The notes beneath the pieces were generated by a model that was not told the origin of the DNA, did not search any database, and worked only from the letters and a program-made list of their open reading frames with translations. A DNA stretch of 55,410 bases, taken from positions 1 to 55,410 of the forward strand of contig JAZNOU010000008.1 in NCBI GenBank assembly GCA_045589295.1. Reading direction: 5' to 3'. Of the stretch, positions 1 through 55,410 are shown piece by piece. This DNA comes from Clostridia bacterium. Its GTDB lineage: Bacteria > Bacillota > Clostridia > RGIG6154. The translations under genes and the position numbers were made by a program. Numbering within the stretch: position 1 is the stretch's first letter; each line of letters starts with the position of its first letter.

Positions 1-10
1 AACGAACGAT

Positions 11-319
11 ATGATAGCCGAGAATCAAGCAGACTTAATGAATCAACTACTACAGGAGCTAGCCAAGATGACAAACTATATTCAGAACAAACATACGGAG
101 ACGGTGAAGGATGTGGAGAATGTTTTGAAACAGGATGGGAAACTGAGAGAGAATTTTATTTCAGAGTTCTCCTCGGAGATAAGAACCAACTTAGAAGCCT
201 TGGAGGAAGCGACAGATATGCTGAAAAAGCATCTATTGAAGTTCCTGGCGATTACGATAGGAGCAACAACGTTCTTCTCGACGCTGGTGTCGGTACTCTT
301 ACAGCTGTGGCTTCGTTGA
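11..319 (+). CDS. Hypothetical coiled-coil protein with C-terminal membrane anchor (may start upstream of window)
   Basis: ORF with helical body and hydrophobic C-terminus FLAITIGATTFFSTLVSVLLQLW. Confidence 0.5.
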   Translation: MIAENQADLMNQLLQELAKMTNYIQNKHTETVKDVENVLKQDGKLRENFISEFSSEIRTNLEALEEATDMLKKHLLKFLAITIGATTFFSTLVSVLLQLWLR

Positions 320-576
320 TGGATAACGACCAAGACGATGATCCAAAAGAGAAGAAAAAGAAACTTGATGCCAAGGATGCAGGTTCAAACTTTGGGTTTG
401 CATTAGGTAGTGCTTTAGGACTAGCAGCTGCTCTTTTAGCGAAGAGTAAGCAACAAGACAAGGATATAAACGAAACCCCAACAGAAGAACCTGACGAAGC
501 AGAAGAAATCGACATCGATACATACGAAGAAAGTGAGAATTTAGATGAAGATGAAGGTTTTACAATGCAGATGTGA
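319..576 (+). CDS. Small acidic hypothetical protein with one hydrophobic segment
   Basis: ATG at 319 overlaps the previous stop (TGATG); FGFALGSALGLAAALLA segment; acidic tail; followed by a hairpin. Confidence 0.5.
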   Translation: MDNDQDDDPKEKKKKLDAKDAGSNFGFALGSALGLAAALLAKSKQQDKDINETPTEEPDEAEEIDIDTYEESENLDEDEGFTMQM

Positions 577-578
577 GA

Positions 579-599
579 CAAGCGGACTTGTTCCGCTTG
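579..599 (+). terminator. Putative intrinsic terminator hairpin
   Basis: caagcgga-cttgt-tccgcttg directly after stop; weak U tract. Confidence 0.4.
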
Positions 600-707
600 C
601 TGATTACATACAAAAAATGTAATACATACCGAAATTGCCCCAAAGTAAATATCTTTTAGACAGAAATATAAATAAAATAATGGGATGCACATATTCTATG
701 CAAACAA

Positions 708-736
708 TTGAATTTTGTCGCAATATGTGGTAAAAT
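708..736 (+). promoter_or_regulatory. Sigma-A promoter for Bro-N gene
   Basis: TTGAAT-17 bp-TAAAAT with TG extension; GGAGG RBS before ATG 766. Confidence 0.55.
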
Positions 737-765
737 ATAGCTAAGAAGTTATCGGAGGTTTTATT

Positions 766-1641
766 ATGGATAATAACGATAAGATTCAAGTATTTGAAGA
801 TAAAAAAATTAGAACTGCATGGAACGAAGAAACTGAAGAATGGTATTTCTCTGTTGTAGATGTAGTTGGTGTATTAACAGAACAATCAACGCAACGTGGT
901 GCAAGTAACTATTGGGCGAAGCTTAAGGAACGTCTAAAAGCTGAAGGTGCAGATCAACTGCTGACAAATTGTCAGCAGTTGAAAATGACGGCATCCGATG
1001 GAAAGAAAAGACTTACTGATGTTGCTGATACTGAACAGTTGCTCCGCATCATTCAGTCCATTCCTTCTCCAAAGGCAGAACCGTTCAAGATGTGGCTTGC
1101 ACAGGTCGGCAGAGAAAGAATTGAAGAAACCATCGATCCTGAACTTGCTATTGACAGAGCACTCGAAACCTATCAGAAAAAAGGTTACAGCGAAGAATGG
1201 ATTCACCAAAGACTCTTATCAATTCGTGTGCGAAATGCATTAACTGATGAATGGGACAAGTGTGGAGTTGAAAAAGGTCGTGAATATGCCATCCTTACCG
1301 ATGAAATATCCAAAGCATGGTCAGGTATGACAACGAGGAAATATAAAAATCTTAAAGGGCTTACAAAGGAAAACTTAAGAGATAATATGTCAGACCTTGA
1401 ACTTGTTCTCACTATGCTTGCCGAAGCAACTACAACTGAAATCTCTAAAAGAGAGCAACCGAAATCGTTTGATGAGAATATAAAAATTGCTAAACGCGGA
1501 GGTACCGTTGCCGGAAATGCTCGTAAAGAAATCGAACATGAGACAGGTGATCCTGTTATAACATCCAAAAATGCAGCTGAACTTAATAAGGTTGTAACAG
1601 ATTTGATTGAGGGAATTGCAGAAGATACGGATGGAAAATGA
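766..1641 (+). CDS. Bro-N domain protein (phage antirepressor-like)
   Basis: N-terminal IRTAWNEETEEWYFSVVDVV...PSPKAEPFKMWLA typical of Bro-N; C-terminal ENLRDNM motif. Confidence 0.8.
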   Translation: MDNNDKIQVFEDKKIRTAWNEETEEWYFSVVDVVGVLTEQSTQRGASNYWAKLKERLKAEGADQLLTNCQQLKMTASDGKKRLTDVADTEQLLRIIQSIPSPKAEPFKMWLAQVGRERIEETIDPELAIDRALETYQKKGYSEEWIHQRLLSIRVRNALTDEWDKCGVEKGREYAILTDEISKAWSGMTTRKYKNLKGLTKENLRDNMSDLELVLTMLAEATTTEISKREQPKSFDENIKIAKRGGTVAGNARKEIEHETGDPVITSKNAAELNKVVTDLIEGIAEDTDGK

Positions 1642-1695
1642 TTATTGTATGATAATACTTCTGTTAGAAAAATTGCAAAAAGAGAGATGATTGGT

Positions 1696-2499
1696 ATGTC
1701 AGAATTGAATAGCATGATTAATATATTGTATGAACAGTATTATAAATGCTATCCATATATGGAAAGAATACCTGTCAATATAGAGTTCACAGATGATTTG
1801 ACTAAGAAGCATCTTGAATTGCGTTCAGATATAAAGGAACGCTTAATTGAAGAGGACATTGATTCTCAAAAATATTTTAATGGGAGAATGGTGCCTCCTT
1901 ATGACATTACAGACAATATAAATATATTGCTTAATACAAATAAAGTTATACAGTATTGTAATGATGGTTCATTCACATGGATTGGTACTTTTGCACATGA
2001 GTTGACACATGCAATAGATTTTTATATGATGGCACGAAAAGAAAATTTAAAAACTTATGACACATTGCAAGAACGTTCTATATATTTAATGTTCCAACTG
2101 TGGTCGGAATATCACGCAAGAAAACTTGGATATAATTTTTTGAGAAAAGTATTAGGAGTTGACGAGCATACATCATGTTCCAGCCAAGAACGAATTGACC
2201 ATATTAAGAATACAGAATGGCCTGAACACAGAAAACGTCATTTTGAAGAGTATCACCAAAACAGAAATGGAAATAATCAAATGTATATAACAATGCAACT
2301 CCTTGGACGTTATTCGGTTTGGTGTGATTTGTTTCCAGATAACTTTAATGAAGATGCTTTTGCTAGAGACTTCATAAATGAAACGTGGATGTGTCATTTG
2401 TTTTCATTTATGAGACAACATGAAACATTAGACACTATATATGGTAATTTCGACTTAATGGAATCGATAATAAATGAAAACTGGCTATTAGGAAAATAA
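1696..2499 (+). CDS. HExxH zinc-metallopeptidase-like hypothetical protein (start uncertain, ORF open from 1645)
   Basis: FAHELTHAID motif followed by WSEYHA (candidate third ligand). Confidence 0.55.
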   Translation: MSELNSMINILYEQYYKCYPYMERIPVNIEFTDDLTKKHLELRSDIKERLIEEDIDSQKYFNGRMVPPYDITDNINILLNTNKVIQYCNDGSFTWIGTFAHELTHAIDFYMMARKENLKTYDTLQERSIYLMFQLWSEYHARKLGYNFLRKVLGVDEHTSCSSQERIDHIKNTEWPEHRKRHFEEYHQNRNGNNQMYITMQLLGRYSVWCDLFPDNFNEDAFARDFINETWMCHLFSFMRQHETLDTIYGNFDLMESIINENWLLGK

Positions 2500-2795
2500 A
2501 ATAATTGGAATGAATATTTAGAACACGTTAATATCTTACAAAGATTGTTTACTGCCTAGGGTTATAAATATTTGGAGCCTATAAAACTTAAAAAGAAAAT
2601 GCATCATAATACAGCAATTATAAGCAAAGATGAAATAACCATAAATGATATTATAAATAGATCACCAGAAACACTTTATCCGATTGATAAAAATTTTGAA
2701 AATTGGACAAAGTCACCCGTGGAGCGTTGATGGGTTTATAGAATGTTGTTTGAAAATTAAGAATAGATACTGATTTAATAATAAATGGTGAAATT

Positions 2796-3824
2796 ATGGA
2801 CAAGAAAGAACTTAAAGTAAAATTAAAAACCTACCAAAAGGATAGCATTAAAAAAAGTATATTTGAAACATCAGAAGCTACATATAACAAGGATAAGTGC
2901 ATTACTGGCGGATTAAAAACATTATCTATGCATAATTCTGTTACAAGAGAACTTATCAGTTCTGCATTGGATAAACATAATACCACTAATATCTTTAAAA
3001 GATTACAAGAGAAATTTAAAGAATTATATTCATATGACGCAGACGAATTACAGTTAATAGATAATAGAAGTATGAATATTATGGGAGCATTTATTGATGA
3101 TAAATATGTGTTTTTTGATAGTTTTCTAGAAGAAACACTAAATCCATTCTTTATTATTACAATTATATGGGCTAAATATTTTGATGACAAAGATAAGTAC
3201 GGTAAGTTTTTTAATTATCTGACCGGTGCATTATATGCTGTCATTAAGGATAAAGGTATGTATAATATATACGAAAACCAATACATAAAAGATGAAATAA
3301 GCCAATGGACTAGTACAGTTAATTTGGCGGTTTTCTGTCAATATTTTTGTATGTATTTTTGCTTGGCTCATGAAATTGCACATGGATATATAAAATCAAG
3401 ATCAATGAACTTGAGTTCAAGAGATGAAGAATACAAAGCAGACAGTATTGCTTATGAAGTAGTATTGGGTTTAATGGAAGATGAGGAAGCGTCAAATGTT
3501 TCTGTGCAAGACAGAGAACTGGTTGAATATTGTTATTTAGCTCCAATGATGTTATTTGACATGTGGGATTTGATTTTCTATACAGAGCGTGTATTGTTTC
3601 AAAGGACAATTGTTAATGATTCTCATCCTTCTATTAAAAAGAGAAAGGAAAACTTGTTTTCAATTCCATATGATGACGACAAGTTTAAATTTGATACAGA
3701 AGAAGGAAATGCAGTTTATAATGCATTTACCGATGTTATCGATAAATACAAAACCGAATTATTATATAGGAATGAACGTGGTCAGATAGATGAATTGATA
3801 AGATATATAACGGAAGGAAACTAG
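2796..3824 (+). CDS. Zinc metallopeptidase, M48/U49 (Lit)-like
   Basis: LAHEIAH ... EEYKAD ... SHPSIKKR motif order shared by M48 and U49 peptidases. Confidence 0.6.
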   Translation: MDKKELKVKLKTYQKDSIKKSIFETSEATYNKDKCITGGLKTLSMHNSVTRELISSALDKHNTTNIFKRLQEKFKELYSYDADELQLIDNRSMNIMGAFIDDKYVFFDSFLEETLNPFFIITIIWAKYFDDKDKYGKFFNYLTGALYAVIKDKGMYNIYENQYIKDEISQWTSTVNLAVFCQYFCMYFCLAHEIAHGYIKSRSMNLSSRDEEYKADSIAYEVVLGLMEDEEASNVSVQDRELVEYCYLAPMMLFDMWDLIFYTERVLFQRTIVNDSHPSIKKRKENLFSIPYDDDKFKFDTEEGNAVYNAFTDVIDKYKTELLYRNERGQIDELIRYITEGN

Positions 3825-3829
3825 ATATA

Positions 3830-4393
3830 ATGGATGATAAAAATATTGATGAAATTTTAGAAAAAGTTATTGTTACATTACATGATGAAAGTGTTTCTAA
3901 TAATATTGATAATAGAATCCAAGATGTATTTCTTAAAGATTGCTTCTATGTGGAAAGAAATACAAGCGAACGGAAAAATCTATTATTCTTATCAAAAAAC
4001 TCTTGCTCGGTTAAAATGTCTAATATATCAATTGATTTAAAAAAAGCAATTGAAACAGTCATAGAAGTATATCTTACATCAGAGGTTTCTAATAACATAG
4101 TTAGCGCTATTAAGATGTTTATACTTGTAATAGTTAAAATATTAAATTTATCTACTACAAAAGTAGATAAAGAACAAGCTAATATAATTAGAAAATTACA
4201 TTTAGCTAATGCATATGAATTTCCAATACAAATTCAAAAATTAAAAGAATTGGTAAACGAAGACATAAATAATGAGATGTCCTATCGCAATATAGATAGA
4301 ATACTAGATGAACTATGCCAACTTAAAATAATAGATATCATTGATGAACAAGTCATACTCAAAGAAAAAGTTGTTTTGGATATTGCTCGTTAA
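3830..4393 (+). CDS. Hypothetical protein coupled to peptidase gene; possible C-terminal winged helix
   Basis: 5-bp gap from upstream gene; C-terminal IDRILDELCQLKIIDIIDEQVIL pattern. Confidence 0.55.
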   Translation: MDDKNIDEILEKVIVTLHDESVSNNIDNRIQDVFLKDCFYVERNTSERKNLLFLSKNSCSVKMSNISIDLKKAIETVIEVYLTSEVSNNIVSAIKMFILVIVKILNLSTTKVDKEQANIIRKLHLANAYEFPIQIQKLKELVNEDINNEMSYRNIDRILDELCQLKIIDIIDEQVILKEKVVLDIAR

Positions 4394-4414
4394 TATTAAG
4401 CGGAGGTAAATAAG

Positions 4415-4963
4415 GTGAATTTTGAAGAAAAAATAAGAAAAGTACATGCAGATGAAGTAAAGAAAATAAATAAAGACTTTATGAGAGATACAAAATCAAA
4501 TGAAATTCTTATTATAATACTCAAGTCGCACTTATATATTGAGCGGGAATTAATAAAAACTTTAACTGAGACTATCATTGACGAAAAAATTCTTGTTGGA
4601 ACTACATTTAGACAAAAACTTGATTTGGCAAATTCTATGGGAATAATAGAAGGGCTATATGGAGCATTAGGCAAGGTTAATTCGGTTAGAAATTCATATG
4701 CCCATGACGTTTCTTACGAATTTGGTGAAAAGGAGTTTGAAGATCTGCTTTCAACCCTTTCAAAAGAAGATAAAGAAGATTTTATTTCGGATTATAATGG
4801 ATGGAAACCATTTTTGTACGATGGTACAATTCCAGAGTTTAATTTTAAACTACAATTATTGCTAAATAATATATGGTTTTCCATGACTTCTTGCCGTGCA
4901 TTTGCAAAAAAGGCAATAGAGCTAAAATTACAGGAAAAGGAAATAAAGAATGTTATGAAGTAG
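4415..4963 (+). CDS. HEPN-superfamily (MtlR-like) protein
   Basis: Rx4H motif RNSYAH preceded by F..KLDLA..MGII; N-terminal HLYIE; GGAGG RBS with GTG start. Confidence 0.6.
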   Translation: MNFEEKIRKVHADEVKKINKDFMRDTKSNEILIIILKSHLYIERELIKTLTETIIDEKILVGTTFRQKLDLANSMGIIEGLYGALGKVNSVRNSYAHDVSYEFGEKEFEDLLSTLSKEDKEDFISDYNGWKPFLYDGTIPEFNFKLQLLLNNIWFSMTSCRAFAKKAIELKLQEKEIKNVMK

Positions 4964-5014
4964 GCGAAGAATCAAGATTAATTCGCTTTGATTAAGAAAA
5001 CATGCATCAATTAT

Positions 5015-5073
5015 ATTCCTTCGTTGACTTGCCATCTTTCTTGTGATATTGTATGTGTTGCCAAAGGAGGTGA
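5015..5073 (+). repeat. Promoter+RBS module, copy 1 (similar to 17284-17341)
   Basis: attccttcgTTGACTtgccatctttcttgTGaTATTGTatgtgttgccaaAGGAGGTGa. Confidence 0.7.
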
Positions 5074-5078
5074 CACGA

Positions 5079-5300
5079 ATGGCAAAGTATACATTAGAAG
5101 ATGTTATGTACGGCGACAAGTACGGCATAGAAAGTGCTGTGTTTTCAGAAGTATTCAGGTTGGTTGAACAAAAAGTTGATGCTAAGAAAATACGGGGACA
5201 ACTTAATACGATTTATGTCAAGCACGCACTGCTTGTAGCAAAGAAAATGCACGATGAAGGCGATTGTGTTTCGGATAACGAAATTACAATCGCCTTTTAA
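5079..5300 (+). CDS. Small hypothetical protein (73 aa)
   Basis: AAAGGAGGTG RBS before ATG 5079; own promoter. Confidence 0.6.
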   Translation: MAKYTLEDVMYGDKYGIESAVFSEVFRLVEQKVDAKKIRGQLNTIYVKHALLVAKKMHDEGDCVSDNEITIAF

Positions 5301-5385
5301 CATGTAAATAAAACGCAAATCATTGACAACTCTTATATAATTTATCCTTGGTGGTAAAATAAAAATCAAAGGAGTTGATTCAAAA

Positions 5386-6243
5386 ATGAGAAAAATCACA
5401 AACGAACTAATAACAAAATTTAAAGAATATTTGATTGACGAGGAAAAGACAGTGGCAACACTCGATAAGTATATCAGGGACATAACTGTATTTATGCAAT
5501 GGTCCAATGACAAAGAATTATGCAAGAGCCTTGTGCTGGAGTATAAACAAGAGATAATAGAAAAATACGCACCGGCAAGTGTAAATTCAATTATATCTTC
5601 CCTCAATAGTTTCTTCGTATACAACGAATGGTATGACCTAAAGGTAAAATCTATTAAAATTCAAAAGCAGATTTTTGCTAATAAGGACAAAGAACTCACT
5701 AAAGCAGAATATGAAAGACTGCTCAAAGTGGCGAAGAGTAAAAATAATCAGAGATTATATTATTTAATGCAGACAATTTGTTCTTCGGGTTTGAGAGTGT
5801 CAGAATTAAAATATGTAACTACAGACGCCGTAAGATGTGGTAAGGCAACAATAAACTGTAAAGGCAAAATGAGAATTGTTATACTTCCCAAGCAGCTTTG
5901 TAAAATGCTTAAAGGTTATATAAAGGAAAACAATATAGAAAGCGGTTCCGTATTCGTCAGTAAGAACGGAAAGCCGCTTGACAGGTCAAATATATGGTCT
6001 GATATGAAAAGGTTATGCGAAAGTGCAGGGGTATCAAAAGATAAAGTATTCCCCCATAATCTCCGCCATTTATTCGCACGCACCTACTACTCCCTTCAAA
6101 AAGATGTGGTAAGACTTGCAGATATTCTCGGACATTCAAATGTAAATACTACAAGAATTTATACTATGAGTACTGGCGAAACACATAGGCAACAATTACA
6201 GAAACTCGGGCTTTTGTTGTGTGAAAATAAAAAGACCACATAA
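5386..6243 (+). CDS. Tyrosine recombinase (XerC/D-like), probable invertase for 6235-6487
   Basis: GLRVSEL, HNLRH, LGHS..TTRIY catalytic motifs; AAGGAG RBS; stop codon lies inside the left inverted repeat. Confidence 0.92.
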   Translation: MRKITNELITKFKEYLIDEEKTVATLDKYIRDITVFMQWSNDKELCKSLVLEYKQEIIEKYAPASVNSIISSLNSFFVYNEWYDLKVKSIKIQKQIFANKDKELTKAEYERLLKVAKSKNNQRLYYLMQTICSSGLRVSELKYVTTDAVRCGKATINCKGKMRIVILPKQLCKMLKGYIKENNIESGSVFVSKNGKPLDRSNIWSDMKRLCESAGVSKDKVFPHNLRHLFARTYYSLQKDVVRLADILGHSNVNTTRIYTMSTGETHRQQLQKLGLLLCENKKTT

Positions 6244-6258
6244 TGAGTATTATGTGGT
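6235..6258 (+). repeat. Left recombination site (dif-like palindrome with asymmetric core)
   Basis: accacataa-tgagta-ttatgtggt; its reverse complement matches 6464-6487 at 23/24 positions. Confidence 0.85.
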
Positions 6259-6293
6259 GTAGAAAATTGTAAAATACATAATTTTACTACTAA

Positions 6294-6322
6294 ATTATAC
6301 TATAAAACGAGTAAAAAGTCAA
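6294..6322 (-). promoter_or_regulatory. Sigma-A promoter inside invertible segment, pointing away from the NRPS operon
   Basis: Minus strand TTGACT-ttttactcgttttatag(17)-TATAAT. Confidence 0.8.
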
Positions 6323-6369
6323 TGATTGCGGAATATTTCTAATAATTTTATAAATAAAGACAGCAAAAC

Positions 6370-6404
6370 TAGACCAATAGCAAAAAAAGTAGTTTATTGG
6401 TCTA
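6370..6404. promoter_or_regulatory. Inverted repeat within invertible segment (operator or hairpin)
   Basis: tagaccaata-15 nt-tattggtcta perfect 10-bp arms. Confidence 0.4.
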
Positions 6405-6463
6405 AAAATCATTGAATTTTTGAATATTAATAAGATAACTTAAACCATATATAATCCTGCTTT

Positions 6464-6487
6464 ACCACATAATACTCATTATGTAGT
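6464..6487 (-). repeat. Right recombination site, inverted relative to 6235-6258
   Basis: accacataa-tactca-ttatgtagt. Confidence 0.85.
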
Positions 6488-6514
6488 GTTTATAATTTAT
6501 TGGAGTAAAAATAT

Positions 6515-8065
6515 ATGAAAAACTACGAATTAAATAAAACGCCTTATATAGAGAATTTGAAAGAACTTGTTAATCTTCGTGCTACTATGCCCAACGAAAT
6601 TGCTTTTAAATATAAAAAGAAAAAAGAAATCATTGAAATAACTGCAAAGCAGTTTAAAAATGAAATTGAATGTCTGGGTACATATCTTTACAGTCAAGGA
6701 ATCAAAGACAGTAAAGTTGCTCTTATTGGTGAAAACAGTTATCAATGGATACTTTCATATTTCTCTGTTGCAAATGGCGGAAATATCATTGTGCCCATAG
6801 ATAAAGAACTGTCAAATGATGATATTGCAGACTTAATTAAGCAAAGTGGTGCTGTCGCTCTTATATATGCAGACAGCTATTCTGATATTGCAGATGAGCA
6901 CAAGCACTTACAGTTGTTCAATATGAAAGAGTTTGATACATATGTTTCCGAGGGCAAAAAACTCATTGATGATGGTAGCAAAGACTTTGTTGATTATGAA
7001 ATCGACAATAAAAAACTTTGCTCTATCATATACACATCGGGTACAACCGGAAAACCAAAGGGTGTGATGCTTTGTCATAAGAATTTTGCAGCGGATATTA
7101 TAAGCTCTTGTGAGAACGTATATATTGCTGGTTCATCAATGCTTACTCTTCCTTTGCATCATACCTTTGCATTTTCTACGAGTGTTCTCTCAATGCTTTT
7201 AAAAGGTGTCTCGATTCCTATAAATTCAAGTTTGAGAACATTCAAGCAAGACTTAAAAGATTTCAAACCGCAGAATATGTTCTTAGTTCCGCTTTATGTG
7301 GAAACTATGTATAAAAATATATGGACTACCGCAGATGAACAAGGCAAAACAAAACTTTTAAAGACAATGCTTAAAATAAGCAATGCTTTGCGTAAGGTTG
7401 GAATTGACATCAGAAGAAAAGTTTTTAAAAGTGTTCTTGATGCCTTTGGTGGAGAACTTGATTTAATTGTATCAGGCGGTGCTCCGATAAATGAAAAGTA
7501 CACAAAATGCTTTGATGATTTGGGAATTAAAGTTCTTAATGGTTATGGCATAACAGAATGTTCTCCCGTCGTGGCAGTAAATAGAAACGAAAACCCTGTA
7601 AATGATAGTGTCGGTCTTCTTCTTTCTTGCAATAAGGCAAAGGAAAAAGACGGAGAAATTTTAGTCAAGGGCGATAATGTTATGCTTGGTTATTATGAGG
7701 ATAAACAAGCAACAAAAGATGCCTTCGATGACGGATGGTTTAAAACCGGAGACCTGGGTTATATCAAAGATAATCATTTGTTTATCACCGGAAGAAAAAA
7801 GAACCTTATCATACTTTCAAATGGTAAGAATGTATCTCCCGAAGAACTTGAAGAAAAGATTCAATTGATTGAAAATGTTATTGAGGTTTTAGTATATGCA
7901 GAAAATGATACCATTACCGCAGAAATATACGCAGAAAACACTGATAACATTCAAAATGATATAAATGAACTGAACAAATCTTTACCGCTTTATAAGCAGA
8001 TTTCAAAGGTAAAGTTCAGAGATACAGAATTTGTGAAAACAACAACAAAAAAGATTAAAAGATAG
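6515..8065 (+). CDS. Long-chain fatty acyl-AMP/CoA ligase (AMP-binding enzyme)
   Basis: IIYTSGTTGKPKG, GYGITE, FKTGDLG, GRKKNLIILSNGKNVSPEELE. Confidence 0.9.
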   Translation: MKNYELNKTPYIENLKELVNLRATMPNEIAFKYKKKKEIIEITAKQFKNEIECLGTYLYSQGIKDSKVALIGENSYQWILSYFSVANGGNIIVPIDKELSNDDIADLIKQSGAVALIYADSYSDIADEHKHLQLFNMKEFDTYVSEGKKLIDDGSKDFVDYEIDNKKLCSIIYTSGTTGKPKGVMLCHKNFAADIISSCENVYIAGSSMLTLPLHHTFAFSTSVLSMLLKGVSIPINSSLRTFKQDLKDFKPQNMFLVPLYVETMYKNIWTTADEQGKTKLLKTMLKISNALRKVGIDIRRKVFKSVLDAFGGELDLIVSGGAPINEKYTKCFDDLGIKVLNGYGITECSPVVAVNRNENPVNDSVGLLLSCNKAKEKDGEILVKGDNVMLGYYEDKQATKDAFDDGWFKTGDLGYIKDNHLFITGRKKNLIILSNGKNVSPEELEEKIQLIENVIEVLVYAENDTITAEIYAENTDNIQNDINELNKSLPLYKQISKVKFRDTEFVKTTTKKIKR

Positions 8066-8081
8066 ATTGGAGAAATTGACA

Positions 8082-8294
8082 ATGTTAGAAAGAATTGCAG
8101 AAATACTTTCAAAATATACAAAAGAAGAAATCACAGTAGAATCTACTCTTGTGAATGATTTGGGACTGTCGTCATTTGACATAGTGTCAATTGTAACAGC
8201 ATTTGAAGATGAATTTGACATAGAAATTTCAGACAGAGATATCCGTACGCTTGTATCTGTTGCAGATATCATGGACTACATCGAAAACAACTAA
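8082..8294 (+). CDS. Acyl carrier protein
   Basis: DLGLSSFD phosphopantetheine-site motif, EDEFDIEI; GGAG RBS before ATG 8082. Confidence 0.9.
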   Translation: MLERIAEILSKYTKEEITVESTLVNDLGLSSFDIVSIVTAFEDEFDIEISDRDIRTLVSVADIMDYIENN

Positions 8295-8310
8295 TTGAAA
8301 GGAACAGCTA

Positions 8311-9525
8311 ATGTATCATTTAACAAAACCACAAAAACTAATATACGATATGGAAAAATTTGCAGGCGGTAGCATTGCTACGGTCTGTGGCAGTATTATC
8401 ATAAAAGGGAAAAAAGATATTGAAACACTTTCAGATGCAGTAAATGAACTTTACCGTTTTAATGATGCTTTAAGAATCAAAATTATTGAAGAAGATGGTA
8501 TTCCATATCAAATTATAACAGAATATAAAGAACAAGAAATCAATGTGCTCCGCTTTAAAGATAAAGTAGAGCTTAACAATTATGCAGAAAAATATGCCAA
8601 AGAACCTATGGACTTTTATGGTTCTCTTTGTGATGCCAATATCATAGTCTTAGAGGATAGTTATGGCATACTCGTAAAGCTCCATCACATTATTAGCGAT
8701 GCATGGACGCTTTCCTTAATCGGGAACCAATTTAATGCTTTGCTAAACGGTGAAATTCCAGAGGTATATTCATACTTTGATTATGCTACATCCGAGAACG
8801 AATATATCGAAGGCAAACGATATCAAAAGGATAAGGCGTATTTTATCGATAATTTCAAAAAGTGTGATGAAGTTACATATTTATCGGATAGGCAATCAAA
8901 ATCTGCTGTTACAAACCGAAAAACTTTTGTTGTAGACAAAAACATAACCTCAAAAATCGTAAAATATGCCGGATGTCAAAACACTTCCGTATTTATGGTG
9001 CTTATGACTGCGGTCGCAGTCTATATAAACAGAGTTAAAATGAACAAGGAAAAGTTTTATATCGGCACGGCTGTTTTAAATCGTTCTAATATACAGGAAA
9101 AGAATACAATGGGAATGTTTATAAACACTATTCCTATGCTTATTGAACTTGATAATGATAAGACTTTTGAAGAAAATTTAGAGAACATTTCCAATGAATG
9201 TTATGCAGTTCTTCGCCATCAAAAATTTAATTATGGAGATATACTTTCTACACTCCGTAATGAGTTTAAGTTTGACGGCAATCTTTACGATGTTATGCTT
9301 AGTTATCAAAATGCAAAAATAGTCGGTGAAAATTTTGAAAGCACCTGGTATCACTGCGGAATGTCTACAGATAGTTTGGAGATTCATATTGATGACCGTG
9401 ATAGTGAAGGTATCTTTAAAATTCATTATGATTATCAAGTTGAAAAATTTACAGAAAATGAAATCGAGAGAATGCATGGGCATATATTTAATTTGCTGTT
9501 TGATGCAATGAGTTGGTTCAATTAA
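8311..9525 (+). CDS. Stand-alone NRPS condensation domain
   Basis: LTKPQKLIY start, HHIISDAW active site, MGMFINTIP, RHQKFNY motifs. Confidence 0.9.
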   Translation: MYHLTKPQKLIYDMEKFAGGSIATVCGSIIIKGKKDIETLSDAVNELYRFNDALRIKIIEEDGIPYQIITEYKEQEINVLRFKDKVELNNYAEKYAKEPMDFYGSLCDANIIVLEDSYGILVKLHHIISDAWTLSLIGNQFNALLNGEIPEVYSYFDYATSENEYIEGKRYQKDKAYFIDNFKKCDEVTYLSDRQSKSAVTNRKTFVVDKNITSKIVKYAGCQNTSVFMVLMTAVAVYINRVKMNKEKFYIGTAVLNRSNIQEKNTMGMFINTIPMLIELDNDKTFEENLENISNECYAVLRHQKFNYGDILSTLRNEFKFDGNLYDVMLSYQNAKIVGENFESTWYHCGMSTDSLEIHIDDRDSEGIFKIHYDYQVEKFTENEIERMHGHIFNLLFDAMSWFN

Positions 9526-9542
9526 TCATAAGAGGTAACGCA

Positions 9543-12482
9543 ATGCAAAAGAAAATAAGTGAGTTAAATATGTTATCTTTTGAAGAGGAATGCATATTGA
9601 AAAACCAATTTAATAATACTTCTGCAGACTACCCAAGGGATAAGTGCGTCCATCAGTTGTTTGAAGAACAAGTATTGAAAACACCGGAGAAGACTGCGCT
9701 TATTGCTTGTGATAAAACACTAACATATGATGAACTGAATAAACTTTCAAATAGAATTGCGAATAGCTTAATCGAAAAAGGGGTTAAGGCAAATGATATT
9801 GTTGCCTTTGCTCTGCCGAGAACGAGTTTTCTGATTGCAGTTATGTTTGGCATACTTAAAGTAGGTAGCGCGTACATGCCGATTGATCCTAATTATCCTC
9901 AGGACAGAATCGATTTCATGCTTGAAGATAGCAGTGCAAAATTCTTTATTACTGAAAGCAATTTAAATGAATTTATTTCAGACAATGAAGAAAAACCTAA
10001 TGCTAAAGTTTCGTCTGATAATTATTGCTACTGTATTTACACATCGGGTAGTACCGGGAAACCAAAGGGAGCATTATTGTATCACAAAAACATTGTAAAT
10101 CTCGTTAAGAAACTTGATTTATATAGCAATATAGACGAAATCAAGATATTCGGATTTTTAACAACAATTACTTTTGATGTTGCAACACAAGAAATATTGA
10201 CAGCATTATTGAATGGTTTTACAGGTGTGCTATTTCCTGAAAGACGAGAAACTCATGTTAATGAAATTATAAACTTAATTCAAGCAAACAATATCGATAT
10301 TATATATGCAACACCATCATATTTTGATACAATTACTTCTGTTGAAACGGCTGCAAAAAAATTGTTATCTCTATTGAAAACGGTTGTATTAGCTGGCGAA
10401 CAATTTTATCTTAACGATATAGTAGAAAAATTAAGTAAAAGCTGCAATGTGGTTTTTGAAAATCAATATGGTCCGGCGGAAACTCACGTTGTAACAAGTG
10501 CTCATATATATGTGAATAAAACAAAGAAAATTTGTGAACTTAATATCTTATCAAAAAAAGAAAAAAATACTCTTCTTTACGATTTTAATAATACTTCTGC
10601 AGACTACCCAAGGGATAAGTGCGTCCATCAGTTGTTTGAAGAACAAGTATTGAAAACACCGGAGAAGACTGCGCTTATTGCATGTGATAAAACTCTTACT
10701 TATGATGAATTGAATAAACTTTCAAACAGAATTGCAAACAGTTTAATTGAAAAAGGCATTAAGGCAAATGATATTGTTGCCTTTGCTCTGCCGAGAACGA
10801 GTTTTCTGATTGCAGTTATGTTTGGTATACTTAAAGCAGGTAGCGCGTATATGCCTATTGATCCTAATTACCCGCAGGACAGAATCGATTTTATGCTTAA
10901 CGATAGCAATGCGAAATTCTTTATTAATGAAAGCAACTTAATTGAATTTATTACAGATGACGAAGACAATCCGAATGTAGAAATTACATCTGATAATTAC
11001 TGTTATTGCATTTATACATCAGGTTCTACTGGCGTTCCAAAAGCGACAGTAATAAAGCATTACAGTTTAGTAAATTATTGTTTTAGAAATTATGCAAATG
11101 AAATCATAAATGTAATTAATGACCTAAATTGTCAGAACATAATTTGCATAAACAATGTATGTTTTGATGCCTTTGTGGACGAAACATTTTTATTTTTGTT
11201 AGATGGAAAAACTGTGATTTTAGCTAATGAGAAGCAAATATCTAACTCTGACTATTTTGAAGACTTGGTTCGTACACATAATATTGATGTGATTTCAACT
11301 ACCCCATCTAAATTCAAGGTCTTGGTTAAAAGTCCTGTTCCATTTAAACTTGTGGTGCAAGGTGGCGAAGAATTGACTATTGAACACATCAATTATATTA
11401 ATAAATATTCGAACTCAGTTATTTTTAATACATATGGACCAACAGAAACCACAGTCGGTTGTACATGTGCATGTTCTGATTGTAAATTAAATGAAGCCAA
11501 AAAAATAACTGAACTTGCTATTTTGTCTGAAAAAGAAAAGAATACTCTTCTTTTCGACTTTAACGACACAAAAGCAGATTACCCAAGGGATAAGTGCGTC
11601 CATCAGTTATTTGAGGAACAAGTATTGAAAACACCTGATAAAACTGCTGTTATCGCCTGTGATAAAACCCTTTCGTATGATGAACTGAATAAACTTTCAA
11701 ACAGAATTGCAAACAGCTTAATCGAAAAAGGGGTTAAGGCAAATGATATTGTTGCCATTGCTTTGCCGAGAACGAGTTTTCTGATTGCAGCTATTCTTGG
11801 TATACTCAAATCAGGAGCAGCTTATATGCCAATTGATCCTAACTATCCTCAGGACAGGATAGATTATATGATTCAAGATAGTGGTTCAAAATTGTTTATT
11901 ACAGAAAACAATTTAAAAGAATTTATTTCTACTAATGAGAGCAACTCATCTAAATATGTGGCTGCAGAAAATTTTTATTGTGTTATATATACATCAGGGA
12001 GCACGGGAAGACCTAAAGGATGTATCTTGACACATAAAGGAATTGCGAATTTTTGTTTAAATAATAATGTAGTCAATTATGCCGAAAAAAATAACATTAA
12101 TTTAATAGGTGCATCTGTAAATAATGTTACATTTGATTATTTTATTGCAGAGAATATCGTGCTGTTATTACGAGGACATACAACCTTGTTATGCGATGAT
12201 AATTCTTGCATAAATTCAGCGCTATTTGCAAATTTGTGTAAAAAATATAATGTAAATATTATGCAGACAACACCTACAAAATATAGAATTCTCGCGGAAC
12301 CATTCCCCGAAATACTGAAAAAGATGGAAATTATCGTAACAAGCGGTGAACCTTTAACGGATGAATTATACTGTTTTATGGTAGAAAATTCAAATGCAAA
12401 AATATTTAATCCTCTCGGTCCTAGTGAGTGTTCTGTTTGGGATTTGGGCGGAGATATGCATTGGGAGGGATATTCAAGATGA
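9543..12482 (+). CDS. Protein of three tandem N-terminal adenylation-domain halves (motifs A1-A5 only)
   Basis: AGAGGT RBS and ATG 9543. Three times L(T/S)YDELN / YTSGSTG.PK / FD / (Y/L)GP.E; no A6-A10, PCP or C between units. Confidence 0.88.
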   Translation: MQKKISELNMLSFEEECILKNQFNNTSADYPRDKCVHQLFEEQVLKTPEKTALIACDKTLTYDELNKLSNRIANSLIEKGVKANDIVAFALPRTSFLIAVMFGILKVGSAYMPIDPNYPQDRIDFMLEDSSAKFFITESNLNEFISDNEEKPNAKVSSDNYCYCIYTSGSTGKPKGALLYHKNIVNLVKKLDLYSNIDEIKIFGFLTTITFDVATQEILTALLNGFTGVLFPERRETHVNEIINLIQANNIDIIYATPSYFDTITSVETAAKKLLSLLKTVVLAGEQFYLNDIVEKLSKSCNVVFENQYGPAETHVVTSAHIYVNKTKKICELNILSKKEKNTLLYDFNNTSADYPRDKCVHQLFEEQVLKTPEKTALIACDKTLTYDELNKLSNRIANSLIEKGIKANDIVAFALPRTSFLIAVMFGILKAGSAYMPIDPNYPQDRIDFMLNDSNAKFFINESNLIEFITDDEDNPNVEITSDNYCYCIYTSGSTGVPKATVIKHYSLVNYCFRNYANEIINVINDLNCQNIICINNVCFDAFVDETFLFLLDGKTVILANEKQISNSDYFEDLVRTHNIDVISTTPSKFKVLVKSPVPFKLVVQGGEELTIEHINYINKYSNSVIFNTYGPTETTVGCTCACSDCKLNEAKKITELAILSEKEKNTLLFDFNDTKADYPRDKCVHQLFEEQVLKTPDKTAVIACDKTLSYDELNKLSNRIANSLIEKGVKANDIVAIALPRTSFLIAAILGILKSGAAYMPIDPNYPQDRIDYMIQDSGSKLFITENNLKEFISTNESNSSKYVAAENFYCVIYTSGSTGRPKGCILTHKGIANFCLNNNVVNYAEKNNINLIGASVNNVTFDYFIAENIVLLLRGHTTLLCDDNSCINSALFANLCKKYNVNIMQTTPTKYRILAEPFPEILKKMEIIVTSGEPLTDELYCFMVENSNAKIFNPLGPSECSVWDLGGDMHWEGYSR
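9609..12020 (+). repeat. Three-copy direct repeat, period 975 bp; conserved ~0.45-kb 5' block of each unit
   Basis: acccaagggataagtgcgtccatcagtt at 9631, 10606, 11581; A3 motif acatc at 10041, 11016, 11991. Confidence 0.9.
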
Positions 12483-13099
12483 ATGATGATCAAAAATTTA
12501 TTTATAAAAAGTTAAGAGAAGAAGTTATGGATTTGGTTAAGAGACAGGATACTTATTTGCTTGCAGCATACACCATAACAATTACTATATGGACAGTAGC
12601 TGTTGAAAGAAATAATCCATGGATTGCATTATTACCATTATTTATTTTGTTTGTAATATCTTTAAGAATATGTGATTTTAGAGATAGTTCTGCCTTTCTA
12701 TCTGCATATATTTCCATCTGGTTAGAGAAAAAGCCTGGAATTGGTTGGTCTTATACGAGAGAAAAGTATTTTGAAATAATAAAGAACAAAGAAAGAACCA
12801 AAAGGAATATTTGGATACGATTATTAGACAAAACAGGTAAATATCTTTCACGAATGAGTCTTTGCGTGTTGAGCATTGTTAGTATTGCTCTCTTTTGGAA
12901 AATGCGTGAATCCCATTTTGACAGTTGTCAAAATATCTTTAAAAATATGTTAATTGTGAGTATTCAGTTGATTGTTCTGATAATTCAAATATATAAGTGG
13001 TGTAAATATGTTGATACTACTGAAGTTAAAAAAGAATATATGGACAACTGGAAAACTGTATGTAATATAATAATACAAGAGGAAAAAGAGGAGCATTAA
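12479..13099 (+). CDS. Multi-pass (about 4 TM) membrane protein of unknown function
   Basis: GGAGGG RBS, ATGA overlap with upstream stop; two pairs of hydrophobic segments. Confidence 0.75.
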   Translation: MNDDQKFIYKKLREEVMDLVKRQDTYLLAAYTITITIWTVAVERNNPWIALLPLFILFVISLRICDFRDSSAFLSAYISIWLEKKPGIGWSYTREKYFEIIKNKERTKRNIWIRLLDKTGKYLSRMSLCVLSIVSIALFWKMRESHFDSCQNIFKNMLIVSIQLIVLIIQIYKWCKYVDTTEVKKEYMDNWKTVCNIIIQEEKEEH

Positions 13100-13101
13100 A
13101 A

Positions 13102-15132
13102 ATGATAGATATACATATCGGCAAGCCAATTGCCAACACACAAATTTACATAGTTGATAAATATATGAACATTGTTCCAATTGGTGTTACAGGAGAACTT
13201 TGTATTGCCGGAGACGGAGTCGGTGCTGGATATTTAAATAGACCTGAACTGACTGCAGAAAAGTTTATTGACAACCCCTTTGGTGAGGGTAAATTGTACA
13301 AAACTGGAGACCTTGCATATTGGCGTGAAGATGGTAATATTGCATATGTTGGCAGAAATGACTTTCAAGTTAAGATAAGAGGTTTAAGAATAGAACTTGG
13401 TGAAATTGAAAGTGCCATAGATTCTGTGGAAGGTGTTTCACAGGCTGTTGTTGTGGTGCGTAAAGATGAAAATGGCAGACAACTTATCTGTGCTTTTTAC
13501 ACCCAAAAGCAAGAGGTAGAATTGGTTGATATTAAGAAATCTATATTGGATAAACTCCCTAAATATATGATGCCACATATATTCACAGTTTTAGAGGAAA
13601 TGCCTTTAACTCCGAGCGGAAAAATTAACAGAAAGGCGTTGCCGGAGGTTGATTTAACCAACATTTCAAATGATGTAGAATATATAAAACCTCAAACCCA
13701 TATGCAGATAGCTCTTGCATCAATTATGGAAAATGTATTGAATTATTCTCCAATTGGACTAAATGATAATTTCTTTGATTTAGGCGGAGATTCGTTAAAA
13801 GCGATAGAATTCGTATCAAAAGCACATGGTGAAGGTATATATTTTAATCTTCAAGATGTTTTTGATAATCTAACTCTTGAACAATTGTGTGAAAGTATAG
13901 AAAACAACGATAAACAAAACGTTTCCTTTGCGGATGTCGATTTCACAAAAATCAATAAGATTTTATCTAAAAACAAGACAGAAAACATAAGTGTATCCAA
14001 AAGAAACGAAGTTGGAAATATTCTTCTTGCAGGAGCAACAGGCTTTTTAGGCATGCACTTGCTTTCCGATTTCCTTTATAATGACACCGGAATTGCATAT
14101 TGCCTTGTACGTGGCATTGATACAAAATCTGCAAAAGAGAGATTCTATGAATTATTGCATTTCTATTTTGGAGAAAAATATGATAATAGTGACAGAATAG
14201 TTGTTATTTGTGCAGACTTACATAAAGAAAAATTTGATTTGACTGACACAGAATATAACATGTTGCTTTCAAATATTGACACTGTAATAAATGCAGCCGC
14301 AACAGTTAAACACTATGGCTCTTACGAATATTTCTATGAAGCAAATGTTGAAACCGTACATCAGTTGATTGACTTCTGCAAAAAATCAAATGCCAAACTT
14401 ATTCATACATCAACATTAAGTGTTTCAGGCAACAGCTTTGAAGAATATGAAAATAACAACGAAATGCGTTTTGGAGAAGATAATTTGTATATTGGACAAC
14501 CTCTTGATAATGTGTATGCGCGCAGCAAATTTGAGGCAGAAAAAGCAGTTCTTGAGGCTATGAGTGATGGTTTGCATGCAAACATCATGCGAATGGGTTT
14601 TCTTTCAAACCGTTATAGCGATTCTGTGTTCCAGAGGAACTATGAAAGCAATGCTTTCTTAAAGCGTATTATGGCTATTATCAAACTTGGAATGATACCA
14701 AAAAGTTTTGAGCAAATGCCAATTGAATTTACTCCCATTGATTTAGCGGCAAATGCAGTTATGATAATTACAAGGAATTTTAATAATTACTTTAATGTAT
14801 TTCATATCTGCAATGTAAAAACCATTCCTATGGGACAAGTGATTAACTATTTGCAGGAACTCGGTATAAAGGTCAATGTGATTGAAGATGTTGAGTTTTA
14901 CGATACTTTAAAAAATATTAAGCAAAATAATGAAAATAGCAATATTTTTGAGGTGTTTGCAAACGATTTTAAAGACGGCAACAAATTGGATTATTCAAGT
15001 AAAATAGTTCTTGATAATGACTTCTCTGTTGAGTATTTAAAACAACTTGGTTTTGAATGGTCTGATATTGATTTTGAGTATATAAAGAGATATATTGAAT
15101 ATTTCAAAAAAATTGGGTATTTGGAGGTGTAA
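13102..15132 (+). CDS. NRPS: C-terminal half of adenylation domain (A6-A10) + PCP + thioester reductase
   Basis: Starts IGKPIANTQIYI; GELCIAGDGVGAGY, YKTGDL, GRNDFQVKIRGLRIELGEIE, PSGKINR; FFDLGGDSL; GATGFLG and YARSK; GAGGAG RBS. Confidence 0.92.
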   Translation: MIDIHIGKPIANTQIYIVDKYMNIVPIGVTGELCIAGDGVGAGYLNRPELTAEKFIDNPFGEGKLYKTGDLAYWREDGNIAYVGRNDFQVKIRGLRIELGEIESAIDSVEGVSQAVVVVRKDENGRQLICAFYTQKQEVELVDIKKSILDKLPKYMMPHIFTVLEEMPLTPSGKINRKALPEVDLTNISNDVEYIKPQTHMQIALASIMENVLNYSPIGLNDNFFDLGGDSLKAIEFVSKAHGEGIYFNLQDVFDNLTLEQLCESIENNDKQNVSFADVDFTKINKILSKNKTENISVSKRNEVGNILLAGATGFLGMHLLSDFLYNDTGIAYCLVRGIDTKSAKERFYELLHFYFGEKYDNSDRIVVICADLHKEKFDLTDTEYNMLLSNIDTVINAAATVKHYGSYEYFYEANVETVHQLIDFCKKSNAKLIHTSTLSVSGNSFEEYENNNEMRFGEDNLYIGQPLDNVYARSKFEAEKAVLEAMSDGLHANIMRMGFLSNRYSDSVFQRNYESNAFLKRIMAIIKLGMIPKSFEQMPIEFTPIDLAANAVMIITRNFNNYFNVFHICNVKTIPMGQVINYLQELGIKVNVIEDVEFYDTLKNIKQNNENSNIFEVFANDFKDGNKLDYSSKIVLDNDFSVEYLKQLGFEWSDIDFEYIKRYIEYFKKIGYLEV

Positions 15133-15134
15133 AA

Positions 15135-15896
15135 ATGAATGCAAATAATACTACTAAAAACAAACATAAATTAAGCTACTCAGAAAAAATACAAATAAGT
15201 ATCAGCATAGTAACTTTATTAGTTACAATATTGGCTTTCTGTATTTCCTTGTCTTCTTTAAGAATAGCAGAAAATAGTTATGAGTACGCTACCGCAGACT
15301 TTACACTTACTCCTAAAGTAGAGAAAATAGGAAACAACTTGATGATTAGTAACCCAGATATTGATTTGTTCGAAATCACAGGTATAAGTGTAAATGGATA
15401 TGAACGTTGGCGTATATACGGAGAACAATCTTCTGATACATTGATGTTTAATATATTCACATACAATCAAAATATTTCTGATAAAAATATACCTAATTTA
15501 AATGAAGTGAATGTTGATTTAAATTATGTGTATCAAAATGAGGGGGAAATCTCTATAAGTGAAGACGAACAACAAAAATTTGAGACAGCATATGATGTTA
15601 ATATTGCTAATTTGCAAGGAAAAGCTGAAATGCAATTTAGAGATAAAATCTATGAAATAGATGTCGAGTACACAAACAAAAATAGTTATCATCGAGAGAT
15701 AGCAGAGCTCAATGTAATACTAGATGGTAATGGAAATGTTGATAAAATAACAATTACTGATCATTTTAGCTATAGACATACCGTTTTTAATTTGGCCGAT
15801 AACTATAAAGATTTCAGTTTGGCTTGGCAAGATGTTATAACACATGTTGAATCGCTATCACAACGACCTGCCTGGGTGCCATATGAACAAGAATAA
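15135..15896 (+). CDS. Hypothetical protein with N-terminal transmembrane anchor
   Basis: GGAGGTG RBS, 2-bp gap after NRPS; hydrophobic IQISISIVTLLVTILAFCISL. Confidence 0.7.
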   Translation: MNANNTTKNKHKLSYSEKIQISISIVTLLVTILAFCISLSSLRIAENSYEYATADFTLTPKVEKIGNNLMISNPDIDLFEITGISVNGYERWRIYGEQSSDTLMFNIFTYNQNISDKNIPNLNEVNVDLNYVYQNEGEISISEDEQQKFETAYDVNIANLQGKAEMQFRDKIYEIDVEYTNKNSYHREIAELNVILDGNGNVDKITITDHFSYRHTVFNLADNYKDFSLAWQDVITHVESLSQRPAWVPYEQE

Positions 15897-15899
15897 TAT

Positions 15900-16466
15900 A
15901 TGATATACATAGTAAAAATAGATAAGAGCATTGATGAAAATGTTTTAAAATATCTACTCAGGTTTGTTCAAACGGAAAAACGAGAGCGTATTTTAAAGCA
16001 AAAAGTAAAACAAAATACTGATAATATGCTTATAGGTGAAATTCTTGCAAAAGTAATTATTAAAAAGACTTTTGGCATTGGTATTGCTCAACAAGAATTT
16101 GCTTATACAGAATGTGGGAAACCATACCTGCCTAATCACCCCGATGTTCATTTTAACATCAGCCACTCAGGAGAATATGTTGCTTGTACTGTATCTAATA
16201 AACCTGTTGGAGTTGATATTCAAAAGATTGGCGAATACAATTCTGATGTTGCAAAAAGAGTTTGCAATGAAAAGGAACTTGTTCAAATTGAAAACAGTTT
16301 AGATAGAGCATCGGAATTTACAAAACTATGGGCACAAAAAGAATCAGTTCTGAAAATGTATGGAACTGGTATCGCCGGTGGTGATATTAAAAATTGCCTT
16401 AATAGTTATAATGTTCAATCAGAAAGAGTAGAAGATTATTGGGTGAGTGTTAGTATTTATAATTAA
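15900..16466 (+). CDS. Sfp-type 4'-phosphopantetheinyl transferase
   Basis: GKPY, FNISHSG, GVDIQ, W..KES..K..G motifs. Confidence 0.9.
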   Translation: MIYIVKIDKSIDENVLKYLLRFVQTEKRERILKQKVKQNTDNMLIGEILAKVIIKKTFGIGIAQQEFAYTECGKPYLPNHPDVHFNISHSGEYVACTVSNKPVGVDIQKIGEYNSDVAKRVCNEKELVQIENSLDRASEFTKLWAQKESVLKMYGTGIAGGDIKNCLNSYNVQSERVEDYWVSVSIYN

Positions 16467-16476
16467 TTATAAAGTA

Positions 16477-16510
16477 TAGCTCATATGGAGTTCAATTTCC
16501 ATATGAGCTA
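16477..16510. terminator. Terminator hairpin between convergent genes, ending the NRPS operon
   Basis: tagctcatatgga-gttcaatt-tccatatgagcta 13-bp stem. Confidence 0.7.
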
Positions 16511-16522
16511 CTTATATTTTCC

Positions 16523-17197
16523 TCAATAATAAAGAACAAAATGAAATTTGTCGTTTTCATTTCCTAAAAAAATAAAATTATAGTTTTGAGTTCTGTTTTT
16601 TATCAGATTAAGGGTTCGCTCTTTATAGGAATATGCCTCATAATTATATTCTAAATCAATTGTGCGGGTAGGATCCTTGGTTCTGATTAAAAAAGGAAAA
16701 TAGAGCAACTTTCTTTCGTCGACTAATGGATATGCACCGTTCCCTTTACCAAGTTGAATTAACTGAGAGAATGACTTGACACAATTAAACCATCCTATAA
16801 CAAAGGCAACCTTTCCCTTGTTTCCTGCATCAATCTCATCCATTAGCCAATCAAAATCTTGTTGGAAAACACTCCATGTTTTCGTAGCGGTCCATGTATT
16901 TGATGAGGTTTTCCAATTTTTTAAATACTTTATCTCTATTTTAAAATCCTTTTGCTCAACGTATAAATCATGGTTGATTTTTTTCTCCTTTTTAGCTTTA
17001 GAACTCTCGCCAACGGTGTAATGCACTAATTGTTTAAATGGGTACCCCATTCTAACGGTGATATCCATCTCGTTAAACTTTTCGTCAGCTTCTTTCTTCA
17101 ATTTTTCCTGTGTATATCCCTTATAGGAGATATTTAATTCGTCAATAATTAATAAGCATGTTGATACCAAATATTGATCAATTGTAGGTCCTCTCAT
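16523..17197 (-). CDS. Hypothetical protein, possible PD-(D/E)xK nuclease fold
   Basis: GGAGG RBS; HDLYV...KIEIKY motif. Confidence 0.5.
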   Translation of the reverse strand: MRGPTIDQYLVSTCLLIIDELNISYKGYTQEKLKKEADEKFNEMDITVRMGYPFKQLVHYTVGESSKAKKEKKINHDLYVEQKDFKIEIKYLKNWKTSSNTWTATKTWSVFQQDFDWLMDEIDAGNKGKVAFVIGWFNCVKSFSQLIQLGKGNGAYPLVDERKLLYFPFLIRTKDPTRTIDLEYNYEAYSYKERTLNLIKNRTQNYNFIFLGNENDKFHFVLYY

Positions 17198-17283
17198 TTA
17201 CTTTTCCTCCTAGTTTTATTAGAATAGCCATTTCATTACGAAAGTAGTATGTGTAATTTTAAAAATTTATTTATAGGTAAATA

Positions 17284-17341
17284 ATTCCTTCGTTGACTTC
17301 CGCCTCTTCTTGTGGTACTGTTTGTGTTGCAAAGGAGGTGA
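17284..17341 (+). repeat. Promoter+RBS module, copy 2
   Basis: attccttcgTTGACTtccgcctcttcttgTGgTACTGTttgtgttgcaaAGGAGGTGa. Confidence 0.7.
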
Positions 17342-17347
17342 AGTTAA

Positions 17348-17632
17348 GTGAAAGTACTTGAAGAATTTTGGTATGGGAATATCAATCCGCTGGAAAGACC
17401 ATTTCAAAGTCAAAGAAAATTTGACAAGGTATTCAGGTTATTAACCAAAAACGAAGAAGAATTGCTCAAAAACTTAAATGAGCAGGAAAAAGAATTGTTT
17501 AATAAGGTCAAAGTGTGTTATGACGAAATGATACAAATTACAGAATGTCAAACATTCATAAAGGGATTTAAATTAGGAGCAAGGGTCTTTATAGAATGCT
17601 TTGAAAACGATACCGACATATTCGATGAATGA
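17348..17632 (+). CDS. DUF6809-like small protein
   Basis: LEEFWYGNINP N-terminus and F..GFKLGAR C-terminus. Confidence 0.75.
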   Translation: MKVLEEFWYGNINPLERPFQSQRKFDKVFRLLTKNEEELLKNLNEQEKELFNKVKVCYDEMIQITECQTFIKGFKLGARVFIECFENDTDIFDE

Positions 17633-17655
17633 AATTCGAGTATGTCGGTATTTTT
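17611..17655 (+). terminator. Intrinsic terminator
   Basis: taccgacata...tatgtcggta followed by ttttt. Confidence 0.6.
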
Positions 17656-17681
17656 ATATCAAAATGAAAGGAGCGGAACTT

Positions 17682-18230
17682 ATGAAAAAGAAAATAATAT
17701 GTACGGTACTTGCTACAACGAGGTTGCTATCACAAACTGCATCGGTAGCCCCTTGGTGACTCAGTAAATACAGAGTGACATTTGACAACGAACTCGGAAT
17801 CGTGGGAAATGTAACCTTGCAATTCGCATCGGACGGCGGAAACTTTATCAGTCCAATAACCAAAAGATACGGTGAGAGAATCAGCCTTGAAAGTTACATC
17901 CCCATAAAATATGGATACACTTTCCAAGGCTGGTTCACAGACTCACGAACAAAGCAGAATCAGGTAACAACATTTAAATTCACCAAGCCGGATGTTCTCT
18001 ATGCAAAATGGGAAAAGAATCCCGAAGAACCTATAAATCCAAATGACGAAATTATGGCAAAAGACACCTGCTACCTCACAGATGAGGAAACAAAAATGCG
18101 AAATAAAATTATAGAAGAAATGAATAAGGCATACATAGAAGGATTCGGCTATGTAGCACCGGCCAAGACAAAAACAATCATCGTAGACTCAGATGGCGAC
18201 ATAAATAAAATGATCGGCACAATGGAATAA
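17682..18230 (+). pseudogene. Secreted InlB B-repeat (Listeria-Bacteroides repeat) protein with in-frame TGA at codon 26
   Basis: AAGGAG RBS, MKKKIICTVLA signal-like start in frame with ORF 17775-18230; TGA at 17757; P.KYGYTFQGWF...LYAKW repeat motif. Confidence 0.65.
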
Positions 18231-18290
18231 TATTAAAAATAAAAGCGAGCTACACGGGTTTAAACCGCACTTAGTGACATCAATCTTATG

Positions 18291-18322
18291 CAGGTAGGGT
18301 AATTACACCCTACCTGTTTTTT
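18291..18322 (+). terminator. Intrinsic terminator
   Basis: caggtagggt-aattac-accctacctg-tttttt. Confidence 0.75.
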
Positions 18323-18389
18323 GACAACTAAATCTAAAATAAGAAGAGATTTTTAATAATATTAAATGGTATAAATTTCTTGATATATC

Positions 18390-18418
18390 TTGAAAGAAGT
18401 CGAAAAATATGGTATTAT
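18390..18418 (+). promoter_or_regulatory. Fixed sigma-A promoter reading into the invertible cassette
   Basis: TTGAAA-17 bp-TATTAT with TG extension; -10 abuts the inverted repeat. Confidence 0.65.
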
Positions 18419-18459
18419 ATCAATAAAGGATAATAATAAATTATCTATCAGGGAGAAGT
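18417..18459 (+). repeat. Left 43-bp inverted repeat (contains RBS)
   Basis: atatcaataaaggataataataaattatctatcagggagaagt; exact reverse complement of 21040-21082. Confidence 0.92.
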
Positions 18460-18468
18460 AGTGAAATA

Positions 18469-19593
18469 ATGCAAATAGATAGATTAATTAATATAGACAA
18501 AATATGGGATTTACAACATGAATTTGAAAGAAACAATAGAATTAAAATACTAAATGTTTCTGATTGGAACTGTAGTCGCGAATTCAAAGACGCATTATTA
18601 GATGTATTTGATTCTCCTACATATGATAATTTTGTAGAATATATTTATTCATATTCTCTATCGAAAAGTATCATAGGACAACTCAAAAACAAATATCCAT
18701 TTTGTATAAAAAACGACAGGGAAGTTATGGTTACTCCTAACAATACCGTATCTATTGTATATATAGCAAATTTGTTGAAACAATTAAACTTAAGAGAAAT
18801 CTGTGTTATTGCACCATCATATTTTTCTATTTATAACGCATTAGATGTTTTTAATATAAATTATGACAAATTGAGCTTACACCGCCAAGGGAATCAATTC
18901 CGTATAGATTCCAACATAGAATGGAATAGATATGATGCCGTTTGGTTGACATCACCTATTTTCTGCAATGGAGTTTCTTTTAATAGTGAAATTTTAGACA
19001 CAATTGAAATGATATCAAAAGAAAAAATTATAATTACCGATGAAAGTTTTTGTCAATATGGTGAAGAACTTCCAAATAAAATAAATCTGAGAAATCATAT
19101 AGGAATATATAGTCCACATAAGGGAATTGGTTTCAATGCATTTAAGTTCTCGCTAATATCATTAAACAAAGAATTTATGGATATATTAGAGCAATGGTCA
19201 GATGTATTGTGCGGAAGTTTAAACACTGTTAATTACGATGCTATTCAGCATTTTCTTTCGACGAATTTCAATGTGTGTCAAAAAGCATACGCACAGTTCA
19301 TTAATACCTCAAGGGGAAATATTTGTAAGTTAATTGAACACAATAAAAACTTGTCCTATGACATTAATTCTACCGGAAATATGATGATGGTATATGCAAG
19401 CAAATATAAAAATTCAGACCTCTGTAATGATGGGTTTTATAAAGAAATTATGTTAAATACAAGAGGTTGCATTTTCCCGGGGTATTTACATGACTATGAT
19501 GACAGTTTCGGTTTTTGTTTTAGGGTAAATCTATCCCTATATAATGAGCATTTCCACAATATATTTCAAAATATTTGTAACTATATGAAATGA
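18469..19593 (+). CDS. PLP-dependent aminotransferase class I/II-like protein (divergent)
   Basis: APSYF, WLTSP, ITDESF (PLP Asp), YSPHK (Schiff-base Lys), FRVNL (Arg). Confidence 0.7.
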   Translation: MQIDRLINIDKIWDLQHEFERNNRIKILNVSDWNCSREFKDALLDVFDSPTYDNFVEYIYSYSLSKSIIGQLKNKYPFCIKNDREVMVTPNNTVSIVYIANLLKQLNLREICVIAPSYFSIYNALDVFNINYDKLSLHRQGNQFRIDSNIEWNRYDAVWLTSPIFCNGVSFNSEILDTIEMISKEKIIITDESFCQYGEELPNKINLRNHIGIYSPHKGIGFNAFKFSLISLNKEFMDILEQWSDVLCGSLNTVNYDAIQHFLSTNFNVCQKAYAQFINTSRGNICKLIEHNKNLSYDINSTGNMMMVYASKYKNSDLCNDGFYKEIMLNTRGCIFPGYLHDYDDSFGFCFRVNLSLYNEHFHNIFQNICNYMK

Positions 19594-19595
19594 GC

Positions 19596-21032
19596 TTATC
19601 TCATAATTTTTATTTCTTTAATGTTAGAATTATTATATCCCATAAACTCATTAGAAATTGAAAAATTACAAGTGCCCACAGTGTTCAAAATATTCCCTAA
19701 ATTTTGAACACTGTTGAAATTATTTAAAGATATCTGTAAAGTATCAATATTGATAGTGGATTGGCTCTTACACTCTAATTCATTTTGTTTTTTCTCTTTC
19801 CTTTTTTCCTTTATGATATCATATACTATTGGCACACTTACATTTAAGAAACCTAACAACAACTCAAACAATATAATAGCGTTGCCGTCACATTGTACCC
19901 ATTGTAAAAAACTTCCCGACTGAGTTTGCAATATTTTAGGTTCTATTACATATTCAGGATGTAAAGTTTTTAAAATTTTTACAATGCTGATCTGCGGTTC
20001 GGCTTCATATTTTATAAAAAGGGTATAGTCCTTTTCTTTATCAATATTTATTTTACTTGTTCTTTTTGCAATAAAATCTTGTTGACAAAAGAAGAGAGTA
20101 TTATTTAAATTTTTCAGTTGTTTCTTATTTTGTTCAAAATCTGATTCTATTAAATTTATTTCATTGTGTAATAGTAAACTTGCCTCAAAAATCATACAAG
20201 GAGAAATCAAATTTTTATTATAGTATTCTTCTATTATATATTTAATGAATTTTACATCATCAGAACTTATGGTAATATTTTTCCTTTGACATAAAATGAA
20301 TGCTTTAATGCAAGCAAAAATAAGATTGTCAACATTGCTTTCAAAATATAAGTTTAATTTTAGAATTGCTAAATTAACAAACTTCATTCTTGTCTCATAT
20401 TCTTGAATAAGATCTGTAATCAATTCATCAAAAGAGTCGTTCCAAATTTCTTTATTTTTTAAGTAAGATATATTATCTAACTCTGAATTTAATAACCCCA
20501 ATATATATCCCATCAAGTATTGGTCAACTCTACATGCAGTTAGAGAACAATTATTAAATATCGAATAATAAAAACTTCCACATATACCAGAATCTATAAA
20601 AGTACAAGTGTCAAATATGTTAAGATACGCTGAAGAGTCACTAAAGTCAACAATTTCAAATCTACAATTATTAAATGTATTTTCTTGAAAGAATGTTCCG
20701 GAAATATTACAATTATAAAAGGTGCAATCAGAAAACGTTGAATCAGATATAATAGAATCGTCAAATACTATATTTTCGAATCTAACATTTCTAAACCAAG
20801 TTGACTTTAGCTCAGCATATTTAAAATTCGAGTTAATTAGATGACAGTCTTCTACTTTGGCACCAGTCCATTCGGAAAGTTGGAAATTACAATCATCTAT
20901 AGATTTACTATTGATATTTGTTCCGTTTAACAATGAACGTTCCAAATTTGTACTGACTATAGTCTCATTGATTGTTTTATAACTTAGATTCATATGCTCA
21001 TGTAATTGATTTAATGTAATTATTTCATTCAC
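19596..21032 (-). CDS. Pentapeptide-repeat protein with unknown C-terminal domain (GTG start 21032 or 21041)
   Basis: N-terminal ~170 aa of xxFxx pentapeptides (CNFQL, SNFKY, STFSD, CTFYN, NTFNN). Confidence 0.8.
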   Translation of the reverse strand: MNEIITLNQLHEHMNLSYKTINETIVSTNLERSLLNGTNINSKSIDDCNFQLSEWTGAKVEDCHLINSNFKYAELKSTWFRNVRFENIVFDDSIISDSTFSDCTFYNCNISGTFFQENTFNNCRFEIVDFSDSSAYLNIFDTCTFIDSGICGSFYYSIFNNCSLTACRVDQYLMGYILGLLNSELDNISYLKNKEIWNDSFDELITDLIQEYETRMKFVNLAILKLNLYFESNVDNLIFACIKAFILCQRKNITISSDDVKFIKYIIEEYYNKNLISPCMIFEASLLLHNEINLIESDFEQNKKQLKNLNNTLFFCQQDFIAKRTSKINIDKEKDYTLFIKYEAEPQISIVKILKTLHPEYVIEPKILQTQSGSFLQWVQCDGNAIILFELLLGFLNVSVPIVYDIIKEKRKEKKQNELECKSQSTINIDTLQISLNNFNSVQNLGNILNTVGTCNFSISNEFMGYNNSNIKEIKIMR

Positions 21033-21039
21033 AGTATTC

Positions 21040-21082
21040 ACTTCTCCCTGATAGATAATTTATTATTATCCTTTATTGATAT
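21040..21082 (-). repeat. Right 43-bp inverted repeat, overlapping recombinase stop codon
   Basis: Exact reverse complement of 18417-18459. Confidence 0.92.
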
Positions 21083-21989
21083 TAAGTTTTCGACGAGGGT
21101 GTTTACGCTTTAATATCTGTTTTTGTTTTGCGGTAGAAACATGGGTATATATCTCTGTTGTGGTTATTGAACTATGTCCTAAAATTTGCTGTATATAGCG
21201 GATATCCACATCCGACTCAAGAAGCATTGTGGCGAAGGTATGTCTAAACATATGCGGTGTCACATGCACTGTAGATGAAATTTGATTTACATATTTGTTT
21301 ATCATAAAACGAACTGATTGATCGGAAAGACGATTTGAAAGTCTGTTTACAAAAAAATATCCTGTATCATCAATTTCAGCCTTAAAGCGTTTTTTGTATT
21401 GCTTTAAGGCTGTTAGTACATCAGGAGTGCAAATCTGGATTATTCTTTCCTTTGAGCCTTTTCCAAATGTTTTTATATAACTATCCGAAAGATTAACATC
21501 TTCTATTTTTAAATTACAAAGTTCCGACACACGAAGTCCTGTTGCAAACAGCAGCTCTAATACGGCTATATCCCTGATAATACACTTTTCAGAGTATGGT
21601 GTTTTACATTCTTCTAAAGATAAATAGGCCTTATTTAAAATTTTTGTAAGTATCTTTTCAGGAATAGTCTTGGGTAATATAACCGGCTCTTTAATTTTAA
21701 AATGAATTTTACCGAACGGGTTATCATCAATTAGTTCTTCGTAGGTAAGATATTCGAAAAATGCTTTTAGTGAAGCAAGTTTTCGTTTAATGGATTTTGG
21801 CTTGTATTTTGAATGTAAACTTTCGAGATAATTACATATTAACTCTTTGTTAGAACAATTTTGCTGATTTCTTGTAAACCTTTCAAATTGTTTTAGGTCT
21901 ATACTATATGCTTTTACTGTTTTAGGGTTAAGACCTTTTTGCAACTCACAATAAAATAAGTAATTTTTTATTAAACTTTGTATTTGCAT
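21066..21989 (-). CDS. Tyrosine recombinase (XerC/D-like), probable invertase for 18417-21082
   Basis: TGLRVSEL, GKGSKER, HMFRH, LGHS..TTEIY; GGGAG RBS before ATG 21989. Confidence 0.92.
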   Translation of the reverse strand: MQIQSLIKNYLFYCELQKGLNPKTVKAYSIDLKQFERFTRNQQNCSNKELICNYLESLHSKYKPKSIKRKLASLKAFFEYLTYEELIDDNPFGKIHFKIKEPVILPKTIPEKILTKILNKAYLSLEECKTPYSEKCIIRDIAVLELLFATGLRVSELCNLKIEDVNLSDSYIKTFGKGSKERIIQICTPDVLTALKQYKKRFKAEIDDTGYFFVNRLSNRLSDQSVRFMINKYVNQISSTVHVTPHMFRHTFATMLLESDVDIRYIQQILGHSSITTTEIYTHVSTAKQKQILKRKHPRRKLNINKG

Positions 21990-22020
21990 AAAATAACTCC
22001 CTTTGTATTTAAATTTAATC

Positions 22021-22067
22021 AAAATGACGGTATATTCGAGTCCTTTGCCCGAATATACCGTCATTTT
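22021..22067 (-). terminator. Terminator hairpin after DUF6076-like gene
   Basis: aaaatgacggtatattcg...cgaatataccgtcatttt. Confidence 0.7.
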
Positions 22068-22086
22068 TAGTTCAATAATATTTATC

Positions 22087-23172
22087 TTATATTTCTCTCA
22101 GTAGCCTAATTGCTTCATCAAGTGAAATTTCTCCGGACTCACCACGCTCTTTAATATCCATAGCTAATGTAATCTTTTCAAGCCACTCAGGATACTCCAA
22201 TCCATTTGATTTCCGCTTGGCTAATCGGTCATAGGCTCTGTCATATTCTTTTTTTAGAGGAGACCTAAATTCATCTGAGTTTTCTTTTTTGTGAGGTCCT
22301 ACCTTGCTGCATATCCTGCCTTTTGGATCGTTAGGAGCCACTCTGTTGCAATAGTGAGTATCATGACCGGTTGGCAAAAGAAAAAATCGTTTGCAATTAT
22401 GACATCGTTTAGGTGAATGCTTAACATTTAATCCTCTAAATAAGTCTGAGTTTAGAAAGCCGCCAAGAGACCTGAAAATCACTCTTTCTGCCAATATATA
22501 ATTTTCTTTGCAATCAGGGTCGGGACAGGTGACATATTCAATATTTGCTGGCATTTCTGCTTTAAATGTAATTGCAGGATATTTTGGGATAAGAGATTCA
22601 AGTTTTTGCTGTAATTCGCTATTATTCAGAAACTGATATATTGCGTGTGCAAAATGCGTAGGAGTTCTTGCCGAAACATTTTCTATATATAAATCAACAA
22701 ATGCAGTGGCATATATTTTAAAAATCAATATTTCATCATTGATTGATAACAAGCCCACTAAAATTCTGTTTAATATGCTTCTGCTCTCGCTTTTAGGATA
22801 AGTTTCATATATTCCCTTGAACTCTGATATATATCTTTTTTTATCAAATTCAAAGCGGTCATACAAAGGCAGGCTAAGAATAACATCTAATGCTTTGTTT
22901 AGGTACGGAGCAAAGTCATTAAAACTGCATGATGATATAATCATTAAATTTGATTCATATTCCCCATAAAGTTTTTCTAGAAATGCTTTCCTTAAATCTG
23001 ATAATACTGTTTTCAAATTATCAAGCTGTTCGTCTGATAATTCCAAAATTTCAGTTGAAATCTGACCAAGCGAGACTTTTTCTTTTCCGATAATAACATA
23101 ATCTTTATAAAATTGTGCTGTTATATATCCAAAATCAAATGGTTTTTCATCTAAACTTTTTATACTTGCCAT
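22087..23172 (-). CDS. DUF6076-like protein with C-terminal Cys cluster (probable Zn-binding regulator)
   Basis: RCHNCKRFF......YCNR.AP......CSKVG motif common in Clostridial elements. Confidence 0.65.
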   Translation of the reverse strand: MASIKSLDEKPFDFGYITAQFYKDYVIIGKEKVSLGQISTEILELSDEQLDNLKTVLSDLRKAFLEKLYGEYESNLMIISSCSFNDFAPYLNKALDVILSLPLYDRFEFDKKRYISEFKGIYETYPKSESRSILNRILVGLLSINDEILIFKIYATAFVDLYIENVSARTPTHFAHAIYQFLNNSELQQKLESLIPKYPAITFKAEMPANIEYVTCPDPDCKENYILAERVIFRSLGGFLNSDLFRGLNVKHSPKRCHNCKRFFLLPTGHDTHYCNRVAPNDPKGRICSKVGPHKKENSDEFRSPLKKEYDRAYDRLAKRKSNGLEYPEWLEKITLAMDIKERGESGEISLDEAIRLLREI

Positions 23173-23235
23173 ATACTCACTTCCACGATACATAATTTAT
23201 ATTTCCACTACTTTTGTAAATGACGGCAAAATCGG

Positions 23236-23264
23236 TTGACGCACTTCTTGCAATATGTTAGAAT
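23236..23264 (+). promoter_or_regulatory. Sigma-A promoter toward tnpW-like/serine recombinase genes
   Basis: TTGACG-17 bp-TAGAAT with TG extension. Confidence 0.6.
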
Positions 23265-23277
23265 AGCCACACAACAA

Positions 23278-23306
23278 ATTATACACGATGTAAATAAAAA
23301 TGTCAA
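23278..23306 (-). promoter_or_regulatory. Consensus sigma-A promoter for DUF6076-like gene
   Basis: Minus strand TTGACA-17 bp-TATAAT. Confidence 0.75.
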
Positions 23307-23696
23307 TCGTGGAATTTGAGCCTTGAAAATTTAATAGCTTGCACGGTGAGTTATACAACACAGTGAGCGCCAAGACTTCGTCGGAACAAGCAAATATTTA
23401 TTCGTTTCCGCATAAATGCGAAAACTCATTTATATAGCTGTTCCTCCTCTTCCCAAAAATCAAATTGCTTTTCGGGAACCCTATATGACGGACGAGCGAT
23501 TTAACTGTTTGCAAATACGAGGTTATGGTCGAGCAGGACCGAGGCTTAGGAAATGTAATCGGAGGCAAGTGCAAAGTTTGGTGAATACACGCTTATTGCC
23601 TATATTTTAAAAGGCGGTCAAAAATCTATAGAAAGGAAATTCATTAAGGCAATAAAAGTATTTAATATTAATCATTAATCCGAAAGGAGAATTTTT

Positions 23697-23969
23697 ATGA
23701 ATAAGAAAGAAATACCTATGGACTTTAATGAAGACTTTGCTATAGATATAGACGGAGAATATAATCCCGAACTTGCCACATCAGTTAGACGGAGATATTC
23801 ATATAGTATCACAGATAACGAAATGGTAAAAACGAGGAAAACTCATATCGGTAATATGAATTATATTGTAAATTCAATCTTTGATATGAACACAAAGAAA
23901 AATGTTGAGGATCACATACGAAGATTGATAACAATAGATATTCAGGATAATATAGACAAAGTCTCCTAA
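23697..23969 (+). CDS. Transposon-encoded TnpW-like protein
   Basis: AAAGGAG RBS; IGNMNYIVNSIF...VEDHIRRLI motif; position directly before a serine recombinase. Confidence 0.65.
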   Translation: MNKKEIPMDFNEDFAIDIDGEYNPELATSVRRRYSYSITDNEMVKTRKTHIGNMNYIVNSIFDMNTKKNVEDHIRRLITIDIQDNIDKVS

Positions 23970-24067
23970 AAGTCTGGACTTTTCAATCGGTTTAGGGTAT
24001 TGTGTGGTTGTGAAATTTCTACTCACAATACTCTCAATCGGTTTGACTTTGAAGGAGGTTAAGAATA

Positions 24068-25705
24068 ATGTCAAACCAAGATTATGATTTAACACTGTTA
24101 TATTGCAGATTATCACGAGAGGATGTCCTTGAAGGCGACAGCAACAGTATTGAGAATCAGAAGAAAATAATCTTAAAAGCTGCTCAGGACTATAACTTTG
24201 ATAATTTAGTATGGCTGATTGATGATGGCTTCACAGGAACAAACTTCGACCGACCTGATTTTCAGAAAGGGATGAAGTTAATAGAAGAAGGTCGAGTTAA
24301 GAATTTTATTACAAAGGATTTATCAAGACTCGGCAGAAACTATCTTCAAGTAGGAATGTACACAGATGTCATCTTCCCCAAATACAATGTTCGATTTATT
24401 GCCGTGCAAGACAATTATGATTCCAATAATGTTGAGAGCAATGATATGGCTCCGATTATGAATCTGTTTAACGAATGGCACCCAAAGGAAACATCAAAGA
24501 AGGTTCGTGCAGTTTTCAAAGCGAAAGCAGAGCGTGGTGAACGAGTAAGCTCACAGATACCTTATGGTTATGCAAGAGATGAAAGCACACCCATAGGGTC
24601 CAAGAAATCTATCAAGCTCGTAATTAATGAGGAAACAGCACCCGTTGTAAGAGAAATCTACAGATTATGTGCAAGCGGACTTGGTCCGACATATATTGCC
24701 CATATCCTAAAAGAAAGAAAAATTCTCAAGCCGTCGATGTATAGCTATGAGAAAACCGGTAAGTATGGTGCTGCTACCGATGTAACCGATCCATACGGAT
24801 GGAATGACAGAACAGTTGCAGGAATTCTTGATAACGAGGTTTATATAGGAAATACAATAAATCTCAAAGAAACAACAGTTTCATATAAGAACAAGCACAA
24901 AATACAAAGACCTGAAGAAGAATGGATTCGTGCAGAAGGAACTCATGAAGCTATTATTGATGTGGATACTTGGGAAATCGTTCGCAGGGTTAGAGCAGGA
25001 AAACGCAGAAGAGATTCTATGGATGGAATTAATAAGTACAGCGGTCTTCTGCATTGTGCAGATTGCGAACAAAAGCTTTACTTTGTCAGAGGCAAAACAC
25101 TAAAACCATCAGCGTTTCATTTCATATGCAGCAGGTACAGAAAACACAAAGGCGAAGAACAATGCACACCTCATTCTATAAGGGAATCAGTTCTGGACGA
25201 AATCATTCTTGAAGAAATCAGAAGAATTACATACTATGCCAGAACAAAGACTAAAGAGTTCGCAGAATTCATAAATCAAAAAACCTCTGCCGAAAGCCGG
25301 AAAGAATTATCGGCAAAATCAGCAGAACTTGGAAGACTCAAAAAACGAAAGAATGAGTTGGAATCTTTGTTCAAACGACTGTATGAAGATAACGTGTTGG
25401 GACGAATCACAGATGACCAATTCCATATGCTATCTAGCAGCTACACAACAGAGCAAAAGGATGTAGAATTGCGAATTCCGGAGCTGGAAGATGAAATCGA
25501 AGCGCTCAAATCTGCTGCCACAAACACGGACAAGTTCATTGCACTGGCTAAGAAGTATATTCACATCAAAGAACTTACATCAGAAGTATTATTGACCTTT
25601 GTATCCAAAATCGTTATACACGAACGAAGTGAAAAACGATCGAAAAGCGCAACACAGCAAATCGATATATATTTCACTCACATAGGGAATGCAGGTCAAA
25701 TTTAA
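24068..25705 (+). CDS. Large serine recombinase (TnpX/TndX-like integrase)
   Basis: YCRLS catalytic motif, DDGFTGTNFDRP, KDLSRLGR, Zn ribbon CADC...C...C, coiled coil; GGAGG RBS. Confidence 0.93.
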   Translation: MSNQDYDLTLLYCRLSREDVLEGDSNSIENQKKIILKAAQDYNFDNLVWLIDDGFTGTNFDRPDFQKGMKLIEEGRVKNFITKDLSRLGRNYLQVGMYTDVIFPKYNVRFIAVQDNYDSNNVESNDMAPIMNLFNEWHPKETSKKVRAVFKAKAERGERVSSQIPYGYARDESTPIGSKKSIKLVINEETAPVVREIYRLCASGLGPTYIAHILKERKILKPSMYSYEKTGKYGAATDVTDPYGWNDRTVAGILDNEVYIGNTINLKETTVSYKNKHKIQRPEEEWIRAEGTHEAIIDVDTWEIVRRVRAGKRRRDSMDGINKYSGLLHCADCEQKLYFVRGKTLKPSAFHFICSRYRKHKGEEQCTPHSIRESVLDEIILEEIRRITYYARTKTKEFAEFINQKTSAESRKELSAKSAELGRLKKRKNELESLFKRLYEDNVLGRITDDQFHMLSSSYTTEQKDVELRIPELEDEIEALKSAATNTDKFIALAKKYIHIKELTSEVLLTFVSKIVIHERSEKRSKSATQQIDIYFTHIGNAGQI

Positions 25706-25717
25706 AGCAAAGGAAAA

Positions 25718-25743
25718 GGGTGAACAGCCTAAACTGTTCACCC
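25718..25743 (+). terminator. Hairpin after serine recombinase
   Basis: gggtgaacag-cctaaa-ctgttcaccc. Confidence 0.55.
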
Positions 25744-25815
25744 AACTTCCGCACCATTACAAGTATTTCACTAAACATCCCTTAGAGAAACACCCGAATG
25801 GGAGTTGTTTTTTTA

Positions 25816-25893
<78 letters not shown>

Positions 25894-25964
25894 ATATTAA
25901 ATTTGTCGCAAAACGCTTTTATATCAAAATATCGCCAGTGCCTTGATAGGCACTAAACGATATT

Positions 25965-26041
25965 TGGCGCGCCTGAAGAGATTCGAACTCCTGGCCCATT
26001 GCTTAGAAGGCAATTGCTCTATCCAGCTGAGCTACAGGCGC
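25965..26041 (-). tRNA. tRNA-Arg (UCU)
   Basis: Cloverleaf, loop CTTCTAA, encoded CCA. Confidence 0.95.
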
Positions 26042-26044
26042 ATA

Positions 26045-26118
26045 TGGAGCGGGTGATGGGAATCGAACCCACACGACCAGCTTGGAAGGCTGGGGTTCTA
26101 CCATTGAACTACACCCGC
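26045..26118 (-). tRNA. tRNA-Gly (UCC)
   Basis: GCGGGTGTAGTTCAATGGTAGAAC..., loop CTTCCAA, encoded CCA. Confidence 0.95.
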
Positions 26119-26141
26119 AAGTAGAGCCTTGCGACTTTTAT

Positions 26142-26170
26142 ATTATAACAACATTTAATATAAATGTCAA
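26142..26170 (-). promoter_or_regulatory. tRNA operon promoter
   Basis: Minus strand TTGACA-17 bp-TATAAT. Confidence 0.85.
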
Positions 26171-26202
26171 GGCTTTTTACACATTTTTTTCAAAAGATTG
26201 TC

Positions 26203-27108
26203 TTACCTTTTTATAAACTCTTTTAAAAGCGAATTTTTGGGCACAAGTTGCTCATCAATTGTCTTGAATTGTGCAATTTTTTCATTAAGGGAACGGATAT
26301 ACTTTGTATAATTAACCTCGTTACATTCTCTTAAAAAAGCATCAAGATATGTTTTCATAACACAAGGCTCGTATGGCAAAAATGTATCAAACACACAGTC
26401 TGCACTTTCTTTGTATGGCATTATGCTGTCCTTTTCAAATCTCACAACATTTCCCCAAAGTGTCTGAGTTCTGTCTACTTTGCTACCGCGGTATAGCTGA
26501 TCTCTTACCGAACGGCGTACAAGTCTTACATCCCTCCCAGTAATTGTTTCACCATTTCCCAAATCAAAATCTGTTCCTACATATATAAAGGCTTTAAACT
26601 TTTCTTTCACTTCAAGCTTAGGCATCAAAACCTCGTTAAAAGCATGTGTGCCTTCTAAAATAATCTCTTGCCCTTGTCTTAAAGTAACAACTTTATCGTT
26701 TTTTATATTTCTATCGATTGTAAAATCAAACCTTGGAATATTTGTTGGTTCAAACCTTAAAAGCGAATAAATACATTCATTTAGAAGTTCGACATTAACT
26801 GCTGCAATGCTTTCAAAATTTTCGTAATTGCTGTCGCTCTTATCAATCTCATCTGCTCCGTAGAAAAAATCGTCAATAGAAAGCACAAGCGGCGGAACTT
26901 CAAACTTAGAAGAAAGTATGTTTGAAAAAGTGGTCTTTCCCGAAGAAGACGGACCTGTAACCAACACAACATGCGAGCCTTTTTCAATTATCTTATTGTA
27001 AATTTCATCAACCCTTTGTTTGTGGTGTTGCTCGCACAATAAAACAAGTTCCTGTTGCTGTCCAAGTGAAATATATTCATTAATTTTTGACAAACTGTTG
27101 ATTAACAT
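26203..27108 (-). CDS. Uridine/nucleoside kinase family protein
   Basis: GPSSSGKTT P-loop, LSIDDFF, IILEGTH, RLVRRSVRD. Confidence 0.8.
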   Translation of the reverse strand: MLINSLSKINEYISLGQQQELVLLCEQHHKQRVDEIYNKIIEKGSHVVLVTGPSSSGKTTFSNILSSKFEVPPLVLSIDDFFYGADEIDKSDSNYENFESIAAVNVELLNECIYSLLRFEPTNIPRFDFTIDRNIKNDKVVTLRQGQEIILEGTHAFNEVLMPKLEVKEKFKAFIYVGTDFDLGNGETITGRDVRLVRRSVRDQLYRGSKVDRTQTLWGNVVRFEKDSIMPYKESADCVFDTFLPYEPCVMKTYLDAFLRECNEVNYTKYIRSLNEKIAQFKTIDEQLVPKNSLLKEFIKR

Positions 27109-27109
27109 A

Positions 27110-27727
27110 TCATTCTCCTGTCACATATGGATTGTAGTTTTTTTCAAACCCTATATCTGTCATACTGCCGTGTCCCGGGTAGACATTTGTCTTATCGTCA
27201 AGTTTATAAAGCTTGTTTTGGATAGATGTACGTATGGTTTCAAAACTTCCACCCTCCAAATCACATCTGCCTATGGACTCGCGAAACAAAGTATCTCCTG
27301 AAAAAAGATTATCTTCTAACAAAAAGCAGCAACTACCCGGAGTATGTCCCGGCGTGTGAATGGTTTCAAATATCATATCGCTGACTTTAAGTTTTTCGCC
27401 ATGGCCAAACCATTCATCAACCTTTACCGCTTCACCGTCACCGCCAAACACATATATTTTCGACGGATTGGTTAATATTCCTTTTTCATATATATTCGCA
27501 TATACCTTTATATTATACTCACTTTTTAATCTGTTTACTTCACCTACATGGTCAAAATGTCCGTGTGTAAGGAAAATTGCCTGAGGTTTCAGACCATTTT
27601 GCATAACAAATAAAGAAATTTTGTTTTTGTCTGCACCCGGATCAATTATAACTGCGTTTTTTCCTTCATCATACACAACGTAGCAATTTTGGGCATACGG
27701 CTGGGTTACTATTAGTTTTATTCTCAT
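27110..27727 (-). CDS. MBL-fold metallo-hydrolase (glyoxalase II-like)
   Basis: THGHFDH, HTPGHT, SGDTLF, PGHG. Confidence 0.9.
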   Translation of the reverse strand: MRIKLIVTQPYAQNCYVVYDEGKNAVIIDPGADKNKISLFVMQNGLKPQAIFLTHGHFDHVGEVNRLKSEYNIKVYANIYEKGILTNPSKIYVFGGDGEAVKVDEWFGHGEKLKVSDMIFETIHTPGHTPGSCCFLLEDNLFSGDTLFRESIGRCDLEGGSFETIRTSIQNKLYKLDDKTNVYPGHGSMTDIGFEKNYNPYVTGE

Positions 27728-27748
27728 AAGGTTCTCCTCAATTCAAAA

Positions 27749-27770
27749 TGCGACCTCAAAAGAGGTCGCA
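27749..27770 (-). terminator. Hairpin after clpX
   Basis: tgcgacctc-aaaa-gaggtcgca. Confidence 0.6.
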
Positions 27771-27777
27771 AACAAAT

Positions 27778-29082
27778 TTATGCAGTTTCATTTTTAGAAT
27801 TGACTGACTGAGATTTTGGTTTTCTCAATGGTCTTTTCTCAGGATTAATAATAAGCTGCGGCTTTGCGCCCTCAGTAATCATTTCTTTTGTAACAATGCA
27901 TTTTTCAATATCATCACGTGATGGTATTTCAAACATAACATCTGTAATTGCACTTTCAATAATTGAGCGAAGACCTCTCGCTCCTGTTTTTCTTTCAAGC
28001 GCTTTTTTTGCAATAGCCTCTAATGCGTCAGGCTCAAACTCGAGAGCGCAATCGTCATATTCAAACAGCTTCTTGTACTGCTTAACAAGCGCATTTTTAG
28101 GTTCCTGTAAAATTCTTATAAGGCTTTCTTTGTCCAACTTATCAAGTGCTGCAACAACAGGAAGACGACCTACAAACTCAGGAATAAGTCCGAATTTAAG
28201 CAAATCTTCAGGCAAAACTTTCTGATAATCAGAAAGCACCGCCATATCATTGGACTTAACGTCTGCGCCAAATCCTAATACCTTGTTACCAAGTCTTTTC
28301 TCAATTATCTTTTCTAGTCCGTCGAACGCACCACCACATATAAACAAAATGTTTGTTGTATCAATTTGAATAAATTCCTGATGCGGATGCTTTCTGCCAC
28401 CCTGAGGAGGAACTGATGCAACAGTACCTTCTAAAATTTTCAAAAGTGCCTGTTGAACACCCTCTCCGCTGACATCTCTTGTAATTGACGGATTTTCTGA
28501 TTTTTTTGAAATTTTATCAACTTCATCAATGTAAATAATGCCTTTTTCGGCAAGCGCTATATCATAATCGGCAGCCTGAATAAGCTTTAAAAGAATATTT
28601 TCCACATCCTCGCCTACATAACCTGCCTCAGTAAGACTTGTAGCATCTGCTATTGCAAAAGGTACATTCAAAATCTTGGCAAGTGTTGAAGCAAGCAATG
28701 TTTTTCCCGAACCTGTAGGACCTAACATCAAAATGTTGCTCTTTTGAAGTTCAACATCCCCTGATGCTTCTTCTTTTTCAGCCTTATTTATTCTCTTATA
28801 GTGGTTATAAACCGCAACTGCAAGCGTTTTTTTAGCCTGTTCCTGACCAATAACATAATCATTTAATGCATTTAAAATATCAATCGGTTTAGGTAGACTG
28901 GAAAGCTCAGCAACTTGCTCGGACATATCAAAGTTTCTTTCTTCTTCAAAAATAATGTCGCTGCAAAGTTCGATACATTCATTACAAATGTAAACCCCCG
29001 GTCCTGCAACCAGACGCATAACCTGTTCTTCTGTCTTTCCGCAAAAAGAACAACGCACCTGATTTCTATCGTCTTTTGACAT
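27778..29082 (-). CDS. clpX: ATP-dependent Clp protease ATP-binding subunit
   Basis: CSFCGK zinc finger, [27 protein letters not shown] loop. Confidence 0.97.
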
Positions 29083-29152
29083 AAGCAATACTCCATTTCT
29101 ATGCAAAATCAAACTACATACTTATAGTACACAAAACCTTTTACAAAAATAC

Positions 29153-29734
29153 CTATCTGTGTTCAATAACTTTATCAATAAGACCATAATTCATAGCCTC
29201 AACCGCAGTCATAAAATTATCTCTTTCCGTATCCTGTTGAATTTTTTCCAAAGGCTGACCTGTTCTGTCACTTAAAATCTGATTCAAAGTGCTTTTCATT
29301 CTTATAATCCTGTCAGCATGGATTTTTATATCTGTTGCCTGACCCTGCATACCGCCTAAAGGCTGATGAATCATAATTTCACTGTTAGGAAGTGCAAATC
29401 TTTTTCCTTTTGTACCTGCGCTAAGTAAAAACGCTCCCATACTTGCAGCCATACCAATGCAAATTGTTGATACATCGCATTTAATATACTGCATGGTATC
29501 GTAAATTGCCATACCGGCAGTTATTGATCCACCAGGACTGTTAATGTAGAAGTTGATATCTTTATCAGGATCTGCACCTTCTAAAAACAGCATCTGTGCA
29601 ACAACTAAGCTTGCTGTAGTATCGTTTACTTCCTCGCTCAAGAAAATAATTCTGTCGTTTAAAAGTCTTGAAAAAATATCGTAAGATCTTTCTCCTCTGC
29701 TTGTTTGTTCTACTACCATTGGTACTAAGCTCAT
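29153..29734 (-). CDS. clpP: ATP-dependent Clp protease proteolytic subunit
   Basis: YINSPGG, AASMGA, MIHQP. Confidence 0.97.
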
Positions 29735-29760
29735 AAATTCACATTCCTTTCTGTTAATAG

Positions 29761-29789
29761 TCCGGCTGCCTTTTTCTTTGGCAGCCGGA
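29761..29789 (-). terminator. Hairpin between tig and clpP
   Basis: tccggctgcc...ggcagccgga. Confidence 0.6.
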
Positions 29790-29802
29790 TAAAGTTTTTG
29801 GA

Positions 29803-31278
29803 TTATTCTTCTGTTTTTGCTGCTTTTTTAGCTGTAGTTGTTTTCTTTGCTGCGGGTTTTTTAGCTGTTGTTTCTTTCTTTGCTGCTGTTTCTTTCTTCT
29901 CTGTTGTCTTTTTTGTAGCACATTTTTTAGCAGCAGGTTTTGCTTCTTTTTCTGCTGTTTCTTTCTTTGCAGCAGGTTTCTTTGTAGCTTCTTTCACCAT
30001 ATTGGCATTGTCTAAAACTACTTTAACAGCTTTTTCTAAAACGAGATCTTTTTTGATGTTTTCTTTATCTTCATCTCTTAAGAGCTCGTTAAGCTTATCA
30101 ACTTCCATATTGTAGCTTTTAGCCATTTCTGCAATTTTAGCATCTACGTCTTTATCTTTAATTTCAATCTTTTCAAGCTCAGCAACTTTTTCAAGAACTA
30201 ATGTGCTCTTAACAGCCATTTCTGCCTGTGGCTTGAACTGTTCTTTCATAGCTTCAATTGTAAGACCGGTATATTTCATATACATGTCAAGCGGCATACC
30301 CTGCTGTGAAAGTCTCATTTCAAAATCCTGTACCAAGCTTTCTGCTCTTGAGTCAATCATTCCATTTGGAATTTCGCCCTTTAATGTTTCTACGAGCTTT
30401 TCAATAGCTTCGTTTTCCATTTCGCCTTTAGCTCTTAAGTCGTTTTGTTTTGTAAGTTTTGCTTTAATGTCTTTTTTAAGTGCATCCAAAGTATCAAATT
30501 CACTTACATCTTTTGCAAACTCATCATCAAGTTCAGGAAGTTCTTTAACTTTAATCTGGTTAACTTTAACCTTAAATACTGCAGCTTTTCCTTTTAATTC
30601 TTCAGCATGATATTCTTCAGGGAAAGTAACGTTAACATCAATTTCATCGCCTGTTTTTGAACCGATAATTTGGTCTTCAAAGCCAGGAATGAAAGTGTTA
30701 GAACCGATAACAAGGTCGTGGTTTTCTCCTTTACCACCATCAAATGCTACTCCATCAACAAAACCTTCGTAATCGATGTTTACTGTATCGCCGCTTTTTA
30801 CAGCTCTGTCTTCAACAGTAACCATTCTTGAATTTCTGTCTCTCATTCTTTCGATTTCAGCATTAACTTCATCTGCTTTTACAGTATATTTCTTTTCTGT
30901 AACTTCAATGCCTTTATATTCACCAATTTCAATTTCAGGTTTAACATCAACTTTAACATTTAAAACAAGTTCTTTACCTGAACCGATTTCCTTGATGTCT
31001 ACATTTGGCATATCAACAGGTTCTAAACCAAGTTCTTTTACAGCTTCCATGTAATTTTCAGGGAAGATGTGATTTACTGCATCATCATAAAAAACTGCTT
31101 CCGAGTAAATTCTTTCTATGTATTTTCTTGGTGCTTTACCTTTTCTGAAGCCAGGGATATTCATATGTTTTACATTCTTTTTGTATGAAAACTGCATTCC
31201 CTTTTCAAAAACTTCAGCTGAAACTGTCATATCAAATTCAACAGTAAAGCCTTTTTTTTTAATTAATTTTGTACTCAT
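29803..31278 (-). CDS. tig: Trigger factor with Lys/Ala-rich C-terminal tail
   Basis: PGFRKGKAP signature, FKBP domain FIPGFEDQ; synteny with clpP-clpX. Confidence 0.96.
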
Positions 31279-31362
31279 TTATAATTCCTCCAAACAAATT
31301 TAATCGCTTTTGTATAAATTATCTAATAGATTTTACCACAAATTGTCGTTAAATGCAACATT

Positions 31363-32043
31363 TTACTGCAATTTTAACGGCACAAATTTCAGATAATCGC
31401 AGGAAGTAAGTCTAAGCTCAGTATTTTTTATCTTTTCATTAACTGCAAAACGATGAGCATGTGCATGAAGATGCCCGTAAACGCACTGAACAACATTATA
31501 CTCTTCAAATGCCTGTTCAAGCTCAGGATAAAGTTTTCCAGTTTTGTCAAACGGCGGATAATGAAGCATCAGAATAATTTTACCGCCTTTTTTTCTTCCT
31601 TCTTCCAGCGACAGTCTAACCCTAATATTTTCTCTGTCACACAACCTTTTTTCGGTATTAAAATCATAACCTTTTGAGGCACATAGGACATAGTCGTTAT
31701 ATTTAAATGCGGTGTTATGAATAAAATTTAAAGTTTCAAAGCCATTTTCTTTTGCAAAGCCATTAAGCTTTGTAAGACTTTCCCACCAATAGTCATGATT
31801 GCCTTTTGATATTAATTTTTCCCCGTTTAAGCCATCAATAAACTTAAAGTCTTCGACAGCCTCCGACAAATATGTCGCCCACGACACATCGCCTGCTATT
31901 AAAACAAGGTCATTTTCTTTAACTGTTTTATTCCAGTTGTATTTCATTTTCTCTTCATAATCTTCCCAAAGCTCACCGAATTTGTCCATAGGCTTTTGAG
32001 TATCAAAGGATAAATGAAGATCGGAAATAGCATATATTGACAA
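31363..32043 (-). CDS. Calcineurin-like metallophosphoesterase
   Basis: SDLH, AGDVS, GNHD, GHLH. Confidence 0.88.
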   Translation of the reverse strand: MSIYAISDLHLSFDTQKPMDKFGELWEDYEEKMKYNWNKTVKENDLVLIAGDVSWATYLSEAVEDFKFIDGLNGEKLISKGNHDYWWESLTKLNGFAKENGFETLNFIHNTAFKYNDYVLCASKGYDFNTEKRLCDRENIRVRLSLEEGRKKGGKIILMLHYPPFDKTGKLYPELEQAFEEYNVVQCVYGHLHAHAHRFAVNEKIKNTELRLTSCDYLKFVPLKLQ

Positions 32044-32065
32044 TTTATAAGTCCCCTTTAGGATT

Positions 32066-33568
32066 TTAAATCCTCAAAAAATCCTTTATAACCTGCATAA
32101 GTTCATCTTTTTCACAAGTAACATCAAAAATTACAGGTTTTGTTTTCAATTCCTCCAAAGCGTTTGGAATTTTCTCTTCAGATTTTTTACTTAAAGCTTC
32201 TAAAATATCAAACTCGTCCATATCTTCGCCGTATGCGTTGTCATTTTCAAGTGCCTGCATAACACTTCCGCTGAATTTAAACGGGCTTGCTGTTGATGCT
32301 ATAATTGTCTTTGTTTCGTCATTTGTCTGTGAAACATACTTTTTGTAAACAGCATACGCAACGGCAGTATGTGTATCCATTGTGTAGCCATATTTATCAA
32401 ACACCATTTTGATTGTTTGCTTTGTTTCTTCATCTGATGCAAAATCCGCACTGAAAATTTCAACAAGCTTTTGTTTAATATCGTCACTTACTTCATACTT
32501 TCCGTCTTGTGCGAGTTTTTTCATATAATCAGCAATTTCTTCGTTATTATTGCCCGAAATATCATATAAAAATCTTTCGAGGTTGCTTGAAATTAAAATA
32601 TCCATCGACGGAGAAATTGTTAAATTAAACTTTCTGTTTCTGTCATAAACACCTGTTTTGATAAAATCAGTAAGCACGTTGTTGCTGTTTGACGCACAAA
32701 TAAGTTTGTTAACCGGAAGTCCCATTTTTTTAGCATAGTATGCCGCTAAAATGTTACCAAAGTTACCTGTAGGAACAACAATATTTACTTTTTCTCCGTT
32801 TTTAATCTCTTGACCTTTTACCAAATCTGCATAGCAAGAAAAATAATAAACAATCTGCGGAACTAAGCGTCCCCAGTTGATAGAGTTTGCTGATGAAAGC
32901 ATAAAGTTATGCGCATTTGCAAGGTTCTCAAAATCCTTGTCAGTAAAAATAGCTTTAACACCTGACTGTGCATCGTCAAAATTACCATTAACAGCAGCCA
33001 CGTTTACATTGTTTCCTGACTGGGTAACCATTTGAAGTTTTTGTGTCATTGAAACGCCGTCGTTTGGATAAAATACACTTATTCTTGTTCCGTCAACATC
33101 TGCAAATCCTTCTAATGCAGCTTTACCCGTATCACCTGATGTTGCAACCAAAATAACAACTTCTTTATTTACTCCCTCTTTTTTGATTGATGTAACCAAA
33201 AGGTGTGGAAGTATCTGAAGTGCCATATCTTTAAATGCACAAGTAGGTCCGTGCCACAATTCTAAAATATATTCGCCTTTTCTTAATCTGTAAGCAGGTG
33301 CGATTGAATCTGTTCCAAACTTTTGCTTAGTATATGCGTTGCTGATACAGTTTTTAAGTTCTTCTGCAGAAAAATCTGTAAGGAACTTTGACAAAACTGC
33401 AAAAGCTCTTTCTTTATATGTCATTTGCGCCATTTTAGAAATTTCATCTGCAGAAAATTCAGGGAAGAAGTCAGGAACAAAAAGTCCCCCATCCGGAGAA
33501 AGCCCCTTGATAATAGCCTGACCTGCAGTTAAAGAAATATCCTTATTTCTGGTGCTGTGATAGTTCAT
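32066..33568 (-). CDS. thrC: Threonine synthase
   Basis: HGPTCAFKD, ATSGDTG, SANSINWGRL, PTGNFGN. Confidence 0.95.
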   Translation of the reverse strand: MNYHSTRNKDISLTAGQAIIKGLSPDGGLFVPDFFPEFSADEISKMAQMTYKERAFAVLSKFLTDFSAEELKNCISNAYTKQKFGTDSIAPAYRLRKGEYILELWHGPTCAFKDMALQILPHLLVTSIKKEGVNKEVVILVATSGDTGKAALEGFADVDGTRISVFYPNDGVSMTQKLQMVTQSGNNVNVAAVNGNFDDAQSGVKAIFTDKDFENLANAHNFMLSSANSINWGRLVPQIVYYFSCYADLVKGQEIKNGEKVNIVVPTGNFGNILAAYYAKKMGLPVNKLICASNSNNVLTDFIKTGVYDRNRKFNLTISPSMDILISSNLERFLYDISGNNNEEIADYMKKLAQDGKYEVSDDIKQKLVEIFSADFASDEETKQTIKMVFDKYGYTMDTHTAVAYAVYKKYVSQTNDETKTIIASTASPFKFSGSVMQALENDNAYGEDMDEFDILEALSKKSEEKIPNALEELKTKPVIFDVTCEKDELMQVIKDFLRI

Positions 33569-33669
33569 CTTAAAACATTCCTTTCATAAAAAAACAAACA
33601 TCATTATTCAACATATCATTTTATAACAAAATTTAAAAAAAATCAAGTGTTTTTGCGGATTTTTAAGCA

Positions 33670-33706
33670 AAAAACATAGTGCCGACGTTGTCGGCACTAT
33701 GTTTTT
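33670..33706. terminator. Strong bidirectional-type terminator in thrC-rnj divergent spacer
   Basis: aaaaacatagtgccgac-gtt-gtcggcactatgttttt. Confidence 0.75.
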
Positions 33707-33861
33707 CTTAAAAGGGAGTGTTATGAAATGAAAAAATGTTGGCAAATCTTTTGTTTGCCTCTTCTTTCAACATGTAAATTATAATTGATTTTTTTGTATT
33801 ACTAATGTATTATTTGTGAAAATTTTGCGAATATTAAGATAAATATTTTCCCATTTTCATC

Positions 33862-33890
33862 TTGCAAATTATTAATAAATATGGTATAAT
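33862..33890 (+). promoter_or_regulatory. Sigma-A promoter for rnj
   Basis: TTGCAA-17 bp-TATAAT with TG extension. Confidence 0.7.
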
Positions 33891-34060
33891 TTGGTTAAGT
33901 GTTTGTTCGGATTAAAAAACCGAAAGATAAGAAGCATTTTGAACGGAAAATATATGCTTTTAAAAAACTTTCGGTTTATTTATTATTTTTCAAAATACTA
34001 CATATAATTTAAGCCCCTTTTTTAAAGCAGGCTTATTTCATTACGAATTGGAGGATTATT

Positions 34061-35725
34061 GTGGCAAAAAGAAACAAAATTAAAATTATTCCGCTTGGCG
34101 GTCTGGAAGAAATCGGGAAAAACCTTACACTTTTTGAATTTAAAGACGAAATTCTCATCTTAGACTGCGGTGTTGCTTTCCCTGATGACGATATGTTTGG
34201 AATTGATCTTGTTATCCCTGATATGACATATCTTTACAAAAATAAGGAAAAAATTAAGGGACTCGTTTTAACACACGGTCATGAAGACCATATAGGTGCT
34301 ATTCCCTACCTTTTAAAGGAAATAAATGTACCTATTTATGGCACAAGACTTACACTTGGAATTTTAGAGAAAAAATTAAAAGAGCACGGTCTTTCCGGCA
34401 GTGCAAAATTAAATTCGGTAAATGCAGGCACTAAAATAAAACTCGGTTCATTCGGCGTTGAGTTTATCCGCACAAATCACAGCATAGCAGACTCTGTTGC
34501 AATTGCACTTCACACACCTGCAGGCATTATAGTTCATACAGGTGACTTTAAAATTGACTCAACCCCTATTGATGGTGAGATTTTAGACCTTGCCCGATTT
34601 GGAGAACTTGGCAAAAAAGGCGTTTTGGCATTGCTTTCTGACAGTACAAATGTTGAACGTCCGGGGTATTCAATGTCAGAACGAAAAGTAGGTGAAACAT
34701 TTGAAGACCTCTTTTCTTCATGTGATTCAAGAATTATTGTTGCAACCTTTGCTTCAAACGTTCACAGAGTTCAGCAAATTATAACTTGTGCCGCAAAGCA
34801 CAGAAGAAAAGTTGCAGTTTCAGGCAGAAGTATGGAAAGCGTTATAACCGCCGCTTACGAACTTGGATACTTAAAAGTACCAAAGGGTGTTTTGATTGAC
34901 CTGTCTGACATAAACAAATACCCCGACAATCAGCTTGTTATTGTTACAACAGGCAGCCAGGGCGAACCTATGGCAGCACTTTCGAGAATTGCAACTCTTG
35001 ATCACAAAAAAGTTGAAATAAAAAAAGGTGATCTTGTTATTATCTCTGCAAGCCCGATTCCAGGCAACGAAAAACTTGTTGCAAAAGTAATTGATGAGCT
35101 TTTCAAGCATGGTGCAGAGGTTATTTACAAATCAATTGCAGATATTCACGTATCAGGTCATGCTTGTCAGGAAGAGCTAAAAATTATTCTTTCTGTTGTA
35201 AAGCCAAAGTATTTTATCCCTGTACACGGCGAATACCGCCACCTAATGCAGCACGCCCAACTTGCTCACAAAATGGGAATTAATGAAGACCGCACTTTTA
35301 TTATGAAAATCGGTCAGGTTTTAGAACTTGACTCGGCTAATGCAAAAATAACAGGAAGTGTTCCTGCAGGAAGAGTGTTTGTGGACGGTTCAGGTGTCGG
35401 CGATGTAGGAAATATCGTTATCCGTGACAGAAAGCTTCTTTCAGAAGACGGCTTGATTGTAGTAGTTGTGGGAATTGACTCTACAACCAACGAAATTGTA
35501 TCAGGTCCTGATATTATTTCAAGAGGATTTGTATATGTAAGAGAATCAGAAGATTTAATGGAACAGGCAAGAATAAGAGCGCGCGATGCAATTTTAAACT
35601 CTACTGCAAAGAATTCACATGACTGGAACTCAATAAAAACTGCAGTCAAAAACTCGCTTAGCCAGTATCTTTATGTCGAAACAAAGAGAAACCCCATGAT
35701 TCTTCCTGTAATTATGGAGGTTTAA
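34061..35725 (+). CDS. rnj: Ribonuclease J
   Basis: PLGGLEEIGKN, THGHEDHIG, HVSGH, PVHGEYRH. Confidence 0.96.
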   Translation: MAKRNKIKIIPLGGLEEIGKNLTLFEFKDEILILDCGVAFPDDDMFGIDLVIPDMTYLYKNKEKIKGLVLTHGHEDHIGAIPYLLKEINVPIYGTRLTLGILEKKLKEHGLSGSAKLNSVNAGTKIKLGSFGVEFIRTNHSIADSVAIALHTPAGIIVHTGDFKIDSTPIDGEILDLARFGELGKKGVLALLSDSTNVERPGYSMSERKVGETFEDLFSSCDSRIIVATFASNVHRVQQIITCAAKHRRKVAVSGRSMESVITAAYELGYLKVPKGVLIDLSDINKYPDNQLVIVTTGSQGEPMAALSRIATLDHKKVEIKKGDLVIISASPIPGNEKLVAKVIDELFKHGAEVIYKSIADIHVSGHACQEELKIILSVVKPKYFIPVHGEYRHLMQHAQLAHKMGINEDRTFIMKIGQVLELDSANAKITGSVPAGRVFVDGSGVGDVGNIVIRDRKLLSEDGLIVVVVGIDSTTNEIVSGPDIISRGFVYVRESEDLMEQARIRARDAILNSTAKNSHDWNSIKTAVKNSLSQYLYVETKRNPMILPVIMEV

Positions 35726-35729
35726 GGTT

Positions 35730-37064
35730 ATGACACAACACGAAAAATTTGTCCATATGACAACGGCACCAATCCCCAAACTTATGCTTGAGCTTTCTGC
35801 CCCTGCAATTTTCAGTATGATTATTACCGCCGTTTACAATATGGCAGACACATTTTTTGTGGGAAGAATAAGTACGTCTGCAACTGCAGCGGTAGGCGTT
35901 ACATTTTCACTTATGTCAGTCATTCAGGCAATAGGATTTTTCTTTGGTCACGGATCGGGCAATTATATGTCAAGAAAAATGGGGGAAGAAAATTTTAAAG
36001 ATGCCAAAATCATGGCATCCAACGGCTTTTTTCTATGCCTTATTCTTTGCACAGTCTTAGGAATTTTAGGTCTTATTTTTATCAAGCCCCTTGTTTATTT
36101 TTTAGGCTCAACAGATACAATTTATCCTTATGCAAAAAGTTATATGACATACATCCTGATAGGATTTCCCATAATGGCATCTTCTTTCGTGCTTAACAAC
36201 CAGTTAAGATTTCAAGGCAGTTCCTTTTACGGAATGATAGGCATTGTAACTGGCGGACTTTTAAACATCGCACTCGACCCGCTTTTTATTTTCGTATTTG
36301 ATATGGGAGTTTCCGGTGCGGCTATTGCAACCATTTTAAGTCAAACTGTGAGCTTTATAATTTTGTTGTATCTGACATCAAAAGGCTCAAACGTAAAAAT
36401 TGATATCCGCTCATTTAAACCAAGTTTTAACTATATTAAAGAAATAATCTTGGGCGGATTTCCATCTCTTTGCAGACAGGGGTTAGCAAGCATTGGCACA
36501 ATTGTGCTTAACTTTTCAGCCGGTGCTTTCGGTGACAGTGCAATTGCAGCAATGTCAATAGTTAACAGAATAATAATGTTTGCAAACTCTGCAATGATTG
36601 GCTTCGGTCAAGGCTTTCAACCAATTTGTGGTTTTAACTATGGCGCTAAACTTTACAGCAGATTAAAAGAAGGCTTTTGGTTCTGCGTTAAATATTCATT
36701 TGTTTTCCTTGTGGTTTTGGCAATAGCGATGATATGTTTTGCCCCTAAACTTATTTATCTTTTCAGAGAGGATTTTAAGGTTGTTGAAATCGGTGCTCCC
36801 GCACTTATTTATCAGGCAATAACCTTTCCACTAAACTCGTGGATAGTAATTACCAATATGATGCTTCAATCTGTAGGAAAATCAGGAAGCGCTTCACTTT
36901 TAGCATCAGCACGTCAAGGACTTACACTGATACCACTTGTCCTTATTCTGTCGCATTTTTGGGGAATAACAGGTATTCAGATCGCCCAACCGATAGGTGA
37001 TATCTTAACAGTTATCCTTGCTGTGCCCCTCACATTTAAATTTTTCAAATCAATTAAAGTATAA
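35730..37064 (+). CDS. MATE family efflux transporter
   Basis: YNMADTFFVG, NIALDPLFIF, multiple TM segments. Confidence 0.92.
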   Translation: MTQHEKFVHMTTAPIPKLMLELSAPAIFSMIITAVYNMADTFFVGRISTSATAAVGVTFSLMSVIQAIGFFFGHGSGNYMSRKMGEENFKDAKIMASNGFFLCLILCTVLGILGLIFIKPLVYFLGSTDTIYPYAKSYMTYILIGFPIMASSFVLNNQLRFQGSSFYGMIGIVTGGLLNIALDPLFIFVFDMGVSGAAIATILSQTVSFIILLYLTSKGSNVKIDIRSFKPSFNYIKEIILGGFPSLCRQGLASIGTIVLNFSAGAFGDSAIAAMSIVNRIIMFANSAMIGFGQGFQPICGFNYGAKLYSRLKEGFWFCVKYSFVFLVVLAIAMICFAPKLIYLFREDFKVVEIGAPALIYQAITFPLNSWIVITNMMLQSVGKSGSASLLASARQGLTLIPLVLILSHFWGITGIQIAQPIGDILTVILAVPLTFKFFKSIKV

Positions 37065-37092
37065 AAAAACCACCCTTGAAGGGTGGTTTTTT
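37063..37092. terminator. Bidirectional terminator
   Basis: aaaaaaaccaccctt-g-aagggtggtttttt between convergent genes. Confidence 0.8.
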
Positions 37093-37103
37093 AAATTAAT
37101 CAA

Positions 37104-38854
37104 TTATTCCTGATATGATGCTGTTGTATCAATTAAAATACAATTATTAGCCCCATCCCATGATACATTGAAATCGAACAATTTTCCCAAATCACGGAGC
37201 TTAAAATAGTTGTTTCCGTTGATTAAAAATGCAGTTAATGTAGCATTTCTTCCGTCTTTCATAAGAGCACTTGTGCTGATTTCATACTTCTTATTCTTTC
37301 CGTCGCCTTCTTTAAGCTCTCCGCCAACTGCGTCGTATTTTTCACCAGCAACGAGATTAATCATATTTTTTGCCTCGTCCCATTTAACATTGAACACATT
37401 TAAGCCTGTTCCGTGGTTTGTAAGTGCAAAAGCTATATCACGAAGTTTGAAATAGTTGTTATCATTTATATTGTATGCTTCAAATTTGATTTGTTTGCCG
37501 TCAACTAAAACCTTTGAATCAGTGTATGCTGCTGTAGCGTCTTTAATTTCAAATGTAAGTCCTGTATATTCACCATCTTCTGCATCAGCCCATACCTGGT
37601 ACATTCCTTTTTCAGAAAAGCTTATGCTTGTACCTTTTTTAACAGGCTCGCTTCCAAAAAAGTCTTGGTTTCCTGTAAACTCATAATAATCTTCATCAAC
37701 ATACTCAAAGCCTTCTGCAGGCATCCAATTTTTGGTTACATCGCCTAAGTTTATTGCAAAGCCTTCAAAATATCTTTTTTCAACCCACTCACCATTAACT
37801 TTTTCCAACATAACAATCGCCATATGTGAAAGATTTTTATTTGCAGTAATTGTAACAGGTGCTGTGCATAATGCTACCATATTATCATACATAACCTGAC
37901 GGCTTCCGTCATAACCTGTAATACCATTTACAGTAAATACGTTTTTGTTGTATCTTTCAGGTTCGTCATAGTATTCTTCAGGCAGAAGCTCTGGAGCAGG
38001 TTCATAGATTTCAGGCTCTACATATTCCTGTTCGGGTTCTTGCTCAACCGGAGCTTCTTTTTCCGCATTATCCCATGCATTATTTTTAATTGTGCAATTT
38101 AAAAATTCAACTTTGTTTGAAGATTCGGCTTTATCATAATACTGGTCGTCTAAAAGCTTTCCGCTGTAATTTCCTTCTATTACTGAATTTTTAACTGTAA
38201 GTTTCACATCGTCTGCTGCGTTAGGGCTCCATCTGAAACAAACATCCCATTCTGAAGCTTCGCCTTCCGCACCATAGTTATTTCTTAAAACTTTACAATT
38301 ATCAAGAACCATACTTCCTTTAGGCGTATAGCAAGCTACTGCTGAATTCTCACAATCGCGGATTGTTGTGTTTGTAACGTTAATATTTCCTGAATCCTGC
38401 GCCCAAATGCCTACAATACCACACCCCCACAAATCGCAGATGTCAATGTTTATATTTTGCGAATTAAAGACAGAAATAACATCACCCTGACCCTCGCAAC
38501 TTCCTTTAGGAACATCATGCCCAAGACTTAATCCGATAAAAGTAATATTTTTTGAATTTTCAACTTCAAAAACAGGACAGTATCCTATGTTAAGCTTAAT
38601 TTCTACATCACCTTTAGCTTCAATAGTAAGGTTTTCAATATTTTCAATACGAATTCCTGTTCTATTTCCCCACACATCACGTCCTGCAGTTGCAACGTAA
38701 TTGCCTGCTTCAATTATGATTTTGGTGTTTGACGCAATGGCAGAAACCATGTCCTGCATATTGTTTACAGTTACAACCTTTTGTGTTGCCGCAAAGGCAG
38801 AAACACTTGAAATAAGCATAACTAAAGTCAATGCTACAATAAAAGTTTTTTCAT
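37104..38854 (-). CDS. Secreted right-handed beta-helix protein with duplicated NYFKLRD C-terminal domain; 1-bp frameshift in signal-peptide A-run
   Basis: Beta-helix repeats (NSKNITF, NSQNINI, DSGNINV). RBS GGAG + ATG at 38854 is out of frame with ORF 37104-38831 by one base. Confidence 0.7.
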
Positions 38855-38875
38855 TTTAAAACACTCCATCCGTTT

Positions 38876-40639
38876 TTATAATTCAGTAGGTTTAAAATCT
38901 TCGATGGTAATTTCGGCTGTTAATTTTTCGACAAACTCTTCAACAGTCATTGTGCCAAGGTCGCCGCCCTCTCTTGAACGAACCGCGACTTTTCCTTCTT
39001 CAATTTCCTTGTCACCGGCGATAAGCATATATGGAATTTTTTCAAGCTGAGCCTGACGGATTTTGTAACCCATTTTTTCGTTTCTGTAATCAGCCTCAAC
39101 TCTGAATCCCGCTTTTGTGAGGGCATCTTTTACACCTGCGATGTAATCTGCCTGTTTTTCAGAAATAGGGATAAGTTTAACCTGAGTTGGTGCAAGCCAA
39201 GCCGGGAAAGCACCTGCATATTTTTCAATTAATAATGCCAAAGTTCTTTCATAGCAACCGATTGAAGTTCTGTGGATAATATAAGGATTTTTCTTTGATC
39301 CGTCAGAATCCACATATTCCATTCCGAATTTTTCAGCAAGCATCTGGTCAATCTGAATTGTGATAAGTGTATCTTCTTTACCAAATACGTTTTTAATCTG
39401 AATATCAAGTTTTGGTCCGTAGAATGCTGCTTCGCCAACACCGATTTTGTAGTCAATACCAAGCTTGTCAAGGATATTTTTCATTGTACCCTGAGCTTCA
39501 TCCCACTGTTCTTTTGTGCCGATATATTTTTCAGTATCTTCAGGGTCCCACTGTGAGAATCTGTATGATACATCTTCATAAAGGCCAAGAGTTTTAAGCA
39601 TATAAATTGCCATTTCGAGGCAGTTTTTAAATTCCTGTTCAAGCTGATCAGGTCTGCACATCAAGTGACCTTCTGAAATAGTAAATTGTCTTACTCTGAT
39701 AAGACCATGCATTTCGCCTGATGCTTCATTTCTGAAGAGTGTTGATGTTTCGCCATAGCGAAGTGGCAAATCTCTGTATGATCTCATTTCGTGCAAGTAT
39801 GCCTGATACTGGAACGGACAAGTCATAGGACGAAGTGCAAAAACTTCTTTGTCCACTTTTTCGTCGCCCATTACAAACATACCGTCCTGATAGTGATCCC
39901 AGTGGCCTGATACTTTGTAAAGGTCGCTCTTTGCCATAAGCGGTGTTTTGGTTCTGAGCCAGCCGTGTCTTTCTTCTGTATCTTCAACAAATCTCTGCAA
40001 AATCTGTAAAAGTTTTGTTCCCTTTGGAAGCATAATCGGAAGACCCTGACCGATAAGATCGCAAGTTGTGAAAATTCCAAGTTCACGACCTAATTTATTA
40101 TGGTCACGTTTTTTTGCTTCTTCAAGTTTTTCCAAGTGTGCAGCCAGATCATCTTTGTTAGCAAAAGCTGTTGCATAAATTCTCTGGAGCATTTTGTTTT
40201 TCTCATTACCTCTCCAGTATGCGCCTGTTACGCTCAAAAGCTTGAACGCTTTAACTTTCGAAGTATAGTTAAGATGCGGGCCAGCGCAAAGGTCAGTAAA
40301 TTCTCCCTGCTTGTAGAATGAAATAACCTCTCCTTCGGGAAGCTCGTTAATAAGTTCCACTTTGTAAGGTTGGTCTTTCATCAACTCTAAAGCCTCATCT
40401 TTAGGGAGCTCAAATCTTTCGATTTTAAGGTTTTCCTTTGCAATTTTTTTCATTTCTGCTTCAATCTTTTCCAAATCTTCATTTGTCAAAGTCTTGGTGG
40501 TATCAAAATCATAATAAAACCCATCATCAATAGCAGGACCGATAGCAAGTTTTGTATCGGGATATAATCTTAAAACAGCCTGAGCCATAACGTGAGACGC
40601 AGTATGTCTTAACACACTAAGTTCATCAGAATAGTTCAT
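38876..40639 (-). CDS. thrS: Threonine--tRNA ligase
   Basis: RHTASH, DLCAGPH, RPMTCP, GEAAFYGPK, IHR. Confidence 0.96.
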   Translation of the reverse strand: MNYSDELSVLRHTASHVMAQAVLRLYPDTKLAIGPAIDDGFYYDFDTTKTLTNEDLEKIEAEMKKIAKENLKIERFELPKDEALELMKDQPYKVELINELPEGEVISFYKQGEFTDLCAGPHLNYTSKVKAFKLLSVTGAYWRGNEKNKMLQRIYATAFANKDDLAAHLEKLEEAKKRDHNKLGRELGIFTTCDLIGQGLPIMLPKGTKLLQILQRFVEDTEERHGWLRTKTPLMAKSDLYKVSGHWDHYQDGMFVMGDEKVDKEVFALRPMTCPFQYQAYLHEMRSYRDLPLRYGETSTLFRNEASGEMHGLIRVRQFTISEGHLMCRPDQLEQEFKNCLEMAIYMLKTLGLYEDVSYRFSQWDPEDTEKYIGTKEQWDEAQGTMKNILDKLGIDYKIGVGEAAFYGPKLDIQIKNVFGKEDTLITIQIDQMLAEKFGMEYVDSDGSKKNPYIIHRTSIGCYERTLALLIEKYAGAFPAWLAPTQVKLIPISEKQADYIAGVKDALTKAGFRVEADYRNEKMGYKIRQAQLEKIPYMLIAGDKEIEEGKVAVRSREGGDLGTMTVEEFVEKLTAEITIEDFKPTEL

Positions 40640-40700
40640 AAAAATCTTCCTTTCGCATTTTACACTATTTCTAGTATTGTACCATTTTTTGCGAAAAAAG

Positions 40701-41318
40701 TCAACCTATGATGTTGTTTATAACCTCTATTATCTTAAATTTTACTAAGACCTCATTTCCATTCTTTGTTACTATTTCAAAAGCGCTTTTTCCAAGCTGT
40801 TTTTTCAAGGTTTCATACTCTTTGTCACTTACCTGTTTTATTGTTCCGTCGGTAAAACAAAGAGGAGGAAACATAACACACCACCAATTATCCCCTTTTC
40901 CGCTTCCCAAGACAATTTTAAGTGCTTTGTAGTTCCCGGCAGGAAGACTTATTTTATCATAATCTTTGGTTGGAAAATCAGAATACGAAACATATGCTTC
41001 TGCCCCGTATTGCGCCCCCAACTCATTAAGCCATAAATTCACATCATTTTGTATATCAGCAAGTTTATCGCTTATAATGATTTCGGCATCGCTTACACTT
41101 GTAGCACCACTTAAATAACTCCCATACTTTTTTATAACCCTGTCTCTTATTTTAAGCTTTATTGACTGGTCATACGGCGAGTTGCTGTTTGCCGGAATAT
41201 GGAGTCTTAAAACTCCGTTAGTAATTTCGGTTGTCCTTGCATCTGCATAATAAAATGCGGCACTTACTAAAAGTGCCGCAATGAAAAATATAACTGTTAG
41301 TTTTCTCATTTTTGTCAC
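40701..41318 (-). CDS. spoIIR: Stage II sporulation protein R
   Basis: LRLHIPANSNS..DQ.IK...RD, FPTKDY, G.G.NWWCVMFPPLC. Confidence 0.92.
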   Translation of the reverse strand: MTKMRKLTVIFFIAALLVSAAFYYADARTTEITNGVLRLHIPANSNSPYDQSIKLKIRDRVIKKYGSYLSGATSVSDAEIIISDKLADIQNDVNLWLNELGAQYGAEAYVSYSDFPTKDYDKISLPAGNYKALKIVLGSGKGDNWWCVMFPPLCFTDGTIKQVSDKEYETLKKQLGKSAFEIVTKNGNEVLVKFKIIEVINNIIG

Positions 41319-41364
41319 CTCTTTACAAGGTGATTATAGACCAATTTTTGAAATAATATACTCC

Positions 41365-42228
41365 TTACTCAAAAAGTGTCTTTGTAACACAAGTATACGA
41401 AACGTGTTTTTTTAGTTCTTCTGTAGCTTTTTGCGCTTGTTTTTCATTTTCAAACAATCCAAAAACTGTAGGGCCGCTACCTGTCATTATAGTCCCCAGT
41501 GCACCATAATCAAGCATTATGCTCTTCAAATTATTAATTATTGTATGCTTTTTAGCAGTAACAGTTTCAAGCACATTATACATTCTTTTGCTTACTGCAT
41601 ATATATCTCCATTTTCTATTGCATCAATAATTCCCTTTGTATCAGGATGCGCTGTGATTTTCTTGGCATCCAGACTTTTAAACACTTCCGCAGTGCTTAC
41701 CGACATATCGGGCTTTGCAAGGCAAACAGTTGTTTCGGGAAATTGCTTTATCGGAGTAAGTATTTCTCCTATTCCCTCTGCCAAAGCTGTTTTCCCATAG
41801 ATGCAGTAAGGTACATCTGCTCCTATTTTTACTCCGATTTCCATTAAAGTTTTATCATCAGCATTTATGCCCGTCATCTTATTTAAAGCCTTTAAAACTC
41901 CCGCCGCATTACAACTTCCACCTGCCATTCCTGCAGCAACAGGAATATTTTTTTCTATAAATATCTTGACACCTGTGTTTTTTATGTTAAAATATTCTAT
42001 AAATAAGGCTGCTGCCTTATATGCAATGTTGGATTTGTCATTTGGCAGATATTTAACACTCGTTCCAACTTCGATTTCTGCATTTTTTGTAAGTTCAATA
42101 CTAACCGAGTCGTAAATCGCAAGGCTTTGCATAATCATTCTAAGCTCATGATAACCGTCAGGTCTTTTTGAAAGTACATCTAAAGAGATATTTATTTTAG
42201 GATGTGTTTTAATAATCATCTTGTCCAA
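41365..42228 (-). CDS. ispE: 4-diphosphocytidyl-2-C-methyl-D-erythritol kinase (start approximate)
   Basis: [40 protein letters not shown]. Confidence 0.93.
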
Positions 42229-42308
42229 AACTAACATTCCTTTCATTGTATATTTGCAGTCGCTCCATCAACAATTCAATATTTAAAAACACCAAGGAGG
42301 AAGAAAAA

Positions 42309-42470
42309 ATGGATAAATATGAATGTGTATTGTGTGGATATGTATACGACCCCGAAATCGGCGAGCCCGATTTAGGAATTGAACCGGGAACTCCATTTGA
42401 TGAATTGCCTGAGGATTTTGTATGTCCTTTGTGCGAGGCAAGTCTTGATGAGTTTGAAATCGTGGAATAA
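42309..42470 (+). CDS. Rubredoxin
   Basis: CVLCGYVYD...CPLC; AAGGAGG RBS. Confidence 0.93.
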
Positions 42471-42476
42471 TCTTTT

Positions 42477-42504
42477 TCGCACCGCTATTGCGGTGCGATT
42501 TTTT
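42477..42504 (+). terminator. Intrinsic terminator
   Basis: tcgcaccgc-tatt-gcggtgcga-tttttt. Confidence 0.8.
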
Positions 42505-42608
42505 AATTTGTAGAAAATTACAACTTTTAAGTTGTAATGACGAAAAATCATAAAAGTCTACTTCTTTTTGTGAGCAAAGCGAATATTTAATTGGCGAAGC
42601 CGACTTTT

Positions 42609-43895
42609 TTATATTTCAGATAAAATTCTATTTCTTGATTTTTCGACCTTTGCTGCAACATATTCAACGTCTATTGTTGTAAAATTGCCGTTTTGGTAAA
42701 CAACCCTTCCATCAACAACCGTCATAACTACTGAGCTGGTCGGCATTGAATAAACAAAATTATTTAAAAGATTGTGGCAAGGTTTCATTGAAATTTCGTT
42801 CAGATCATAAATTACGAAATCCGCCTTGTTACCAACTTTAATACACCCGCAATCTTCTCTTCCCTGAGCAATGGCACCATTTTGTGTTCCGATTTTAACA
42901 AGTTGTTTTGGACTTATTACATCCGCCTCTGAGTTTGTTGGATTGTGCATTATTGATGCAAATCTTATATCTTCAAACAAGTTAAAATTATTATTGCTGG
43001 CAACACCATCTGTTCCAACTGCAACATTAATCCCCATCTGAAGGATTTTCTCAAGTCTTGCAAATCCGCTTCCCAACTTCAAATTACTCATAGGATTATG
43101 AACAGCCGTAACAGAGTAGTTTTTATAAATTTCAAGGTCTTTATCTGTAAGCCATACGGAATGAGCTGCATTAACTTTTGCATTAAAAATTCCGCATTTT
43201 TCAAGATATTCCGTTGGAGTAAGTCCATGACGGGCAATACACTCGTCAGTTTCCTTTTTTGTTTCACATACGTGAATGTGAAGCCGTTCGTTTTTGCCCT
43301 TTAAATACTCACCCAGCTCTTTTACAATTTTTTCTGTTGTAATGTACTCTGAATGAAGGCTAAAGTCCGCTTTAATTTTTCCATCGGCAATATTGTTGCA
43401 AATTTCATGAAGCTCAAGCTCTTCATTAAAATTCTTATTTTCTTTAAGTCCGCCGTCACCAAATTCTGTGGTTCCTGCACAGATATTAAGCTTAATTCCT
43501 GAGCTTTTTGCCGCCTCAACTATTGATTTGGGATGAAAATACATTTCTGTTGCACTTACTGTCCCAAACCTGAACATTTCTGCCATCCCCAAAAGAGAAG
43601 CATAGTAAACATCTTCTTCATTCATTTTTGCTTCAAAGGGGAAAACCTTAGTGTTAAGCCAATCCTGAAGTTTCAAATTTTCGGCATAACCGCGTAGAAG
43701 CGTCATTGGAAGATGCGTATGACAGTTAAACCATCCGTTTGTAAGGAGCTTATTTTTGCCGTTAATTTTCTCTCCGTAGTCTTTGCTTGGAGCAACATCT
43801 GAAATGTATACTATTTTTTCATTTTCTGTTGCAACAAACATATTTTCTCTTACGTTTAAAAATTCGTCAATTAAAGTGATATTTTCAAAAAGCAT
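42609..43895 (-). CDS. Amidohydrolase, MTA/SAH deaminase (MtaD)-like
   Basis: NCHTH, HIHVCET, AHSVW, GTDG. Confidence 0.82.
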   Translation of the reverse strand: MLFENITLIDEFLNVRENMFVATENEKIVYISDVAPSKDYGEKINGKNKLLTNGWFNCHTHLPMTLLRGYAENLKLQDWLNTKVFPFEAKMNEEDVYYASLLGMAEMFRFGTVSATEMYFHPKSIVEAAKSSGIKLNICAGTTEFGDGGLKENKNFNEELELHEICNNIADGKIKADFSLHSEYITTEKIVKELGEYLKGKNERLHIHVCETKKETDECIARHGLTPTEYLEKCGIFNAKVNAAHSVWLTDKDLEIYKNYSVTAVHNPMSNLKLGSGFARLEKILQMGINVAVGTDGVASNNNFNLFEDIRFASIMHNPTNSEADVISPKQLVKIGTQNGAIAQGREDCGCIKVGNKADFVIYDLNEISMKPCHNLLNNFVYSMPTSSVVMTVVDGRVVYQNGNFTTIDVEYVAAKVEKSRNRILSEI

Positions 43896-43899
43896 TTTC

Positions 43900-44505
43900 T
43901 CACCCCTTAATCTCGGTTCTGTTTTCTAAAGCTTTGCTCAAAGTAACCTGGTCGGCATATTCAATATCTCCGCCTATAGGTATACCTTTTGCAATCCTTG
44001 TAACTTTAATTTCAAAGGGCAAAATAAGTCTTGCAATATAAGACCCCGTTGCCTCGCCTTCAATATTTGGATTAGTTGCAATAATCACTTCATTTACAGT
44101 ACCGTCAGCAAGTCTTTTTACAAGTTCTTTAATTTTTATATCTTCAGGTTTAATGCCATCCATAGGCGAAATAACACCATGGAGAACGTGATAAAGCCCC
44201 TTAAACTCTCCTGTTTTTTCCATTGCAACAACATCTGCAGGTGACTCAACTACACAAATAACAGACTTATCTCTTTTTACATCTGCACATATTCTGCATG
44301 GTTGTTCGTCAGTTAAGTTACAACAAACATCACAGTATCCCACTTTTTGCTTTGCATCGCAAATAGCAGAAACTAAACCGCTTGCTTTTTCTTCGGAAAG
44401 TCCCAACACGTAAAACGCCATACGTTGAGCAGATTTTCTTCCTACTCCCGGCATTTTACGAAATTCTTCTATTAACTTTTCAACAGTAACTGCATAGTAA
44501 TCCAT
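43900..44505 (-). CDS. recR: Recombination mediator RecR
   Basis: [11 protein letters not shown]4 zinc finger, YHVLHG, EGEAT. Confidence 0.96.
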
Positions 44506-44516
44506 ATCTATCCGTC

Positions 44517-46757
44517 CTATTTTGTATCTCTGTAATAGTTAATAAGGCAACCTGACAAAATAATCTGTCTTTCATCATCAGTAAGATTTGAAAGTTCTAA
44601 ATTAAGTTCTTTCACATCTTTGCCGATAACGTAAGCTTTAATATCAGAAACTTTGTTTTCAACTGCATCTTTGATATTTGGAACAAAGATATAATCGCCT
44701 TTTTCAAAGTTTACTTCTTGTTTGATTATAAACGGAAGCATACCCCAGTTAATAAGATTGCTTCTGTATCTCTTTGTTGCATATTCTGTAGCAATATTTG
44801 CCCATCCACCTAAAACTTTCTGACAAGATGCTGCCTGTTCTCTTGCAGAACCATCACCTGGTTTTGTGGCATATACAACACTACCGATACCTGTATTTTT
44901 AATATTTTCTGTATATTTTGAAGCTTTTTCAAACACTTCTTTAAGTTCAGGAAGTGTTTCTACAGGACAATTACCTGCAAGTCTTGCTTTTTCTGCTACC
45001 TGAATTGCTTTTGCATTTTCAACATAATCAGGCGCTTTTCTTGAAAGAGTAAATTCAGCCAATTTCAAAGGATTTGAGCGATAAGATGATGTTTCACCTG
45101 ATGGAATAAGTTCATCAGTTGTAGTAACAGGATCGTTAATAACACAGGCAACCTTCAAAAGAAGATTTTCTGTTAAGTTGCTCATTTCAGGCCAGTCTGC
45201 GATGTTTGGACCGAATTTTAATTCTTCTTCAGGTTTTGCGTTTCCAAAACCGTTATATACTCTGTTTTTGTAAACAGTATCATCAAACTTAAATTCAGGA
45301 ACATTGTATTCTATATCCAAATCTGTTGCTGCAGTCAAGAACCCTTTGTTTGCTGCAGTTGCCGCAATTGAACGAGCATCCATAAGTGCAACAGATGCAA
45401 TCTGACCGCCTGATGGTTTTGAACCTTCTCTGTTCGGGAAGTTTCTTGTTGAATGTCTTATTGACAAGCCGTTATTTGCAGGAACATCACCTGCACCAAA
45501 GCAAGGACCGCAGAATGCAGTTTTAACTGTAACACCCGCTGTCATAAGTTCTGCGATAACCTGATTCTGAGTAAGGCCAATAAATACAGGCTGGCTCGCA
45601 GGATAAACACTCATTGCGAATTCGCCGTTACCGATTGATTTGCCTCTTAAAATATCTGCAGCTGCACAAAGGTTGTCAAATGTACCACCTGCACAACCTG
45701 CAATAATACCCTGTTCAACTTTAACCTTGCCATCTACAATCTTATCTGTAAGTTTAAAGTTAACATTTGTTCCTTCAAGCTGAATTTTTGCTTCATCTTC
45801 AACTTTTTTCAAAATGTCATAAGGATTCTTTACAACATCTTCAACTGTATAAACATTACTTGGGTGGAAAGGCATTGCAATCATAGGTTTAACCTTTGAA
45901 AGATCAACTTTAACCACTCTGTCGTAATATGCGTTTTCATTTGGTGTAATCTTTGTATAATCTTCTTTTCTTCCGCGAACTTCAAAGTATTTTTCAGTTT
46001 TATCGTCAGTTTCCCAGATTGATGTAAGGCATGTTGTTTCAGTTGTCATAACATCAATGCCGATACGGAATTCAATAGGAAGATTTTTAATTCCAGGGCC
46101 AACAAATTCCATAACAGAATTCTTAACATAACCGTTCTTAAATGTCGCACCGATTATGGCAAGTGCTACGTCCTGAGGACCAACACCCTTTTGAACATCG
46201 CCTTCTAAATAAATTGCAACAACATCAGGCATATCAATGTCGTATGTTTTGCAAAGGAGCTGTTTAACAAGTTCAGGGCCACCTTCACCGATTGCCATTG
46301 TACCGAGTGCGCCGTATCTTGTATGGCTGTCAGAACCTAAAATCATCTTGCCCGGTGCTGACATCATTTCTCTCATATACTGGTGAATAACTGCCTGGTG
46401 AGCAGGAACATAAATTCCGCCGTATTTTACAGCAGCAGAAAGACCAAACACGTGGTCATCTTCGTTAATTGTTCCGCCTACTGCGCACAAACTGTTATGG
46501 CAGTTTGTAAGAACATAAGGAATCGGGAATTTATCAAGTCCGCTTGCTCTTGCAGTCTGGATAATACCAACATAAGTAATATCGTGTGATGCCATTGCAT
46601 CAAACTTAATTTTAAGTTTATCTTCATTTCCGGATGTGTTGTGGCTCTGCAAAATGCGATAAGCCATTGTATTTTTTCTGGCAACGTTTTTGTCAACAGA
46701 AGATTCTTCTGAAAGTTCTCCACCTACTAAAAACTGCCCGTCTAAAAGCTTTATCAT
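44517..46757 (-). CDS. Aconitase-family hydratase (YbhJ-like)
   Basis: [35 protein letters not shown]. Confidence 0.9.
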
Positions 46758-46862
46758 TTTAAAACTTCCTTTCACTTTTGTAATGCAACTAATACTCTAA
46801 ATTATATTATAGCACAAATCGACTTGTTTTTCAATGATTTATTTTAAAAACAAAAAGAGGCT

Positions 46863-48515
46863 TTACGCCTCTTTTTTACACATTCTTTTTGCTATTTCAA
46901 GTGCTTCGTCAATATTTTCTGCGAATGAATTTTCGCCCACCATATCGTAAAAGCCTGATTTTTTCATTACAGACATAGGCTGGTCATTAACGTGCGAGAA
47001 AATAACTGAAATTTTATTCTGACAACAAAATTCGTAAACTTTTGCAAGTGTCTGCAGTGCTGACACATCAAGAGAAGGAACATTTCGCATTCTTAAAATT
47101 ATTACTTTTAATCCCGTTTTTACAGGAATTGATGCAACTACGTCGCTTGTTGCGAAAAACATTGGTCCATCTATTTCAAATACCTGAGTTTTTTCAGGAA
47201 CTTCTTTTAATCTTTCTCTAATGCTTTCTTCCGCTTCGTCTACTTTTGTCCAAGGTCTGACGTGTGTTACCTCTGTCATCCTCTTCATAAACAAAACAAC
47301 CGCAACCAAAAGACCTATTTCAATAGCAACCACCAAATCAAACACAACGGTTAAAACAAAGGTCAAAACAAGCACTATAATATCACTTTTAGGTGCTGTT
47401 TTGCAAATTTTCACAAACTGACGCCATTCGCTCATATTATAAGCTACCATGAATAAAACTGCCGCAATAACAGGCATTGGAATCCACGCTGCATAAGGCA
47501 TTAAAACAACTAAAACAAGAAGCAAAACTATGGCGTGAACTATGCCTGAAACAGGTGTTTTACCACCATTTTTAACATTAGCCGCAGTTCTTGCAATAGC
47601 ACCCGTTGCAGGTATTCCACCAAAAAGACCTGAACATATATTTCCTGCACCCTGAGCAATCAATTCTGTGTTTGAATTATGTCTGTCCCCTATCATTCCA
47701 TCCGAAACAACACATGATAGCAGCGATTCAATCGCCGCTAATATTGCAATTGTAAACGCACTTGGAATAAGTTGTTTAATCATAGCAAAATCGACTTGTG
47801 GTACTGAAAAAGCAGGAAGCGACTTTGAAATTGTATATAAATCCCCGATTGTGTTTACATTCATTTTAAACACGCTTACTATCACAGTTCCTGCAACAAC
47901 TGCAATCAAAGAACCTGGAATTTTTTTGGACACCTTTGGCCAGAAAATCAAAATCAAAAGTGCAATCACACCGACCAAAACTGCCTGCCAGTTAATTGTT
48001 GAAATTGAATTTACAACACAAGCAAGTTTTTCTGTTGTTTCAACAGCGTGGGCACCTTCAGGGAATGTAAGACCCATAAAATCTTTGAGTTGGCCTATTA
48101 AAATTGTTACCGCAATACCAGAGGTAAACCCAGTTGTTATTGTGTAAGGTATGTACTTTATTAACGCACCAAGTTTAAACACACCCATCAAAATAAGCAT
48201 AATGCCCGCCATTATTGTTGCTACAACAAGTCCCTCTGTACCAAAAGTTGCAACAATCCCTGCAACTATGGTTGCAAAAGCAGCAGTAGGACCTGAAATG
48301 TTTACCTTGCTTCCACCTAAAAGAGCAATTACAAAGCCTGCCACGATTGCAGTATAAAGGCCTTTTTCAGGAGCAACACCTGATGCAATAGCAAGAGCTA
48401 TAGAAAGAGGCAGAGCGATGATAGCTACAATTATACCTGCTATAACATCAGATGTAAAAGTTTTAGCATTGTAATTTTTAAGTTCCGAAAAAAGTTTCGG
48501 ACTGAAAATTTTCAT
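46863..48515 (-). CDS. SulP family anion transporter with STAS domain
   Basis: ALPLSIALAIASG, SGPTAA, GAIARTAAN, DGPMFF. Confidence 0.93.
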   Translation of the reverse strand: MKIFSPKLFSELKNYNAKTFTSDVIAGIIVAIIALPLSIALAIASGVAPEKGLYTAIVAGFVIALLGGSKVNISGPTAAFATIVAGIVATFGTEGLVVATIMAGIMLILMGVFKLGALIKYIPYTITTGFTSGIAVTILIGQLKDFMGLTFPEGAHAVETTEKLACVVNSISTINWQAVLVGVIALLILIFWPKVSKKIPGSLIAVVAGTVIVSVFKMNVNTIGDLYTISKSLPAFSVPQVDFAMIKQLIPSAFTIAILAAIESLLSCVVSDGMIGDRHNSNTELIAQGAGNICSGLFGGIPATGAIARTAANVKNGGKTPVSGIVHAIVLLLVLVVLMPYAAWIPMPVIAAVLFMVAYNMSEWRQFVKICKTAPKSDIIVLVLTFVLTVVFDLVVAIEIGLLVAVVLFMKRMTEVTHVRPWTKVDEAEESIRERLKEVPEKTQVFEIDGPMFFATSDVVASIPVKTGLKVIILRMRNVPSLDVSALQTLAKVYEFCCQNKISVIFSHVNDQPMSVMKKSGFYDMVGENSFAENIDEALEIAKRMCKKEA

Positions 48516-48645
48516 TTTTAACCCTCCGTTTTATTTAACATACCGAAATATTTTACCACATTATCAGTGTATTTTCAAGTATTTTTGACATATAAAAATT
48601 TTTGTGGTAAACTTAAATATAATCAACTATTAAGGAGTAAGCAAA

Positions 48646-49188
48646 ATGAAACTGATGATAGCGTCCGACATTCACGGCAGTTTAAAATATTTAAACAAGC
48701 TTTTAGAATGTTATAATCATGAAAAACCAGATAAACTTATACTATTAGGTGATATTTTATACCATGGTCCAAGAAATGACCTGCCTGATGAATATAACCC
48801 TAAAGAAGTAATGAACAAATTAAACAATATAAAGGAAAATCTTCTTTGTGTCAGAGGAAACTGCGACACCGAAGTTGACCAGATGGTTTTAGAGTTTCCA
48901 ATACTTGCCGACTACGCCTTTTCTTATTACGAAAAAACAATGATTTTTATCACTCACGGGCATAAATATAATACACAAAATCCACCTATGCTGAAAAATG
49001 GTGATATCCTCTTGCACGGGCACACCCATGTTCCCGCATGCGAAAAATTCGGCGAAAATTTCTATTTAAACCCCGGCTCTGTGGCAATACCGAAGGAAAA
49101 CTCTCCTCACGGATATATGATGTTTGAAAACGGGAAGTTTTTATGGAAAGACCTTGACATGAATATTTATAAAGAATTTGAAATTTAA
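48646..49188 (+). CDS. yfcE: YfcE-family phosphodiesterase
   Basis: SDIHGS, GDILYHGPRN, RGNCD, GHTH, NPGS. Confidence 0.88.
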   Translation: MKLMIASDIHGSLKYLNKLLECYNHEKPDKLILLGDILYHGPRNDLPDEYNPKEVMNKLNNIKENLLCVRGNCDTEVDQMVLEFPILADYAFSYYEKTMIFITHGHKYNTQNPPMLKNGDILLHGHTHVPACEKFGENFYLNPGSVAIPKENSPHGYMMFENGKFLWKDLDMNIYKEFEI

Positions 49189-49215
49189 AAAAACGGTGCC
49201 TAAGCACCGTTTTTT
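49188..49215. terminator. Bidirectional terminator
   Basis: aaaaacggtgc-ctaa-gcaccgtttttt. Confidence 0.75.
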
Positions 49216-49342
49216 ATTCTTTTGTCGCGTATGCAAAAAACAATGTTTGCAAGAGTGTGTATCCGCTTTTCCTTATGCTAATCTTATGTCCTGCGAGTAA
49301 AACTCCTAAAACAACTGCTGTAAAATAAATTAAACTTTCCAT
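49214..49342 (-). CDS. Small 42-aa membrane peptide (below ORF-track cutoff)
   Basis: AGGAGG RBS, MESLIYFTAVVLGVLLAGHKISIRKSGYTLLQTLFFAYATKE*, ends at terminator. Confidence 0.6.
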   Translation of the reverse strand: MESLIYFTAVVLGVLLAGHKISIRKSGYTLLQTLFFAYATKE

Positions 49343-49425
49343 ACTTTAACCTCCTGAAAAGAAATATTTTCCTCTGACTGTGATTAAAGTATATCATTTT
49401 ATGTGGGTTATAAAACGGACAGTTG

Positions 49426-50160
49426 TTAATTTATTTCAGGCTTGAATGACGGCATAAGTTCAAGCTTGAACAGATTTGCCTTGTGTCTTTTATCAATCAT
49501 TTCCTTGGTTTCTTTATTTTCAATCTCATCTGTTCTTATGTATTTATCAAGTTCTGAATAAGTAAATCCCAGATTTTCCTCATCTGTTTTTCCGCTCAAA
49601 CCATCAATCGGCACTTTTTCAACCAAAACTTCAGGAAGCCCTAAAAATCTTCCGATTTGCTTAACCTCAGTTACAGTTAAATTGCACATAGGTGAAAAAT
49701 CCCCTGCCGCATCACCGTAACGTGTAGAATAGCCAACCCAGTCCTCCGAGAGATTACAAGTATTAACCACTCTGCCATTTACCGACTGAGAAACTGCATA
49801 AAGTGTTGTCATTCTTATTCTTGCAGGAAGATTTGTAACTGTCTGTGAAGTAATATCCAAATCCTTTGGTAAATTATTCTTAACCCCATCAACTGCATCT
49901 TTTATGTTTATAGTGTAATTCTTTATTCCAAGGTGATTAACCAACAATTCTGCCATATCAATATCGTGTTGCTCGCCGCATGGCATCAAAACGCCTATAA
50001 CCCTGTCTTTGCCAAGCGCTTTCACACAAAGAGCCGCAGCAACAGAGCTGTCTTTACCGCCCGAAATTCCCACAACGGCATTACAATCTTTCCCATTTTT
50101 ATTAAAAAATTCTCTTATCCAGTCAACGCACTGGTCAGTTATTTTCTCAACGTTAAACAT
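49426..50160 (-). CDS. nadE: NH3-dependent NAD+ synthetase
   Basis: GISGGKDS, NLPARIRM, GYSTRYGD, TDEENLG. Confidence 0.93.
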   Translation of the reverse strand: MFNVEKITDQCVDWIREFFNKNGKDCNAVVGISGGKDSSVAAALCVKALGKDRVIGVLMPCGEQHDIDMAELLVNHLGIKNYTINIKDAVDGVKNNLPKDLDITSQTVTNLPARIRMTTLYAVSQSVNGRVVNTCNLSEDWVGYSTRYGDAAGDFSPMCNLTVTEVKQIGRFLGLPEVLVEKVPIDGLSGKTDEENLGFTYSELDKYIRTDEIENKETKEMIDKRHKANLFKLELMPSFKPEIN

Positions 50161-50680
50161 TTTTGTCCCCCTTAACTTTTATCTGACAACTTTTCATTGT
50201 TTCAAGTGCCGCTTTATGAAGTTCAGGCGTTACACCTGCACAACAGCTTGCATCAACTGAAATTTCACATTCAGGAAATGCCGCTTTTAAAATGAGTGCA
50301 TTTGACACAACGCAAATATCGGTACAAAGCCCTATAAGTTCAATTTGCTTTTCACCATCACCTATAAGCTCTGGTAATTTAAAACTGCCAAATGTATATT
50401 TTTCAACTTCGGTATATTCTTTCCCTTTGAGCGCCTCTTTTATACTTTCGTCAAGTTCCCAACCGTCTGTACTTTTTATGCAGTGTTTTACAGGAAGATT
50501 TTTGCCCTCGTTAGTTTCCATATAATTTTCAAAATGAGTATCAAATGTAACAAAAATTTCTCCATCAAACTCTTTGATTTTGTTTACACAATTTTGTACT
50601 ATTGCCTGTGCCTCCTGACTTCCCAGACTGCCATTTACAAAATCCTTTTGCATATCAACTACTACTAGTATTTTTCTCAT
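50153..50680 (-). CDS. pncA: Nicotinamidase / isochorismatase-family cysteine hydrolase
   Basis: VDMQKDF, DTH, HC, GLCTDICV; overlaps nadE. Confidence 0.8.
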   Translation of the reverse strand: MRKILVVVDMQKDFVNGSLGSQEAQAIVQNCVNKIKEFDGEIFVTFDTHFENYMETNEGKNLPVKHCIKSTDGWELDESIKEALKGKEYTEVEKYTFGSFKLPELIGDGEKQIELIGLCTDICVVSNALILKAAFPECEISVDASCCAGVTPELHKAALETMKSCQIKVKGDKNV

Positions 50681-50749
50681 TTTTAAGCTCCTTTTACATA
50701 TCCGTATGTCACTTATACTTTACCTTTTATTTAAACTTTACATTTGAAG

Positions 50750-51025
50750 TTACAAAATCCATCCATTTTTTATAAAGTAATACAACACCACAATCCCCGC
50801 AACAACTGACACTGGAACAAGTATACGAAATTTCATTTTTGAAGTTTTGTGATTAAACAAAACCATTCCAAAAATCGCACCCCAACCACCAAGCAAAAAA
50901 GCGCATAATATCAACGTTGTCTCTTTTATACGCCTTCTGCTTTTTTTAGCCTTGAGCTTGTCTATGCCGTAAAGCAACATAACAATAATATTCCAGACCA
51001 AAAGCACATTTATAAAGTTACTCAC
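50750..51025 (-). CDS. DUF1294 family membrane protein
   Basis: YGIDK.KA....RI.E..L, HKTSKMKF. Confidence 0.85.
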   Translation of the reverse strand: MSNFINVLLVWNIIVMLLYGIDKLKAKKSRRRIKETTLILCAFLLGGWGAIFGMVLFNHKTSKMKFRILVPVSVVAGIVVLYYFIKNGWIL

Positions 51026-51044
51026 AACTATTTCTCCCCAAATC

Positions 51045-51905
51045 TTACATTAAAAAAGCTGATACTTTTTCAGTATTGTCTTCGCTGTATTCAATTTCAG
51101 AAGAGTACATTCTTACAACATCAAGCATTTGTTCGAAGTTTTTGCAATCTGAACAAATTGCACCTAAAACCCAACAACTCAAAAGAGCAAAACCTATGCC
51201 TCTTTCAAAATGGCGGAAAACAAAGTAGCACGCAAGTTGCTCAAAGAAAATCTGCAAATCCTGTCTTTCAAACACACTTACGCCTTCTGCCCCTTTTAGC
51301 TTTTCAAGCTGGTCTTCCCAAGCCTCATCAAGCCTTTCTAAAGACATATAAAAATCATAGAGTTCTTCATTTGAAAATTCAAATCTGAAATGGTATTTTT
51401 TTGCAAGTGCTTCAAACCTTTTCAACACGGTAGTATCTCTATTCTGCAAAATATCAAAAACATCTGCACGTTCCTTAAAAAATTCAACATTTTCTGCTTC
51501 AGACGGCAAAGGAATGTTAAACTTTTCTTGTTCAGTAAGTATAATTCTTGCCGCCTCTTCGCAACAAAGCCCCAAACCTGTTTCTGCAAAATCTTCGTAA
51601 AAATTACTAAATCTCGGATGCAGGTAACATATATCAGAAATCGCACCATCACCATACTTTAGTATAATATCACAAAGACCGCTTTTGTTGAGAAATGGGC
51701 AACGCTCCCCCTCTTTTAAAACAAAATGTGGAACTTCGCCTTTGATACTTGCCCTTATTTTTTCAGCAAATTCGCCATCTAACGAATTATATAAGTCCAT
51801 TGTATCTTCATCAATATCAATTTCCCAACCAATGCAACAACTATGTTTGCACTTGTCGGCAATACATTTAAATTTTTTATAGTAATTTGGAAATACTTCT
51901 TTCAT
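51045..51905 (-). CDS. FliB-family (flagellin lysine-N-methylase-like) protein
   Basis: FKCIADKCKHSCC.GWEI, CPFL...GLC, C..HPR, LCCEEAA; AGGAG RBS before ATG 51905. Confidence 0.8.
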   Translation of the reverse strand: MKEVFPNYYKKFKCIADKCKHSCCIGWEIDIDEDTMDLYNSLDGEFAEKIRASIKGEVPHFVLKEGERCPFLNKSGLCDIILKYGDGAISDICYLHPRFSNFYEDFAETGLGLCCEEAARIILTEQEKFNIPLPSEAENVEFFKERADVFDILQNRDTTVLKRFEALAKKYHFRFEFSNEELYDFYMSLERLDEAWEDQLEKLKGAEGVSVFERQDLQIFFEQLACYFVFRHFERGIGFALLSCWVLGAICSDCKNFEQMLDVVRMYSSEIEYSEDNTEKVSAFLM

Positions 51906-51919
51906 ATTCCACTCCTGTA

Positions 51920-52015
51920 GACCTACCATTTTCACCCGAACATTCTTCATTAGAACCCGCAGGAATATTAGATTTTCCTGCCCGATATGTAAATATTATT
52001 TATCGGCAAACTAAT
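51920..52015 (-). repeat. Dispersed structured repeat, copy 1
   Basis: gacctac...ttcattagaacccgcaggaatat...ttttcctgcccgatatgtaaatat...atcggcaaactaat, near-identical core at 53754-53858. Confidence 0.75.
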
Positions 52016-52096
52016 GTTTTTAAATTTTAGGACTTGACACAAGTGCAACAAAACTCCCCTTTTGTATTTTTCTGAACCGCTTAATGTCTAACTCGA

Positions 52097-53659
52097 TTAA
52101 TTACATTCGTACAACCTTACCATTGTCGCTATTGCTTGTTCAACTGTATAGTTTCCTTTTGGAGAAAATTCTGTTTCTGATACACCATTCATAATTCCCA
52201 TAGTTCCCATAGATGCAACCGCAGACTTTGCCCAATCAGAAATCTCTTTTTCATCTGAATATAATATTTTTGCGGCAGTTGGCATTGTTTTGTTCCCTAA
52301 AAATTCTGCAGTCCTACAAAGTATTGCCGCCGCTTGTTCACGGGTAATTGATGCTTCAGGTGCAAATGTTCCATTCCCCATTCCATTTATAATACCTGCA
52401 GCAGATAGAAATTTAGTTTTATCATCAGTGCAATCAGAAAAAGATACAGAATGAAATTTATTTATCAACTGTCTTTCAGAAATTACACTATCTATCGCAA
52501 ACCATTCTCCCTGTCTTGAATCACTCTTTGGATAAAACTCTGTTGCAATAAGTCTATATGCAAGGTCGCAAAACTCTTTTCTTGTGATATTTTTCCTATA
52601 CTTATCTGTCAATTCGTAAGGTAGCAAATTACAGGTTGCTGCTTTTTCGATTTCTGCTTTTGCCCAATCACTTGCCATATCTGTATTCAACAAATTGCTT
52701 GTAGGTATAATCTCTGCATCTTCAAGCTTTGCATCCCGTAGTTTATTCTCAAATGTTTCTGAGCGTTCGTTTAAATATTTTTGAGTCAATTTGGTGTTTG
52801 CGGTATACAAAGCATTTCGACCATTACCAATATAAGGTAAATACCATATATAATTTTTCTTAGTTTCCCCATGAGATTCGCAAGTCTCTCCATACGCACC
52901 TGCTATAACACCACTATTGGGGTATATAATAAAAGTTTTCGTTTTATCTTTTGTCCATAATTTTATATAATACTCACGATGAATATCAATATCATATGGT
53001 CCAACCACCCTATCATATGGTGCAAAATCCCAATATGCATTAAGCCATTCTTTTAAATCTTCCATCTCAATATCTGCACATTGGCCATCATTTCTGACAA
53101 TTACACCGCTTGCAATATCTTCAATATCATTTAACCCCAACACATTATGGAATGGCTGCATGACAGGCATAAAACCTGTACTGTCAAAATCAATGGAAAT
53201 GGTATGTGTATTTACATCCCAATTGTAATTACCATATTTAGCAAGCTCATCACTTTGCACAAGCACAGTACCATTTTCAAGTTCAAATACATTTGTCGGA
53301 ATATCCGAATCTAAGTAAACCTTTGCATCTGTTGTATAAACTTTTGTATAATCTTTGTAATGCTCTGAGGTGTATGCAAATTCAGGAACAAAATTTTTTG
53401 AGCCGTTTCGTCTTATTACATATTCCTTATAATTCTTATCATTGTTATATATAACATCAAACCCATAGGCTTCAAGATTTTCAACAGGGATATATACGTA
53501 TTCATTTGGAAGTTGTGCTGCTGTAATAGAATTTCCATTTATAAAAAGCATATTATCCTTAACCATAGTTTCGCCAATATACTGACGTTCTGCTAAAGTT
53601 TTTGTTGAAATAGAGAATATCATAACAAAGGACATAACAAGTACTATCAATTTTTTCAC
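52097..53659 (-). CDS. Secreted S-layer homology (SLH) domain protein
   Basis: Signal peptide; C-terminal SLH motifs ITRKEF, GIINGMGNGTFAPEASITREQAA, FSPKGNYTVEQA. Confidence 0.85.
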   Translation of the reverse strand: MKKLIVLVMSFVMIFSISTKTLAERQYIGETMVKDNMLFINGNSITAAQLPNEYVYIPVENLEAYGFDVIYNNDKNYKEYVIRRNGSKNFVPEFAYTSEHYKDYTKVYTTDAKVYLDSDIPTNVFELENGTVLVQSDELAKYGNYNWDVNTHTISIDFDSTGFMPVMQPFHNVLGLNDIEDIASGVIVRNDGQCADIEMEDLKEWLNAYWDFAPYDRVVGPYDIDIHREYYIKLWTKDKTKTFIIYPNSGVIAGAYGETCESHGETKKNYIWYLPYIGNGRNALYTANTKLTQKYLNERSETFENKLRDAKLEDAEIIPTSNLLNTDMASDWAKAEIEKAATCNLLPYELTDKYRKNITRKEFCDLAYRLIATEFYPKSDSRQGEWFAIDSVISERQLINKFHSVSFSDCTDDKTKFLSAAGIINGMGNGTFAPEASITREQAAAILCRTAEFLGNKTMPTAAKILYSDEKEISDWAKSAVASMGTMGIMNGVSETEFSPKGNYTVEQAIATMVRLYECN

Positions 53660-53753
53660 TTTTCTTTTTCCTCCATTTAAAATATTTTTTACTGTAGTTT
53701 TTCCCCACTTTTCGACAAAGTTCGTGTCAAGAGTGGTGAACAGCGAATATTAG

Positions 53754-53858
53754 GACCTACTATTTTTCACTGTTTTTTCTGTATCACTTTTCATCAGAAC
53801 CCGCAGGAATATAAAATTTTCCCGCCCGATATGTAAATATCAAAATCGGCAAACTAAT
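53754..53858 (-). repeat. Dispersed structured repeat, copy 2
   Basis: Direct repeat of 51920-52015 core. Confidence 0.75.
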
Positions 53859-53943
53859 CTTTAAATTGATACATTTCAAACCAACACAAAACCATTCCCT
53901 ATGTTGAACAATCAGGTTCTTCATTTGGTTCGCTCATACCCAT

Positions 53944-54501
53944 TTATCGAACAATTTCTTTAAGTATCGAAGCTATTGTATACTCATTGACATCTGTTAT
54001 TACATCATACAACTTATGTATTTCTTCCGTTACTGCACCTTGTTTTACCAAGTCATTGATTAAAGCAATCAATGTATCATAAAAGCCATCATGGTTTATA
54101 ACAACAATCGGCACATCAATTCTCTTTAAGTATTTCAAAGTCAGCACCTGAAAGAACTCATCCATAGTTCCTATTCCGCCGGGAGCGATGAAAAACACAT
54201 CTGCATGCTTTTCCATAAGTGTTTTTCGCTCTGCCATTGTATCAACCATGACCTTATTATCGCAATCGAATATATCCTCAAATTCGCTGATAAAGTCAGG
54301 CGATATTCCCATTACAAATCCACCGTTTTCTTTAACACCTCTTGCAACTGCTCCCATGCAGCCTGTTGCTCCTGCGCCGTAAACAAGTGAGAATCCGTTT
54401 GATGCGATTATTTTTCCCAATTCCTCTATTTTTTCTTTATGCTGGCTTGCAATTCTTTCATTCGCTCCGCCATACACACATGCAAAATATCTTTTTGACA
54501 T
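53944..54501 (-). CDS. LOG family (TIGR00730) nucleotide phosphoribohydrolase
   Basis: LVYGAG..GCMG, MAERK, PGGIGTMDE. Confidence 0.9.
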   Translation of the reverse strand: MSKRYFACVYGGANERIASQHKEKIEELGKIIASNGFSLVYGAGATGCMGAVARGVKENGGFVMGISPDFISEFEDIFDCDNKVMVDTMAERKTLMEKHADVFFIAPGGIGTMDEFFQVLTLKYLKRIDVPIVVINHDGFYDTLIALINDLVKQGAVTEEIHKLYDVITDVNEYTIASILKEIVR

Positions 54502-54525
54502 ATCTTTAACTTCCTTACCTATGTC

Positions 54526-55410
54526 TTATTTTGATTTCCTTGCGTATTTATCACACAAGTCATTTATCTGATCTGTAAATTTAGCAAGCTCCTTATTTGT
54601 CAGATTACGGCTTAACTCTGCAACAGTTTTAAGTCTCTGGCACGCTGCCATAAGTCTGTCAAATACAAGATTTGCTCTTCGTCTTCCTTCTGATACCTTA
54701 GTAAGTTTAACTATTCTTCCTCTTGCTGTGCATTCGCCTGTTGCAAGATCGTATTCATCACCGCTGTATGGTGCTGTTGCAGAGAACTTAAGCTTGTTAT
54801 ATATTGTCTGCGAAAAAGCATCGCACACCAAATCATCACCGTGATTTACAAACACTTTCTTTGGCGGTTTTTCCATACTGCCAAGCCATCCGAGAAGCAT
54901 ATCTTTATCAGCGTGACCGCTGATACCTACAATTGATTCTATCCTTGCATTAACCTGAATGCTTTCACCGAACAATGAAACATTCTTAGCTCCGTTTATA
55001 AGCTTTCTGCCGAAGGTTCCTTCCGCCTGATATCCAACAAAAAGTATTGTACTGTTTTCTCTCCATAGGTTATGCTTTAAGTGATGTCTGATACGGCCCG
55101 CTTCGCACATACCTGATGCAGATATGATTACCTTTGGTATTAAATCGAAGTTTATAGCTTTTGATTCTTCAGAGGTAACGCTCAATCTTAATCCGGGGAA
55201 TGAAATAGGATTGATGCCCTGTTTTACAAGAGCAAGTGTTTCTTCGTCGTAATATCCCATCAGATTATCCTGATATATCTTTGTGGCTTCAACTGCAAGA
55301 GGTGAATCCACATAAACTATAAAATTTTCATGACCTTTTACAAGCCCTTGTTCCTTAATTGTCCTGAACAGATATAAAAGCTCCTGTGTTCTTCCAATTG
55401 CAAAGGATGG
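54526..55410 (-). CDS. MBL/beta-CASP ribonuclease, 3' part (5' end beyond window)
   Basis: Frame open to window edge: PSFAIGRTQELL, SASGMCEAGRIRHHL, VGYQAEGT, SGHAD, VNHGD. Confidence 0.9.
   Translation of the reverse strand, partial: PSFAIGRTQELLYLFRTIKEQGLVKGHENFIVYVDSPLAVEATKIYQDNLMGYYDEETLALVKQGINPISFPGLRLSVTSEESKAINFDLIPKVIISASGMCEAGRIRHHLKHNLWRENSTILFVGYQAEGTFGRKLINGAKNVSLFGESIQVNARIESIVGISGHADKDMLLGWLGSMEKPPKKVFVNHGDDLVCDAFSQTIYNKLKFSATAPYSGDEYDLATGECTARGRIVKLTKVSEGRRRANLVFDRLMAACQRLKTVAELSRNLTNKELAKFTDQINDLCDKYARKSK

Follow-up and report, generated by a model that had tools for sequence, protein, structure and literature searches.

Upstream of an NRPS-type operon in the window, by which we mean the whole 55,410-nucleotide stretch of Clostridia bacterium DNA that was analysed, lies what is probably a recombinase-linked invertible promoter (inverton), assembled here in its OFF orientation. 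The cassette is one of a large family that, in uncultured gut Clostridia, most often has surface proteins under its control, and its position is within a mobile element's cargo region. An earlier note on this DNA had read it as an inversion-capable switch, and this reading was strengthened by the conserved arms of the recombination sites, the covariation of their cores in 67 of 67 pairs, the occurrence of the promoter in either orientation across the family, and an orthologous locus (L018) with an inverted interior.

Recombinase gene and recombination sites

The presumed invertase is a tyrosine recombinase of 285 residues, encoded on the plus strand at 5386-6243 (Pfam Phage_integrase, 7e-30). 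Its catalytic set is present at the motif positions (R137, K161, H224, R227, H250, and Y259), and it aligns over its full length with the XerC-like structure PDB 4a8e (7e-21). The best NCBIfam matches are XerA/XerD-like, all under cut-off, with the equivalog models scoring 138 bits for XerA (cut-off 220), 126 for XerD (330), and 107 for XerC (335); for the FimB/FimE-type invertase models, we obtained 39 bits with PRK09870 (cut-off 221) and 28 bits with PRK09871 (222). No close paralogue of the recombinase was found in the genome, where no other tyrosine recombinase exceeds 30% identity to it. A second tyrosine recombinase gene is present in the window at 21105-21920.

The TAA stop codon of the recombinase gene (6241-6243) falls within the left arm of the first of two 24-bp sites. 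Here, the left site (6235-6258) reads ACCACATAA-TGAGTA-TTATGTGGT, that is, a 9-bp arm, a 6-bp core (6244-6249), and another 9-bp arm, and the right site (6464-6487) reads ACCACATAA-TACTCA-TTATGTAGT, with a core (6473-6478) that is the reverse complement of the left one. The sites match as inverted repeats at 23 of 24 positions, the sole mismatch being a G to A change at 6485 in the outer arm of the right site. In all of these particulars (the recombinase ending inside the left site, the 24-bp inverted repeats, and the palindromic arms around 6-bp cores) our findings agree with the earlier note. Moreover, the repeat can be extended to 35 nt with 89% complementarity (6224-6258 with 6464-6498), and the inverted sites are 229 bp apart from start to start. 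As in other invertons, a dedicated recombinase is found nearby, with an active site that is intact in sequence and a gene that overlaps the left site. When at most three mismatches are allowed, the arm pattern occurs in the 55-kb window at the two sites alone, and the same two places are the only ones in the whole 1.54-Mb genome; shuffled sequences gave a mean of 0.07 such patterns, with two or more in none of 100 shuffles. The suggested likeness to Xer and dif holds for the design of the sites and goes no further: XerC/XerD act on a single dif resolution site per replicon, whereas two inverted sites lie here beside a gene, and relatives have several copies per genome.

The probable invertible segment, its promoter matches, and its hairpins

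Between the sites lies an interior of 205 bp (6259-6463). Its main promoter match, TTGACT-17-TATAAT on the minus strand (6294-6322, read 6322..6294), fits the sigma-70 consensus at 11 of 12 positions; it is the promoter proposed in the earlier note, and no other match in 5100-6700 is as good. Taken together, the 11/12 match and a family-wide fixed position predict an outward-facing promoter inside the segment. Because this promoter is now directed at the recombinase gene, the assembled orientation would be OFF, and we retain that label. The segment also contains, at 6427-6455 on the plus strand, a second and weaker candidate (TTAATA-17-TATAAT, 10/12), which now points toward the operon and is a possible source of basal expression. 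As a class, promoter-like matches are not enriched (8 found against 7.4 expected), and a second count likewise put 10/12 matches in this AT-rich DNA at chance level (61 against 56.9 expected). No second promoter is consistent among the other family members.

On the minus strand, the left site folds into a hairpin of -10.5 kcal/mol followed by CTTTTTATTTT, and it was scored as terminator-like; by this design, the left site and its T-tract appear to be the terminator for OFF-direction transcripts. In the right site, the G to A change at 6485 weakens the predicted RNA hairpin to -3.9 kcal/mol. An internal hairpin on the minus strand (6369-6405, -11 kcal/mol), upstream of the promoter and with a T-rich run after it on the promoter strand, is a possible insulator terminator. 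Its stem is kept in L018 with a changed loop, and a family-wide test for an internal terminator gave no discrimination (39 versus 32 of 63). No plus-strand terminator was found between the recombinase gene and the operon; given this and the 10/12 plus-strand match, the OFF state may be leaky, with a low level of expression instead of none.

Conservation of the switch in related loci

At least 381 relatives of the recombinase, confirmed by tblastn, are present in genome_contigs, and the best 80 of these loci were examined. The same arms recur in a site pair directly after the stop codon of a homologous tyrosine recombinase in 67 of the 80, and in every one of these 67 pairs each core is the exact reverse complement of the other, with no direct or mismatched pair among them. 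The arms are conserved, and 39 different left cores were counted among these best 80 of at least 381 loci; even recombinases that are 93-95% identical can have different cores. We considered that different cores might insulate switches of the same genome from one another, an idea that was not supported: two switches of one genome (L021 and L030) share a core.

A single clear near-consensus promoter is found in 63 of 68 interiors, and its -10 element ends 37 nt (median) short of one site. It faces the recombinase (OFF) in 46 interiors and the cargo (ON) in 17, the remaining 5 being unclear, and in nearly all loci the gene after the right site lies on the recombinase strand. Tracts with at least eight T among the 12 nt beyond a site are common on the recombinase side (50/68) and infrequent on the cargo side (7/68). 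The window locus is among those seven, and therefore some ON transcripts may terminate at the T-rich tail beyond its right site. Among 64 first cargo genes surveyed, only that of the window encodes an adenylating enzyme.

Evidence for inversion

The closest orthologue among the matches listed, L018, has a recombinase with 95% amino acid identity (tblastn; 769/858 nt), and its cores, flanks, and G to A mismatch are identical to those of the window. Its interior is identical to that of the window at 180 of 209 positions when inverted, compared with 126 of 232 in the same orientation. Across the family, 44 pairs of loci have similar interiors, of which 20 are mutually inverted and 24 share an orientation. 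On these alignments, both orientations exist in nature, and homologues are not confined to one; a single orientation in reads and homologues was among the outcomes that the earlier note had named as counting against a switch. As L018 combines the same mismatch with the opposite orientation, either inversion has occurred with such sites or the mismatch arose twice. The L018 contig continues for only 18 nt after the right site; for this reason an ON form joined to the NRPS genes was not seen. The only NRPS cluster found in the same genome (G041), a related one on C150, has a different upstream region without a switch.

For the orientation within the population, we relied on assembled contigs of four runs (X1-X4), which hence give no orientation ratio. 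One contig of X2 (record 6149-6486) and one of X4 (record 6353-6599) run across a site and show the OFF orientation there. In X1, X2, and X4, both sites coincide with contig breaks, and no X3 contig covers the right site. In one X1 contig, nine loose letters precede 6464, the last eight of which equal the predicted flipped junction, and the ninth differs from the junctions predicted for both the window and L018. This loose end could stem from another organism that shares the site, and, together with the contig breaks, it is a weak hint of flipping.

The NRPS-type operon

The operon (6515-16466) consists of eight genes over ~10 kb, all on the plus strand, with gaps of -13 to +16 nt and one strong terminator, a bidirectional one with a 14-bp stem (16477-16510) that ends the operon. 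Its first gene (6515-8065) begins just past the right site, as was noted earlier, with 27 nt in between and a GGAG (6502-6505) before the start. The product is an acyl-AMP/CoA ligase-type adenylating enzyme (Pfam AMP-binding, 3e-56), matched under cut-off by NCBIfam long-chain fatty-acid ligase models; it is thus of the fatty-acyl-ligase type, and it has its own carrier protein (8067-8294; Pfam PP-binding, 5e-10). There follow a stand-alone condensation domain (8311-9525; Pfam Condensation, 5e-59), an ORF with three in-frame tandem copies of the N-terminal part of an adenylation domain at a period of 975 nt (9513-12482), and a hydrophobic 206-aa ORF without a family match (12479-13099), whose ATG overlaps the preceding stop (ATGA). 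Homologues of this last ORF (~30% identity) are the first cargo gene at three other switches (L060, L080, and L096). The next protein (13102-15132) combines the remainder of the adenylation domain, a carrier, and a thioester reductase (AMP-binding at profile positions 343-384, AMP-binding_C, PP-binding, and NAD_binding_4), and it matches the AusA model at 9e-154, under cut-off, and TIGR01746 with 201 bits (cut-off 213). A 253-aa ORF with no Pfam or NCBIfam match (15135-15896) and a 4'-phosphopantetheinyl transferase (15900-16466; Pfam ACPS and AASDHPPT_N) complete the operon.

The assignment to the NRPS type made in the earlier note is therefore backed by acyl-AMP ligase, carrier, condensation, adenylation, second carrier, thioester reductase, and phosphopantetheinyl transferase domains. 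Like a reductase-terminated NRPS, the operon contains condensation, adenylation, and carrier domains with a terminal thioester reductase, each recognised by Pfam. We found only one condensation domain, one C-terminal adenylation part, and one amino-acid carrier, fewer than the two amino-acid modules of a dipeptide-making line, and from one condensation and one amino-acid carrier domain we expect a product built of an acyl starter and a single amino acid. Furthermore, the adenylation domain is not contiguous, as it is split after NxYGPxE and its three N-terminal copies lie in a separate ORF. The same split point is conserved in eight database proteins, and tandem or split front halves are found in public data as two to three copies alone, behind a condensation domain, or in one 1,700-aa protein; since the arrangement recurs, it looks selected rather than decayed. 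With this second adenylation domain split and triplicated, it is uncertain what the assembly line makes and even whether it is active. It is conceivable, though we consider it doubtful, that the switch gates a combinatorial line, in which a single conserved back half (C-terminal adenylation part, carrier, and reductase) is shared in trans by three interchangeable front halves, each bearing a pocket. If so, a flipped subpopulation would release several N-acyl amino aldehydes from one operon, which would amount to phase-variable chemical diversity on a mobile element.

Related NRPS loci and the mobile-element setting

No switch site was found upstream of related NRPS genes at any of the four loci with upstream sequence (L097, L098, L137, and the genome's own paralogue, L159). 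A metagenome scan with the first operon protein gave three loci of 22-52% identity, none with a site. Searches at the level of family and order (18 genomes in the order) returned nothing beyond ligases of ~40% identity for the acyl-ligase query and no match outside the own genome for the reductase protein. In a class-wide sample of Clostridia, NRPS homologues of at most 42% identity are present in 52 of 399 genomes, at loci that stop short of the operon starts, and viral contigs scanned with the right-site/leader string gave no match.

A relaxase gene precedes the locus, and the genome's own paralogous NRPS is likewise found downstream of one. A 57-nt element, repeated directly at 5016 and 17285, brackets the recombinase gene and the operon. 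The idea of an island bounded by inverted repeats was discarded, given that the element is a direct repeat and is also found after the switch-less paralogue in C2.

Proposed mechanism and alternative explanations

In the mechanism we propose, the Xer-like tyrosine recombinase would bind the conserved 9-bp arms at both sites, which would then pair and exchange strands across the identical 6-bp cores via Tyr259, so that the 205-bp interior is inverted. In the OFF state, the promoter (6322..6294) would fire at the recombinase gene, and the transcript would terminate at the left-site hairpin and U-tract. After inversion, the promoter would lie at about 6400-6428 on the plus strand with a transcript start near 6435, and the ON transcript, with a leader of ~80 nt, would read through the weakened right-site hairpin to the ribosome-binding site of the 6515 gene and drive the eight packed genes up to the terminator at 16477-16510. 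The expected outcome is a subpopulation making a product of the N-acylated amino-aldehyde type, with most cells silent.

A variant that we judge unlikely is that the switch is real and modulates only the level of expression, with the NRPS genes expressed in both states via read-through out of the recombinase gene or from the match at 6427-6455. The orientation of that 10/12 match toward the operon fits this, as does the lack of a T-run on the plus strand after the left site and after the internal hairpin, and the T-rich tail of the right site could attenuate ON transcripts as well; however, 10/12 matches are about as frequent as expected by chance, the family shows no conserved second promoter, and a terminator on the recombinase side only, as the family has it, fits ON/OFF gating. 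More improbable still is a fossil switch, brought in by the mobile element and since unable to invert, which would leave the operon permanently silent or driven otherwise. Although the arm mismatch at 6485 and the X2 and X4 contigs, which bridge only the OFF orientation, are in line with such decay, the same mismatch accompanies the opposite orientation in L018, the recombinase ORF is unbroken and retains every catalytic residue, and the cores are perfect reverse complements.

Two further explanations dispense with a promoter switch. That the recombinase is an integrase or resolvase of the mobile element, acting on att- or dif-like sites, seems very improbable: while the Xer-type family matches, the relaxase gene upstream of both this locus and the paralogous NRPS, and the bracketing 57-nt repeat could be taken in its favour, against it stand the inverted sites only 229 bp apart, the abutment of such sites on the recombinase stop in 67 of the 80 best loci with very different cargo, and the interiors flipped between orthologues. 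Moreover, the 57-nt element also follows the switch-less paralogue, and another tyrosine recombinase is encoded at 21105-21920. The notion that the palindromes are ordinary terminator or attenuator hairpins, alike by chance or duplication, has next to no probability in our view. Both sites do fold, and that on the left has a terminator-like score, but the loops are reverse-complementary in 67 of 67 pairs with 39 cores, which contradicts this explanation since no reason for it is expected in plain hairpins, and the arm pattern exceeds chance expectation.

Relation to known systems

Among well-known switches, Escherichia coli fimS is an invertible segment of ~300 bp beside the genes of the FimB and FimE tyrosine recombinases, whose promoter drives the operon in one orientation. 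The window shares with it the adjacent recombinase gene and the invertible promoter segment before a neighbouring operon, whereas fimS has 9-bp repeats, recombinases of a separate small family, and fimbriae as cargo. In Cre/lox and FLP/FRT, the recombinase binds to palindromic arms, the direction depends on an asymmetric spacer that must match between partner sites, and inverted sites lead to inversion; the window family differs in its 9-10-bp arms, 6-bp core, and 39 natural spacer variants.

By host and geometry, the switch family probably corresponds to inverton group 139 and invertase group 35 (Jin et al., 2025; PMC11892184), which are described there from gut Clostridia as a short invertible region beside a tyrosine recombinase gene. 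The example from Clostridium sp. D5 has 26-nt repeats at 231 nt from start to start, and flipping was measured in culture and mice (PMC11892184). The window resembles this group in its Clostridia host, its adjacent recombinase, and its repeats of 24-26 nt at 229 nt. The passages of that paper drawn on here make no mention of biosynthetic clusters as regulated genes (PMC11892184).

As for NRPS chemistry, the Photorhabdus mad switch is described as an invertible promoter that decides whether a variant produces certain NRPS-type metabolites (PMC5384830). According to that account, mad is a fimbrial and regulatory locus with an indirect effect via the P or M cell form, whereas the promoter in the window abuts the operon itself. 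Reductase-terminated NRPS clusters of gut Clostridia are described as making (acyl-)dipeptide aldehydes, such as ruminopeptin (PMC12327764), and peptide aldehydes from clusters of this kind as protease inhibitors. They share with the window operon the gut Clostridia host, the condensation, adenylation, and carrier domains, and the terminal thioester reductase; the window differs in its one amino-acid module, split adenylation domain, and three N-terminal copies. None of the known clusters is reported to carry a switch.

In literature searches, the supplements of PMC11892184 aside, we found no invertible promoter placed directly at an NRPS or other biosynthetic cluster, in keeping with the remark in the earlier note that such promoters are less known for NRPS clusters. 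Since this kind of switch is already known, the NRPS cargo is the new part: the switch type is common in gut Clostridia, and its use for a biosynthetic operon is unusual. As a single case in the survey, it offers no general explanation for silent clusters. Still, an NRPS cluster wired to a DNA flip-switch illustrates concretely how such chemistry could be confined to a few cells while the majority stay silent. For practical purposes, the operon should be switched on if the 205-bp segment is locked in its opposite orientation. For this very common Clostridia switch family, the range of cargo would widen from surface proteins to small-molecule biosynthesis.

Structure of the switch and its recombinase

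Two inverted recombination sites, as described in the earlier note, were confirmed in the sequence at 6235-6258 (left; ACCACATAA-TGAGTA-TTATGTGGT) and 6464-6487 (right; ACCACATAA-TACTCA-TTATGTAGT), with a G to A change at 6485 as their sole mismatch. Here, the arms are palindromic, the inverted relation is visible from the 6-bp cores only, and a repeat finder extended the inverted repeat to 35 nt with 89% complementarity. The arm pattern (at most three mismatches) occurs in the window at these two sites only (shuffled sequences gave a mean of 0.07, and 0 of 100 had two), and the entire 1.54-Mb, 22-contig genome has it in the same two places only. Also borne out were the minus-strand TTGACT-17-TATAAT promoter between the sites (6322..6294; 11/12 match), the recombinase gene ending inside the left site (the TAA of ORF 5386-6243 sits within the left arm), and the first gene of the NRPS-type operon just past the right site (start at 6515, behind GGAG). 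The promoter faces the recombinase gene, and the OFF label thus holds.

The 285-aa product of this gene is a tyrosine recombinase (Pfam Phage_integrase, 7e-30) that aligns full-length with archaeal XerA and XerC-like structures (4a8e, 7e-21) and keeps the catalytic set of R137, K161, H224, R227, H250, and Y259. As it falls below all NCBIfam cut-offs (XerA, 138 of 220 bits; XerD, 126 of 330), it is, judged by sequence, an unclassified Xer-like protein; FimB/E-type invertase models gave 39 and 28 bits against a cut-off of about 221. Its own genome has no close paralogue, the four other tyrosine-recombinase matches sharing 23-30% identity.

Related switches

Based on one genome per prokaryote species, our survey gave at least 381 confirmed recombinase relatives, and the 80 best of these (67-95% identity) were analysed further. 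Without exception, they come from metagenome-assembled genomes, for the most part with Clostridia or Eubacteriales as label (two contigs are in a bin labelled Gastranaerophilaceae), and many are of animal-gut origin, as judged by isolate names. A site pair with the same arms lies directly past the recombinase stop in 67 of the 80, spaced by 189-418 nt (mostly 220-275), while the other 13 comprise seven with a single site near a contig end, four with a single site and no second one recognised by the search pattern used, and two with none. More conspicuously, the 67 pairs have 39 different left-hand cores, and the second core is always the exact reverse complement of the first (67/67; direct 0, mismatched 0). 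Constant arms with variable, always-matched cores should be expected of a tyrosine recombinase site pair, and we rejected a pair of unrelated hairpins, as this would not give matched cores.

Nine loci (L046, L050, L062, L065, L071, L074, L082, L086, and L087) have a third site copy at a distance of 32-33 bp from one member of the pair, so that nested or alternative inversions would be possible. Loci L017, L019, and L022 have recombinases 93-95% identical to that of the window beside different cargo and different cores (CTGAAA, TATAGA, and TACGGA), and therefore either cores change faster than the recombinase or cassettes are exchanged.

Evidence for inversion

Each interior has one near-consensus promoter, with a median of 37 nt (range 20-56) between the end of its -10 element and one site. 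Over 68 switches (67 loci and the window), this promoter is directed at the recombinase in 46 (the window among them), at the cargo gene beyond the right site in 17, and is of unclear direction in five. The earlier note had proposed an inverting switch, which is supported by comparison of related loci: among 44 locus pairs with strongly similar interiors, 24 have the same orientation and 20 are mutually inverted, and the nearest orthologue, L018 (recombinase 95% identical in protein, 769/858 in DNA), has an interior that matches ours at 180/209 positions if inverted and 126/232 if not. With the cores, the G-to-A mismatch, and the flanks on both sides all identical in L018, comparison of the two sequences indicates that this exact version of the site has inverted since the two lineages split. 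Assembled contigs from four public runs bridge the OFF orientation only: contigs of X2 and X4 do so across a site, those of X1, X2, and X4 break off at each of the two sites, and no X3 contig covers the right site. One X1 contig carries nine loose letters before 6464, the last eight of which match the flipped junction, though it could come from another organism sharing the site.

Predicted transcription across the sites

Folding of the left site on the minus strand gives a -10.5 kcal/mol hairpin with CTTTTTATTTT after it, which a sequence scan listed as a terminator. At least eight T in the next 12 nt were found at 50 of 68 recombinase-side sites versus 7 of 68 cargo-side sites, an asymmetry by which transcripts toward the recombinase gene should stop at the site and those toward the cargo read through. 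The window is among the seven switches with a T-rich cargo-side tail, though the arm mismatch lowers the stability of its right-site hairpin to -3.9 kcal/mol. Upstream of the promoter, the hairpin at 6369-6405 keeps its stem in L018 with a changed loop, though a family-wide test of such hairpins gave no discrimination. The OFF state may be leaky, as a promoter-like sequence (10/12 match) is directed at the operon and no plus-strand terminator was found between the recombinase gene and the operon.

The NRPS-type operon

The operon genes (6515-16466) have gaps of -13 to +16 nt between them, and a terminator with a 14-bp stem closes the series. In order, these encode an acyl-AMP ligase, a carrier protein, a condensation domain, three tandem N-terminal adenylation half-domains, a small hydrophobic protein, a fusion of the adenylation C-part with carrier and thioester reductase domains, an unknown protein, and a PPTase. 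The single condensation domain and single amino-acid carrier would predict an N-acylated amino aldehyde as product, and the operon resembles the gut peptide-aldehyde clusters (PMC12327764).

The second adenylation domain (9513-15132) is cut after the NxYGPxE motif. Its N-terminal, pocket-bearing part forms a 989-aa ORF of three in-frame tandem copies (975-nt period) with 73-86% identity over the first 160 aa (116-138/160) and strongly divergent pocket regions, and its C-terminal part lies in a separate 676-aa protein with the carrier and reductase domains. The same split point is found in eight database proteins (676-684 aa), and public proteins with two or three copies occur alone, behind a condensation domain, or within a protein of about 1,700 aa. 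Corallorazine offers one 'split adenylation domain' precedent (PMC11342130), likened here by its description. This split, triplicated domain may be a more novel feature of the window than the switch. Between the halves, a 206-aa hydrophobic ORF (12479-13099), translationally coupled on both sides, has no match in Pfam or NCBIfam; in three other switches (L060 6117-6692, L080 6130-6681, and L096 6132-6683), homologues of about 30% identity take the first position beyond the right site.

Genomic surroundings

The window begins within a relaxase gene (1-576), and a paralogous, switch-less C-A-T-R gene (1,405 aa; C2:8445-12659, on another contig of the genome) lies in a similar relaxase-linked region. 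Neither NRPS cluster is found in any of the 17 other species of the order, and the switch and NRPS unit looks like mobile-element cargo. The paralogous locus (L159; G000:C2:3730-17800) has the C-A-T-R gene followed by a TPR protein and a PPTase, downstream of the relaxase gene; compared with the window, the flanks share 68-76% protein identity and the adenylation N-part only 43-49%. A possible defence-type gene sits between relaxase and NRPS there; its 913-aa product (G000:C2:5065-7806; L159 2066-4807) combines HD, HD-associated, and PRTase-CE domains.

The genome contains three copies of a 57-nt promoter/leader-like element (TTCCTTCGTTGACTT...GGAGGTGA). Two copies (window 5016-5073 and 17285-17341) are direct repeats bracketing the recombinase and operon, and homology with the L018 contig begins exactly at the first, whose downstream 74-aa ORF belongs to no known family. 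The third (G000:C2:16831) precedes a DUF6809 gene, whose paralogue follows the copy at 17285.

Cargo and known systems

The survey of first cargo genes covers 63 loci plus the window; in the other four of the 67, the contig ends before any ORF. Their Pfam families include TetR (10), SPFH with zinc ribbons (6), Listeria-Bacteroides repeat (5), and SLH (3), along with subtilase, LRR, dockerin/cohesin, and collagen repeats. AMP-binding is found as first gene in the window only, and the three loci with AMP ligases further downstream (L026, L055, and L071) lack condensation or reductase domains; thus, NRPS cargo is unusual for this family. In L026 (6145-10443) and L055 (6187-10831), the switch is followed by an acyltransferase and two AMP-dependent ligases, and in L071 one AMP ligase (2100-3833) is the second cargo gene; these represent a second kind of non-surface-protein cargo. 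The L018 contig stops 18 nt beyond the right site, and its genome has only a related NRPS, which lacks a switch. Likewise, the upstream sequence available for four related NRPS loci has no such site (0/4).

Among known systems, Jin et al. (2025; PMC11892184) describe inverton group 139 (33 invertons, 32 in Clostridia), tied to tyrosine invertase group 35 and with flipping measured; its geometry is the same as in the window switch. Our literature search found no NRPS or biosynthetic cluster with an invertible promoter directly beside it, and the Photorhabdus switch (PMC5384830) acts indirectly. The window switch is real and of a known kind, assembled OFF and carrying unusual biosynthetic cargo, and it probably inverts and gates the NRPS operon.

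Follow-up and report, generated by a model that had tools for sequence, protein, structure and literature searches.

The adenylation (A) domain of an NRPS encoded in the window (the whole 55,410-nucleotide stretch of DNA analysed) is divided between two genes: a single open reading frame (ORF) carries three tandem N-terminal halves of the domain (N-halves, or cartridges U1 to U3), and a separate downstream gene carries one C-terminal half (C-half) followed by a PCP and a thioester reductase (R). The split is real. The features in and around the operon that holds it are as follows:

5386..6243, plus strand: 285-aa tyrosine recombinase of the phage-integrase family, encoded upstream of the cluster (Pfam PF00589, E 7e-30)
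6515..8065, plus strand: fatty-acyl-AMP/CoA-ligase-like adenylating enzyme for starter activation (Pfam AMP-binding, E 3e-56)
8067..8294, plus strand: stand-alone acyl carrier protein (Pfam PP-binding, E 5e-10)
8311..9525, plus strand: stand-alone condensation (C) domain that stops at the start of the C-A linker (Pfam Condensation, 4-434 of 456)
9543..12482, plus strand: single ORF with three A-domain N-halves in tandem, 979 aa counted from its ATG
9549..10523, plus strand: cartridge U1, C-A linker and A1-A5 (A4 FDVATQEI, A5 NQYGPAETHV)
10524..11498, plus strand: cartridge U2 (A4 FDAFVDET, A5 NTYGPTETTVG)
11499..12482, plus strand: cartridge U3 (A4 FDYFIAEN, A5 NPLGPSECSVW), with the stop 17 aa past the A5 Glu
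12479..13099, plus strand: 206-aa ORF with hydrophobic segments, between the A-domain halves
13102..15132, plus strand: A-domain C-half (A6-A10), PCP and thioester reductase, 676 aa
15135..15896, plus strand: 253-aa ORF inside the operon, matched by no Pfam, NCBIfam or PADLOC family
15900..16466, plus strand: Sfp-type 4'-phosphopantetheinyl transferase (Pfam PF22624 and PF01648)
16477..16510, no strand assigned: bidirectional terminator-like hairpin at the end of the operon, a 14-pair stem with a T-run after it on either strand

FAAL, ACP, C, A, PCP, thioester reductase and PPTase are all present together, in the order FAAL, ACP, C, three A N-halves, small membrane ORF, A C-half-PCP-R, ORF and PPTase. 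The 6515..8065 product matches NCBIfam long-chain fatty-acid ligase models under their cut-offs, and the window is not placed in any named NCBIfam equivalog because all equivalog scores are far under the cut-offs. C-A-T-R/FAAL-ACP lipopeptide-aldehyde NRPS clusters of gut Clostridia were reportedly described by Guo and colleagues in Cell in 2017. The window shares its domain set with these, and with AusA-type and MxcG-type reductase-terminated NRPSs, but its A domain, unlike that of the gut clostridial clusters, is in pieces and multiplied. The product of the cluster is predicted to be an N-acyl amino aldehyde or alcohol, and chances are about even that the locus belongs to a lipo-amino-aldehyde NRPS family of gut and rumen Clostridia whose A domain is often carried by two genes. 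A low-GC island that also encodes the integrase and a Bro-N protein surrounds the locus, and the same genome contains an intact fused C-A-T-R paralogue, to whose C domain the stand-alone C domain is 71% identical. Contigs of one RNA library cover the C gene, U3 and the C-half, which gives only a weak hint of expression.

The array ORF is open from 9513 and, from the ATG at 9543 to 12482, encodes three in-frame AMP-binding stretches of 325 aa. Each unit matches PF00501 and TIGR01733 from position 1 (the stretch shown in full aligns to positions 1-330 of the 384 in the Pfam profile and to 1-286 of the 409 in TIGR01733) and carries YTSGSTGxPK, FDxxxxE and GPxE; unit starts are marked by KKI[SCT]EL at 9549, 10524 and 11499, with the A3 and A5 motifs in all three units. 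The DNA of the array has a period of exactly 975 bp, and a 300-nt reference block is repeated within it at 93% and 85% identity. Profile matches, period and motif positions thus bear out a preliminary description, made from the letters, of 9543-12482 as three units of about 325 aa running from the C-A linker through A1-A5. The C-A linker and A1-A3 are conserved among the units, which diverge from just past A3 to just past A5. In this variable part U1 is 62% identical to the split P0149 and the fused P0145, U3 is 65% identical to P0147 and 63% to P0146, and the best match of U2 elsewhere is just 41%. The units are direct repeats, and no inverted recombination sites were found around them, the sole inverted repeat in 8000-15500 lying inside the C gene. 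Site-specific cassette switching, as in a shufflon or an invertible cassette, was ruled out, as no sites were found although an integrase is encoded nearby.

The protein encoded at 13102-15132 begins MIDIHIGKPIANTQ and matches the profiles AMP-binding (343-384 of 384), AMP-binding_C (PF13193, 1-76 of 76), PP-binding and NAD_binding_4, as well as TIGR01746 (1-371 of 371) and TIGR01733 (293-409 of 409); its sequence shows the GGDSL serine, the glycine-rich GATGFLG and a YxxxK motif. The Pfam and TIGR01746 matches confirm that A6-A10, PCP and R reside in a gene of their own. In an alignment to GrsA-PheA (1AMU), residue 313 of U3 corresponds to residue 330, residue 4 of the C-half to residue 346, and the C-half as a whole to residues 346-529. 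As placed by this alignment, the break falls at about residue 343/344, after A5 and before A6; this is within the A core and not at the Acore/Asub hinge, in agreement with the preliminary description. Since U3 and the C-half abut on 1AMU, the residues of the A domain are all accounted for; the new termini of the halves show no docking elements.

The A domain is not one continuous polypeptide: the array stops at 12480-12482, the 206-aa ORF comes next, and the C-half opens with its own ATG at 13102. RBS-like AAGAGG and AAGAGGAG precede the ATGs of the array and the C-half, and every frame over 9543-15132 is open, with no internal terminator, so that the RBSs and intact frames noted earlier hold. 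The earlier division into array and C-half genes stands as well, but the membrane ORF between them had been overlooked, and the two genes are not adjacent. The ATG of this inserted ORF overlaps the TGA of the array as ATGA. Its product matches no Pfam, NCBIfam or PADLOC family, an Atlas search returned nothing but unnamed clusters, its homologues form only two clusters (80% and 52%), and it is largely skipped in one related contig. Searches found no excision sites or inverted repeats flanking the insert and no A5-like scars inside the window's own gap. An intron or ribozyme was rejected (Rfam gave nothing in 12300-13250 at E up to 1), as was an intein rejoining the halves, the inserted ORF having no Pfam family. 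The nrdA gene of phage Aeh1, split by mobE, is a gene brought into pieces by insertion of a free-standing gene. There, as here, an unrelated ORF sits inside the gene of a conserved enzyme, whose two parts presumably come together again as proteins. Unlike mobE, the inserts in this family are small hydrophobic proteins without nuclease families and are mutually unrelated, the ORF at the break of a second locus, L183, bearing no relation to that of the window; moreover, the split in a third locus, L182, needs no insert, merely 27 nt separating its two genes.

It is very improbable that the layout arose in assembly, by the joining of short-read contigs of related strains or paralogues through the conserved 5' parts of the A domain. 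Such joining would be favored by a source assembly that is a 22-contig draft and by 300-nt blocks common to the units at 85-93% identity, and none of the public contigs runs through the array from end to end. However, each unit junction is unique in sequence (a variable part, then the linker of the next unit) and is bridged in another run, and twelve further array proteins come from other assemblies. The U1/U2 junction is bridged, with 0 differences, by a contig of public run X4, the U2/U3 junction in X3, the U3/ORF junction in X1 and the ORF/C-half junction in X2, where one or more of these four runs may be the window's own source sample. The largest share of sampled words found in any one public run was 0.28; the evidence leaves out uncovered parts and two weak joints, 10049->13192 and 10748->11691, whose sides measure 24 and 26 letters.

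The break recurs in relatives. Of the 120 homologue clusters that match the C-half best, 38 (the window's included) start with a methionine no more than 15 aa before IGxPxxNTQ, and these split-type clusters are 46-70% identical to the query, while 22 of 25 proteins made of a C domain and a single N-half terminate 14-27 aa past A5. Tandem arrays of two or three adjacent N-halves occur in 13 cluster representatives, the window and 12 others, and cartridge number among homologues is 1, 2 or 3. Units of one array share 43-85% identity over A1-A3; over A3-A5 the figure is 20-35% for 16 of the 19 unit pairs. By this measure the arrays mostly combine different specificity types, and their junctions are of at least two kinds. 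The earlier expectation of a conserved break point with variable cartridge number and identity therefore holds among homologues 46-70% identical. A stop, RBS and ATG at the break were seen in the DNA of three split loci, namely the window, L182 (a clean stop, AGGAGG and ATG) and L183 (with its inserted ORF); the remaining split and array cases are predicted proteins, some of whose C-terminal ends are possibly contig ends. A further locus, L091, has gaps at both A5/A6 boundaries along with frame disruptions and homopolymer runs; it was excluded as a split example and used solely for its repeated A5 fragments.

Most relatives, like the paralogue in the same genome, are ordinary single-chain C-A-T-R proteins. 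A coarse map of 45 species-representative loci contained no separated N-half/C-half pair; the matches listed from genome and metagenome contig searches were mostly fused or distant NRPSs (L100 is fused), and a viral contig search gave one relative, also fused. C-half relatives were absent at E 1e-50 from 17 genomes of the window's own family and present in 2 of 399 genomes of a class sample, G000 counted among them.

A 90-row tree of C-halves has 17 changes between the split and the fused state, of which well-supported branches force at least 13. The C-half of the window is 92%, 90% and 88% identical to those of the fused P0136, P0138 and P0210, whose C domains are 69-72% and N-halves 47-71% identical to those of the window. 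That a C-half is 92% identical to a fused relative with differing N-halves points to cartridge turnover by recombination at the boundary, and leftover A5 fragments are found in L182 and L091; mosaic ancestry and scars of the locus family are shown by these comparisons. The frequent changes also fit a nearly neutral character. The preliminary description had overlooked the evidence for the boundary as a recombination junction.

Internal units are shown by codon and motif comparisons to be under purifying selection with motif retention. A2, A3, A4 and A5 are retained in 16 of 16 internal units, which keep 94-100% of the 51 columns at least 90% conserved across 73 fused units. Between the units of the window, pairwise dN/dS is 0.15-0.19 (about 0.17) at dS 0.47-1.05, a constraint that is not assignable to single unit lineages. 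The preliminary description had held that normal fused relatives combined with relaxed selection would speak against its reading; fused relatives do exist, the paralogue among them, but split relatives are many, and the dN/dS and kept motifs do not indicate relaxation.

These observations bear on the improbable alternative that foreign DNA, comprising extra N-halves and a membrane ORF, broke an intact A domain and left a non-functional recombination by-product, undecayed and with the fused paralogue as backup. That paralogue could indeed render the split locus dispensable, and because the C-half is 92% identical to fused relatives the split is possibly recent, its decay not yet visible; the low-GC island with its integrase and Bro-N protein and the partial absence of the inserted ORF from a related contig fit this account too. 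Yet the frames are open throughout with RBSs, the ATGA overlap and no internal terminator, the same break and array type recur in sequences merely 43-70% identical, related strains about 95-97% identical keep the U2/U3 and U3/ORF junctions, and the dN/dS of 0.17 also speaks against a by-product.

A second alternative, which we consider unlikely although twice as probable as the last, is that the split A domain works but only one N-half pairs productively with the C-half, most plausibly the last one or, in fused forms, the adjacent one, with the other units being stored or left-over cartridges, as intermediates in the replacement of specificities by recombination. Scars of replaced cartridges pile up just 3' of the N-halves, and loci with C-halves 88-92% identical differ in cartridge content, as would be expected from it. 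P0135 and P0136 each hold two N-halves in one chain with a C-half, the second N-half being covalently attached to it, so that only the adjacent N-half needs to work there. U1 and U2 share patches at 100% nucleotide identity, which suggests gene conversion. Idle copies, on the other hand, are hard to square with the dS and dN/dS values above and with the motifs and family-invariant columns kept in internal units, and a co-fold with two internal units, at the level of weak support, still placed the C-half. With the same low probability, the idle units would be at most spacers or an exchange reservoir; crossover deletion between the conserved 5' parts never moves an upstream variable part beside the C-half, and a reservoir would therefore lack an obvious read-out.

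We favor, at roughly even odds, a model for a split family whereby the A halves reassemble in trans and three N-halves share one C-half to give a small set of N-acyl amino aldehydes. Each N-half would contribute its P-loop together with all but one of the ten specificity-code positions. Motifs A6-A8, the A10 lysine on its mobile Asub, and the carrier and reductase domains would come from the C-half, and the halves would reassemble non-covalently via the native interface between the N-terminal sandwich and beta-barrel subdomains. The three head-to-tail N-halves would use the product of one C-half gene, either competing for one copy or each binding its own, so that one module may load up to three amino acids. 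The stand-alone C domain would then N-acylate the loaded amino acids, and release would yield a small set of N-acyl amino aldehydes. Iterative synthesis of a short lipopeptide, suggested earlier, is unlikely given one PCP and one C domain. Trans-assembly, the activity of every cartridge, stoichiometry and products are what we infer from the sequence. Somewhat less probable is the stronger version of this model, a natural multiplexed A domain in which each A1-A5 half rebuilds an active site with the shared half, at a boundary selected for evolvability, to make a product library.

Co-folding of cartridges with the 13102 protein, proposed in the preliminary description, gave an ipSAE of 0.60 for U1-U2 with C-half residues 1-190 (best control 0.00), a verdict of 'weak support'; the runs share at least 57% of contacts, with partner pLDDT of at least 77. 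Of 80 solved complexes 58 pass the mark, as do 2 of 110 mismatched pairs, and values of 0.60 or less are found for only 7 of the 80 solved complexes and for both passing mismatches. The pass may also reflect memory of solved intact A domains.

The literature searched holds no description of an A5/A6 split with tandem N-halves, in agreement with the earlier claim that the architecture is undescribed; the closest case, and the sole natural split A domain found, is corallorazine Crz1/Crz2. As published (PMC11342130), this A domain of a Corallococcus coralloides NRPS lies on two adjacent genes cut between A8 and A9, with the A core and a methyltransferase on Crz1 and Asub on Crz2, and adenylating activity is regained when the two proteins are mixed. 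The A domains of the window, L182 and L183 are likewise each divided between two ORFs. In contrast to Crz1/Crz2, the cut in the window is at A5/A6 inside the A core and has no methyltransferase. Its family has alternative N-half arrays and numerous independent relatives, split as well as fused, and two of the loci contain an inserted ORF.

A-core subdomain exchange, natural or engineered, was reportedly described by Crüsemann in 2013 and by Kries in 2015. In a later account (Baunach et al. 2021, PMC8097286), specificity is altered when a variable part of the A core is replaced, with both the C-A linker and the Asub-PCP interface left native. The exchange resembles the pattern in the window, where units vary from past A3 to past A5 and the linker, A1-A3 and the C-half are constant; it differs in that the new piece replaces the old one within a continuous A domain, whereas the window holds old and new pieces side by side as complete N-halves in tandem and the 3' boundary of the exchange unit is a gene boundary.

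NRPS engineering has long sought A-domain cut sites that permit a specificity swap without loss of activity. If the halves reassemble, nature would have tried the A5/A6 subdomain-boundary site many times, with several cartridge types on one constant half, and would offer engineers a defined position for the cut and existing sets of cartridges to work with. No in-frame 3' joint is required at a gene boundary, and N-half cartridges could therefore be duplicated, imported and replaced by recombination; if the model is true, this boundary lets them be added, lost and swapped between loci. The window would then be a second, mechanistically different case beside the single published split A domain, and A-core segments would be seen in the midst of recombining, the tandem intermediates and scars still in place. 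The locus points to gut and rumen metabolites, probably N-acyl amino aldehydes, with unusually encoded diversity, and standard genome-mining tools may call such genes truncated or broken.

Two minor observations concern the flanks of the locus. The place of the ORF at 15135..15896 is taken in a related contig (run X3) by 765 unrelated letters, and upstream of the related split NRPS in L183 there is an integrase fragment 63% identical to the 5386..6243 product.

The split adenylation (A) domain lies in an operon of nine plus-strand ORFs (6515-16466) that overlap or are spaced by 1-17 nt.

Features of the operon and its flanks
5386-6243: tyrosine recombinase, upstream of the operon
6515-8065, plus strand: fatty-acid-ligase-like AMP-binding enzyme
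8067-8294, plus strand: carrier protein
8311-9525, plus strand: stand-alone condensation (C) domain
9543 (ATG) to 12482 (stop), plus strand: array ORF
12479-13099, plus strand: 206-aa ORF
13102-15132, plus strand: 676-aa protein
15135-15896, plus strand: 253-aa ORF without a family match
15900-16466, plus strand: Sfp-type PPTase
16477-16510: bidirectional hairpin with T-run, 3' of the operon

The operon has only two other plus-strand terminator-like matches, at 13423 and 14570, both with short 9-pair stems and weak T-runs, and the total count of such matches equals that from shuffled sequence.

The 979 residues of the array protein form three units (U1-U3; 325, 325 and 327 aa), which repeat in the DNA every 975 bp exactly. 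KKI(S/C/T)EL, where the C-A linker starts, opens each unit; each unit matches the A-domain models from model position 1 and loses its A-domain likeness ~10-17 residues past the Glu of A5. Identity between units is 74-85% over the first ~175 residues (linker, A1-A3) and only 23-35% over the last ~150 residues (just past A3 to just past A5). The 676-aa protein, whose N-terminus is MIDIHIGKPIANTQ, carries the remainder of the A domain (the C-half), a PCP that contains GGDSL, and the complete thioester reductase (R). In an alignment to GrsA-PheA (1AMU), unit 3 residue 313 corresponds to residue 330 and C-half residue 4 to residue 346; unit 3 and the 676-aa protein therefore make up a whole A domain with no part missing. 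The cut falls near 1AMU residue 343/344, distant from the A8 hinge, at what we take from ANL structures to be the end of the two-sheet sandwich and the start of the beta-barrel subdomain. Model matches, the period and the 1AMU alignment confirm the preliminary description of three ~325-aa A1-A5 units and a separate A6-A10/PCP/R gene, with the break inside the A core and not at the Acore/Asub hinge.

The gene pieces described there are present, but the 206-aa ORF between the halves was overlooked. The ATG of this ORF, preceded by GGGAGGGA, overlaps the array TGA as ATGA, and its stop lies two bases 5' of the C-half ATG, which is preceded by AAGAGGAG. The ORF has several hydrophobic stretches and only two homologue clusters, and searches of Pfam, NCBIfam and PADLOC found no family match. 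In another study's RNA library, a contig (public run X1, ~97% identical) skips 451 nt of this inserted membrane ORF (window 12585-13037), indicating that the insert varies among strains; the contig also gains 9 nt at 12566 and lacks 3 nt at 13067.

No single public contig covers the complete array, but all junctions are unique in sequence and each is bridged: C/array by X1 record 2, U1/U2 by X4 record 29 (zero differences), U2/U3 by X3 record 20 (42 differences/962 nt), U3/ORF by X1 record 4 and ORF/C-half by X2 record 11. The window itself may come from one or more of these runs, though not from the diverged X1 or X3. We consider misassembly very improbable.

The finding is real and recurrent. 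Among the 120 best-listed homologue clusters of the 676-aa protein (its own included), 38 have a Met start at most 15 residues before IGxPxxNTQ; these split C-half clusters measure ~660-685 aa and share 46-70% identity with the query. Of the remaining best-listed clusters, 26 have the A-T-R form with an entire A domain. When the array was used for searching, 22 of 25 proteins comprising a C domain and a single N-half were found to end 14-27 residues past A5; the other three stop sooner and appear truncated. For three N-half/C-half protein pairs, both members have the same longest-contig size (83072, 7897 and 10011), which suggests that the two halves adjoin on one contig. Three split loci (the window, L182 and L183) were viewed as DNA, beside many fused ones. 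L182, from a species-representative genome, has two tandem C-N-half genes and then a C-half-PCP-R gene; its break reads TAA, 27 nt with AGGAGG, then ATG AAA ATC ACA ATA GGT AAA CCT. In L183, a C-N-half gene is followed by an unrelated 242-aa ORF and a 1679-aa gene that starts with the C-half and continues as T-C-A-T-R. The prediction that homologues would share the break point while varying in cartridge number and identity was thus borne out, with one to three N-halves of varied types. The duplication of a whole C-N-half gene in L182 (8559-13004, minus strand) represents another route to a multiplied specificity half. Between the integrase and the NRPS, L183 holds a 395-aa ORF (497-1684) with no Pfam family, whose sole match is a weak one to PADLOC PDC-M60C (E 3e-5).

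Crz1/Crz2 (corallorazine) form a natural split A domain that is active once mixed and is cut between A8 and A9 (PMC11342130), whereas the window's A domain is cut between A5 and A6, inside the A core. Engineered split NRPSs are reported in a bioRxiv preprint. Full-text searches of openly available articles for A domains that are split or reconstituted in trans yielded Crz1/Crz2 as the one natural case, and no description of an A5/A6 cut or of tandem N-halves. The architecture is apparently undescribed so far, as first proposed, and window-type splits and arrays constitute an NRPS architecture variant beyond the Crz1/Crz2 type.

N-halves adjoining without intervening sequence occur in 13 cluster representatives, the window's included.

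Arrays of N-halves among cluster representatives
Three units: P0126, P0127, P0129
Two units: P0130, P0134, P0140, P0141
C domain and two units: P0128, P0131, P0133, P0139
Single chain C-N-N-C-half-PCP-R: P0135, P0136

Within arrays, the variable part is 20-35% identical in 16 of 19 unit pairs (the exceptions being P0129 units 1/3, P0133 and P0139), and the A1-A3 part 43-85%. Variable parts sort by their A4 and A5 strings into recurring types, and identical types are seen in fused, single-split, internal and last positions in varying order. Those of U1 and U3 have 62-65% identical counterparts in other fused and split proteins; the best counterpart of U2 is at most 41% identical. Unit junctions come in two or more kinds (a C-A-linker-like segment versus a direct run into the A1 region), so the arrays originated more than once.

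All 16 internal units retain A2, the P-loop, the A4 aspartate and A5, and they match 94-100% (mean 0.973; fused units themselves 0.968) of the 51 columns whose conservation across 73 fused units is 90% or more. The window units give dS 0.60-1.05 and dN/dS 0.17-0.18 over their ungapped first 175 codons, all these constraint figures describing the family or the pair rather than single lineages. Motif retention, conserved columns and dN/dS argue against idle copies. That a single unit is active, the rest being left over from recombination, is unlikely, though far from negligible; rival readings are favored by the single-chain forms, where a working adjacent N-half would suffice. U1 and U2 share two 60-nt windows of 100% identity (9609-9668 and 9789-9848) despite an overall dS of ~0.5-0.6, which hints at gene-conversion tracts between them.

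In a FastTree phylogeny built from the C-half-PCP-R of 35 split and 55 fused rows (those with ambiguous N-termini excluded), the split/fused label switches 17 times, and well-supported branches force at least 13 of these switches. The C-half-PCP-R of the window is 92%, 90% and 88% identical to that of the fused proteins P0136, P0138 and P0210, whereas the C domains are only 69-72% and the N-halves 47-71% identical. The A5/A6 boundary is, judged from these comparisons, a recombination junction. This fits the pattern reported in PMC8097286, where natural recombination mainly swaps variable A-core parts and the C-A linker and Asub are kept; in contrast to the exchange described there, old and new pieces coexist in the window. 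A5-tail leftovers lie just 3' of N-halves: L182 has one extra (10880-10960, minus strand), and L091 (2511-3095), another related locus, has three A5-like fragments in succession. These duplicated fragments resemble scars left as cartridges were replaced serially.

The lability of the split/fused character and the closeness of the window's C-half to fused relatives also favor the rivals jointly, as does a fused paralogue in the same genome (L006; contig 2, 8445-12662), an ordinary C-A-T-R protein of 1405 aa that shares 71% identity with the window's proteins in the C domain and 68% in C-half-PCP-R. A recent break in the window copy that has not decayed so far, with this paralogue as backup, is improbable. 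L006 is followed 3' by a TPR protein and a PPTase and preceded 5' by a relaxase and an HD/PRTase-CE protein, so that it too appears mobile.

The N-half holds the A3 P-loop, A4, A5 and nine specificity positions, and the C-half the A7 aspartate, A8 hinge and A10 lysine, followed by the PCP and reductase. Since both halves are required for an active site, we propose that they reassemble non-covalently via the native subdomain interface, in which case the product of one C-half gene would serve the three distinct pockets of the window. No second free C-half is present in the genome, which otherwise holds only the fused paralogue (69% identity) and distant ligases. A single PCP and a single starter-type C domain would be expected to give alternative N-acyl amino aldehydes rather than a longer peptide, and the iteratively made short lipopeptide, envisaged as an alternative in the preliminary description, is unlikely. 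The co-folding proposed in the preliminary description, run with U1-U2 (internal units, 650 aa) and C-half residues 1-190, gave ipSAE 0.60, 0.61 and 0.57 (three controls, 0.00), contact agreement between runs of at least 57% and partner pLDDT of at least 77. Of 80 solved complexes, 58 passed the mark applied, as did 2 of 110 mismatched pairs; only 7 of those 80, and both passing mismatches, scored 0.60 or less. The pass may reflect a remembered fold, because intact A domains have solved structures, and the models support reassembly weakly. RNA-library contigs cover C, U3 and the C-half, possibly through DNA carry-over. Multi-cartridge assembly in trans appears about evenly poised.

G+C is 28-34% over ~2-22 kb versus 34-40% beyond. 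In this low-GC island (~2000-22000), the integrase and the NRPS operon are accompanied by a Bro-N protein (766-1641), a Listeria-Bacteroides-repeat protein (17775-18230) and, on the minus strand, a pentapeptide-repeat protein (19596-21041). Run X3 includes a related contig in which 765 unrelated letters replace the 253-aa ORF (window 15132-15904), and the C-half-PCP-R and PPTase genes are retained. The window integrase (5386-6243) is 63% identical to an integrase fragment 5' of the split NRPS of L183 (3-200; G589 contig 7), and window-type clusters may travel on related integrative elements.

Follow-up and report, generated by a model that had tools for sequence, protein, structure and literature searches.

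The G segment of phage Mu (Gin) and the slpA/slpB locus of Lactobacillus acidophilus hold opposed genes in an invertible segment with the promoter outside; these genes are variants of one function and are usually joined to a constant 5′ part. An invertible promoter switch of tyrosine recombinases is found in fimS, which is served by FimB/FimE. In integrons, a tyrosine recombinase lies beside a docking site and a platform promoter drives promoterless, exchangeable cassettes; defence genes are among the cargo of some integrons. The pdif site measures 28 bp and has a XerC-spacer-XerD layout. The pdif (or dif) modules of Acinetobacter plasmids are gene modules between inversely oriented Xer-type sites, which vary between related backbones (PMC13141974, PMC6449649, PMC7399989), and a tyrosine recombinase works at short inverted repeats in the RecV-controlled switches of Clostridioides difficile (PMC5903667, PMC7446863).

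The locus described here lies in a window of 55,410 nt (the whole stretch of DNA that was analysed) from a Clostridia bacterium with a genome of 1.54 Mb (GCA_045589295.1, JAZNOU010000008.1:1-55410). As in Mu G and slpA/slpB, opposed genes, here named A and B, lie inside a putatively invertible segment with a fixed promoter outside, and a flip would change the promoter-facing gene. Unlike in those systems, the genes are unrelated, complete and probably partners, the recombinase is an Xer-like tyrosine recombinase with its stop codon in the site, and the cargo varies among relatives. A tyrosine recombinase, short inverted repeats and a reversible inversion that would alter expression are in common with fimS and the RecV switches; there the promoter is flipped and the genes are fixed, whereas here the promoter is fixed and whole genes would move. 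A module bounded by inversely oriented Xer-type sites and present in different backbones was found, as for pdif. However, pdif modules are served by the chromosomal XerC/XerD of the host, whereas here a dedicated recombinase gene overlaps a 17-bp core with a 7-nt spacer, and the fixed promoter is combined with convergent promoterless cargo. XerC/XerD resolvases use a single dif site together with FtsK; here two inverted sites flank the cargo. The recombinase by the dock, the platform promoter and the exchangeable promoterless cargo are integron-like, but an IntI-type integrase, attC hairpins and direct-repeat arrays are all absent, and each dock holds one cassette between inverted sites. Overall, the mobile element probably carries a two-gene cassette that is operated by the recombinase and can be both inverted and replaced, acting as a toggle of A:B dosage and as a dock.

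Inverted repeats, recombinase and promoter

The exact 43-bp inverted repeats and their small palindrome (GATAA-TAATAAA-TTATC), reported in the initial annotation, were verified and form a genome-unique pair. The left (distal) repeat spans 18417–18459 on the plus strand and the right (proximal) repeat 21040–21082 on the minus strand; they are 43 nt each, 100% complementary and separated by 2580 nt. When up to 3 mismatches were allowed, the window contained no match beyond these two, and none arose in 100 shuffles; the whole genome contained 2 matches, both at the locus. The near-palindrome forms a 17-bp core in each arm (18429–18445 and 21054–21070), with the structure GATAA-N7-TTATC and an asymmetric 7-nt spacer common to both inverted sites, and is followed inward by CAGGGAGAAGT. 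The left repeat has ATATCAATAAAG as outer arm and TATCAGGGAGAAGT as inner leader with a Shine-Dalgarno motif, whereas the outer arm of the right repeat codes for the last residues of the recombinase. The inner part of both repeats carries the same leader and Shine-Dalgarno motif, in agreement with the ribosome-binding site that had been noted ahead of each convergent gene. A 19-nt stretch at 23182–23200 (84%) was considered as a third repeat and regarded as a chance match, because the core motif is absent. The GC content is 24–30% in the cassette and 30–40% in the flanks, a difference that is not decisive. An Rfam scan of 16500–24500 gave 0 matches, and the leader RNA did not fold better than shuffled sequences (z −0.29).

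The segment between the repeats (about 2.6 kb) is occupied by the two head-on genes, and paired inverted sites with an identical crossover spacer adjoin a recombinase gene, as is expected for a DNA inversion system. Since the block is enclosed by a pair of identical, inverted target sites of the adjoining recombinase gene, it can, judged from the sequence, most likely be flipped and replaced.

The recombinase (21066–21989, minus strand) is an Xer-like tyrosine recombinase of 307 aa with a Phage_integrase domain (Pfam PF00589, 1.7e-40) and an N-terminal SAM-like domain. The open reading frame runs from the ATG at 21989 to a stop at 21066–21068 within the right core, where the TAA of GGATAAT serves as the stop codon; that the gene ends inside the right repeat had been recognized earlier. 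R153, K177, H246, R249, H272 and Y281, which we take to be the positions with catalytic roles (R, K, HxxR, H, Y), are invariant in 8 relatives. The scores against the XerC and XerD models were below the cut-offs (TIGR02224, 249.6 bits versus 335.15; TIGR02225, 242.9 bits versus 329.6), as were those against the integron-integrase models (TIGR02249, 103.6 bits versus 265; NF011946, 68.6 versus 435), and PADLOC gave no match for the protein. Other recombinases in the genome are only 28–34% identical over nearly the full length, with 32–34% for the other Xer-like genes, and one fragment of 51 residues is 51% identical. By the model cut-offs, the protein falls outside the XerC/XerD chromosome-dimer resolvases; it is a predicted dedicated recombinase of the cassette sites.

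Upstream of the left repeat, a terminator-like hairpin on the plus strand (18290–18317; 11-pair stem with 6 GC pairs, then a T run) ends the preceding gene and isolates the promoter region (18367–18418, plus strand), which lies outside the invertible segment. The promoter motif consists of TTGAAA (18390–18395), a 17-nt spacer and TG-n-TATTAT ending at 18418; it scores 10/12 matches with an upstream TG, and the last 2 bases of its −10 box are also the first 2 of the left arm. A second box, TGgTATAAA, is found near 18367–18376. The promoter scan overall was not above chance (48 sites versus 38.6±5.9 in shuffles), and the motif at 18390–18418 was given weight only because most of the 32 relatives listed have a −10-like box at the same place, just outside the distal site. 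In addition, the stretch 18367–18446 (80 bp) shows 82.5% identity to the matching place in locus L008. The initial annotation had placed a promoter immediately outside the left repeat, and the motif does abut this repeat. This position, with a segment made up of two genes, differs from that in invertons, where the promoter lies within the repeat-bounded segment.

For the recombinase gene no promoter was recognized by the scan, and a strong terminator-like hairpin (22021–22067, minus strand; 20 pairs with 18-nt perfect arms) lies 32 nt upstream, between this gene and a DUF6076 gene. The latter (22087–23193, minus strand), a TnpW-like gene (23697–23969, plus strand) and a large serine recombinase gene (24068–25705, plus strand), all assigned by Pfam, form a mobile-element backbone (22087–25705) common to relatives. 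Housekeeping genes start at 26203.

Products of the two genes

Gene A (18469–19593, plus strand) starts with an ATG at 18469, 10 nt beyond the left arm, and encodes a 374-aa PLP-dependent enzyme with a class I/II aminotransferase fold, as assigned by HMM searches, AlphaFold2 and Foldseek. The match to NCBIfam aminotransferase models was weak (E 1.8e-4); PF00155 was detected in some of the 43 homologues, with gene A itself below this Pfam model. D191, K218 and R352 are invariant across 28 sequences and presumably correspond to the conserved Asp, the Schiff-base Lys and the C-terminal Arg of fold-type I PLP enzymes. The AlphaFold2 model had a pLDDT of 93.6, and the best Foldseek matches were aminotransferases and C-S lyases (TM about 0.7). 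The designation aminotransferase given earlier is therefore right at the level of the fold. A phmmer search of the protein against PDB sequences gave no match.

Gene B (19596–21032, minus strand) encodes a pentapeptide-repeat protein of 478 aa (Pfam Pentapeptide_4, Pentapeptide_3 and Pentapeptide), in which an N-terminal pentapeptide-repeat beta-helix is followed by a helical domain and a small alpha/beta domain. The listed start, GTG 21041 (481 aa), is too near the Shine-Dalgarno motif, and an alignment of 14 homologues points to GTG 21032 as the probable start. A total of 15 homologues was found. The AlphaFold2 model (pLDDT 85.2) matched only pentapeptide-repeat proteins in Foldseek; the designation as a pentapeptide-repeat gene is correct for residues ∼20–195. 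For the C-terminal half no match was obtained, an Atlas search with residues 200–481 giving only scores of 0.77, and a search for loci related to gene B found none. The stops of genes A and B (19593 and 19596) are 2 nt apart, with no terminator between them, and PADLOC 2023 assigned neither protein to a family at E ≤ 0.1.

Pairs of an aminotransferase-fold and a pentapeptide-repeat protein were found again in three loci (L006, L133, L085). Prediction of the A–B complex yielded a score of 0.53 (runs of 0.01, 0.53 and 0.65), with 0.00 for the best control. Of 157 solved complexes, 116 reached the mark, as did 2 of 215 mismatches; scores of at most 0.60 were found for only 18 of the 157 and for both passing mismatches. 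The runs agreed in at least 61% of the contacts, with a partner pLDDT of at least 83, and the prediction lends weak support to binding of gene A to the gene B product. In sister cassettes an enzyme is accompanied by a TIR, SIR2 or pentapeptide protein; one of these cassettes is a Thoeris pair (ThsA plus a TIR protein), a system that requires both proteins simultaneously. In PADLOC 2023, 7 of 85 sister cargo proteins matched, including ThsA in L030 (1.1e-60). A and B look like two partners of one enzyme-plus-effector module. The two sides of the segment, an aminotransferase fold and a pentapeptide beta-helix, are not alternative versions of one function as in Mu G and slpA/slpB.

Sites, orientation and cargo in relatives

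Each of the 11 close homologues of the recombinase has the core at its stop codon, and an inverted second copy was found in all 5 with enough downstream DNA. A wider sample comprised 165 loci, 111 of them with at least 1.5 kb of downstream DNA; the proximal core was present in 50 of these 111, and 35 of the 50 had an inverted core motif downstream, with a spacer identical to the proximal 7 nt in 33. There were 23 distinct spacers among the loci, and 0 copies in direct orientation shared the spacer. Overall, 86 of 159 sampled relatives have the core motif at the recombinase stop codon, and about half are without it. In upstream DNA, searched as a control, no repeat exceeded 14 nt. Relatives with different cargo conserve the outer arm and core of the repeat but not its inner part. 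In 29 of 33 cassettes the outermost gene on either side points inward, and the cassettes are compact and without terminators, with a 3′ overlap of the two genes in many loci. The block is one of a large family of such cassettes in gut Clostridia that is apparently undescribed; some members carry known anti-phage genes. No published description of the family was found in the literature searched, including passages of PMC9881135.

Of nine recurring cargo types, seven occur in both orientations relative to the recombinase. In L006 the gene A homologue adjoins the recombinase, opposite to the window, and between L076 and L113 the flanks are colinear with 75% identity and the 5.5-kb cassette, 86% identical, is inverted exactly from site to site. 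Such opposite orientations in diverged relatives could reflect cargo entry either way rather than flipping in place. Metagenome contigs are often interrupted at the site: 26 of 165 contigs end within 60 nt past the recombinase stop, versus 4 of 165 within 60 nt before its start, and those of L007, L004 and L010 end 0–1 nt from the inner boundary that the repeat has in the window, L006 and L005. An end at this position is expected where an assembler halts because the reads hold both continuations; the breaks could partly reflect strains with different cargo.

The locus was traced to 20 sequencing runs from 10 studies; four of these runs (X1, X2, X3 and X6, from 4 studies) were examined, all as Logan contigs. 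Cassette DNA was present in 4 of 4 runs, and the window's own contig is unbroken. Logan uses words of 31 letters. With a 43-nt perfect repeat, a 31-letter word graph is expected to yield the cassette as a single piece, as was seen in X1 (18430–21069), and the contigs thus cannot report orientation; no strand-changing joint was among those reported for these four runs. Record 17 of X3 spans the left repeat and record 28 of X6 the right repeat, both in the orientation of the window. Two 'skip' joints were seen in X1 (18444 to 21051 and 18445 to 21054), with only 21–23 letters on one side. For the 2.6-kb inversion proposed earlier, the paired target sites and the whole-cassette inversion in relatives speak in favour, and a flipped junction at the locus itself was not among the joints of the four runs.

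Over 4763 bp, ending exactly at 21054, the window matches L003 with 94.5% identity; on the distal side the identity is 91% over only 44 bp (18445–18402), and the cargo between is unrelated. The same backbone (92–96%) carries two further cargo types in L004 and L005, and the cassette-specific repeat of the window is also found on an 84%-identical platform, L007. In an exact scan with the cassette-specific 32 nt of the repeat, genome contigs gave only the L007 contig, and 0 matches were obtained in metagenome contigs and 0 in viral contigs. Among 100 relatives the cassette DNA of the window was not found, and the flanks alone were matched, in G052. Common flanks on both sides with different cargo were seen in only one weak pair (L150/L155). 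Since the sites mark cargo differences between near-identical backbones, the locus appears to be a cassette dock as well as a switch. The role of the sites as a dock was absent from the initial annotation.

Proposed mechanism and alternatives

From the anatomy and the relatives, we propose that the Xer-like recombinase would bind the two 17-bp cores and that strand exchange in the 7-nt spacer would flip the 2.6-kb segment. As the genes lie inside the segment and the promoter outside, a flip would reassign the fixed promoter (18390–18418) from gene A to gene B, and the other gene would then be directly behind the recombinase gene, without a terminator between. This exchange of positions had been anticipated in the initial annotation; it agrees with the geometry and with the conserved promoter-like element outside the distal site, while no flipped junction was seen at the locus in the four runs. 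Since the common leader and Shine-Dalgarno motif belong to the inner portion of each repeat, both genes would keep them after a flip. With the two genes ending 2 nt apart and no terminator between, transcription that starts at the fixed promoter would be expected to continue in antisense into both the other gene and that of the recombinase. A reversible toggle of the A:B dosage is expected rather than a strict either/or, and the same sites would be the points of whole-cargo replacement between related elements.

We regard it as unlikely that the locus is a dock only, in which inverted sites let promoterless two-sided cargo be swapped by double site-specific crossover without the risk of excision, flipping is a harmless by-product, and both genes are adequately expressed either way, from the fixed promoter and from the recombinase side. 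The unrelated cargo on near-identical backbones with homology that stops at the cores, the cassette-specific repeat on the 84%-identical L007 platform and the L076/L113 cassette, more alike (86%) than its flanks (75%), would all fit a dock, as would cargo such as Thoeris that needs both genes at once and the compact cassettes without terminators and with 3′ gene overlaps. However, with a conserved, strong-looking promoter on one side alone the two positions are unlikely to be equivalent, and the three contigs ending exactly at the inner end of the repeat point to one sample containing the same cargo either way round. Two-sided, site-bounded replacement, moreover, rests on the 44-bp distal match and one weak pair.

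A strict either/or, with only the promoter-facing gene made and A and B as alternative states as in Mu G or slpA/slpB, is considerably less probable still. The single conserved promoter outside the segment, the absence of a recognized promoter on the recombinase side and the convergent stop-to-stop genes, where antisense transcription could silence the other gene, are in line with it, but A and B have unrelated folds, this type of pairing turns up repeatedly as one unit, TIR, SIR2 or pentapeptide proteins accompany an enzyme in sister cassettes, one of which is a Thoeris pair, weak A–B binding is predicted (0.53 versus 0.00 for the best control), and the proximal gene follows the recombinase stop codon without a terminator. 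Of the either/or or ratio switch that had been suggested, the ratio fits better. Hardly any weight is given to the view that the repeats are not recombination sites but a duplicated leader or ribosome-binding region, or the ends of an independent transposon: the inner part does carry the shared Shine-Dalgarno motif, but the cassette holds no transposase, no target duplication is seen in the bases next to the repeats, conservation across different cargo extends to the outer arm and core but not to the inner part, the spacers co-vary between partner sites, and the stop codon of the recombinase shares bases with the core in each of the 11 close relatives. Both versions were rejected.

If the invertible, replaceable cassette is correct, gut Clostridia would own a dedicated and widespread device for storing, flipping and swapping entire two-gene modules, differing from known invertible promoters and partial-gene shufflons. 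It would be a source of many candidate defence pairs, most without a PADLOC match, provide a simple recombinase and 17-bp site pair usable for engineering, and account for a recurrent class of assembly breaks in gut metagenomes. More tentatively, and with somewhat less than an even chance, the locus could be one dock of a widespread, undescribed gut-Clostridia system whose dedicated Xer-like recombinase flips and also exchanges promoterless, two-sided cassettes with two-gene immune modules (Thoeris, TIR/SIR2 and enzyme-plus-pentapeptide pairs) as an integron-like bank. Flipping would then set the effector-to-regulator dosage, giving phase-variable immunity, and A–B would be a new pair of defence genes, with the PLP enzyme in control of a pentapeptide-repeat effector. 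A model for the logic of such cargo is Hailong (HalA/HalB), a two-gene module of enzyme and effector (PMC13434031). A defence role is a candidate role here, and gene A is a PLP enzyme, not a nucleotidyltransferase; the fold match of gene B to HalA is poor (9nyi_A at rank 44, TM 0.10/0.13), but HalA shares pentapeptide-type repeats with gene B (NCBIfam E 2e-7, ∼48 residues).

Paired sites, recombinase and putative fixed promoter

The intervals 18417–18459 and 21040–21082 form an inverted repeat of 43 nt without mismatch, its arms separated by 2580 nt, and no further copy of it was found in the window (≤3 mismatches; 0 in 100 shuffles) or in the 1.54-Mb genome. Each arm is composed of an outer part of 12 nt (ATATCAATAAAG), a core, which is the 17-bp near-palindrome GATAA-TAATAAA-TTATC (18429–18445 and 21054–21070), and an inner part of 14 nt that includes GGGAGAAG. 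Between the arms lie gene A, of the PLP-dependent aminotransferase fold (18469–19593, plus strand), and the pentapeptide-repeat gene B, which occupies the minus strand from 19596 to a GTG start at 21032, and not 21041, as judged from the alignment of homologues; the two stop codons are 2 nt apart. A tyrosine recombinase of 307 residues is encoded on the minus strand from 21989 down to 21066, and its TAA stop codon sits in the right core. The initial annotation had described exact 43-bp inverted repeats with a small palindrome, two convergent genes between them and a recombinase gene ending within the right repeat, and all three points hold. The recombinase scored below the cut-offs of both the XerC (249.6; cut-off 335) and the XerD model (242.9; cut-off 330), and the further Xer-like genes of the genome are just 32–34% identical to it; the Xer-like recombinase beside the cassette is a dedicated paralogue.

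On the left, the motif TTGAAA-17 nt-TG-n-TATTAT (18390–18418) abuts the repeat, and a terminator-like hairpin (18290–18317) lies to the left of this motif. A promoter scan of the region returned 48 sites versus 38.6 expected, which is not above chance overall. In most of 32 relatives among the matches listed, a -10-like box (TATAAT, TAAAAT or TATTAT, often with TG) is present a few bases outside the distal (promoter-side) site and faces inward. The promoter proposed just outside the left repeat was accepted because of this conservation, and not from the motif alone. The promoter region matches those of two related loci (L008, 82.5% over 80 bp; L003, 91% over 44 bp), beyond which the left flanks are unrelated.

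To the right of the cassette, Pfam assigned a DUF6076 gene, a TnpW-like gene and a large serine recombinase, and housekeeping genes start at 26203; to the left are DUF6809- and DUF6550-type genes and an NRPS-like cluster. These neighbours put the locus within an integrated mobile element, close to its integrase end. The NRPS-like cluster (6515–16466), on the same element as the cassette, contains AMP-binding enzymes, a condensation domain, a carrier protein with thioester reductase and a phosphopantetheinyl transferase. A second tyrosine recombinase is found at 5386–6243 and a Bro-N protein at 766–1641.

Sites and cargo among relatives of the recombinase

An initial search yielded 11 loci with recombinase relatives at 56–99% identity. 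GATAA-N7-TTATC was present at the recombinase stop codon in 11/11, and a second, inverted core 2.3–3.9 kb away in 5/5 loci whose downstream DNA exceeds 3 kb. Conservation across loci covers the outer arm and the core arms but not the inner part or the 7-nt spacer. A wider sample of 165 loci was obtained with a profile from 8 aligned recombinases (genome and metagenome contigs, best 80 of each scan). Among the matches listed, 111 of the 165 had at least 1.5 kb downstream; the core was at the stop codon in 50 of these 111, an inverted core motif lay downstream in 35 of the 50, and its spacer matched the proximal (recombinase-side) one in 33 of the 35, with 23 different spacers. A direct-orientation copy with the same spacer was not found by the core-motif search in the matches listed. 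Strand exchange by tyrosine recombinases requires identical spacers within a site pair, so spacers that are identical within pairs and vary between loci are what such an exchange needs. An unbiased repeat search gave an inverted repeat of 18–125 nt in at least 32 loci, with arms at the stop codon and 1.7–5.9 kb downstream; on upstream DNA the same search gave nothing above 14 nt. The survey of recombinase homologues suggested in the initial annotation thus recovered the same type of site around other gene pairs. Among the matches listed, 86 of the 159 loci that could be tested have the core motif at the stop codon; roughly half of the relatives sampled are therefore of a different kind or rely on a different site.

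The repeats reach 14 to more than 100 nt inward from the core as cassette-specific sequence (e.g. L003:6907–6979, and other loci), and this extension frequently spans the ribosome-binding site and start codon (L003 and other loci). The inner part travels with the gene, so a flip needs no identity of this part at both ends. In L034, L041, L043, L054 and L133 the arms are 62–125 nt long and hold 2–3 core-like motifs each, with differing spacers, which suggests multi-site, shufflon-like docks.

Cargo replacement is suggested by L003, which encodes a recombinase 99% identical to that of the window and matches the window over 4763 bp at 94.5% identity. The match stops precisely where the proximal core ends on its inner side (21054), and homology sets in again at the inner border of the distal core (18445), though for a short stretch of 44 bp. 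In place of A and B, L003 carries a GT2 glycosyltransferase and a 430-residue protein with a weak CAP12-type TIR match. Two additional cargo types, with a different spacer, are present on the window backbone (92–96% identity) in L004 and L005. In an all-against-all test, both flanks were shared with differing cargo in one weak pair only (L150/L155).

The sister cassettes have a small-molecule enzyme on one side (aminotransferase, ATP-grasp or D-Ala-D-Ala-ligase-like, SHMT-like, GT2, methyltransferase, radical SAM or polyprenyl synthase) and a pentapeptide, TIR, SIR2, TPR or large unassigned protein opposite. Among the matches listed, TIR, SIR2, STALD or DUF4062-type domains were found in 7 of 33 cassettes and a pentapeptide protein likewise in 7 of 33 (Pfam, E ≤ 1e-5); of 85 proteins from the sister cargo, 7 had PADLOC matches. 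In 29 of the 33 cassettes listed, the outermost gene at each end points into the segment and begins immediately inward of the site (exceptions L076, L080, L113 and L141). The 3' ends overlap in many convergent pairs, and there is no room for a terminator between the genes in the pairs inspected. One set of four genes (radical SAM, D-Ala-D-Ala-ligase-like, TIR and TPR) is found in three arrangements across L076, L113 and L130, the radical SAM gene facing outward in two of them; these cassettes may contain an internal third site.

Orientation of the segment

Four sequencing runs were compared with the window as assembled contigs, which we take to be built from 31-letter words. No strand-changing joints were listed for them; contigs of 31-letter words cannot bridge a 43-nt perfect inverted repeat. 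Exact scans of genome, metagenome and viral contigs for the cassette-specific part of the repeat returned one other contig only. In one of the runs (X1), two joints omit the whole cassette (18444–18445 to 21051–21054), leaving the cores back to back. The joints have depths of 17.9 and 29.6, versus 10.8 for the cassette, but only 21–23 letters on one side. Either an empty dock or misalignment at the near-palindrome could account for them.

Among the matches listed, 7 of 9 recurring cargo types were seen in both orientations relative to the recombinase. The flanks of L076 and L113 are colinear (74.5% identity on the recombinase side, 75% in the distal flank), and the 5.5-kb cassette between them, 86% identical, is inverted exactly from site to site. 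In L006 the homologue of A adjoins the recombinase, opposite to the window, and its partner is a different pentapeptide protein. For the 165 loci among the matches listed, contigs end at most 60 nt past the recombinase stop in 26 and at most 60 nt before its start in 4; within 130 nt the numbers are 34 and 5. The contig of L007 runs to the final base of the 43-nt repeat of the window, that of L004 to the final base of the 40-nt repeat of L006, and that of L010 to 1 nt beyond the 59-nt repeat of L005. From the way assemblers work, a contig that stops at the inner end of a repeat, with the whole repeat included, would be expected where reads carry on in two ways; a repeat exceeding the word size would be expected to cut the contig within the repeat instead. 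From these comparisons we infer that the recombinase inverts the segment of the window. The proposal that inversion exchanges the gene behind the fixed promoter is thus favoured by the anatomy and by both orientations in relatives, but the window's own cargo type (clusters 2 and 13) was seen in a single orientation, in the window and L133.

Numerous A and B homologues (P0009–P0020, P0050, P0053 and P0057) are on contigs of ~2.5–2.9 kb, the length of the cassette, which fits assembly breaks at both repeats.

Proposed switch and its cargo

Convergent promoterless cargo lies between two inverted sites, with a dedicated recombinase on one side and a fixed promoter-like element on the other, and comparison at the sequence level shows that relatives have the cargo in either orientation and that differences in cargo stop at the cores. 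In the proposed mechanism, the recombinase would invert the segment between the sites and thereby shift the fixed promoter from A to B, the remaining gene being transcribed from the side of the recombinase. Transcription starting at the fixed promoter would continue antisense into the opposite gene and the recombinase gene, and the outcome would be an altered A:B dosage of a two-part module. In the cassette of L030 (L030:6914–9268, Hungatella hathewayi WAL-18680), ThsA (SIR2 plus STALD, PADLOC 1.1e-60) is convergent with a TIR protein between inverted sites, and the two make up a Thoeris pair. Thoeris is known to require its two proteins at the same time, which counts against a strict either/or purpose. 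Of the either/or (or ratio) switch envisaged in the initial annotation, the strict form is therefore disfavoured and a change of dosage favoured.

The Mu G segment and slpA/slpB are known cases in which whole genes are inverted behind a fixed promoter. pdif modules are likewise bounded by inverted Xer-type sites. The distinguishing combination is that of a dedicated Xer-like recombinase with its stop codon in its own 17-bp-core site, a conserved one-sided promoter, and unrelated partner genes, often immune-type, as cargo. No published description of this cassette family was found in the openly available article text that was searched, passages of PMC9881135 among it. Hailong is described as an enzyme restraining a toxic effector (PMC13434031); A and B might follow a similar logic, although the fold match of B to HalA is poor.

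A Pfam search with A gave no match; there were weak matches to aminotransferase models, and PF00155 was found in some of its 43 homologues. Residues D191, K218 and R352 are invariant among the aligned homologues, and the predicted structure (pLDDT 93.6) has the class I/II aminotransferase or C-S lyase fold (TM about 0.7). B is laid out as a pentapeptide beta-helix (residues ~20–195), a helical domain and a small alpha/beta domain; structural matches were confined to the beta-helix, and a search with the C-terminal half gave no matches. Prediction of an A–B complex gave weak support (score 0.53; best control 0.00): 116 of the 157 solved complexes passed the mark, as did 2 of the 215 mismatches, and scores of ≤0.60 that pass came from only 18 of the 157 solved complexes plus both passing mismatches. 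Residues 409–442 of protein B (19596–21041) are lysine-rich and predicted to be disordered (pLDDT below 50), and this stretch sits between the alpha/beta domain and the C-terminal helices.
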